Source: Bigelowiella natans CCMP2755 (taxonomy: Eukaryota > Protista > Cercozoa). Taken from it: a stretch of 64,000 nt of DNA. The position numbers were made by a program, and so were the translations under genes. Positions 1 through 64,000 of the stretch are shown one piece after another. How positions within the stretch are numbered: position 1 is the stretch's first letter; each line of letters opens with the position of its first letter. Location: NCBI GenBank assembly GCA_000320545.1, contig ADNK01002059.1, positions 1-64,000 of the forward strand, in the 5' to 3' direction. The notes under the pieces are model-generated. The model was not told where the DNA came from and made no database searches. It worked only from the letters and a program-made list of their open reading frames with translations.

Positions 1-1
1 C

Positions 2-58
2 CGTACGTAACGTACGTACGTACGTACGTACGTACGTACGTACGTACGTACGTAGTAC
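2..58. repeat. (CGTA)n tetranucleotide tandem repeat
   Basis: Directly visible cgtacgtacgta... array at the window start. Confidence 0.9.
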
Positions 59-68
59 GAGACGTAGA

Positions 69-123
69 GCTAGGAGGAGGAGGACGTTCAAGAGAGAGAG
101 AGAAGGAGAGTGAAGGAGAGAGA

Positions 124-164
<41 letters not shown>

Positions 165-190
165 AACGTTCAAAGACAGAGGAGGAGAAC
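69..190 (+). repeat. Polypurine (GA)n/(GGA)n tract
   Basis: Directly visible. Confidence 0.9.
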
Positions 191-699
191 AAATTGAGAA
201 CTGCTACTCCAACCACCAATGCATGTTGTTGATCATCATTGTCATGCCACTGCTGCTACCACTACCACCACCACTGCTGCTGCTTCACGTTGTCAATCAT
301 CATTGTGATGATCGCAGTGGGAGTGGTGGACCAGCAGAGCAGCACTAGTGGCAGCAGTGGTGCATGGGGGATGGATGATGGCAAGATGTTGCACCATCCC
401 TCATCATCCTCGTCATCCATGATGCAGCAATGCTCACAACTAACTGACCAACTTGCTGACCCGATGATGCTGAATTGAAGCTGTCAGCGTAGACGGTGAG
501 TGCCCAAAGAGGTGTAGCAAGCAGTGTGCCGACGATGGGTACCAATGATCGAGACTGCGATGATGATGGTGCATTGTTGCAGCATTGTCACATTGCTTGA
601 AATGGAAACAGCATTTTTTTGTGATGATGATGATGATGATGATGATGATGTCCACATCATCAAGACCACAAAGTGGCACTGGTAGCAGAGAGCAAAAGA

Positions 700-1713
700 A
701 GAAAAACAAGTGTTCCATCTCCCCCTTGTTGCTCCGGCTGCTGCTGCTACTTGTGCTACTACTTGATTCTCAAGATCACACGTGTGCACATGCACATGTG
801 TGTGTCATGTTCATGACAACATTCCCACCCCCAATGCAAGATCAGCACATCTGCATGTTGCTACCTGAGCAGCATTTGACGTGGGGAAAGAAGATGAAGA
901 GGGAAGAGAGCCATGGCTGCTGTTTGTGGCGTTGGTTTGAACATTCAAACGAGAAGCCAATGATGAAGCTGACGGAGGTGACGCAGCTGCTGCTAGTTTG
1001 TCTGCTGCAATTCCTGATGGAGTTGATTGGTTGGTTCCATCATCATTTTGTCAAAGTTGTGTCATTCACTTGCGTGCAATGAATCAAAGTGATGTCTTGC
1101 AGCACGCACATGCAACAGCAGCAGCAACGATTGCCATCATGTGTTTGCCACAAACACAACAGAAAATGCCTGTCTCACAAACACGCAAGTCCACAAACAA
1201 AAACCACTCATTTGCAATTCCACTGCTGCTGCTACTGCCACCACTGCCATGCACAGTGCGCAATTCTTGACCTCCAAGCAAAGTGGAGGCACTTCCTGCC
1301 ATGGCTGTCATGAGCGCATTGTCAACACCAAATGAAACCGCCTGAGTGTCATTCCACCAACAAGATGCTACAACCACTTTGAGTGTCATCAATGCCACTT
1401 TCTTGAATCTGTGTGTGAAGCAATGACAAACGTTTGGAAGTGTGAACAATTTGAGAAAGAAGTTGCATGATGATGATGCCGCCATGCCTTTGTGCCAATG
1501 AATGATTTGTTGCAGAAGTGTGCAAACAACATCCAACCGCCATTTCTTCTTGATCAAATGTGGAAACGATGTGCAACATCAATGATGCCTTGATCAATCG
1601 ATCTCATTGCATGCAACCATTGACCACCACCATCAACACTCACCTGCTCAGGGAACAAGTCCAGAAATGGAGGGGCCTGAAACAAAGGGGGTGGTGGTGT
1701 GCGAAGGAAAATG

Positions 1714-1747
<34 letters not shown>

Positions 1748-1969
1748 GATTCCACTGTTCTTGCTTTCCCCGCCAAAATTTGAAGGCAGAGCAGTGTGAG
1801 GCAATTTGCACAACAAACGGCAACAATTTCGAGAATGATCATGAACAAGCAATTTGCTTCAAATTTCCTTTGAACTTCACACAGTGGCAACAATGGTGTG
1901 TGACAGAATGAAAATGAATTTTTTCATCTTCAGTTGTTCCATCACACACCGATGTGTTTGGACATTTTT

Positions 1970-2011
<42 letters not shown>

Positions 2012-4100
2012 ACTGACACAGAGGGTGACAGAAAGCGGTGGTGCGCACTGCACAGTGGGGTGCCCCCCCCCCCCCTGCACCACTTGTTCCATCTACCAAA
2101 ACATGACAGAGTCATCGTTGTCGTCATCCTGCGTTCCACCAAAACTCGAAATGTGAGCAAAAAGAAAGAGGGTAGTTGGTTTAACACCACCTTCCAGGCA
2201 GCAATGGTGAAACCAGCCATGAACCGAACCATCTAGGCCTGGAACCACGTGAACATTTCAGCAAATGACATCACAACGTGTCTCCAACAGACAGCACAAA
2301 AGCTGCCATTGCTTGCTGCTGCTGCTGCTGCTGCCCAGTCAATGGAACATCGGCATTGTTGCACACAAGACAACACAATCAACTCTGCTAGAACGATGAC
2401 AACACTCGATGGCACTTCTCCCCATCATCATCATCATCATCATCATCCTGCAACTGCCACTGGAGACATGAAACACGGACAAGCAATGGCAACAAACTGC
2501 TGCTACCGGGTTCACATGCAAACCACACGTGTGATTGCTCACTTGCACAAAAAACAACAACATCATGTTTGAATGTGAACACACACATGCACATGTGCAC
2601 ACATGCATGCACATGTTCTGAACATGATTTGCACATTGCCAGGGGAACATGGACAGTGGGCTTTGAATTCAAGATTTCTTTTGAAATCACTTCAGTGTCT
2701 GGTGTTTCCATCATTGTGTTGGTGCTGCCACCACTGCTACTAGTCGCCAATGGTGCGGAATGAGAAGAATCATTGAGGCTGCTGCTTTCAGTGGTGGCAG
2801 TAGCAGTAGTTGTTGTTGTCACATCTGCAACTGGAGTGGCAGTGGCAGCGGCAGCAGCAGCATCAGATCCAGCATGCATGGGATCATTGTCCTCCTTTCC
2901 ATTGGCAATGGTGACAGCTGCAGCATCATCACAGAAGGAAAGAATGAATGACAATCAGGCTGCTGTGACGATGAATGTGTGGTGTGCACGTTGTGCTAGC
3001 AGAATCTCAGCAATGAACCACCAAACGCAACAATTTTCACCCATCCATCCCCCTTCTTCTCCTCCCCCAATCCTCGCTCTTTCTCTTCTTCTTCTTCACT
3101 CCACTTGAAATGACATGACCACAACAAACAAGATGGCGATTGATTTTCAACAATTCCCCTCCTCCCTTCTCTTTCTCCAACTTCATTTTTTTCACCATGG
3201 CCATCAGCATCATCATCAGCATCTTTGTCACCAGCAGCAGCATCAGCAGAAGTGGCAGTGGTAGCAGTGGCAGTAGCAGCAGTGGTCGTCGCAACGTGAC
3301 GAGGATCTCTCATCACAACAGCCCCCATTGAGGCAGAAACAAGTCCAAACCCACTTGCAGCCATTCCAGCACCCCTCCACCTGGTTTCAGAGTGTCACTG
3401 TTTGTTCATCTGTTCAACACGCAGCACGAAAAATGATCATGACAATGATTGATGTGTGACTTTGTTGTTTCCACGTCGTGTTCATGGCAGTGAGTGAGTG
3501 AGTCAGCAGCACACCATGAAGACAAAAACAACAACAACAATGACAACAACCACAACAACCACAACAACGATGAGCAACGGACACAGCACCCACTGTCACC
3601 ACTGCCATCACTGCCATTGCCACTGCCATTGCTGCTACGACCACCAAGTGCCCCATGCTTTGGTCCAAAAGAATGGAAAGAGAAGCCAATCCACCACCAA
3701 GATGCATCCCCAATGAGAACACCTGGCACATGCGTGGCAACAGTGGCGAGGAGAACCATCATGCATGCACAGTTTGCATGTGGCAATGGTGAGGAGAACC
3801 ATCACACATGCACAGTTTGTGGGCGTGTTTGAGGTTGGTCAGAAGAACGATGGACTCAACAATGCCAACCGAGTCAGCACAAGCAATTTTTTCTTTTGGG
3901 GTGATTTCTGCTGAAAGAGTGTGGGAGCTTGGTGCAGTCACAGCCTGAGCATGGCACCAGCAGCAACAGTTGATCATCTTTGCAGTGGTGGTGGCAGTGC
4001 GATCATTTTGGATTGAGTGTGAGCCTCACACTCGTGAGTGCAAATGGCAGTGATTGTGAGCCTTGTCATGTCATTGTCATCGTCAATGATGACACTTTGC
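700..4100 (-). pseudogene. Probable degenerate microsatellite-rich multi-exon gene remnant, product unknown
   Basis: Protein-like fragments such as ORF 1084-1557 (LDVVCTLLQQIIHWHKG...NVCHCFTHRFKK) read naturally if C/H are restored to Y. The layout resembles the repeat-laden host genes elsewhere in the window. Confidence 0.35.
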
Positions 4101-4478
4101 AATTCAAATGTGTTGTCATGATCTCCAGTGCCACTGATTGATCTCATTCACCACTGCTGCTGCCATGACAGCAACACGAGCACCCAACAGCAGCACGTGC
4201 CTGTGCCAAGCCCATTGCAGATCCAGAAGCGTTGTCATCGTGATTGCTCTCAAAGAAGGAGCTGGCAATCCACCACCACCACCACCGGATTGTTGCGGCC
4301 AAGTTGGCACGTTCTCTGATTTTCTTTGAGCAAAACAGCTGCCACATCCTCTTTCTCTGCTGCGACCATTGCCAAATGGGGTGTGAGTTCTGAGGGGAGG
4401 GACAGCATCCACATCAACCAAGAAAGGCAAGGTGGCACTGGTTTTCACCCTGGCTCTTTTCGTGGGTTTTTTCCTGAC

Positions 4479-4590
4479 CAAAACCCTGGAGATTTTCCTG
4501 GTTTTCTTGCTCAACAAAACCCTGGAGATTTTCCTAGTTTTTTTGCTCAACAAAACCCTGGAGATTTTCCTGGTCTTTTTGCTCAGCAAA
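4479..4590 (+). repeat. 36-bp tandem repeat, about 3 copies
   Basis: Unit aaaaccctggagattttcctggttttcttgctcaac (QQNPGDFPGFLA in the ORF track). Confidence 0.9.
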
Positions 4591-4599
4591 CTCCTTGTC

Positions 4600-5105
4600 G
4601 CAGTCCTGACTTTTGCCCTGACCCCAAACCTCATCGCACCCGTGAAAGTTTTCCTCATCCCAACCCTCATCCCGGCCCTCACCCCAGCCCTGACTTTTGT
4701 CCTTGTCGCAGTCCTGACTTTCGCCGTGACTTCGACCCTGGTCCTGACCCTTGTCGCGGTCCTCACTTTGGCCGTGATTTCAACCCTGATCCTGACCCTT
4801 GTCGCAGCCCTGACTTGTTCTCCTCGTTTCACCCCTGGTCCCAATGCTGATCCCGGTGCTCATCCCAACCCTCACCCCAACCCTGGTCCAAACTCCTCAC
4901 CAAAAACCGTGACTCTGACCCTCATCCCAGCCCTGACCCAATGCCCTCGCCACTTTCCGTGACTTTGGTCCTCACTTTTGCCCTGAGAAAAACCCTGGTC
5001 GATTTTTGTGACTGGTTTCCCTCACTTTGACCCTCACTTCGGCCGTCACTTTGGTCGTCACCTTGGTCGTGGCCCAGGAGAAAACCCCAACCCTGACCCC
5101 AACCG
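4600..5105 (+). repeat. Degenerate hexamer array, telomere-like (CCCTAA-related CCCTGA/CCCTCA/CCCCAA)
   Basis: 6-bp periodic ccctga/ccctca/cccaaa units giving TLTL/PDP/PNP peptides in the ORF track. Confidence 0.55.
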
Positions 5106-5416
5106 CGAAACCATTTGACAAAACTTTTCCGAAGTTTGCTGGACAGCGGAGCAGGCCTTGAAAATGACAAGAGATTTTGAGATCAAACAAACACGAACGC
5201 ACACATGCACACATGCACATGGACACGCACGCTCGCGCTGCAGGAAACTTGTCGTTCGCCTGCCCGTGAAACAAGCCATGATCCATCACCCTCTTCCGGC
5301 GCCGATGATGATCAAACAACCCTCACCAGCACCTCGTCTGCCGAAAAAGGTCGACAATGTCACAACTGATGGACATCATGACATCAAATGAGGACACTTG
5401 CGGTTCTTCAAAGCAA

Positions 5417-5452
<36 letters not shown>

Positions 5453-6877
5453 CTGTGGGCTGCATTCTTCGCATGCATGCATCTAGCTCTGTGCAGCGCC
5501 AACCTGAATCTCACTTTGAAAGAACCAGAAGTGCCCATGCAAGAAAACACCTTTGTTCGGCAGGTGCCATCTCCGTGTCTCTGGCCGCCGCCGCCGTCGT
5601 CGTCATCGCCCGTCATCATCACCGCTGTCCGCCCTGGTCAAATTCACCACTTTCAATCGAGATGGGTTTTGGGATGTCCGTGGCATTGCCATCGCCATCT
5701 CATGGTGCTTCTTTTCTTCCCCCACACTGCCTCCTCTCCTTCCGCGTCCATCCCCATGTTGTCGTCGCTGTCGTCGCCTCCATTGTTTTCGATTCGTCGC
5801 TTTTCCTTCTCCACCACCCCACACCCGCATCTAGGACAAAACACACTGGCGACATCCTGACACGCAGTTTAATATGAAAATTGGACTGCGTTTGGTGCAA
5901 GAACAACATGTGTTTTGTGTAGATTTAGATCTAGCTCTTAAAGATAAAAAACAGCTTCCATTGCGTTGCTTTTGGGGGCTCGACGGCGGACCCTGCAGCT
6001 GGAGGTGCTAAGGACGCTGAGGGAATAAAACGAGGTGTCAGCACAAGCCGAAGGAGAGAAGAGTGCCATAGGGATAGAAGAGAGAGTGGGAGAGAATAAG
6101 GCAAACATCGAGTCGGCAGCAGCGTTACACTAACTAGATCTGCTACTTGCTGTGTGTTTTTTACTACTACTGCCTCAAGTAGTAGCATGTGCTGTAGCTG
6201 ATTTAGTAATTCACGAACAAATTGTTAGAGTCAGACCTCTGTGCCGGCTATCCTCCAAGTACTCGTAGTGACTTCCTGCAAATACTGACCCTCCACAATG
6301 GGATGTGGTGTCTCCAAAGGTTTGTCTACCTCATAAGGATTGCAGCCAAACATTTGTCAATCACAACTGCAACTGCTACTGGGTTGTGCTTAGGAATACG
6401 GCCTCCTTCTGGAAGTAAAGGACCAACTGAGGATGATCATCGTTATGAGGTAAAAAACGATAAAGTCTCTCCTACGCAGGCATTATCTCCATAATTATTC
6501 CTTCGATAGAACATCTACGCCATTTTATCATGATTTCAATATTTGCTTCTAGCAATGGGAGATAATCTGATTCTCCGTTGTCTCTGTTTAAACATCTCAC
6601 CTTCTTACACGCCATACACCATGTTCCATGGTTATCATTTAAATTATTAACTGATACTTAATGCTAGAATCACGATTATTACTACATGTATTATCAGTAT
6701 TGTTGCCATTATATTGAATCACGTATTTATATCCATTTTGCATTTAATGCAAACGGCATTCAAAAACATCTCGACGAACTGTTTCTGTCTCATTAACTCT
6801 ACAAACCTTTTCTGCATCAAGTTGATCTCCTTTTCACGTTTCTCTGTCGTTCCCCATATTTCTCTCCGTCTCATGCA

Positions 6878-9800
6878 ATGTCAAAGGTATCGGATGAACA
6901 GGTCCCAGCCCACATTGCATTCATACCGTCTTTTCCAGCAAAGGACTCCGACAAACTTGATCTGGAAACAGAGTACGAGATCATGCAGGATTTAACCAGA
7001 GATTACCCCGATTTCCAGTTCTCGAGATGGCGGGCAAGCATGGAGCACATACAAAATGCGATCGACTCGGGTTGCTTCTGCTTCCACTTCGCTGGGCACG
7101 GAGACCAGGAAAAGGGCCTCTGCATCGAAGGCGACCTGCCAAGCGATTATGCTAAAATATACCTTGATGGAAAATCCCTCCGAAAAATGTTCCAAGAGAT
7201 TACACCTTCAAAAAACAGACCCAGGATTGTGTTTTTAGCCGCGTGTCACAGCGAGGTCGTAGGTGAAAAGCTCATCATGGATAAATTGGTGAACCACGCG
7301 GTTGTTTGTCGGAAAGAGTATGAGCTTGACGACAACGTCGCTCCGATAGTTTCCAAAGAATTTTATCGACGATTGCTACGAGGGGAGAGTGTTCTTGAAG
7401 CTTTCGAGCGGGCAAAAGGGAGACTTCGAGAAATCGTTGAATGGCGAGTACATCAAGCACTCTCCATTTTAAAAGGCCACATCTTTCAGTCCGCCAAGCT
7501 GGAATCAATATTCGAGAACATAAGAAAGAGGAACGTGCCATTTGGGAAGAGTGTGTACGATGAGCTATCTGCTTTGTGTTCGCAGAAGGATGTTGGTCTA
7601 GAACAAGAACAGAAGGAAGAGATCAGGAAGTTAATCGGAGGGGCCTATGTAGCCGAGAAGGAAGTAAAAAAATACAAACTTTTACCCTGCGTCAATATCG
7701 ACGGAACCCACAACGCGAAGTACAAATTCGAGAAACCAGAGCGGCAAATCCAATCCCAAATAGGATGGATTCCGAAACCCTTATCCTTCTTCTCGATGGA
7801 TTTGGTTCGAAAGCAATATAAGGATATCGTTAACAACTGCCGTCTTTCGATTAAGAACGACCATGCTGTCTTAGTGAAAGAATTCGCAAAACAGTGGGTG
7901 CAAATAGTCGGTGGGAAGGACACAGGTAAGACTTCATTGGCGACGGCTGTCGCCTGGAGGATGCGACATGATAATGACGGACCAACAGCTATATTCTGGG
8001 TAATCGTGGTTCTCAGTTCTCTCTTTCTTCTATTCCTGTTCTCTTTCTCTCTTTGGTATGTGTGTGCACAAAGTGGTTGATTTCATTTATCATTTCTTCA
8101 ATCTGGATGATGATTTCAGGTCGATCTTTCCGATTTCAAAGATAAAAGAGGCATTTTGTCAGCCGTGGCTGAATCTACATCTTCCGATCAGAGCCAGCCC
8201 CTCCAGGAACTCAAAAATATAGCAAAATCGAAACGAATATTGCTGGTTGGTACTAGCGCGATTTGTATTTATATGTCATGTTGTTCGTCGCCCGATATTT
8301 GCTAGCCCAGAATTCCCTCTACGTGCTTAAAAGGATAGAAGAGTCTCGGATGCGCTGCGTGTGATTCATTATTTGATTATTGGAACTTCTGATTCCGGAA
8401 CGGACTTCTCCTCCATTTACTATTGATTGGATCCTTCATCAGATATGCGACGATATCCCCACCACTCTCCCTGGACCTCATGTATTTCATGAGATACTCA
8501 AGATAAGCAAGTCCTTGTTGCTGCTGAGCACTTCAAGGATAAGATTTGATGATCTGGATGATTCTTTGGTACAATATGATTGCATGAGGGTTTTCAATAT
8601 GTGCGTGTGTGTGCGTATGTGTGTGTCATTTTGCGCGAGTTGATTAACAATTTATATGATTCCAGGTCGTAAAGATGAACCCAACTTTAAACAAAGAAAG
8701 GTTCAAAAGATTGTTTTGTGCGTATCTACAATCGACTTCCATTCGTTTTGTAAATTTGAAAAATCTTCATTTCTCAACGCTTCACAAAGGTATAGATATT
8801 TTTTAAATCTAAATTTGCGGATTGTGTTGATGCCCTATTGGACATGTCGCAGAAGTTGGCAAGCACATAAGCAATCCTTCTATGTGTGTAAAGATGTCGA
8901 GACAAGTTGTATCCCTCGCATCTGGAAGCAGAGAAATTGTGTTTGAGGACAAACATCACCTAGTACGCATTGCTGAGACACTAATCAAGGACACCGCCGC
9001 CCATTACATCAAAATGAGAGGGCATATTTCCGAGATCTCAAAGCATCCTAATGATTTTGGCTTCATCAAGGCCAAAACACACATAGGTTTTGATCTCAAA
9101 TCTGTCAAATGTAAGCTCGCAGCTGGCATGCGGGTGTACTTCAACTTCAACATTGATTCTCAAGGTAAACTGTGCGCCAAGAACATCGTTGTGTTGAAGC
9201 AAGAACTTCTCCAAAAGAAGATATACTCCGAGGGGGTGGTAAAATTTGTCAAGTCTAGTCGTGGTATGATCATGGCAGATGTCGCCATCTACTACAAGTT
9301 GAAGATGATTCCTAATGCGAAGATTAAAGATGAAGTAGAAGTACAAGCTAAGGTCGTTAAACAGGGAAGATTGTCAGCTGTATCGGTCAGAACCTTTCCT
9401 CGTACAAAAAATACTCCCGGAATAATAATGAGGATGCAGAATGGCAATGTCTTTATTCGTCTTTTAAAAAACGAAGATGACCCACCCCAGAGCTGCTCAA
9501 GGGATAAGTGCAAGTACAAAAACCCAGCCGCTGGAGATGTTGTTATGGTGGAGCATCTCTTCTCAAAGGAGTCCAGCATCCTAAAGGTACAAAAGAAGAT
9601 TCCAACCAAGATTGGAAGAATTAAAAAAGTTGGACCTAAATATGGTTTCATAAAAGTCAAAACAGAGGCTAAGGACGTCTACTTCGACAGAGGTTGTTGC
9701 AAAATACCGCAGCCAGCTAAAGGCGATGAAGTGAGAGTCTCCTTCATTGCTTCAAAAGGAAAATTGACAGCTGTATTAGTTTGTAGATCACGATCACGCA

Positions 9801-10420
9801 CAACCTCTCCCAAACCTAAGAAGCGTCTCGAAACTGTCGGGAGAATAGAGGAGGTGCAGAATAACAGTGTCACTATTCTTCATCTTTATGAAGACGAAGG
9901 TGTCTCAAAAAAGGAGCGTGCACACTGCTTAAAGCGTGTGTGCAAATACGAAAACCCAAAAGTCGGAGACATTGTTCAGGTGTTGTACCAAAAAAAAAAG
10001 CCCGATGAACAAAAAGGGTCTTACTACAAAATTGAAATAGTGCGAGAGATTCTGACCAAAAATGGAAAAGTCGCTGAACCTGGTCTCATCATCGTCAAGG
10101 GTGTCAATAACCTACAGCATGACGTTCACTTTAAGAGAGGTTGTTGTCGAAACGCGGAGCCAGAGCCAGCTAAAGGCGATACCGTGCAAGTCTCCTACAC
10201 TTATAATGGCAGAAGTTTCAATGCTCTTCACGTCTGCCAGCCTAAAAACGAAGGCGAAGGAAAACATCCTAACCCTAACCCTAACCCTGACCCTAAACCT
10301 AACGTCGAGTTTGAGGACTTTGTGGAAATCTTCAGACAACATGTGGAAGTCCAGATTCAGGTCGAAAACCCAACGGTGTCATCGAATGCTGCATTAGATG
10401 CGCATCAACACGCAAATTGA
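6878..10420 (+). CDS. CHAT (caspase-HetF) protease + STAND/NB-ARC-like P-loop NTPase + about 6 cold-shock/OB-fold-like repeats; 5 exons, about 1021 aa
   Basis: Exons 6878-7999, 8120-8245, 8443-8568, 8666-8789 and 8853-10420 join in frame across GT-AG introns. CHAT dyad motifs HFAGHG and VFLAACHS; Walker A GGKDTGKT; Walker B RILL|ICDD; sensor-like LLLSTSR; CSD-like units (FGFI, KYGFI...DVYF...GDEVRV). Confidence 0.8.
10268..10303 (+). repeat. Short CCCTAA telomere-type repeat inside the CDS (PNPNPNPDPKPN)
   Basis: cctaaccctaaccctaaccctgaccctaaacctaac. Confidence 0.8.
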
Positions 10421-10625
10421 ATAGTTGTGGAAGCACTACCAAGCCGGCGACTATGGAATGTTTGCCAAGTCCATAGGCCCAGCGCTAAAAATCAAGATTG
10501 AGGCAGAAAACCCAGAGGCATCGAGCGGTGACCGTGACAAACTTAAGATAAATATGGTTGGAAAGCTATGGAGGCTCTTGAGGGACAATCAAGCACATGA
10601 ACAGAGCGAAAACTTTAAAAACTGA
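10304..10625 (+). pseudogene. Two HMG-box-like repeats at the gene's 3' end, interrupted by a frameshift and stop
   Basis: FEDFVEIFRQHVEVQIQVENPTVSS...(frame change)...LWKHY and YGMFAKSIGPALKIKIEAENPEASS...MVGKLWRLL resemble each other and the HMG-box consensus (F...R..IK.ENP..S...G..W..L). Confidence 0.4.
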
Positions 10626-10884
10626 AACAAATCATCTCCAACTGCAAACACAAACATTCAATTTGCTGGAATTAAAAATTCAAAGATGTGTCATTTTGTC
10701 ATTGGCGTTCACATCTCATTCAACAAAAAATTGTGTGTTCATTGCACCCGTCTCATCTCATTCAACAACAAAGCCAATCCTTGCATTTTCCATGTGGTCA
10801 TTATTTGAATCATGTGCAATGCAGCCATGCATGATGGGTTTTGCTAGCTTGACTAGTTGACTGTTCATACATCACAGACAACGT

Positions 10885-10990
10885 CATGCAATGTGCATTG
10901 CATTGCCCACACATGTTTTGCCCACACGTGCACCAAAGTGTCGTGTGTGTTGTGCAACACATGTGAGCTCAACCACACACGCACCAAAGC
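10885..10990 (+). repeat. Copy of the dispersed repeat that hosts the Gypsy insertion
   Basis: atgttttgcccacacgtgcacc...tgttgtgcaacacatgtgagctcaaccacaca aligns with the joined flanks of the LTR element (52860-52877 plus 60182-60265). Confidence 0.6.
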
Positions 10991-12141
10991 AAGCGTTTTG
11001 TGAAGCACGTGTGTGTTCACAACCGCAGTTGAGTCCTTGAGTGCGTGGCTAATTTTTTCATGCGAAAGCTTTGCAATTGAGCAGTCATTTTGCTCAAATT
11101 TGCAATGGACACCTCTTTTTCTGCTTCAGTCAGTGGCTTTGTCTCATCGTTTCGATTCATGACAGCGCTCATGTGGCCACAAAGACCATGTGGCGTGCAC
11201 CCTCTTGGCACACATGTTCTCCACTACGTGTGTGGTGTTTTTTTTTGATGATGCACATGTGTTCTTTTGTGCATGTGCACGTGATGAAAATGTGATCACA
11301 ATGCAACACGTGGCACAAAAAAAATTCCACAACGTGTGTTCACATGCGCGCGTACGTCACACAGCCATGAAGGCCACATGCGCTAGCGTTCAATTGATTG
11401 CAAAATCCAAGCTGTTGATGTTCGCATTCCTCGCATTGAAGGAGATGATCCATGTCTTTCACGACCCCACAAACATTGCATGTGGCATCTGCTTCTTCAC
11501 ACTGTCCTCGGGATGACACATGTGTGTGGTGTTGCATGTCTAGCATGAGCAATGCATGCGGTGCAGTTGTCAAAATGGAGCATGCGTGTGCTTCCAAATG
11601 CATCCATCAAGTGACCGACCGTCTCACATCAATTGGACATGAGATGCAACAAAGCACAGAGTGGAAACCAACCCATCGACATCAGGGGAAGGGGAGAAGG
11701 TGGTTGCTTTGATCACTTCAATCACAAACATGTCGGGAGCACCGTTGTTGTTCCGGACAATGACATGACGCAATGCTGGAATGCAACGATGTTTGTGACG
11801 CCCCTTGCAAAGCTGTGGATTTGTGCTGCTGCAATCTGACAACAGCTGCGACCAGGATGTGCAGCAGGATGTGAACAGTTTGGGGCAAACCCCCCTCAAA
11901 TGAACAGAAGGCACTTCATTGGACAGTCTAGAATTGGGCAATCACACTCATGATGCATCAATTGAGGACCTTTTGTGCGGTAGATGTTTGTGTGCTGATG
12001 CCAGTGTGCTGTGTTGACAAACATGTCTCTTGTGACGCAAGCATTGTTTCTTGTGTTTTCTTGCATCCTCGTCAGCTCACTGTTTTGCGAACTTCAATCC
12101 AAACTTTCTCCCGCAGCGCATCAATGTGTGGCGGTGACCAT

Positions 12142-14071
12142 TCAGCATCTTGGTTGCCGTGATGAGGCGATGCGACAGGGGAGGGAGGGGGACGAAATCT
12201 GTTCCATTCTGCGGCCTGGACCAGCCTCAGGACCTTTTGTTTCTGCTGTCTTGCTGCTGATCCGAAACATGGCGCAAAAGTGCCGCTGCAGTGCGTGAAT
12301 TCTTCTGAGTTCACGCACTGCGTTGGTTTTGGTGGCGACAGGTGTGCCATTCAGTCTGACTAGACGCCAGCCTCGCCGCACGCCGACGTTCCTCGCTTGA
12401 TCATGGGTCTGGACGACAAAGTTGCGTCTGTCCAGCTTGCACACGCCCCGGTCGGCATCGAAGCGGTGAGTGTGTTTGGTGTCGGTCCCAGGGAGGACGC
12501 CTTTCTCGGCGTCCGAGGCACAACGACCGCACACCATGAAGCAAGGAAACACGACGTGGAGCCACGGCCCTGTCAAGACGGCCTCCAACCACAAGATCGT
12601 GCACAGACGGACTCCAATGTCCTGCGGCCATGTGAGCAGGGAAGCCACTACGATGTCCCAATCTGTTCCCTCTTTCCACACGGATTGCTAGATTGGTGCC
12701 CCAGCACAAGCACTGCAAAAGCACAGCCTGCTGAGACCACCACGCAAATCGCTGCGGCAACCAGGTCCCTCAATGTCCACTCATTGTGACACGGTGTGAT
12801 GCTAGATTGCACGAGGGTCGTCAGCCCGCAGCAGCATGCGACCGTTCTGGCACCGTTCTCTTCCGCATCCAACGGGCCTGTTCTCCAAGACTGACTCGCT
12901 TTGGCTTGGGATCTAGTCCTCCTTTTGCTCTCGTTTGCTGACATGGAACCGGCGGGCGCGCCAAAGCTGGTTGTGGTGCGCAAGAACAACACGTCATGGT
13001 TGCTGTCAACCTCATCTAGACACCGTGTCCCGCGTGAGCTCTCTGCGCTACTCGATGCTCCTTGGCCTGGATCGTCAGCCTCCGCGGACTGCATGACCAG
13101 GGTGCTCTTGAAGGCTTGTGCACTTTGCAACCTTTTGCACCTCCTACCTGCATTCGCTCCGACCAACCCTGCTTCCACCCCGACGGCCCCCGACGCGGCT
13201 GCAGCAGCAGCTGTGTTTCTCTGGTCAGCCGCCAAAATGCCCTCATCTTTGTTCTTCCTGTTCCTGTCATCATCATCATCATCATTGTCACCGTCGTCTC
13301 CTTCTCCAACACGGTCTTGGTCCATGTCGTTGCCCTCGGCATCATCCTCGATCTGCAAATCAAAATCGTGTTCCATTTCTCCCATGAGCACGGAAACGAC
13401 CCAGAAAAACCAAGGCATCGCCGCCACGAGGCCAAGCGGCGTGAATTCCATTCTGAACTCCTTCGGTGTCTCTCGTGAAAACATGGATGCGACCAGGAAT
13501 GGCAGTGGAAACCCAATGAACAATGCCACGACGGCCACTGCGACGTTTCCTCGAATGAATCCGAGCTTCTGTTCTGTTCCTAGCAGGAGCGCGCACACGG
13601 CAGCCGCGTTGAGAATGAGAAGGGCAAGGATCATGACTCGTTTTTTCGAATCGATGCAGTCCCCGGGCATTCGGACGAAGATGGACATCCAGGGGTGTCT
13701 TCTTCGGACGGCAAGAACCATGGATTTTTTCCAATTAGCGGCTGAACGAGCTAGCGAGGTTCCTCGAAATGCAGTTTGCGTGATTGGTTGAGACTCCGGT
13801 AGAACTCCCGCTCGTTTCTCTCAACGGCTTCTTTGGTCGCAGCCGTGCTCTTGTCATGGAACATGACCGTGACGAAGAGAGCTGCAAGCAACCCGAAAAG
13901 GATGACAGCCAATGCCATGGTAGCGCTTTTCATCGGGTTGTGAGCACTGGTGTTTTTGAGGTCGGTCGCTGAGATCGTGTTCACTTCCACTTGAAACGCC
14001 ATGCTGCGACATGTTGTTGTTGCATTGGGGTTGCAATGGGCACAATGTAGCAAAAGATGGAAGAGATTCAT
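12142..14071 (-). pseudogene. Polycystin-1-like (PKD/REJ family) multi-pass membrane protein remnant
   Basis: Frameshifted ORFs 13751-14071, 12648-13721 and 12142-12681: GPS-like segment then a TM helix, RRRHPWMSIFVR..D...SKKRV plus TM pairs, and an acidic loop. Almost Tyr-free. Confidence 0.55.
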
Positions 14072-14216
14072 CGTGAGCTGAGGAAGCTCTCGCTGAAAAT
14101 GAATTCTTCAATTGATTCTCTGGAGAAAATCATGCGTCGTGCAGATGCACTCGACCTTGCCTTGTGGGTGCATGAGACAATTTTGATGCTGCACAAACCA
14201 TTGAACCTTCGAAAAC

Positions 14217-15800
14217 TTGAATCGAATTAGGAAAAGGTTTCTGTGCAAGAACCCCAACAAAAGCATCATTTGCCGACAAAGTGTTGTTGAGGTGGTCCGC
14301 AAAAGCCTTTCAAGCCTGGACGCAATCGGACAGAAGCGTGGCAATCACACCGCTGGAGCCTCGTGCGTTGATGGCCTCGCGTTGTTGCGTTCTCTCGCGT
14401 ACCTGGATCCGAAAAACATTCCATTGGAGTTGGTCTTTCTACCAACGGTCGACACATCGCCCAATCAGAGTGAGGATTGCCAGGAAGACAAGCAGAAAGA
14501 TGAAGAGCGGTTGCTCTCTGGCAGTGAGACTGAAAATGACGATGAGACCATGATGAAGCTCACGGTCGCCAGGAAGAATGGGCTGCAATGCTCCAGCACG
14601 GAACCCGGCTCATGGTGCACAAATCCCACAAAACAGAACACAATTGGCGACTAGCCAAGACTTTGGGACAGGCCTGCAATGTTGCATGCCTTCATGACAA
14701 AGCTTTGAGTTGGTTCGAAACAAGTGCCAAACTAGCTGAAGCTGATTTAGCATCCGGTGCGTCAAAAAAAGAAAAAGAAACAGAAACAGCTGGCATCTGC
14801 AACAACATCGGCTCAGTGTGCGAAAACATGGGGAAGTACCCGGAGGCGCTCGCGGAATTCGAAAAGGCACTCACGATCAGGTTGGCGGTTCATGGCACGG
14901 AGAAACCACATCCAGATGTGGCTGAGAGCCACAACAAGATCGGCGATGTTTGCGACAGCATGGGAAAGCATCCGGAGGCGCTCGCAGAATCAAAAAAGGC
15001 ACTCACGATGAGGTTGGCGGTGCACGGCTCAGATGAACCACATCCAGATGTTGCTGATGGCTGCAACAACATCGGCTAAATCTGCGACAGCATGGGGAAG
15101 TATCCGGAGGCGCTCGTGGAACACAAAAGGGCACTCAGGATGAGGTTGACGGTGTGCGGCTCAGATGAACCACATCCTGATGTGGCTGATGGCTGCAACA
15201 ACATCGGCTCAGTGTGCGACAATGTGGGGAAGTACCCGGAGGCGCTCGAGGAATTCGAAAAGGCACTCACGATGAGGTTGGCGGTGCACGGCACGGAGAA
15301 TCCCCATCCGGAAGTGGCTGACAGCTACAACAAAATGGGCGATGTGCATGAAAGCATGGAGAAGTACCCGGAGGCGCTCGCGGAATTCGAAAAGGGTTTC
15401 GCGTTGAGGTTGGCTGTGCACGGCAAGGAGAAACCACATCCGGATGTGGCCGAGAGCCACAACAAAATGGGCGATGTGTACGAAAGCTTGGAGAAGCACC
15501 CAGAGGCGCTCGCGGAATTCGAAAAGGCACTCAGGATCAGGTTGGCAGTGCACGGCAAGGAGAAAGCACGTCCAGATGTGGCTGAGAGCCACAACAACAT
15601 CGGCTCAGTGTGCGAAAACATGGGGAAGTACCCGGAGGCGCTCGCAGAATTCGAAAAGGCACTCACGATCAGGTTGGCGGTTCATGGCACGGAGAAACCA
15701 CATCCAGATGTGGCTGAGAGCCACAACAACATCGACGTGTTCACGACAGTGTGGGGAAGTACCCGGAGGCGCTCGCGGAATTCCAAAAGGCCCACAGTGT
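14217..15800 (+). pseudogene. Kinesin-light-chain-type TPR repeat protein (NB-ARC/TPR-like C-terminal part), pseudogene
   Basis: LALLRSLAYLDPKNIPLELV (winged-helix-like segment seen in NB-ARC-TPR proteins) followed by about 7.5 x 132-bp (44-aa) TPR units from 14801. In-frame TAA at 15077 and a frameshift near 15735. Confidence 0.85.
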
Positions 15801-17825
15801 GTTCTCTGCTTGCAAGATGCGTGATGAAACTTTTCAGTGCAAGACTGTGATGTCATCACTCATTTCAAAATGCAAAAAACAAAGAAAATGAAAGGAGGGT
15901 GGGAAGAATGAAACCGGAGGAGACACATCACCGCAAAAGTGTGAGTCAAAAAAGGGGGAAGGGGAAGATTGTTGTGGAAAGAAACAAAGATGCAAAAAAT
16001 CAGCATGCACATGTGCAAGAAAATGATCTCATGGTCACCAGAAGACATGAACAACGTGTGGTCAGTCCAGGCCACCAAGACACGTTGTGTGCGCATGTGC
16101 ATGCATGTGCATGACTAGATGATGGCATGTGTGCAATTTGAAACATGCTGTGAATCAAACACTGCAGCTCCACCAAACAAATGCAGGGGCATTGGGCCGT
16201 GATGTCAGAATTCGCTAGAAAACATGACTGCACTTTGTGCTCATGTTCGCAAGCACGCATGTCAGCACTTCTCACAAGTCCGTCAAACCCGGTGACGACG
16301 GGGTTGTGAACAGTGCAGCGCTTTGCGACGCGATGTGAAGAATCAGGCAGTTGCAGTTGGTCAAAGAAAAGTCATCAGAACTTGTCCGATGGCCAAACCT
16401 CAAAAAATGACCGAAATGTTGACCAAAATGTCCATTTTCAAGGTCTCAAAGTGTGAAAATTCACACCCGTTGTGCAGCGGATGCACGCTGCGCGTTTGTT
16501 CTCTGCCACATTTTGAATGCTTTTGCGTGTGCGTTTGACCAAATGTGACATGCACGAAAAATTTCAAAGAAATGCGAGCAAATCCAACGTGTCCATTGCA
16601 TCACATGACGCGCTTGGTCGCGCGCAAAAGCTTCCAAATGCACATTCTGGCGATTCGTTGCAGGTTTGACGGACTTGTGCTAGATTTGCATTGCGTGGCT
16701 TGTTCGCCTTGCATGTCACAGTTGTGCATCACAAGCACCGCAAGCTCAAGGCAACGAATTGATGTGCACACAATCGCAATGTCGCACACACGCTGCACGA
16801 TGTGCTGCGACACTCTGGTGCTGCTCAGGCATGCTAGCATGGCACACATCTGCTGCACTCACACATCACGCAACAACATGATGAAGTTAATGATCTAGCT
16901 GACAGATGTGCACATGCATGCGTGTGTACATGCATGCACACAACTAGATGAATGCACACATCACACACACACACACACACACACACTCACTCACACACAC
17001 TCACACATCTCTTGACAAAAGTTGCTTATCATTTGATGACTACGTACATTTTGGTAGACATCATGGAACATGAGCTCCCTCCCCCATCACTGCAGTGAGA
17101 ATGATGCATGCTGTCGTCATCTAACCCCGTTCGCACCCGCTGGGGCAAGGCCACTCACATCATCAACATGCTGAGTCGGCAGCAGCGGCTGCTGTGTTGT
17201 TTCATCGTTGCGACTCCCCGTGCTCCTTCTTCGGCCGACGGATTGATACATTCCCTCCCCAGAGACCTCTGTTAGTTCTCCTTCCTTCTCCGCGACAGCT
17301 GCTGCTGCTGCCGCCGATGCGTTGGCGTTGGTCATTGCCCAAGAGTACCAAAGTCCACCTGTGTGCAGACAACGGTGAGGCGGTCTGTGCTCGATCGCAT
17401 GACGTTGAAATAAGTGGGTTGGCTAAAGCAAAATGCACGTAAGAAACGCTGTGCTTTCTACAGTGAGAGGGTTTTCCCGTTGAATGATTTTTGGTCAAGA
17501 AACAAGTCAGGGTTGGCGTGATGAACGCTCCCGGTGGGTCCAAACAGGGGATTGGCAATGATCGCTCATCACACGTTGTGCAAATCAATTGTGTGGACAT
17601 TGATGGCAACTTCGTGCAAGCTGGCATGGCGGCGCGTGCGAATGAGATTCATCAGGTGGCTGGCATTCAACACGATGCACGCGTGCCTTGGCAAAAGACT
17701 AGTTTGATTCACATCACAGAAAATTCACACAGTTTGCAAGCTTTCATCATCGCAGCGATGTGGATCTAGTAAACCCTTCGTTGGACCGGAGAGACACCCC
17801 CAAGAAAGCAGGCAATGTGCGGCAG

Positions 17826-19930
17826 TCACACTCCTGTGTCATCAGAGTCCGAGTAGCTGGAGGTGAAACCCTTCGCTGTGTTGGGCACATCTTTCGGATC
17901 GACTCGATCTGAAGACTTCAATTGTTTAGATCTTCCTTTCAACGAAGAAACCATCTTCAGAACAGCTGGATTTACAATCAATTTGGCACTTGCTCGTGAT
18001 TTTTTCCTACGTTTATCTTGCTCTCGCAATATCTTATGAGAAGTTACGTCATCATCGATGTCAACAGAGGAGATCGTAGAATCTCCAGCCGTAGCTGCAA
18101 TCTTGCGTAGTAGTTCACGTTTTTGCAAAGTGTTATCTCCTAAAAAGCCTTTAGCAAAACCGTCGGATTGCATTAATCCGAGGGCTTTTCGCATCTGATC
18201 ATCATAAAAAATAAAATGTGGGATACCGCCAAAAACACCATACTACTAAATACACACCTTCGCCTCTTTGTCTGCTCGCTCTTCCTGATCACATTTTTCA
18301 ACCATCTAGATAGGTATCAGTAAGATGATACAACATTAAGATACTAGAGTTAACTTATAGAATTACTCTGTTAACAGACAACAGACCTCGCACATCTTTC
18401 GCCAAGTTTCATCATCTGGAAGACTCTTCTCAGGTTCTGGTGTATAACTGCCACATAGTGAAATTCAACGATGTCAGCGGTGAAATTATGGCCTTTTTAA
18501 TACAAATATGTAACAACAGAAAATACACTAAACGATAAATGGTAATATTATTCCTCTTTGCAAAGATGCGGAAATACGATTTTCTATCTCATTTTGCCAC
18601 ACAACTGTCCAACCTGTGAGGAGTACTAGCTTCCTCTGATTCTGGAAGTCCATATTGTTTCTGCAGCATTACATTTCAAATACTGGAACTATCATTTGCA
18701 TTGATATCCTATAACAATAAGGACTAACCCTAATGTCCTGAATCTTTCGTCGGGTTTCTGTCGCAACCTCACTTGCAGCGGATGCGTCTCCACACGCACT
18801 ATTCAATGCCATCTAAATAGGAATATACCTGCTCATTTTTATCGTTCTAGACCAAATTTATGCAAGCGATTATTTTCACGATAACCTCCAATACTACTCC
18901 GAATCAACCAAAATTACCATGAATAAACGTAAGAATCGATAATACTGTCTCCTATCGTGTTTCCACCTCAATCTCATATTTTGGATCAGCGACCTCTTCG
19001 TATGTCTAACCACAAGTCGTACCACATTGGAAATTCTTATTAGATGCAAAGTGAGCTAGAAGGCAACAGATATTATTAGCAATGATATACTAAAGACTAT
19101 TTTTATTCTGATATGACTTACACACTACAATGTTAATTTTCAAGATCCCTCAAAGAGACAAATGATAACTGTGTTGGAAAAATTAATTCCATTCCACAGG
19201 GTTGTAACTAAGAGTTACGCATGGTTGTTCAAAATTGGACTATTGATTAAAAAATCATTATCATTGTTTTTTTGAGCTACTGATGATTCCAGATACTTTT
19301 TACTTCCACTACACTACTACTACTATTACTACTACTATTACTACTACTACTACAACTACTACTACTACTGCTACTACTATTACCTCTCCTCCACTTCTCC
19401 ACTCCCTTATCGTTACTCTTCTTCCCATGGGGTTAACAGAAGGATGATTTGCTGTGCTACTTTTTGTGGTGGTGGTGGTGGTGGTGGTGGCTTTACTGGT
19501 AGAACTGGAATGGGAAAGAGAAGGAGGAAGAGAAGGAGGAGGCACTCCCAGTGTTGCAGCAGCAGAAATACAACTATTGTTGGTTGTAGAAACTGCTGTA
19601 GCAATAGCTAACCCATTTTCTACTTCACAACCACCACCGCCACCACCATAACTATTACCACAGGGGTCACTACTACCGTTTGAACTCAGCAAATTGGCAG
19701 CAGAGAGTAGCGGAGGAGGAGGAGGGGGAGGAGCAGATACAGGAGAAGATGATATTTTACACCCCCTTTTGATGGTGTCATCAGCGTTTTTTATCGTTCT
19801 TTTTGATGATTCAACATTGGAGGCAGCATCTCGTAATATGAAATTCCCATTTGCGAGCCTGGGTATGATATCATTCGGTGGACGGAATTTCAAAATCAAA
19901 ACAGTAGATGAGATTCATTTATGATTTTTG
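17826..19930 (-). CDS. Hypothetical multi-exon protein (5' end uncertain)
   Basis: Last exon 17826-18194, short upstream exons with GT-AG boundaries (about 18258-18306 and 18388-18448), and a low-complexity ORF at 19309-19899 that may or may not belong to the same gene. Confidence 0.5.
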
Positions 19931-20265
19931 CAAAAAGATCCTTCTGTGTTCTCCGAATTGAAATGGCTATTTTTCTCCGCAGTTGAGCAATGATTATCGT
20001 TTAGAAAAACCCTTTTTAGGTACTACTTACTGACCTCCCCCCCCCCGCTCTCCGTCCTCTTCTTTCTCACCCTTTATTATCCTTCTATCCTCCTGATAAA
20101 AACAAGAATAGTACCTTTTGAAGGCAGTGCCATTAACTATTCTAATAGTCCCACTTCCTTCGGATCCTTGCCAACCTAAAAATAACATCAACACACCATT
20201 ATCTTGGTATACTACCCATCTCTATCATTGACAAGTTCTCTTCAAACTGTATCTTGAAGGTATCG

Positions 20266-20304
<39 letters not shown>

Positions 20305-20819
20305 ATATTATTTCTTTCTCTCTCTCTCTCTGCGTTTGTGTGTGTGCCCAAATTTTCCATTGATGTAATATGTACTTTCCTTGAATATCATGCGATGTTC
20401 TTGGCAATGATGACTTTATTGCCATCGTTCATTAACTTGAAGCAGGAAAATAAATCGTAGTCGTACAATTCACGTGACTGTGACTACGTAGGTTGTGGTG
20501 ACTGACTCACCATCTCGCAGTCCCTCCTCAATCCGTGCATTTTCATACTTAATTTGTTCCACTAGTTTTTCGTCGCGCAATATAGGCTGCTATTATACCA
20601 AGTTTTCATCGTACGAGTACAACTTTTTGATAAAACCAGTTCTTTTTTTTAAATAAAAAATGCAGTAGCTCTATATTATGCTGTCAAATTTTATAGGTAA
20701 ATACTAGAAGGCAGGAAGCAACAACATATAGCCACGACGGTTAAATGGTACATTATTTCATTATCAAACCGACCATCGCATAAGTTACTGCATACTTATA
20801 TCTAACATAACTGCTCTTT

Positions 20820-22080
20820 ACACCTTCGCAGAAGAGGCGATGTCGTCTTCTTGCTCCGAGGACGTAACAATCTAAGAAAGAGGTACAAGGAGATGGAATA
20901 GCGGGATAAATTAGCCGTATTTTTACTGAGTGATGGCAGATATCAAAACGTAGTTATGGCATCACTCTTCAATCTCCATCTTCATTCTTATATCACCGGA
21001 GTCGGAACATCGTCTTTCTTCTCGTCATTCAGGAGTGGGGCATGTGCAAATTTACGCTTTGGCGAATACTCCCTTGTTCCTCCTCCTCCTCCTCCACCAG
21101 ATAATGACCTTGTAATCGATTCATCGATTATTTGCGCGAAATTATGATTTATTTCACCACGATAGCTATATTATACTATTAGCTACACCATGCAGTATCA
21201 TACTAACTATTTAGATCAGCATGAAGTAAGTCCTATGAAGTTAATATCGATACCTTATTCGACATTATAAATTTAGTTAATTGTGTTCGTAGTTAGTTCT
21301 ATCATTATCACCTAATGAAACGCTGTCTTCGATGCTGTCTTTGGGGATATACTCTTCTCCAGATTTCCCCGTCTCGATACTGTAGCATTGGTGGCTGTGG
21401 CGATGATGGCGATAAGGAAGAAGGCAATAACATTAATACGTCGTCCACGTTATCTTGGTTCTTCTTGTGCAATATTCCATAACTATACAGCCCCTCTTTC
21501 TGAAGCAGCTTACTCCTCAGCCGTAGGAGATGATTATTGTCCTCCTTTCCGATGTCCTTGCTCCCTAAATTCAAGATAGTTAACAACCGAGACTTGTCTA
21601 GGTAGGAATTCGTTGTTAGTTCTTCATGGATCACCTTTGCAGACACACACAGAATTTCCAAGTAGTGGCGACAATGACACGAAGAACAAGAGGGACTCCA
21701 TTTGGAGTTGGTTAAAGGTAGAAGAAGTGCTGTGGTGGTGACGACGGGGATCTTTGGTGCATGGCGGTTGATAGCATCTGCTCAGTTCTACTTCTTTCCA
21801 ACAACGAACACCAACTTCCGTTAGGACTGTCTTTTCACCGCATCGGTTGATGTGATGATGGCCCTGCAGATCATGTTCGGAAATAGTCTTTTCTTCTTCT
21901 TCTTCTTCTTCTTCTTCTTCTTCTTCTTCTTCTTCTTCTTCTTCTTCTTCTTCTTCTTCTTCTAGTCAGGTCCATTCGTTATCGTCGTCTGTCATTTAGC
22001 AGCGATTCGATTCGTCGGACCGACCTCCTCTCTTCTCAAGCATGACACCGAGTACTACTACTACTAAAGAGGTAGTAGTT

Positions 22081-22112
<32 letters not shown>

Positions 22113-23274
22113 TGTTGTTGTTGTTGTTGTTGTAGTGCTATAAATTCAGATATATCTAGTACGAAATAATTCCACAATTCGATCATCCTGCTGCTGCTGC
22201 TGCTGCTGCTTAGCAAATTTTCTTTATTGCTTTTTAGGCAAAAATGTATATGAGATATTTTGTCAAAAAAACTGATGTGTTGTTGTTGTTTGTTGTTGTT
22301 GTTGTTGTTGTCGTCGTTGTTGCTTTTGGTTGACGACGAACCCACCCCTGCGGAATCATCCTGCCAACACAGTAGCAGTTAGTTGCATGGTGCACAGTTT
22401 CCAAGTAGTAGCATCTCAACCACAACATAGTAGTAGTTAGTTATATGGTGCACAGTCAGTTTCCTAGTAGCATCTCAACCACAACACAGTAGCAGTTAGT
22501 TGTATGATGCACAGTTTCCTAGTAGCATCTCAACCACAACACAGTAGCAAGCACAGCTCGTAATAGTACCGAAAGAGATACTTCTCACTTCGTGTGCTGG
22601 AAGGTTATCCATCCATAGACAACTCTTGGCTACTCTGCCACATACAACTAAATTACAAATCTTGTAGTAACATGGTGATGCTTGTTCTTAGGAGAAGAGG
22701 ACTGTTGATGCCGTCGAAAATATTACAAGAACTTGATTTGTCAGCTCTGAAATTTAAGAAGCCTTAACGTTGCTGCTCAATCGAATCTTGTGATTCTTAT
22801 CACACCTGGAACAACCGCACTCGACGCCATTATCATTTAGCAGATACGGCATTCACAAAGATATCATAATCTAACCTAATTTCACTGCCACCACCAACTA
22901 CCACCGTGTGCGTCGAATCTGTCTCCAATTACTGTTACTGTTACTGCTCCAATGGTGGGGGGTAGCATACGAAGGAGGAGAGAGCTACACTTTACCGCCT
23001 ACCGTGCTCGCAGCAATAGTCCAACCACACATCGTTGTAATATGTATGTAATATCTCTGGTGCTCTTCCTGCTGGCTGCTTTCAACTCAAGCAGAGGTTG
23101 GTAGTTGTTCATTATATTGTGCGGTCTTCTCCAAGTAGCGAAGTGCCACGATAATACTTGTGTTTTTTGAGCTGCTGGGTTATAACACAGTAGTAGAGGC
23201 AATCGTTGGTAGATGATAAATCCCACTACAAACACGAAGCCGCATATTTTCTGTATGAATTTCATTTCTGACAT
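20820..23274 (-). CDS. Hypothetical low-complexity protein(s), microsatellite-rich
   Basis: Coding-like ORFs 21308-21661, 22064-22345 and 22999-23274 with trinucleotide tracts; gene structure not resolved. Confidence 0.4.
22365..22550. repeat. About 57-bp tandem repeat, 3 copies
   Basis: caacacagtagcagttagttgcatggtgcacagtttcc...tagtagcatctcaacca repeated three times with variants. Confidence 0.9.
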
Positions 23275-23299
23275 TCTTCGTCGTTACTATCATCGTTAT

Positions 23300-24141
23300 T
23301 GTATGATATTATCAAAGATCGGACACTGAAACCTGTTCTTCGAACTGATCTGAAGAAAAGATCTGTAAGTGATATAATAATGATGTTTATTTTGCAGCTA
23401 CGTACAAAAATTGCTAGTAATTCCACAATAATCGTCGTTCCTGTTTTCGTCTCTGTTAGGATACCAGTGTGAATGCCATCCCATCCGAGGCTAGAGCAGA
23501 CATAACTTCTCTAGGTTTGATATTCCCTGCGATAGATAATGAACCAGAGACTCATTACATTTTCAGAGCCGGACAAAAGTGTTTCGTTTGAATGCACAAG
23601 ATTTTTCCTTTTCTATTTCGGCAGCAATCTCTATCTACAACTAATGACAGAAGATATTAAGAAGTTGATTATAGAAAAAAATACCTCATTAAATTCAAAT
23701 GACGGTAATTTTTATGTGGAATAATACAAAACGACCTGTCAACACCACTATATATTTGGAAAATTCACAACTTAGCAATCTAACCAAAAGGCCGAAAGTA
23801 ATACTTTTCCATGACAATTTTTTCCGAAACAGAAAAGGGAAAATATTTGTCTATTAGAAAAGCTTTACCTCGAGTCTTTTCCTATATTATTTCCCTTTTT
23901 TGTGTTGTATTTAGTTCTGATATCTATTCCATTTTAGGTAATTATGTTATCACAATAGCCTTACCCGTTTTCGCATGTATAGCAGTTGAATAAACAACGA
24001 ATGTGCCACATTTTCAGGATGCTATTCGCTGAGACATTACCTATCTTTCAATTCAAGTGTAAGATGGTGAGTTCATAGATGAATTGATAACGACAATAAC
24101 AGCGACGACGACGACAACTACGACGACCAATTTAGCCGTAA

Positions 24142-24215
<74 letters not shown>

Positions 24216-26149
24216 TTATATAAATACAAATGTATACACTCTGTGTAAGATAGTAATATTTAAATATGGGCGTTTGTGTGGTGTGTGCATTTATATATGT
24301 GTGAATATATGTGTTTATGATCGTTTGTTGAAGACAAATACATGCACAAAGAAGCATAAATGTGTATCATTGATCATTGTGCATGTTTCAAATGTCTGAA
24401 AAATTTAATACAGTTATTCTTCATTTATGTTAGGTATGTCAAGATGATCAATGATGAGGTTGTGGAATTTATGCAAGATTTGTATTGTCAGTTGTGGAAA
24501 TGTAGAATCGTTTTACATTTAGGTGCTATCTTTGAGACCCGAAGGATTGAAAAGAAGGGTACTTTATCATAAGTACAGCAAGTTGTGATTTTCTCGTTGA
24601 TAATCGTGCCGATTTCACTGATATGTTATGCTACTTGCTTATTCGACTGTCAATACACAAAGATCGATTACAGCGGGCGGAAGCACGTTGTACTTAGGCA
24701 AAAAATTCAAAAGAATCTTGAAGATGGTGGGTTTTGACTTGATTTTTTATATTAATATGGTTATTACTTAGTTTCCATTATGGATAAAACTCTGGTTAAG
24801 ATAACATTGCATACAAAATACTAAGACTATGCTTTCGTTACCTTGTGTATGGAGATGATTCTTGTAGGTTTTTCGGTTTAACGTAAAAAAATATAGGATT
24901 TCATCATCTATCTATATTATCTATTTAAAATTTAAAATGTGTAGTAGTACAATCAATAAAAATAAAATTTAAAGCATCTATTATGTTTTTACGAAAAATA
25001 AAGTGTCTTATTTAGTACCAGTAAAATATGTATATGTATGTCTATATTTACACAAAAATATATTTTCATTCTACTGAGATTGTATGTCTCCTCAAGAATC
25101 TTGAAAATGATGATGTCCATATGAAAGGGTTTCGGCTTTCTAGATCTGCTTTAGTTCTTGGAGCATTTATACATAGGTTCAGTCACTATTTTCTTGAATA
25201 AAATGTATATTTGTGGACGAGTGATTGTTGAATATTTAAACTTCCTAGTCATTCTACGTGCTTTGTTGGCCACCGAGTATTGGAAATAGGAGCGGGATCG
25301 CAGGTATAGTATTGATAGTAGTTATATATTTGTTGTTTTGGCTGCTATAGCTCGATTAGTTAAGTATAGCACAATGAACGAGGTGATTGGAATAGCATGT
25401 AAATTATAAAGAACATGTAATTTTGTTGTATCCCTTCTATATATATATTTTTAATACTAAAGGGTGTCGCTGGGTTGGCTGCAAGCCATTATGCACGACA
25501 AGTGGTCTTCACTGACCAATTAGGTAGAAAATTGAGATGGAATATAGTTATACTACTTCCAGTAAATTTGTGTTGATAAAGTATATGGAGAGGGGATGTA
25601 AAACAATCAAAATATTAGAACAAACAATAGGTACGACTGCGAAGATGATAGAATGATATGAAGAACGAATATTTAAAAAATAAAGTAATTAAAATTTTGT
25701 ATCATGTAAGATGATTTTTGCCCCCCTCACCCCCCTTATATCAAGATTACATCAATAAGTCTGGATTTTCGGTGCATCTCTCTACACATATGTATAGTTG
25801 ATTATGAAAACTTTTTGGATATTTACCTTTCATTCTATTTAGACAACAAGTTGATGAGATACTTGGAAATAAATACTGAATCCAATTCACAGGTAATAAT
25901 AAAGAGTATATATCACTACTCATTAATCGATATAATTTTTGCAAATGTTGGGTTAGCAAATAGGCAAAAAAATGTGTGGGAACCAGAATCAACTAGACAC
26001 CTTATTTCAATACTTAAACAGAAGGCTACATTTGAATTATTTCTACTTTCTTCCAAATCTTCTTGATATTATTAATAATCTATGTTCTTATGAATGGATT
26101 CTTGGCTAAATAAACATTTTTCTCTGTTATATTGTGTACGTGTGTTTGC

Positions 26150-26201
<52 letters not shown>

Positions 26202-27350
26202 ACATCAATATTTTAATTCCGTATTCATTATCATTCAGGCGGATATCGATCTAGAATTTATTGATTGGCACTTCAAGTAATTAATTATCTTAGAAATCAA
26301 ATTAAAGCTATTATTTAATCAAAATATCTCAAAAAGATACAGAGTAGTTTAACTCCATTTAATTCCTGCAATTTTAGTCGGACCTTTTTATCCACAACTT
26401 TCAACATCATCATTGCATCGAATGTGGACACGTCATTGGTACGTGCGATTTTCCTCCTAAATTTAGTCTAATAAATTTAAGAATAGGAAAGACATATATA
26501 AAATATTATGACTATACTGTATTAATAGCTTAAAGAATCACTAGCATTGTTCAGTTAGCTACTTTATGCTTGATCTCAATTTTCCTTTGTTCAATATGAC
26601 ATAAATAGTTTACTTGCAGAAGAAAAATTATATATCTTGACAGATTTAATTTTCTAAGGTTGCAGCGGAGTACGCTGCAGAAGCAATTATACACCACCTC
26701 AGGTAACTCCCACCAACCTATTTAAATTTGATGAGAATTTATCCATACTGTGTCATCTTGCTATTACTATGCTGCTACATTTGCTTAATTCTAAAGATCA
26801 TGAACATGCCTTTTACTTGCAAATTCTGAATACTATGCTTACACCACAAGGCCGGGTGGCTTGGTGATCTTGTGCTCCGTCCCAGGAGAGGGTAGCTTGA
26901 ACATGCAACTTCATGTGTTATGGAATATTATAATCAGAATTAAAGAGGAATTATAAAATCGAAAAAAAACATTTTCCTTCTCATATTGAGAGCTTAGAAG
27001 TTGATTTATTTTCAAAACATTTATTCTTCTTAAAATAATGAGAACAAATAACATCAAATGGGTTTCGTAGCAATTAATTATTTTTCTTGGAATTAAGTTA
27101 TATTCATTTGCTTTCTTTCTTCAGTGACATTTCTGTCGATGGATACTGAAAAGAAAGTGTGTCATTATGTGTATCTAATTTAGATTTGTGTCTAATTTTG
27201 GTCGTATATTAGGATTAAACTTGATGAAAAAAATTCTGTTGAAATGGTTAATGAACACGCATTGCTACTTGATGCTATTCCAAAATATCGATAACAGAAT
27301 TAATTGCGTTTGTGTTTACAATGGACAACAATTGCCCCTTTTTAGGTGCG
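23300..27350 (+). CDS. SAM-dependent protein-lysine methyltransferase of the METTL21/22/23 (Methyltransf_16) family; many tiny exons, ends approximate
   Basis: Spliced exons read SALVLGAFIH|..FVGHRVLEIGAGSQ|GVAGLAASHYARQVVFTDQL|..LEIN|..EFIDW|..FNIIIASNV|..IIHHL|PGGLVILC, matching motif I, post-I and motif II of this family. Confidence 0.75.
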
Positions 27351-27936
27351 ATATTCGACCATCAAGCACCCAAACCGTGTATCTAAAGTAATATATTGTT
27401 TACAAGTGATCAAATAGTTATTTTCTAAGAAATGTTTTTTTAAATCTTGTTTTCAGCTCGACGTGTTATGATTCTTTTAATTTCTAATATTCATTCGTGA
27501 TGGATGCTACGATGTACTTCAGTTCTGTTTACGGAGAAGCAAAAGGAGTTGAACCAAAAATGAGCTCGTTGAAGGTTTGATAGATATTTGGCATGGAATG
27601 ACAAAAAACATGTGGTAACTATGCCCATATGAATCCCACTTGTGCACATTTTTTGGTGACAACTAAAAATACAAATGTAGTTCGCAATGATCTGATCATC
27701 ATATAACGAATGATTCAGGGGGAGATGAGTACCAGGCATGAGATTACTGTCATGCGAAGAATGAGAGCCAACATAAGTAATGTTTACCAAAACTAAGGTT
27801 ACATTATATTGGTGTGCTTCTAGTTCAACATCATTACTTATGTTTTCATTCGATTTACGTTTATGCACGTATATGTCCTTTGCCACATTGCAACGACCAC
27901 ATGGAATCGCAAAACAAAATGCGATGAATTCTCTAC

Positions 27937-29700
27937 ATGGGCCTCCAGCAGGGCGAGGTGAAGCAGAATTTCTATTGTAGCGGTACTAAATTCTTTCATA
28001 AGCTGGAGGACGGGACGGGCAGGGATGATGTACTACCAATAAGCGCATGTACACGACTCACATTTAGAACTTCAGTGATGCACATGATTGCCTTGCATGA
28101 CATGAGTTCAATTCTATCGTGAGCGAGATCTACGTGCGCTGTGGAGTACCTGTACGTAGCTCGCAGAGTTTCGTTGGCGCGTACAGAAACATGTGCAGGT
28201 GATGTGCGCGCGCGCGCGACATTGTTGCAGTTGAATGCGTCCACCTCGGCACGCAGAAGAATTCAGGAAAAACAATTGTGCAAAAGTTTCATTGCAAACC
28301 CACGAAACCTGCTGTGCGCGGTGGGGTTCGAACAAGTTGTGGACGTGGGCGGTGCTCAGGCAAACACCACGTGTGCGCTGCAATGAGCTTGCACAAAAAC
28401 GTCGCACGTGTGTGTGTGCGCAATCCATTTTTGTCTGTGCACGTGGTTGGCATGACTCAGTGCGATAGATTGCGTGGCTGTGCAAACGATCCCTCCCAAG
28501 CAGGCGAACGAACCCGGCAATTTCACGGTGTTTCGCACGTTTCCTGCAAGAATCGAATTGAATCAATGCAGCGGCACTACGCACGATTTGTGTGAGAAAA
28601 AAACACGTTTTGCCACAGTTTGGCTTGGTTGTTCGAGAAAAAAAACTCAATTTTTGAACGTCCAGACGTGCTGGAGGTCAACTCGTGACAAAAAAAGGAG
28701 GCCTGAACTCTGGAACCAGTGAAAGAAAAGCGCGAAACGCACTTCGAAGACATTGAACTCAAACTTCGCAGCTTTCTCATTTTCGTCATGCCTTGTGCTC
28801 CCCGTGCTGCCCATCAGAGTGATCGTGCTCCAGTGCTCAAGCGTGGCGTTTTTGAGTTCACTTTTTGACCGTGCGTGGCCGCACCAAATCGCACCAAAAA
28901 TTGAGAGAGCTTTCTGTGTTTTTTTGCTCTCCCAGAGTGCTTGCGCAATTTGCCTGGTTGTGTTGCACACACGTGCATCTCGCACGTGCCGATGTGAAAG
29001 CCAGTCATCACCACGCCACAGCGCACCAGCGCACACCACCAGACCAGCACCAGAGCACACAATGCGCCACCTGCGTGACATCACAGCACGCCAGTGCAGG
29101 TTGCTGTGCGCCAGTGCGCGTGCACGCGTCCAGGCGTCACAACTCCAGAACTGCTGGTGCACTCCAGCACTCTCAAACACGATGATTCGCAGACGTTGGC
29201 ACAATTGGTCGTCAGACTGCCACAGCTAGCTCTGGAGCTGTGCGCGCGCTGCCGAGAACCGCGCTCGCCCACTAGCAAGCTGCAGCACAAAAGTGATTCT
29301 GTGCTTTTGTGGCTCCAGGGCTCGCTCAATCGCTCAACCGTTTCCTTGGAAGCTGAGCTGTTTTGGTGTTGTCAAGTTGTGCAGTGAAATTGACCCGTGC
29401 CAGCGTGTGCGCCGCTCTGTGGCACGGCAGGCTGCTCGATGGGCAAAGCTGGAAAGAAACTTGCAAGCGCTGTTTTCGCCAACGTGCACACTGCGCCCAT
29501 GCCAGCATGCCTGTGCAGCTTGAGAAAATGGAGCTGTCGTTGGAAACACATTGCATCACGACAAGAATTTTCACTGCGTGTCTTCAGATGATCAAAACTG
29601 AACGGCTTCAATTCCGCGAGGGTTGTGAGTTGACAATCATCATCGCATGCATGCATGTGCAGCAAATGCGCGGAGCTGCTGCACACTGGCACTTGCACAA
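27937..29700 (+). pseudogene. Multi-exon gene remnant running from unmutated into mutated sequence
   Basis: Exon-like MGLQQGEVKQNFYCSGTKFFHKLEDGTGRDD|gt with Tyr intact, then Tyr-free fragments (KQLCKSFIANPRNLLCAVGFEQV; ETHFEDIELKLRSFLIFVMPCAP). Confidence 0.35.
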
Positions 29701-30950
29701 AGTCGTGCGTGTGCGTGCGCCCCATGCCAGCATGCCTTGCGATCGAGTGGTTTTCCACGTGCGACACAAAAAACGTGTGACCATTCTGGCATTGTGTGCC
29801 AGTGCGTGTGATGATGGCCAGATGGACACGGCGAGACTGTGCACATTTGCACACGTGTGGTGTTGCGTGTTGCGTGGTGTCTCATTTCACAAAAATGCAC
29901 TTGCAATGGACTGGTGGACACAGTGATTCCACGTGCATTGCACGCATTGCATCGTCCCGCGTGGTGTCTGTCATTGTGCCTCATTGACGGTCACGCGGTC
30001 CAAGTGAGACAACGCTGGAACGCTGGAACGTGCAAATTCCAAGGCTTGACATTCCTTGGCGGCGCACACGTCTAGACGTCGTGCAAAAATGATGGACCTG
30101 CATGGCAACCATCTAGCCATGCCAGCATCTAGGCATGGCCAGTGCAACGTGTTGTGTGCATGGGCATGCGCGTGTCATCTGGTCATGTGTCACGTTGTGC
30201 ACTTCATGTACATGTCCCATCACGTGTTGCTGCACGTCTTTGATGAAATCTAGAAATGCCGTTGTGATGATTGCCCTGCCAAGGTGATCATCCTGCCTGC
30301 GCAGCTTTGTTTGAAGCATGATGATGCATTTCAAGCATCGAATGCCGAAGTGTCATCACGCACTGCAGCTAGCGTGGATCGAATGACCAGAGCACAGGAG
30401 GGCTCTGGAGCTAGAGGGGCGCGCACCTTCAAAATGAGCCACGCTAACACGCTAGCACGTCGGACGACCTCTGGACTCTTTCTCATGTTTTGCTAGATTT
30501 CGATTCTGGATTCATTGGTGCACAACTTGTGCAGGTTTGAGTTGCGCGTTTTGGTGCGCCATGTGGCACATGTGAGTGAGACAAGTTTATGGCCATTTGC
30601 ATGCGCACTCTCATGATGCGCACGGCAAGTGCAGCAAAGTGTGTGACGACATTTGACATGGTTTCTCACTAGTCTCATGCCTGTTCACTGCATGTAGCTA
30701 ACTTGCGTATTAGCGTAGTCTAGTAGTGTGCAAGCGCGCATGTCTTTCTAGCTTCTAGAGCTTTGTTGCTACGCGCTGGCGCACGATGCTGAGCAGGCAG
30801 AGTAGTGCTTACCAAGGAGGGCCCGAGGGAGAGTCGAGATGTCGTTACTCATCTAGTCATCATGCACAACTCGTCATCCTGGTGATTACACTCGGGCTCG
30901 ATTGTCACAGCTGTGGATGCATGCATGAACGTAAATGATGTACCAAAAGC
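28200..30950. other. TpA-depleted domain 3
   Basis: TpA nearly absent 28200-30600; CTAG-rich fringe 30050-30950. Confidence 0.9.
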
Positions 30951-31117
30951 GCTAGTAGCTTACTCTGCACCGCGCAGGTTCTGCATGCTCTCACTTCCAT
31001 GCAAGCCTTGTTTACTTTTTCCAACTCATCACGAATTACCTCATTCGATTTTCTCAATGTCAGATAACACCTCTTTTGAATAATCAATGCCATTTGCAAC
31101 TTAGAAGATTTCTTAAG

Positions 31118-39950
<8,833 letters not shown>

Positions 39951-40336
39951 TGGAACACAGATGCCAAGTTGCTAAGAGCCTGGGATCGAAATTGGTTGAT
40001 TGCGTTTATCGTCAAGAGTCTGCACGTAATGACGCACGTCTGACCGATCAGTTCATTACACACGTTCGAATTGAAATGCGTCATGTAACATGATGTGAAA
40101 TAATGCATGCCATTTTACTCCTAAGTCTTCTAAAATTAAAGACTAAATCTAGAAATTACATAAGGCCGTCGTGTTAGTCTTTTAATGATTATCAACCTGC
40201 GTTGATAGTAAGATGTAAGAAACATGGTGTGGTTTTTATGTAAGCACATTGAACGAATGAAATACTATGCAATTTTACCTTCCGACAAAGGAAAACATTG
40301 TAAGCAGAACCGCGAACGTCCTGCAGCGAACTCTTG

Positions 40337-41200
40337 ATGAAGATGCTGCGACGAATTTGCTGGTGGCGTGCCTCCTCCTTCGAGAACACCTCACATTTTT
40401 CTAGCACTGCCAAAAGGGCTTTTACCACCTCGATTAATGATGCGAGCAGAGAATTCAAAATTTTTGAGATGCGTAAGTACTCCCTCAGGCCAGAACACGC
40501 TGCTCTTTACTGGAGCGAACTAAGTAAAGCTGGGGAAATTCGCCGTAAATTGTTACCCTTGCTACTGTTTTTGAAACCAGAGACTGGTGGAAAGTTGAAT
40601 GTTGCTACCCACCTTTACGGTTATAAAGACCATTCTGAACGGGATGGCCGAAGAGCTGCTGCAATGAACAGTCAAGAGTGGCTAAATTTTCTCTCGAGAA
40701 CCAAAAAATGCATCTCTGAAATGGAGTCAACAATCTATGTGGAGGCCACCGACTTACTAGAAAATTGTGGATTAGGAGGAGCTTCAAAATTTTCCACCCC
40801 GATTGGTGACAAAAGCATGGGTGTGTACGAGATGAGGAAATACCAGCTAAAGCTAGGCTACACGACAGTTCCCGAGTTTCTTGGTTATTATGGACAAGGT
40901 CTCCCATCAAAATTACAAGCAGACCCAGAAGCAGAATTAGTTACACTCCTCTACAGTGACATTGGACCGCTAAACGAGGTACGCCTAAATTTCATTGCAA
41001 CCTTCCTCTGTGTTAATTGTTTTCTGCCATAACAGGTGTATGAAATTTGGAGGCATGCCGATACGAGTGCGATGACAAGAAGTCGAGTGGCCGCACGAGA
41101 GGCAATTGAATGGAGAAAAAGCATAGCCAGCATAGCTGAATTAGCCATTGACTTTACCAATACAATTTACAAACCAGTTGGTGTTTCGAATTGGAAGTAA
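40337..41200 (+). CDS. NIPSNAP: NIPSNAP family protein (2 exons; N-terminus resembles a mitochondrial targeting peptide)
   Basis: Two NIPSNAP repeats (FEMRKYSLRP...ETGGKLNVATHLYGY; YEMRKYQLK...SDIGPLNE|VYEIWRH...SRVAAR...WR); intron 40979-41035. Confidence 0.9.
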
Positions 41201-42116
41201 TTCATGCAAACACGTGCCAGTTTTCGCATGTGTCTAGACGCATCCATGATGACCATGCAAGCGCACATCGCACCTGCACGTAATGGTATCGTGAACACAA
41301 CTGAATAAGTATTGTTGTGTTCCAATACTGTGCGTGCGACACGATCGAATATAGGAATGAGCATCGTCGAGCAGCTACCCAGTACCATGTAGAGCAAGCA
41401 GATCTAGAGATGATGCAACATGCTGCCTACATGCACACAGAATGCCATGCCCAACGCACGCACTAGCGCAATGCATTGTGTGCTCAATGTGCAATGCTAG
41501 TGGAATGCATCACTGTGTCCGTGATGCGTTGCGACGCATGCACACTTCCATGAGTCAGTACGTTTAGCTGTGCCAGTTACATGCCTAGATGCGTGTGCGC
41601 ATGTTCGATCCGCCTGCACGTGCGTGCGTGTGTGAATGATGTCAGACAAGGCACAATCGCAGTAGCATGGCTCATTGACGGAGACAAAGAAATCTCTAGA
41701 TCTGTAAATCTAGAAATGGTGACGATGCATGACTCAGTCACATCATGCACGTACACGCACACCACTCGACCACCATGTCTACGCACCTCTCTAGCTCTAC
41801 TAGCTAGTCTAGACCTCTAGACCTAGCTAGCTAGGCACGTCACGACGTGCGTGCGCAAGATGCATGTGGATCATCACATCACACGTGCTGGTGCTGGGGT
41901 GAATGCCACACATCTGTGCACATGCTAGCACATCTAGACACGCGAAAGTGGCGCCATGCACCAGTGCTCAGTGCTGCTCTAGTCTAGTAGTGCTCTACTA
42001 GTCTACATCGTAGTCTAGCACATGCAGTGCTGTTCTCGCATGCGCACTAGAGCATGCTAGCATGCACTCCAGCACTCACGTGCATGATCAACTAGATCAA
42101 GTCACAGACACATGCA

Positions 42117-42151
<35 letters not shown>

Positions 42152-42823
42152 CCGTTGGGAGCAGAGTTGTCTACACATCGCGTGTGTGAGACGGGCTAGC
42201 GTGCTAGCGGGGGCCGAACAACCTGACAACTCAACTGTCAACCCCATCCGACGAACTGGTGTATGTACACCAGTAATCATTGCATCGCTTTTCGAGTTGA
42301 CAAAAGCTCACATCGAGAAGGTGCTTGTTTAGCTGACTTGCAATGCAAACAGTGCACCAAATGTGCATCATTTTGCTAGGATCATGTAAACTTATTTGCA
42401 TGGTCTTAACCATTTGACACACAATGACCACGTTTTACATTCTTTTACGTACATCTATTGTGTGCTAGAATTTTAGCCGCGTTTAGCGACGCAATGATTA
42501 CTGGTGCATGTGCACCAGTGACGACCACCTCCAACAAACATTGCGCCACACAATTCACTTTGACGCCAAAAGGCTAGTCGATGAAGATGGACACTACGCG
42601 GACAAGTCCGTCTCAAAGTTGCTGGCACACGGTAAAATCTGCGATTTGACACACTCCTGCTACGAATGTTTTTGCATGGTTGGTTTCATTGAACATGAAA
42701 GAGGAACCACATGACACACATTTGATGATTTGTCGACATTGAATGGTTTCAATGATCAGCTACAGATTTCAGCAGCTGTCTGTCACACAAAGCGAGCCTG
42801 TGATTCTCAAGGCTCGCTCTGAT

Positions 42824-43156
42824 CTACGGCTTTTCATCCAGATAGTGGTGATTGTCGTGTTCAAAGGGCATGGCTGAGCCCACCGGTGCTTCCACCCAGC
42901 TCGTACCATTAGCTTGCTTGACGTGGGAGGCTATCAGCCACTTTTTCCCGTCACTTTCCACGACTTTGCCCTTCAGAGCGGCTCCGTCGCGGGGCCAGTC
43001 GTTGTTGGAAGCCAGAGTGTGGGTTTTGGTCGGATCCTGACGCCAAAACATGCCTGTGCAGCCCGCTCGGCGCTTCTTGAGACAATGCGTGGTGCCTGTG
43101 GGCTCCGCAGTCGAGTTTTCCTTCTTTTCTTGTTCCTTGGAAGACATTTGTCCCAT
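42824..43156 (-). CDS. Small intronless hypothetical protein (110 aa, MGxxSS myristoylation-like start), probably mutated
   Basis: ATG-to-TAG ORF with globular, Trp-rich composition; His/Cys occur where Tyr would be natural (THCLK, GCTG, FEHDNHHYL). Confidence 0.6.
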   Translation of the reverse strand: MGQMSSKEQEKKENSTAEPTGTTHCLKKRRAGCTGMFWRQDPTKTHTLASNNDWPRDGAALKGKVVESDGKKWLIASHVKQANGTSWVEAPVGSAMPFEHDNHHYLDEKP

Positions 43157-43479
43157 GCAGAGTCGACCCTTTAGTCACGGTCAGTAGAGGCAGGGATGTG
43201 AGATGTGAAAGGAAGGAGGTCGAGCAAGGAAGCAGTTCTCAGCAACACAATTGACGAACAATTCCAGGACGATGAGAAACATCCAAATCAGACATCAAAT
43301 CATGTGTTGTCGTCCTGCACAATTTCAATGCGTTTCCGCGCAAGGACTGTGAGTTGTCGTCAGACTGAAATGACACGACATTTTGCGTCCCAAAGTGCAT
43401 GTTGTTTCGCAACAACGACATGTGTCGCATGCGAGTACACATCACCATCACTAAACTAAAAGTCATTGCAGAAATCAGC

Positions 43480-43915
43480 GAGGTCCATCATTGCTCTCAT
43501 TTGGATGCTGCGAGGGATGCATTCTCTCGAGTGTCAGGGTGGCCCTGGGTCCTGGCTCCTCCTTTTTTCGTGGCTCCGACTCCAGTGATACTGAAGTCCC
43601 ATTGGGTGCCCCCTCGGACGACCCCTCCGTGGACCGTCGAAGTGCAGCCTTCAGGAAGTTCTTGCTTGGAGTGGGTGCCCATCGTCGACGCCACACTGCT
43701 GGTGGCCAAATTGTTCCACAATGTGCGTCTGTTAGCTAATTGCAATGGTCAGGTTGCCAAATTCAAAAACCTGCTGGTCTCACCAGCTAGACCTCACTGA
43801 AGCTAATTCGAGGCACTGCGTTTCGCACACTGCAAGTCCAGAAGCTGAGTGTCTTGCAACGCTGGAACGTTTTGGAAGTGTGGTTCGTCACCATTGTTCG
43901 TTGTTCATTGTTCAG
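43480..43915 (+). mobile_element. 3' fragment of a LINE-like element (ORF C-terminus, 3' UTR, simple-repeat tail)
   Basis: Peptide FFRGSDSSDTEVPLGAPSDDPSVDRRSAAFRKFLL is homologous to the inverted copy at 49902-50141; ends in an (attgttc)-type tail. Confidence 0.6.
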
Positions 43916-44634
43916 TGAATTGACAATTTGCCATCCCTGGCTTCTGTCGTGTCACTTCGGACCACTGGCTGCAAATGGCGCATTGTGCAACAAGAGCATC
44001 AATGGGAATTCTGGATTTTGCAATGCCAGAATGCATGCTCTTCTTCACTCCCAAAGTCACCCGTGAAGCAGGACCCACACAGAATTGCTGTGTCCATTGT
44101 GTAGCAGCACTAGAGCAGAGAAAGCCATCCATGAATGTCCTTTGCGTGCATGTTGTGCTAGTGTGCCTAGTGAGCGCACGTCGTGTGCGCGACGTGATCG
44201 ACTGGCAAAGATGCCAAACACATGCGTTGCAAATGCAGGGGACGCTGCAGTTCTAGAGTTGCACCAAGGGTGCGTCCATACGTGCAGCGGTCATGCAAGC
44301 GAGACTTTTTCGCCGTCGGAACAATGAATGTGATGAGCCAAAAGTTCTAGGTGTTGCACATCTAGAACTATATTTGCAATTCTAGAAGTGCATGATGCAC
44401 AGCCAATTTAAGCCCGAGCCCGCGAAAAATGATAATCGTAAGCTTTGCTTTTGTTAACTACGAACATAAGTCATCTCTCTTATTGAATCTTAGACACGTT
44501 TTAAGGGGGAAATGTGTAAAATTCTACTATTACGAGTGCAGGACTAAGAAAATACACGAAATTCTAAGATGTCGCAACAATACTTTGATCTTTTAGATTG
44601 AAACTAGACGATATCATATCGCTGACAAACTCAA

Positions 44635-45255
44635 TCATGATGCTTCCAGTAGCATTTTTTGATAATGTAAATCAATCTCTTGCTTTCCTTTCTTCTCCCT
44701 AAATACCACATTCCCACTTCAAGAACATAGTATCACAACAAAGATACAAATATTCTTACATTTCGCGAATTTGCTGAGCAATATTTTTCAGATGTAGAGT
44801 AGATTCCTCAATAAATCTTTCCCGCCTATCTCGCATTTTGCTTGACTTTTGAAGTTGAGCTTCTGCATCCGCGAGAGCATTCTCGACTAGAAGGAGGATG
44901 TTGTTACAGGCAAGTATTATAACTGCAAACATTTACACATTGCAAGTACCATACGCTCCAAGTTTGCTTTCCTTCATTCTTTTATCGCATGATGGTATTA
45001 AAGCCCGATCTACAACCTATGACCAAATTTAGATTCTACTGAATATAGTTACTACTATTCTAAGTTCTCATTACGTTTGAGATCTCAAAAATCTCGTCTA
45101 GAGCCCTTTCCATTTCGTTTGTTGTGCCCTGATTTGTAACGTATTAATTTCATCAATTTTGAGGTTTTGAATGTAAAACTTCATCAGAAAGTGACACAAT
45201 TTAACCCCCTTCCTCTCCCATCTCTAAAATGGATTAGGTATGAGTAATATTGTAT

Positions 45256-45288
<33 letters not shown>

Positions 45289-45305
45289 TGATGTATGCAT
45301 TAATT

Positions 45306-45341
<36 letters not shown>

Positions 45342-46094
45342 CGTGTGTGCGTGCAACCTCGAAGTGGCGCACAAATTTATCAATCTCAGGTTTCAGAACC
45401 GTGGAATGGTCCAAAAGATACTTAAGTATCTCCGTGTATTCTGCGATGAATCAATTGCAAATTAAACAAAGATCAAAACTATTCTTGACATATTGAGAGA
45501 AGGATAGATGAGAAAAAATACCATTCAGAAGCAATTCAGATTCCGACCTCGACATTATTTTTGAACTTAAATAGTCAAGTGCCTTTTTAAAATGCGGGAG
45601 ATGTAAATTAATGACAACGATAACGTTGTACTGAATGATGAATAATTATTATGGTATCGATATGATAATGGTGGCGAAATTTGATTATAATGGTAATAAT
45701 GATAAAGATTGGATTCTGAAGTAAAGATGCTGAACCAAGCAATATCAAATCGAATCATTCAAGAAATCACCTTGTTTACTGTCCCAAGAGTAGAAATCAT
45801 CGTTTGATTTTGAATGTCAACACCTGCTATGAGAAGGCTTCTTCTCTTTTGGTTCAGTGATGATGATGGGTCGGAAATGATGGCAGCCAACCCTTCACTC
45901 TGTCTATTAGCCATTGCTGCAGAAGGCAAGCCTGAAGTTAATGCCATTCCGCTACTAGTGGAAGAAGTAGAAGTAGCAGCAGTAGCCGTTGTAGAAGTAG
46001 ACAGTGTATTGGAGGTTGCGGAATTAGGAAGTTGGGTTTGCGTCCGTTCTTTGCCGTCCTTCCCAAACAGAGAGGCAGCTAGGTTGCCCCACAT
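44635..46094 (-). CDS. BLOC1S5: BLOC-1 subunit 5 (Muted)-like coiled-coil protein, multi-exon
   Basis: Spliced YLLDHSTVLKPEIDKFVRHFE|GTTNEMERAL...LIPSC...MLSRMQKLN...KAREIDLHYQK resembles Muted (RLLDHRPVIQGETRYFVKEFE...EMRVL...LPKC...KRAEVDEEH, recalled from memory). Confidence 0.55.
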
Positions 46095-46626
46095 TTTGGT
46101 TACTCGCGAACGAAAATGATACCGAAGCTTCTTAGTACTACAGGAATTTAGTGCAAGGATTTTAGCATGATCACCAAAGAAGTTGAAATTAGAGATGTAG
46201 CTTGCGCATACGATGATGTGTCAATGCATATACCACCTAGTGTGAGAAGCACCAGTGGGTTGATGGTTCACAAGTACTCTTTTTGCTACTTATAACCAAC
46301 TTACTACAGCGAATGGTGATGACGATGTATCAATGATTCGATGTATGGCTGATGAATGAAGAAAGGGTGATCGTTAGACAAGTCCTCCACTTCCCCTCCC
46401 CCCATTGACCAGTAGTGTACCTTCTTCTTCCTTCTTTTGAATAGTAGTAGGATGTAGTTAAGTTTAGTCAGTTCTTCTAGATCTAGTCGCATCCGTGACT
46501 CTGATGTTAGTAATGGTTCTTCTAGTCGCATCCTTGAATTTGTTGGTAGTAATGATGTTTTTTCACCAAAGTCAGAATAACTAACTAGTAGTGGACAGAA
46601 ATTCGACTGACCAGTAGCACAATAAC

Positions 46627-46627
<1 letters not shown>

Positions 46628-46689
<62 letters not shown>
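46628..46689 (+). repeat. (CAA)n microsatellite
   Basis: Directly visible. Confidence 0.95.
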
Positions 46690-46757
46690 ATCAATATCAA
46701 TCAATAATCGCGCATCACTCAAGATTCCACAACCCTCCTCCCAAAAAAGTCTGCGGC

Positions 46758-47942
46758 ATGTTCAACCCCTACTATAGCAGCACTGGCTCCAACCCTGACC
46801 TCCATCCTCTCCTTGGTAATTTGATTGTTGATATTACAACCCAAGTATCTAACCATTACTCTGATCCACCACTCCTCAGGCTTTACAATGGGGCTTACAA
46901 CTGGACTAGCTGCATCTCTAGGTGTGCTCTCTATCTCCGCCTCATGTAGCCCGGAGGAAAAGAAGAAGAAGAAACAACTGAAGCTGGAGTCTTCAACTGA
47001 GATTCTCCAATGGAGAGGTGGTTCATGCCTGATAAAAACTCTTCCTTGGAAAGACTTTTGTATACATATTCTACTCGTTATAAGTAATAATCTATTTCAG
47101 CAATGGGAAAGACTCAACTGTCGCCAGAACTGATGGATATTAAGAAGGAAGATAAGAAGAGCACCGACGAACTGCAGAAACTTTTCCGAAAAATGGATCT
47201 GGATAGTGATGGAAAAATCGACAAAGGTTGGTTCTTCTGGATTCTTCAATCATCTTCCCGTATCTATACCTATCTATGTGTATACGTTTGCTTAGTACTC
47301 AAAATTGTATTGAATATGTTTTTCATGGTACGCATCACCATACACATGTAGATATTATTGAAAACTATAAAATGTATACAATAAATGTATTTACATATAT
47401 AAACGTATGTTTGCGCACGGTTGTGTTTTGTACATCGCCATCTGCGTGCATATATGCATGTTTCCTCATCGCGCTCTTTCTTTTTTCTCTCCCCAGATGA
47501 ATTACGCGTCTTTTTAATCAAGATTGGGGATATTGCGGTGAACAATGAGATATCTGGTAGTAACGTGCAGGAATGATATATCTGTCACAGCTAGCGCACT
47601 CTGTATCAACCTCATTTAATTTCTCAACTCTCATTCCGTAGGCTCTAAATCTCTCACAAAATTTGTCGGTATTCCAACTCTGACGGGATATATGTCACCC
47701 ACACGGTATCAACGAGTAAAATTGGAAAACAAGCTCAACCAGCTGATGGAGAAGTATGACATCAACAACGACAAAGCGCTGGATGAGTATGAGGTAAGTA
47801 TCTATTTTGATACACTTACACTGTGACACAGTATTTTAATGTTACAAAGCTTGCACTAACTCAATATCTTCTATGACAGTTCTGGGCTTTATGTAATGAC
47901 TACCTTGCGAGCTACATTCCGATGAGACTGCAGCTCCTTTAA
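46758..47942 (+). CDS. EF-hand calcium-binding protein with N-terminal hydrophobic segment, multi-exon
   Basis: LQKLFRKMDLDSDGKIDK|DEL and LMEKYDINNDKALDEYE|F are two EF-hands; GT-AG introns; stop at 47940-47942. Confidence 0.85.
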
Positions 47943-48199
47943 GTGGAATGGTTGCTTTTACTGGTGTTACATGGATGCAACCAAAATATTCGATCGTCAT
48001 GAAACTTTCGATATTCATCGTATCAGATCTACAAGGCAGTGTACTTCCTTTGTGAGGAATCCATCGCACGTAGAAATATGAGAAATCAACTAGCAGCTGC
48101 ACGCGTGCGCGCAAAGTGCATGGGCGACACAATAGACATACATACATGTGATACACATTATACATACTAGTATGTTGCACATACTGTGTCTATAGTCAT

Positions 48200-50170
48200 G
48201 CATAGTCGCAAATATGCGCCGACTTGGAAAGGTGCCCTTGTACCACATCAATCGCAATTGCATGTGCTGTGTGTCCGTAGTCGACTGATGAGCAACATTT
48301 GAGAAGCATGGCCACAGCGTTCGCAGCTTCCATGTTGTAATGTACTAGTGCAGGCACGCACGCTCTTTGCGATTTCTCAGAAATCCCGCACAGCTCATCT
48401 GTGCATCAATGCATCAATCGATCAATCGGCGTCAGGCGCACAAGTTCGATCACAGCAGATCTGTGGATCTGACTGGTCTGAGTTCAACAAATGAGTGGCA
48501 GTCACAACAATGGCAATGAGGTGCAGAGGGCATCGACATGCCTCACTAGCTCATTGCATGTGCTGTGGTGCACGAACGTTGAACAATCCACGGCGGAACT
48601 TCGCATTGACGTGGCGCCACACGCCGCTTCAGCGCTACTGCTCCATCGGCAATGAGTCCCCAGCACAGTCTAGCAGTGACACAGTGATCGGTCATCGCCA
48701 CGCACGCTCACGCGCTGCGCAAGGAGTGCCAGAGTGCACAAGTAAGTGAAGGATCGAGTGGACGCGAAACGATCAACAGTTGCAACTTTGCAACGATGCG
48801 AACGCACGTCAAGAAAGCGGGGGCACGACGAACGAAGAAGAACGACGAACGAAGAAACTTGACCCGCTTGAACAAGCTGGCAAGTTAGCAAGACTAGAAG
48901 TGAGTGTTGTGAACGAAACAGTGCAAGTGGTGCAGGGCTGAAGGATCGTTGGGTGTGCCGACTCTTCCAAGCCCTCCCCAAGCAGCAAGACTGTTGTGAA
49001 AGAGTTGACAGCTCTGGGCATCCGCCAGCCACAAGCACTCCTGGACTCGTGCAGACAGAAGACGTGACGACCTTCAGAGCACAAAGCCCCAGGCGAGTCT
49101 GTGAGTGGACGAAAGAACGATTGGGCAGGTCAATTCTGGAATCATGAAGCCGACACGCAAGGCGAAGAAAAACGAAAAAAAGAATGGAACGAAAAGAAAC
49201 TTTGTTGAACGACCACACCTGGACACCTCTAGACCTCCAAAGGGTTGCACGACACTTGTGAAGTGTGAAATGCAGTGCCTCGAGCTGAAAACAACACGGA
49301 CTCACTGGCCCAGCTCACCAAGTGCAGCTCACGGTGGGTTCAACTTTGAACCTGGCAATCGAGACCGCAAACTGGGCCGGAATGAGTGAAGAAAGAAACA
49401 AACAAACTGTGATGATGATCAAGCTTTCCAACGAGTTGCACAACAGAAACTTGCAAAGTGCGAAACGCAGGACCTCGAGCTGAAAACAGCGAGGAGTGAA
49501 CAACAGACAAACAAACAAACGTGATGAAGAACCACGTTTCCAAAACGTTGCACGACACTTGCAAACTGCGAAACGCAGTGCCTCGAACCAGCTAGTGAGG
49601 ACTGAACAATGAACAATGAACAATGATGATGAACGTTTCCAAAACGTTGCAAGACGTTTGCAGTGTGCGAAACGCAGTGCCTCGAAGCAGCTTTGCTGAG
49701 GTCCAGCTGGTGACTGATTGGACGTGAAAAATTGGGATTTCAGGAGTGAAACAATGAAACAATGAAACAATGATGAAAAACCACACTTCCAAAGTGTTGC
49801 AAGACACTTGCAGCGTGCAAAATGCAGTGCCTCGAACTGGTTTCAGTGAGGACTGAGACTAGCAAATCAACTAGCTGGTTTGCCAAAATGGCATGACTTG
49901 GTCATTGAGAAGCAATGACATCAGCAGCAAAGTTCTGACGGCGCAAGACCTCCACTCTGAGCAAAAACTTCCTGAAGGCCATGTCCACATGACGATCTAC
50001 GATTGGATCATCTGAGGGGGCCCCCAGCAGAATTTTGGTTTTGGAGGAGTCTGGAGCGTCAAAGAATGAAGAGTGGCGGGAAGAAGCTGAACCCAGAGTT
50101 GATGTCATGTGCGAGAGAAGCTTGCATCTCTCTGCATTCAAGTGAACACATGTGTTTCAATTCATTCTTG
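48200..50170. other. TpA-depleted domain 5
   Basis: TpA almost absent except in CTAG/CTAC. Confidence 0.9.
49200..50170 (-). mobile_element. Head-to-tail stack of about 5 LINE-like 3' ends plus ORF C-terminus
   Basis: About 55-bp motif (ccaaaacgttgcacgacacttgcaaactgcgaaacgcagtgcctcga) at about 49240, 49430, 49540, 49640 and 49790, with simple-repeat tails between; homologous to 43480-43915. Confidence 0.6.
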
Positions 50171-50624
50171 GTAGGATTTCGGAGTGTAGAACATTTGCTA
50201 AAACCCTTCATTTGGTTTGGAAAATAATCGCAACGACGCGAAAAAGTGCCCATCAATAAACATTTTTCCCCCTTTGGAGCGATTTTGCTAAAACTCTCTA
50301 ATGATGATAATGATGAATGATGTGAGAAAACTTCCTGACTGATATCATCATATCCGTTGCAAGAAACCACCAAATGTTATTTGTAGTAGATCTAGGATTG
50401 ATTTTCCTCATGAGACAATTGATTCATCCAAGTCGCATGATATGAAACGGAATGCGTTTTTCCTACGTCATACTGTGATATTTATCGGCGTGCACCTATC
50501 ACCATTTTCGAAAAAGACGAAAGAACTGCACTCTCCCCCGCTCCTACGAGATCTAATTTTATCCCTCCTCTCTGCTTAGTCTGCGAATATTTACAAAAAG
50601 GAAAGAAACATCGACACTGAAGAA

Positions 50625-51442
50625 ATGACTATCGGGTTGGATTATAGTACGTTCGTTATCCTGCCAAATGCTAGGAATGCTAGGCCAGGGATGTTACATT
50701 TGCAGCAAAATGGTGGGATCGCACGCAAAACCAGAAGTGGTGAAGATAGTTTTCTCGATCACCAAGTGGTCGGAAGTGTTGCAGATGAGACATCAATGCG
50801 TCGCGGCCATTCGTATCGGTCTGGCAGTTCGGAACGACGGGTGATTATTGCACATTGTATACAATGTGTGCGGTGCGGTGCGTGCGTATATTTGGACGAT
50901 ATGATTTAGATAAGGGGGGGGTGTACGCCGTAAGCATAAGTGAAGCATAAAGGATAGGAGCTTGAATGCTGTTCGTCTCCCCAAAATAAGTTTGTGAGAT
51001 ATGAGGGTTGATGTGGAGGGGGGTGAGTGGTGAGAATATCATGATTATTTTAGCTATAAACATTCTATCTCAATTATGAATGATGGTCATAAAATATTAG
51101 GCGTCGTCCCAATCTGGACTTTCAGCCGATGCCCCCTCCTTCGTTCCCAGTAGAAATTTGAGAAGAAGTAAAAATATAGGAATAGGAAGAAGACCACGCA
51201 ATTCAAGAGATTTTTCAAGCGGACGGTCTCGAAGCCCATCACTTCCAACAAACTATTATTCTCCACCAGAACGCGCCTATTCCCCACCACAGCGGGCATA
51301 TTCCCCACCCCAGGGTGTTTCATCTACATTTTCAGGAGTTAGACCCTATCTTCCTCCACATCGTCGGGGTTCATCATCATCTTATTCATCGCATTCTTCA
51401 AGCCGTTCGTCATCTTACTCTCCTCATAGTCGGAGAAAGTAA
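50625..51442 (+). CDS. Small Arg/Ser-rich hypothetical protein, multi-exon
   Basis: Last exon with RSRSPS and YSPP repeats ending TAA at 51442; upstream exon-like segments. Confidence 0.45.
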
Positions 51443-52877
51443 GCTATGATTATACTTACCTTTCTCACACAAAGAGATGCACAACATATATGTGTGTGTT
51501 TGTATTATTAGATGTCCATATTAGTGGCACATGTACGTTGGAATGTGCAACATTAAAAATCGGCGAGTCGGGCTGCATTTTTGGATAGCATTCAAAACGA
51601 GCTTTTAACTTAGTCGCAAAAATTAGATTTTCATAATCTGTTTCCGGGCAGATTTTGCACGAATAAATTGAGTTTAATAACATAAGGTCATGATGCTCGG
51701 TGCATCTACACTTCACAATCTTAATGTCTACCGATGTGTGAATCGAGAGGGCTGCGCGTTGAAGCAGCAAATCATTTCAACAAAATGAGATTTTGCATCT
51801 AGTGCCATCAGCTCAAATCATTAGATTTTTTTTCTTACCTTTGATTTGCGCCATGCAGCACGAAAAAAATGAACCTGTGATGTGCTACTACTGCCAGTGT
51901 GACACGGAGAATATCTAATCTATGGCGCTGTGCGCTATATAGCCGCTGTAGCATCTAGCTAGAGCATGTCCAAGATGTGCGCACTTAATGCGAATTGTTC
52001 TGGTAGAAAAGAGTGAAAACATGCAACCATTCTAGTATTGCTAGATTGTGCGTGCAAGATGGATGCAATGGAGTTATCGCCATCGTTGATTGATGAATCT
52101 TTTGTTTCAATAACAGCAGTCATCCTGATCGATATTCGTGGGCATGCAAAGCCCAAGCTAGCAAGTAGCAGCTCTAGAGCTACAGCGCTTGCTAGCTTGC
52201 ACTGCATCTATTTTGTTTCTGCTTTTGTGCTTTTGCGTGCGAGTTCACTTTGGTCATTTGGACTAGTTCTAGAGTTCAGCTAGAGGATCCACATCATGCT
52301 AGCATGCTCGTATCTAGGTATGTCGTCGATGCCGCGCCGCATGCGCATCAACGCTAGACGCTAGAACGGTTCGTGCTTGCGTCCTTTTGTTCAGCTGTCA
52401 TTGGTCGTCTGGTGTCGTCATTGTGCGGTCCACAATGGCATTCTAGCATTGCATTGGTTTCGTTGTCTGAGCTGTTGGTGTGCTCACATGCGTCGCATTG
52501 CAGGAGACTGCAAGAGATGGTCTGTGTCTTTCATGATCACGACACCATGCCACGTGTGTCATTGCACGTTGCGTCTGCTTCTTCGTGACATCCACGGTGC
52601 AACATGAAGCTTCCGAGATTGTCCACGCCGCTAGGCCGCTGCAGATGGTCCGCATCCACTAGTCCATGTGGTAGCAATGCTAGGTAGCTTCATTGTTTTG
52701 ATGCCTGCCAGCAAGAGACACGGGTGCACCTCTGGACTTGCATGCTGGCATGGCTAGATGTGTGTAGCCTCATGGGGTCATGTAGCGCACGCACGTGCGA
52801 ACATGTGCAGTTCCATGCACGCATTCTTGACCACATGTGCCATGACCGCGCATTGTGCGCATGTTTTTGCCCACACG

Positions 52878-53810
52878 TGTAGTTGCACATCATCCTGATG
52901 TGCAAATGCATGTCGCGCCTGGTCATGGCGGACACAGCGTGGCGCGCACAGGCGCCCATTGTCATCACATTGGCGCCTGCATTGGCGCCTCTTTGGTTGC
53001 ATTGGCGCCTGCATTGGCGCTTGTTTGGCGGCCCGTTGGCAAGGGGCGCTTGGGACGTGACCGGTCATCATCACGACGAGCGGTTGTCGTTGCGGTCACT
53101 GTCGTCATCAACATTGCGACAAGCGGTTGTCGCAATGGTCGTTGTCACGATGAGCGGTTGTCGCAATGGTGCGGAGGTGACAACTTGGTTGCCGGCGGAG
53201 GCGGTGATGAGTCAGTTGCCAAAGGGGGCTGCGACAGGAGCAGCAAGTTTGTTGTCATCATCAACAAACAAGTCAACAGAGAGGGGATTGAACGGAGGGG
53301 ATTGCCTCCGTTTGATCGCAGAGGGAAGCGAACGGAGGGGATTGCCTCCGCATCAAATTGAGTCCAGGAGACCGATTGAGAGGGAAGTGAACGGAGGGGA
53401 TTGCAGTTGGCAAACGGCAATCACACCTCCACAATTGAACTGAACGGCGGTGGGCCGAAAGGAAGCAGAGGCAGAGATGCGAAGAGGACGAAGAGCAAGC
53501 AACGACCCCAGGGAGGTGTCGGTGCGAGGCAGGGAGAGGCAAGACAGCGTCGAGAGGGTGTTGCCTGATCGGGTGGTGTTTCAGACGGAGTTCTGGCATT
53601 CGCAATTGTTGAGAGTGGGCAGGAATCACACCGGCGACGGCGCCGGTGAACGTTCAGATGATCCTGCATCCTCAGTGTCAATGGGGATTGACACTGGTGC
53701 CAATTGTTTGACGTTCAATGGTGTTCATCAAAGGTTCACGTTTTCCGTTGATTGTTCCGATGTTGCGCGACGTGTTGCGGGCGCAAGCGCGGCGCAGAGG
53801 GACAATTGCA
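52878..53810 (+). repeat. 5' LTR (933 bp)
   Basis: TGTAGTTG...AATTGCA, aligns with 59200-60176. Confidence 0.92.
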
Positions 53811-53811
53811 C

Positions 53812-53826
53812 TGGCAGCGGCGAAGC
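53812..53826 (+). promoter_or_regulatory. Primer-binding-site-like sequence
   Basis: TGGCAGCGG... one base after the 5' LTR; cognate tRNA not assigned. Confidence 0.55.
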
Positions 53827-53835
53827 AACGAGAGG

Positions 53836-56800
53836 ATGGAAAGAGGAATGAATGCGAGAAATGCAAGGAGGTCAGGCTCTGCTGACGGGATGAGGTCAGA
53901 GCCTGCGGACGGAACGACGGAGGAGAAAGTGCGACCTGGTTCGTTGGAGAGCTTGCAGGGGCAAGCAAGATTGGAAACGAGGGTGAGCGTGCCATCGGAC
54001 GAAGTGTTCCGCAAATTGTTGCGAGCGGGGGCAGCTCAGGAGGGTTTGAAAATGGACATGGAAAGAGAGACGGCAACATTGAGTGACAACAAAGAAAGCA
54101 GGACGTTCTTCTTCAAAAGGTTTGAAAAGAAAGGGATCACGGAAGAGGTGTGGGAATGGTTCCCAGCTCATCCGGAAGGTGCAGATGTGGCAGTGGAAGC
54201 ATCGGAGTCGGAATCAACGTCGGCAAATGGTCCAGAAGTGGTGGACGACAGGAAAGTGAGTCAAAAAGCAAAGGCGTTGGAATCCTTTGGTGGATCCACA
54301 AAGGCAAAAGCGCAGTCGCTTGATCCGGCCAAGACTCATGCTGCTGACTTCAGAAGGGCAGCTGGAGACTTGGAGAGCAAAGTGAAAGGACACGTGCAAC
54401 CACTGGGCACTTCAATGGAGTGGGGTTGCAATTGCTTCAGAGCTTCTCTCTCCTTGGCAGCGAGAAAGCGCACAGATGATTGCTTTGGAGAGGAGCCAGG
54501 AGAAGAGCCTGGTTGTGAGGAGAGGCTGAGTGAAGCTGCAAGACACTTGTGCGACGAGACATCGGAAAGTGAATTCCGGAGGAATTGTGAGGATGAATTT
54601 CGCAGATTGGAAAGGAAAAACTGCAAGTTTGTGGATGCCATGAGCAGCAGTTGCGTGAGGTTGCGTGGCTGGTTTCCGGGAACAAAACCGGACTTCGAAG
54701 ACCAGAGGTTGGACTTCGAAAGGCTGCTCAAGAAACACAGGTTTGCAAAGGAATTGCAATCAGCTGTGTCAAACGTGAGCTTCAATGGGGATTGTGACAG
54801 CATGGTGAGTTTCTTGAGGCAAAGAGAAAAGATGCCAGCTGAAAGCTTCCTCCCCAAAGCTCCGCACGTTCAGAAAAAGAAATGGGAGGTGAGCAGTGCA
54901 TGCACGGAGTGTCTCATGGGAAAATGCAAGAAGGGGAAGGAGTGTCACAAGAAGCACGAGGGAAAACCCGCACGTCGCTTCTTTCACAAAAAGGGAACTT
55001 GCAGATTCGGAGATGGATGCAAGTGCAGGCATGCAAAGGAGCTGCCAGGAGAAAAGAAAGATTGGAAACCCAACAGAGGAAAATCCCTGGGAATTGATGC
55101 AGGGGATGTGCAGCACAAGGCAGCCAAGGATGAACCCAATCCCAATCCCGCAAAGAAGGAGAAAGAAGTTGCCTGGGATGAGCTCTCCCTGGAGCTCACT
55201 GCGGTGAATCTGGCTGAGTTGGCGGAGTCAATGTCGAAGCCCTGTGAAGAGGATCCGACCCTGAGAAGAAGAAGAAAGGCATCAGTCCACTTGGAGGGGT
55301 CCAAAGGGGTGTTCAAAGGGAAGGCGTTGGTGGACAGTGGTTCACAACCCACCTCCGTGCACGCATCGGTGTTGCAGAAGTTTGAAAAGCTGGGCATTCC
55401 TTTCACTTTCGCAGCTAGGAAACAACGTGCAAGGTCTTTCAATGGGGGAGCAAGTGAAACTCTGGGAGAGGCTGCGTTCGAAGTGAAATTCAGAGAGGCG
55501 AAAAGCAAGGCCAGTCACATCAAAGTGAAAACGTGGGCAACAGTGACAAAGGCAACGGTTGCGCATGATTTCCCAACAGGGATGGACGTGCAAAACCTGT
55601 GTTCGATGGCGGTCCACGGTGACCCTGACCCCAAGCTCCGGAGACTGACGGTGCTGAACAAAGAGACAGAATCACAACCGTGCAGTCAAAAAGGGGAGGG
55701 ATGCATTGCATCGGAACTGAAATTGCTGTCATCAGAACTGCCAGAAATGTGGGATGTGAACAAGCCAGATGTGTCCAACAATCGTGAGGCAGCTGAAGCC
55801 ACATCGTCCACACCACCCACTTTTGAGTCCTTGGCAGACGCTCCAGACCAAAGGCCACACAAAGTGGAGAATGGCTGTCAATTCATCACGGAAGAGGAAG
55901 CTGGGAAGGGGGTTTCTGAAATCATGGGGGCAACTGCCTTTCCGGATCAGGCAGCCACTGCGAACAAGGACGTCACGGAAGATCCTGCAATGGTGAGCCC
56001 ATTGGACAGAATCGAAAGTGAGATGAAGTGCGGTGACAGTGTGATGGACACAAAGGAACAGTTCTGGCATGTGCGTTTCACGTTGTGTCGCTTTCAGAGG
56101 GCATTCGTGAAGGAGCTCAGCAGGTGCGGGGGCTTCAGGAGTGAACCGCGTGATGTGTTGCCTTGGTTGAAGCCAGGAGTGAAGCCATTGAGGCAGCAGC
56201 CTCATCGATTGCCGCCGGATGAGCTGATGACACTCAAGGAGGCAGTCAAGCAACTGTGTGACGCTGACGTGTTCTGCAAAGTGGATGACACGGACACGAA
56301 ATGGGCTTCACCTGGGTTCCCAGCATGGGACAAAGGAAAGACGATGCCCAGGGTGGTGGCAGCCATGCAAAAACTCAACGACTTGTGCAAATTGCAGCAC
56401 AATGTTGCACCCATCACAGAGGTCACGCTCACGAGAGTTCTCAACTCTCCACGGAACGCACACAGTGACGCCAAAGGGGGACACAGACAAGTGCCATGCA
56501 CCATCATGACACAAAGAATGTTCACCATGGTGGTCCTCTGGGGTGCCTTTGCGTCGAACTCGTTGCCCGTGGGTTGCAAAAACTCAGTGCAAACGTTCTG
56601 TGAGAAGGTGGATGAGGTGTGCTCCGAGTTGAAGGACACGGCAACGCACGTGGATGACGTGACTGACACGGGGGTCAATCACCTTGCTGGTTGCTTGGAA
56701 TTCACTGAGCACCTGAGCAAGTGTGAAGAGAAAAATTCAAAGCTGAGTGCAAAGAAGTTGCAAGTGTTTCCAAGGAAGGCACAAACATTGGGGTTGCTGA

Positions 56801-59000
56801 AAGAGGGGAACACGTGCAAACCTGATCCCAAGAGGTGCACAGCTCTTGATCAGCTTCAAACGCCAGCACCTGGAAGAAAGTTTGAGAGTTCAACAAGGAG
56901 GACAATTGGGCTATTCGTTTGTTGCTTGAAATTCATTCCAAACTTCTGGGACACAGCTCATCCCATCAAAGAGCTGCTCAAAGAAGGGGCTGAAGCGGAG
57001 TGGAAACAACAGCATCAGGATGCATTCACTGCCTTGAAGCAGCTTCTCAAAGAGTCGTCCTTGACCACACCTGAGTTTGCGGAAGTGAGCGTCAAGGCAC
57101 CCTTCACAGTGGACTCAGATGCGAGTGACGTTGCAGGAGCAGGCACATCATCGCAGGTGACAGAGGGGAAGGAGAGGTCAATCGCTTGATTCTCTTTCGC
57201 ATTCTCGACAGTCCAAGTGGGTTGGACCACATCGAGAAAGGAAGTGTGCACACCTTTGCGGTTGTTCGATGAGTGGGCAATGTGGCTTGGGGGCTTCCCG
57301 ATGAAGCTGAGAAAAGATTCAAGGTGTGCAATGTGGTCAGTGAAGCATGGGCAAGACAAAATGCGAGAGCCTTGGACCAGGATGAGTGCAGCTTGTGACC
57401 CCTGGATGATGGCAAAACACGAACACCGTCAGCGGGACTTGCACGTCAATCCAGACACGTTCACGTGTGAATCTGAGGAGGCCAAGACAACCAGCAAGTG
57501 CGCGGCAAGAAAGACATTGAAGACCTTGTTCCCTGACCAGCACGAAGCAGCAGGAGAGTTCCTGAAAGGATGCAAGGAGAGAAGCAAGGACAAAGACCTT
57601 GAAGTGCATCCTGCCGAGACACCAGCGGTGGAAAATGAGTGGGGATTGCCCCTCACTGAAACCACCGTTTGGGAAATCAGTGATGCAACACATGAGACCA
57701 ACTCTCCAGAGGCAAGCACCAAGACAACCGTGTCACCGGACAAAGACACCTTGAAGGAGGAGCAGCGTGGAGACTTTGCGAAGCACTTTGCGGCCTTGGA
57801 GAGTGCTGAAAGCAAAAACCACGAGTCAGCAAAGTCTCAGCATCGCATCGAAGGCGAACTGTCACACAAGATGGGATCGTTCGAAGTGGGGGGAGCGGTT
57901 CCCTTGCTGATCTGCGTTCCCAAGGAATGCACATTGCGCATGCCAGATGCCCATCACGTCGACAATTTGTCGAATCACCGCAACGCCACTGACCTGGCTG
58001 CGAGGACATTGAAGTCGCACCATTGGCCGGGACTGAACAGGGAATGCAGAACCCACGTGAAGGGGTGTCAAGTGTGCATCAGAGCCAAGACAAAGTTGAA
58101 GAAATTGCCTCACGCTCAAAACAAATGCACGTCAATGATGGATGCCATTGGCTCAGATGCCATTGGGCGTGCATCGGGCAAGAAGCACCACGTTCTTGCC
58201 TGCAGCACCTTGTCCATTGGTCACCCAGTGGCCAAAGCGACGAAGACCCTGAGTGCAAGGAAGGCAGCCGATTTCTTGCTGGACGTGGTGACGACTTGTG
58301 GTGTGCCCAAGAGGACCATTGCGGATTGGGGGACGGAGTTTGTCAATGAGATCTTTGAACACCCAGCTGACAGACTTCGTCACAGGCATGTCAAGACATC
58401 TGTGAAGAATTCACAGGGAAACAGTGACTTGGAGAGGAAGCACAGAGCACACAATGAGGGAGTGCTGTCCCAGCTGATGCAAAACGCAGGTGCGAAAGGG
58501 AATTGGGCAGACTGCCTGGAGCCCATGGTGTTTGCCATCAACACCTTGACGAACACTCGGGGATGCTCTCCGGCGATGCTTCTGTTTGGGTTCCAGCCCA
58601 AGCTGTTCCCTGACGTGGAGACAAAGCAAGTGAAGGGATCCACTGCGGAGGATCGCAAAAGATGAACGATGCAGACGTGCGATTGCGACGCACCCAAAAC
58701 GCAAGGGTGCTGTTTGCTGCCTTGCGAGACGAAGCCAAGTTCAAGGCCAATTTCACAAGAAACGCCAGTCCAAAAACGAAGTGTGCGGACTGTGGTGTGG
58801 GGGATCAAGTGTGGCTGCACCGAGAGGACAGCAGGAAGGCCAATCCCGTCACCACCAAGCATGACCTGATGAAAACAGGTCCAGTTGCAGTTGTTTCCGT
58901 CAATGGGCGGAGCAATGCTCACCGGGTGGTGGACGAGAGGACTGGGTGCTGTGCTGCCGCACATGCGAAGTGCCTCAGTCCTCTGGGACGCTTCAGAGTG
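53836..59000 (+). pseudogene. gag-pol polyprotein (CCCH zinc fingers, aspartic protease, RT, RNase H, integrase with GPY/F-like tail), inactivated
   Basis: ALVDSGS (protease); WASPGF, DAKGGHRQV, LPVGCKNS, HVDD at 56647 (RT); DSDASD (RNase H); H..H..HWPGL..CQVC, ADWGTEF, LERKH (integrase). In-frame TGA at 57187 and a frameshift near 58660. No Tyr in the 1145-aa or 482-aa ORFs. Confidence 0.93.
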
Positions 59001-59181
59001 TTGCCTGAGGTGGAGGACGTGAGCTCGGATGAGGAGAGTGGTGAATCCTCACCGTCTGAGTCTTCGAGTGGTGGGGGAGAAGACGAGGACGGACCTCCCG
59101 CACTGGAGGGCTGGAGGGGAAGAGGAGCAGGAGGCCGGCTCACCACGGACCTTGCATGTCGTCTTGAGTTCTTGCGAACTC

Positions 59182-59196
59182 AAAAGAAAGGGGGGA
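59182..59196 (+). promoter_or_regulatory. Polypurine tract
   Basis: aaaagaaagggggga just before the 3' LTR. Confidence 0.85.
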
Positions 59197-59199
59197 TGA

Positions 59200-60176
59200 T
59201 GCAGTCATGCATCATCCTGATGTGTGAACACACGTCGCGTCTGGTCATGGCGGACACAGCGTGGCGCGCACAGGCGCCCATTGTCATCACATTGGCGCCC
59301 ACATTGGCGCCTCTTTGGTTGCATTGGCGCCTGCATTGGCGCTTGTTTGGCGGCCCGTTGGTGAGGGGCGCTTGGGACGTGACCGGTCATCATTGCGACG
59401 AGCGGTTGTCGTTGCGGTCACCATCGTCATTGACATTGCGACAAGCGGTTGTCGCAATGGTCGTTGTCACGATGAGCGGTTGTCGCAATGGTGCGGAGGT
59501 GACAACTTGGTCACCGGAGGCGGTGACAAGTTGGTCACCAAAGGGGGCTGCGACAGGAGGAGCAAGTTTGTTGTCATCATCAACAAACAAGTCAACAGAG
59601 AGGGGACCAAACGGAGGGGATTGCCTCCGTTTGATCGACACAGAGGGAAGCGAACGGAGGGGATTGCCTCCGTTTGATCGACACAGAGGGAAGCGAACGG
59701 AGGGGATTGCCTCCGCATCAAATTGAGTCCAGGAGGCCCGATTGAGAGGGAAGTGAACGGAGGGGATTGCAGTTGGCAAACGGCAATCACACCTCCACAA
59801 TTGAACTGAACGGCGGTGGGCCGAAAGGAAGCAGAGGCAGAGATGCGAAGAGGACGAAGAGCAAGCAACGACCCCAGGGAGGTGTCGGTGCGAGGCAGGG
59901 AGAGGCAAGACAGCGTCGAGAGGGTGTTGCCCAATCGGGTGGTGTTTCAGACGGAGTTCTGGCATTCGCAATTGTTGAGACTGGGCAGGAATCACACCGG
60001 CGACGGCGCCGGTGAATGCTCAGATGATCCTGCATCCTCAGTGTCAATGGGGATTGACACTGGTGCCAATTGTTTGATGTTCAATGGTGTTCATCAAAGG
60101 TTCACATTTTCCGTTGATTGTTCCGACATTGCGCGACGTGTTGCGGGCGCAAGCGCGGCGCAGAGGGACAATTGCA
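59200..60176 (+). repeat. 3' LTR (977 bp, one extra internal repeat unit of about 42 bp)
   Basis: TGCAGTCA...AATTGCA, aligns with the 5' LTR. Confidence 0.92.
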
Positions 60177-60800
60177 ACACGTGCACCCAGAACGTGCACA
60201 TGTTCATGATTGCGTGCGTGTCAAAACACAGATGTTGCATGACACACATGAATTTAGCCACACATGTCTCCGAGAACACACGTGTTTCAGACCCGGTGCG
60301 CTCTGTGGCCTCATCAGTCACAGGGCCACAATAAACACATGTGCACTTGGTTTCTTGCCTACTCTTGTGCCCCACCCACACCCAACAAAATTTTTGAGTG
60401 CACATGCTAGCTAGCTAGCATGGATGGCCATTCACATCAACTCCACGTGCATCAGCAATGAAATGCATGCACATGTGCCATGCTAGCATGCATGCTAGCA
60501 TGGCAGTCTAACAGTGCAGAGTGCACATGTGAACCATGCATGTGCACTCATGCAACATGCTTGTGCCACACAAGACCCAACACAGCAGTGGTGATGGGTG
60601 CCATGCAAGTCAAGAGACACGTGTGCACTTGTGCACATTTGGTCTCTTGCGCCATGAGAGAGGTTGGAAGGAGACAAAGCTGTTTGAATCTTTTCATGCA
60701 CATCGTCATGTCCATATGTTCCTTCATCATGTGGAAATGACATGCAAACTACAGTTTTAATTACTTTGCGCATCAGGACGATTGATTGACAATGATCAGA

Positions 60801-62166
60801 TCATTCTTGTGGCCTCAACCCCTCAAAGGGTGTGAGACCGTGCTTGTTAGTTAGTGAATCATCAGCTCCTTTTGAAGCAAGGTATTTTGCCAAATCTTGA
60901 TGCTCGTTTGCAAACAGATAATGAAGAGGAGTTTGACCATCATTCTGTAAAAATGGCATAATAAACAACTGGTGACTTGTTGTATTAGATGCAGTCGTAA
61001 AAATCATGATTTACGAATAAATTTTGAAACGCTAAGTATGGTTGGGAATAAAAAATTATTTGAAATACGCACGTTTTTTGCATTGATGTTTGCATCGAAG
61101 CGAAGACAATGCTTAATGATTTTCTTGCTTCCAATTTGACAAGCGATGTGCAAGATAGTATTTCCTTTCCCATCTGCTTCATCAGCTTTCATAATCCCAT
61201 TCTTGAACGCATTCTTGATCGTCGATGCTTCATTATTTACAGCTGCTTTGAAAAGGACTTCAATTTGTTTTGCTTTGCCTGTGCTATTATTCTTTTGAAT
61301 CTGAAAAAGAAGAGAAAAGAGATGATTGTTTTTTCCTTTCATGTGAACATATTATGACACAAATATTGCCTTAAAAATGAGATGAATAGTGTGGATGGTC
61401 AGTTCAGACAGGAAAAATCTTGATACTACAGAGATGATAATAATAATAATAATAAATATGTGTGCGATGTTAATATATTGGCAATATCAAAACGTTCCCT
61501 GTCTTTATATTGCTAGAAGTATGATTCTCATATAATATTTGTTCTTATGAAAATCATTATTGGTTCAGAGAAGAGACCATTTCCATCTATTCTCCATCTG
61601 CTTCTAAAATTTATTCCCCTCGATGACATCATTTATGTTATAGAGATGATTTGATATATAACTAACCTTGATTGAAGCATTGATTTTATTTAATTTCATG
61701 TCTTTTTCTTTTGATGTGCTTGATATGTCTGCAGATGCCAACTCATCATTATGACCTTCTTTTTTATCATTATCTTGACCACGTGCGGCTTTATTTTCCT
61801 CTGCAATTAATTCATTCTCACCAGTTTGCTTTGGACGTTGCTGGTGGTGGTGGTGGTCTTTGCCCTCCTTCTTTCTCTTTCCTTTCAAAATTTGCTTTCG
61901 AAGCAAATCGTTAGATATCTTCCTATTTGGGGGTTCAAGTCCCTCGTAGGGCGTGAATCCGTACTTATTAATAATTGTATCCTGTGCCCCATGTTTTTTT
62001 AGCAAAGCAGTGAGATTCCTATTATGCTTATGGCATGAGAAATGCATAGGAGTTTGGCCATCCACCTGCAGCACATAAATACATTCTCGCATCATACACT
62101 CTGTCCACCTACACATAAATACATTCTCACATGCACCCTGTATACATGCAGATAATAAAACCAGTT

Positions 62167-62202
<36 letters not shown>

Positions 62203-63099
62203 ACTTACATAGATAACACAATCTTAAATTGATAGATAAATACATGCATACGATTGTCGTCACCACACACTCATTCATTCATTAGTATGATGAGTATTTG
62301 ATTAAAGACATTATCTCATTCCCTCACACATGTATTAGAAATCATTGTTTTACATACATTTTGGCCATTTATGAAGCAGCCAGCTTTAATGCATATTTTG
62401 GCCGCTTTTGTGTCTCCAAGTTGACATGCAAGATGTAAACAGGAGTTTTTATTTTCATCGGTCATTGAGTTTGGATTATTCGTCGCATCTTGCAGCAATC
62501 GCCTGGCTTCTCCATATCGATTTTCTTTTAAAAATCGGAATAGTTCTTGTTGTCTTAGAGCAGCCCCATCTTTGCTCTCCAAACCTTGCTTCGGAATCAA
62601 CCCATTGTCATTTTTAATGCTATCCTTAGCTCCTTTTTTTATCAAATATTTTGCAAGATCGGTGCTACCATAATGGTAGAGTATGTGAAGTGGGGTGCTT
62701 TTGGTATTCTGTTGTACAAATCAATCAATTGTAGGCATAATGCCAGGAAGAAGAGGAAAGAACACAATATATACTAAGTCAAATATAGAAGAAGAATAGA
62801 TGATAAACTAACACACACTTAAAGCAATGATGATGATTTAAAGTACATCATCAGACATTTTAGATGCTGCTTAAAATACATGTAATGTCACGTACGTTCT
62901 GTGCATTGACGTTTGCGTGGTTTCGAAGACAAGTTTTAACAATCTTTTTATTTCCTAAAATTACAAGATGAAGTTGAACATAGATGATGAATCACGAGAG
63001 AAGTCCATCAATAACAACACGTTAAAATAAAGACAGCGGTCATCCTTTCCTCCCCTTAGTCCTCCTGATCACGATTCCCTTTTGATTTCCTTTATGGTG

Positions 63100-63132
<33 letters not shown>

Positions 63133-63599
63133 TTCCACTACTACTACGACTACCTGTTGTGCATGCAATATGCAAGCATGTATTTCCATCTTTATCCTTA
63201 ATATCTGCAGCTACTTCAGTATATCCGCCAGCTTTGCTGTCTTTTGCGATGACTTCAGTTATTTTACTAGCAAATATCTCAGAAACCTTCTGGAAGTGCA
63301 GCTCCCTGATAGCATTGTGTAGTTCTACCTGCATCCTCTCTGCTTCCGTCAATTTTGTTTTCTCTTCTTTCTTTTCTTCATTTTTGCCACCGTCATCTTG
63401 ATCATCTTCCTTTCTTAACAAGTTAACAACCAATTCGTTGTCTTTTCGCAAAATCATTCTATACATATCCAAGAAGGCCTCAAACGTTTCTGCGCTTGGA
63501 GCTCCGTGCTAATTAATTGATATATCAACCCACGCCGCAATGAAGTGAAATGCTATTGTCACTTCCACATCATTATTTCAATTATATATAAAAAAAAGA

Positions 63600-63633
<34 letters not shown>

Positions 63634-64000
63634 GCCCCTGCACGTATCTTTTCGGATATATTGATTATATGATATAGGGTTATTATACCATTGCATTCAT
63701 CTTTTCGAACATATTGTTCCATTCCTTCATAGACAGCTGGTGATCCTTACAGAGGAGGAGTAGCATCGAGAAGCATTATGAAGAAGAAGAAGAAGAAGAA
63801 GAAGAAGAAGAGAAAGAGGAGGAGGAGGAAGATGATCAAGCACCAGCAAAAATCCAACACGTTGAAATAATATATTGGCGTTTGATTATACACAACAAAC
63901 AGAAGACAATGAAAAACATCATCATCTACTACATACACTACAGCGGTCGGTAAGTACATGAATGATGACTCTTACGCAATGAAAGGATGACGATTATAAA
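60801..64000 (-). CDS. Ankyrin-repeat protein with three tandem modules, multi-exon; 5' end unresolved and possibly beyond the window
   Basis: DKDGNTCLHIAC, DENKNSCLHLAC, DGKGNTILHIAC, DGQTPMHF, DGQTPLHY..KGADDSLTNKHGLTP; stop at 60801. Confidence 0.9.

Follow-up and report, generated by a model that had tools for sequence, protein, structure and literature searches.

In fungi, RIP introduces dense, dinucleotide-specific transitions into chromosomal repeats, disables transposons and inflates the divergence between copies. APOBEC3 and ADAR leave clustered, context-specific transitions on one strand of a mobile retroelement intermediate. For Bigelowiella natans, a recent mutation-accumulation study reported that 231 of 302 nuclear substitutions fell into two integrated viral regions (Mettrop et al., bioRxiv 10.64898/2026.01.13.699255). 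Almost every change in the two regions was A>G or T>C, and each change of this type lay on TpA; the same preprint found TpA-depleted coding sequences enriched for RT and DDE domains and named an ADAT2 homologue as the candidate enzyme. TadA-derived editors likewise convert A to G and, in the accessible part of PMC8989541, work best after a 5' T, with a gain of 25–52%. A literature search, with most subscription papers outside its scope, returned this single preprint on the B. natans process; within the same scope, LTR pairs in B. natans and the combination of RIP with LTR dating gave no match.

The window analyzed here is a 64,000-nt stretch of the B. natans CCMP2755 assembly (GCA_000320545.1; contig ADNK01002059.1, positions 1 to 64,000, forward strand). 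It contains a 7.3-kb element with the following parts and flanks:

52500..52872, no strand: TA-poor left flank; 8 TAs against 19 expected, all 8 in CTAG or GTAG
52873..52877, plus strand: left target-site duplication, ACACG, identical to 60177-60181
52878..53810, plus strand: 5' LTR, 933 nt, ends TG...CA; one TA kept, at 52880, in TAG context
53812..53829, plus strand: likely primer-binding site, starting with TGG right after the 5' LTR (from the sequence and established LTR anatomy)
53848..57186, plus strand: frame for gag (CCCH zinc fingers), protease, RT and RNase H, with zero tyrosine
57187-57189, plus strand: in-frame TGA ending the gag-RNase H frame
57190..58665, plus strand: last part of RNase H, followed by integrase (H2C2 zinc finger, core); frame change near 58660
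58614..59180, plus strand: C-terminal part of integrase in a second frame, aligning to the end of P0013
59182..59199, plus strand: polypurine tract ahead of the 3' LTR (from the sequence)
59200..60176, plus strand: 3' LTR, 977 nt, including one additional tandem unit around 59638-59683; zero TA left
60177..60181, plus strand: right target-site duplication, ACACG
60182..60750, no strand: TA-poor right flank; 10 TAs against 38 expected, 8 of the 10 in CTA/TAG context

With LTRs ending in TG...CA, a 5-nt target-site duplication, a primer-binding site and a polypurine tract, the element has the make-up of an LTR retrotransposon. Its domain order of RT, RNase H and integrase, found both on the element (Pfam; RT and RNase H below the curated cut-offs) and on the relative P0013, is that of Ty3/gypsy elements. 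The coding region is broken twice, by the TGA at 57187 and by the frame change near 58660. Gene model Bigna1/78027 of B. natans (100% identity over 68% of the query region) covers 53848-59726, spanning the dead element and reading on into the 3' LTR; this model and two other B. natans models of the same element family contain zero tyrosine. About 6% of one RNA run gave 55 reads for the region, a count that, lacking a host-gene baseline, supports no conclusion on expression. The 64-kb window yielded no tRNA genes, and a host gene within it has its best named match, at 65%, in the chlorarachniophyte Amorphochlora. Several near-palindromes lie in the LTRs (53286-53317, 53673-53696 and their 3' LTR equivalents), as does a short tandem unit whose copy number differs between the 5' and the 3' LTR. 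Three intact gypsy-family relatives, P0013, P0015 and P0016, share CCCH zinc fingers in gag, and in their RT YxDD motif the usual Tyr is replaced by His (HVDD/HMDD). We therefore rejected HVDD instead of YxDD as evidence of TA loss in the element, as all three aligned intact relatives also have His.

Global alignment of 52878-53810 with 59200-60176 gave 930 ungapped columns with 43 mismatches. With transitions scored cheaper, 32 of the 43 mismatched bases form 16 adjacent CA<->TG swaps, and a TA/CA difference at 52880 brings the total to 33 (12 alignments were co-optimal under this scoring and the first one was used; the initial alignment had 15 swaps, the 16th appearing beside a 3-nt indel at 53190 after realignment). 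When the same number of transitions was placed at random on the first alignment, a mean of 0.29 and a maximum of 4 swaps arose in 20,000 trials. TG stands in the 5' LTR in 10 swaps and CA in 6, and the remaining 10 mismatches comprise 7 transitions and 3 transversions. These results bear out a preliminary description of this DNA, according to which most LTR differences are CA in one copy and TG in the other, both directions occur in both LTRs, and the first site still reads TA in the 5' LTR; all eight example pairs that it quoted are present in the sequence. Contigs from three of three DNA runs show zero differences at the TA at 52880 and at the outer LTR ends, so these are not assembly errors. 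A point absent from the earlier reading is the uneven spread of the swaps: the first 440 nt hold 14 of them and the other ~490 nt just 2. Set against the concordant CA/TG sites, this imbalance has a Fisher p of 0.003, and the two halves are similar in concordant CA+TG content (35+38 versus 39+38). The asymmetry could be due to gene conversion, to a parent that was already partly mutated, or to native TA poverty.

The dinucleotide missing from the element is TA, with 3 copies against ~374 expected (TpA o/e 0.01). As a reference for the coding region, we used P0013, an intact metagenomic relative of 1770 aa with 80% identity over 1759 aligned residues. All 63 of its 63 tyrosines are lost in the element, having become 34 Cys (TGY), 26 His (CAY), 2 Arg and 1 Phe. 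Among the 344 amino-acid differences between the two, A>G/T>C alone suffices for 269, the reverse alone for 34, and neither for 41. Of 220 visible TpA-context sites, 219 have changed (polarisation with P0015 gives 148 of 149), and where an ancestral TpA is certain from P0013, 224 of 443 adenines have changed, i.e. one of two per site. The ancestral pair at these sites was TA. For the LTRs, TA ancestry is extended from the coding region, where the outgroup is a protein only, and is suggested by the bases themselves at 52880 and 53365. Among the 40 of 915 rows listed, contigs of other copies carry T at 53365, where both LTRs here read CCAG, so that these copies retain a CTAG; the differences seen in such contigs come as paired T>C/G>A and C>T/A>G changes. 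Candidates for DNA of a close relative, as an outgroup for the LTR, were confirmed in 0 of 10 cases; further outgroup DNA candidates (5 of 94 and 11 of 293) were confirmed on a short CCCH zinc-finger stretch only, and none was used.

Six TA-poor zones, picked by eye from the TA profile of the window and totalling 24,750 nt, were then compared with its normal zones for surviving TAs. Survivors in CTA/TAG context account for 110 of 134 in the TA-poor zones versus 960 of 2665 in normal zones, and CTAG for 53 of 134 versus 89 of 2665. Outside the element, CTAG in TA-poor zones is undepleted: its 52 against 68 expected equals the proportion found in normal DNA (89 against 117). There, A/T-flanked TAs are down to ~2%. 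Inside the element CTAG, too, is nearly gone (1 against 26 expected). Five of the 13 GTAC survivors come from a single TPR array.

A weaker tier of A>G/T>C change, which includes ATG>GTG, lies outside TpA. The ApT class, at 50 of 244, is weaker than TpA, and of the adenines that have no T on either side 22 of 1244 changed. In the per-context count of coding adenines without a 5' T, from which positions with neighbours unassignable from P0013 were left out, changes occurred at 13 of 75 ATG, 9 of 103 ATA and 4 of 181 ATC/ATT adenines and at 12 of 1165 elsewhere; adenines after A (AA/AC/AG) stay at background level (9 of 370). A general ApT tier was rejected and narrowed to ATG and ATA, with ATC/ATT at background (p = 0.26). 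The ATG/ATA tier holds when polarised with P0015 (21 of 85 versus 6 of 813), and also when the first positions of Ile and Met are removed from this polarised set (12 of 61 versus 5 of 812). Only 3 of 14 weaker-tier events are common to this copy and P0017. Against the tier, conservative replacements make up most of the 13 ATG events (6 M>V, 5 N>S), the outgroup is a protein only, and the two LTRs, with ~35 such sites each, show just one ATG-type difference. Since all hypermutation-type changes in the B. natans preprint lie on TpA and in just two viral regions (bioRxiv 10.64898/2026.01.13.699255), neither the ATG tier nor present-day activity on the element was observed there.

Besides the element, blockwise TA loss in the window takes in unidentified DNA and the region of a TPR-repeat gene. 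There are five further TA-poor blocks, graded at their edges (1000-5750, 10750-17000, 28250-30250, 42750-44250 and 48250-50250); their survivors are mostly CTAG, CTA and TAG, and they resemble targets of this process with less exposure to it. One of them contains the TPR gene (14546-15850), whose seven 132-nt tandem units show three columns with TA alongside CA and/or TG and whose frame is interrupted by an in-frame TAA; a host-like repeat gene appears to be a target as well. Contigs that join the left flank (52480-52872) to the right flank (60182-60500) across the element suggest that it was inserted into another repeat with empty-site copies. We did not read the TA depletion of the flanks as a spread from the element, as the contig joints and loose ends suggest that these flanks are repeats in their own right. 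Along the edges of the TA-poor blocks, 52000-52500 among them, CTAG reaches about twice the composition expectation (41 versus 19 over these edges). A TA-normal island at 6797-10420 lies between two TA-poor blocks and holds one frame with a caspase-like Pfam match and one with a weak DUF5666 match.

CA/TG mismatches are the textbook signature of CpG decay, and the LTR pattern matches what would result if a methylated CG had decayed to TG in one copy and to CA in its partner. A CG ancestor at the CA/TG sites is also what the preliminary description had named as the case that would overturn its reading, and this case fails. At 70 of the 74 CG sites of the LTRs both copies are intact, and under a uniform decay model ~32 single differences would be needed for 2 double ones; the observed 4 singles and 16 doubles reject it (p about 2e-26). 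CpG, with an o/e of 0.73 in the element, is not the dinucleotide that is missing, the affected His and Cys codons correspond to Tyr and not Arg in the relative, and G>A/C>T changes in the coding region are rare (33 of 1393). As the main cause, CpG decay is therefore refuted, and we accord it practically no probability; the 4 singles (CG/TG or CG/CA) lie above the background of other transitions and may still be its work. As to timing, LTRs are identical once reverse transcription ends and hence at integration, so that discordant LTRs place the mutations after this step, although the LTR pair alone proves only this much. Editing of the RNA, or a single burst on unintegrated cDNA, could draw on the known 5' U preference of A>I editing by ADAR (bioRxiv 10.64898/2026.01.13.699255), and double-stranded cDNA could be hit on both strands, in which case the LTRs would differ. 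RNA editing, however, would yield TG alone, copied identically into both LTRs, and after a single cDNA burst each daughter would carry the changes of one strand, whereas the coding region is saturated with 119 TG and 100 CA outcomes (n = 219), interleaved without strand runs (105 runs versus 109.6 expected). TA is also scarce in unrelated zones and in the flanks beyond the target-site duplication, and we consider editing before integration very improbable. Random interleaving instead argues that the chromosome went through round after round of damage and replication, and the same change arises de novo in the B. natans nuclear genome in the mutation-accumulation study (bioRxiv 10.64898/2026.01.13.699255). 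Chromosomal timing is thus strongly indicated, in agreement with the earlier proposal of post-insertion mutation of chromosomal DNA. Two other B. natans copies, P0017 and P0049, have zero tyrosine and make the same His/Cys choice as this copy at 9 of 19 and 4 of 11 sites, respectively (13 of 30 overall), as expected if each copy began TA-rich and resolved its sites alone.

Taken together, it is very probable that the TAs of this dead Ty3/gypsy element were nearly all converted to TG or CA on either chromosomal strand over many generations after insertion, likely by a candidate host adenine deaminase. TpA being palindromic, each site offers two adenines, of which a changed top one gives TG and a changed bottom one CA; either change destroys the target, leaving one event per site with a random outcome per copy, as the 224 of 443 changed adenines show. 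The candidate enzyme would deaminate adenine to inosine with a graded preference, taking A/T-flanked TA first, CTA/TAG later and CTAG last, and at high exposure would change the A of ATG at a low rate. TAA and TAG stops cannot arise from TA loss, so the element is disabled mainly by missense while its frames stay long; we infer a defensive role. Part of the TA loss might nevertheless predate insertion, if a mutated parent was mobilised in trans, or the LTRs might have been partly homogenised by gene conversion, the mechanism being the same. Such mixed timing would fit the presence of only two swaps in the 3' half, where CA+TG content is similar, and a number of ATG-tier differences between the LTRs below that predicted from the coding region; the independent resolution of coding sites among the three copies speaks against it, and the 3' half may simply have been TA-poor. 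We regard mixed timing as possible, though rather unlikely. Polymerase eta favours WA motifs, and error-prone patch synthesis of this kind in marked chromatin, or a modified T (or its partner) that miscodes, could produce the same chromosomal TA>CA/TG changes by other chemistry. By sequence, A>G on one strand is indistinguishable from T>C on the other, and the deaminase is a candidate only in the preprint (bioRxiv 10.64898/2026.01.13.699255). Against this stand the background level at adenines without a 5' or 3' T, AA included, and the small share of transversions among the LTR mismatches (3 of 43); we judge such a chemistry improbable. Returning to the deaminase, we see about an even chance that it reflects a genome-wide 'reverse RIP' in B. 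natans, in which a natural double-strand DNA adenine deaminase acts on silent blocks through many generations, its preferences forming a readable ladder (A/T-flanked TA > CTA/TAG > CTAG > A of ATG). If so, the ladder would provide an exposure clock for each repeat and a fingerprint for identifying the enzyme.

The K2P distance between the LTRs is 0.048 over all sites and 0.011 without TpA-type sites (4.3-fold lower), and it falls to 0.0056 (8.6-fold lower) when five ambiguous ApT/CG-type sites are also dropped. At the baseline mutation rate of 3.46e-10 (bioRxiv 10.64898/2026.01.13.699255), the insertion would roughly be ~7e7 generations old by the naive estimate versus 0.8-1.6e7 after masking. 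That LTR divergence greatly overestimates the age of the element had been anticipated in the preliminary description, and the size of the effect is 4.3- to 8.6-fold. Our own arithmetic from the preprint counts gives a hypermutation rate of ~1e-5 per TpA per generation, at which saturation would take only about 5e5 generations (a rough figure). The uneven swaps may reflect partial homogenisation of the LTRs, which would bias the dating the other way. LTR dating in this lineage must mask CA/TG sites. Gene finders are misled as well, as the removal of TA also removes TAA and TAG stops, and the absence of tyrosine provides a simple flag for false gene calls.

Compared with known systems, the element resembles APOBEC3 and ADAR targets in its clustered, context-specific transitions in a retroelement, and differs from them in that both strands are affected and the LTRs are discordant. 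The 5' T preference of TadA editors, as given in the accessible part of PMC8989541, is far less strict than the pattern here, and the CTAG resistance and ATG tier are unmatched in the TadA/ADAT2 editor data of that part. The context ladder makes a concrete in-vitro prediction for any candidate enzyme, namely that CTAG is edited poorly and ATG weakly. The likeness to RIP, which the preprint also names as an analogue, lies in dense dinucleotide-specific transitions on chromosomal repeats. RIP, however, changes C to T and creates TpA and stop codons, whereas here TpA is removed (o/e 0.01) by A:T>G:C changes, the frames are left open and single-strand runs are absent. RIP is triggered by repeat pairing in the sexual cycle; the NCLDV target of the preprint is single-copy. 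The closest match is the B. natans hypermutation itself, with the same species, TpA>TpG/CpA on both strands, A>G/T>C almost only at TpA, and nuclear DNA of foreign origin; the TA loss of the element is likely this recently reported A-to-G DNA hypermutation. The preprint targets are an NCLDV and a virophage insert with ongoing mutation and many TpAs left, whereas here an LTR retrotransposon has been hit to >99% saturation and its LTR pair serves as an internal control. The terms LTR, retrotransposon, CTAG, context, ApT and flank are absent from the main text of the preprint (bioRxiv 10.64898/2026.01.13.699255), and the context ladder and ATG tier are described here and not in that main text; this locus may be among the TpA-depleted coding sequences and clusters of its supplementary lists, and the contexts may be given in its mutation table. 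New relative to the preprint are the retrotransposon target, the near saturation, the independent resolution of sites, the 4.3-fold inflation of LTR divergence and the context ladder. In conclusion, a process described in one preprint from two viral inserts is extended to LTR retrotransposons, with a built-in control.
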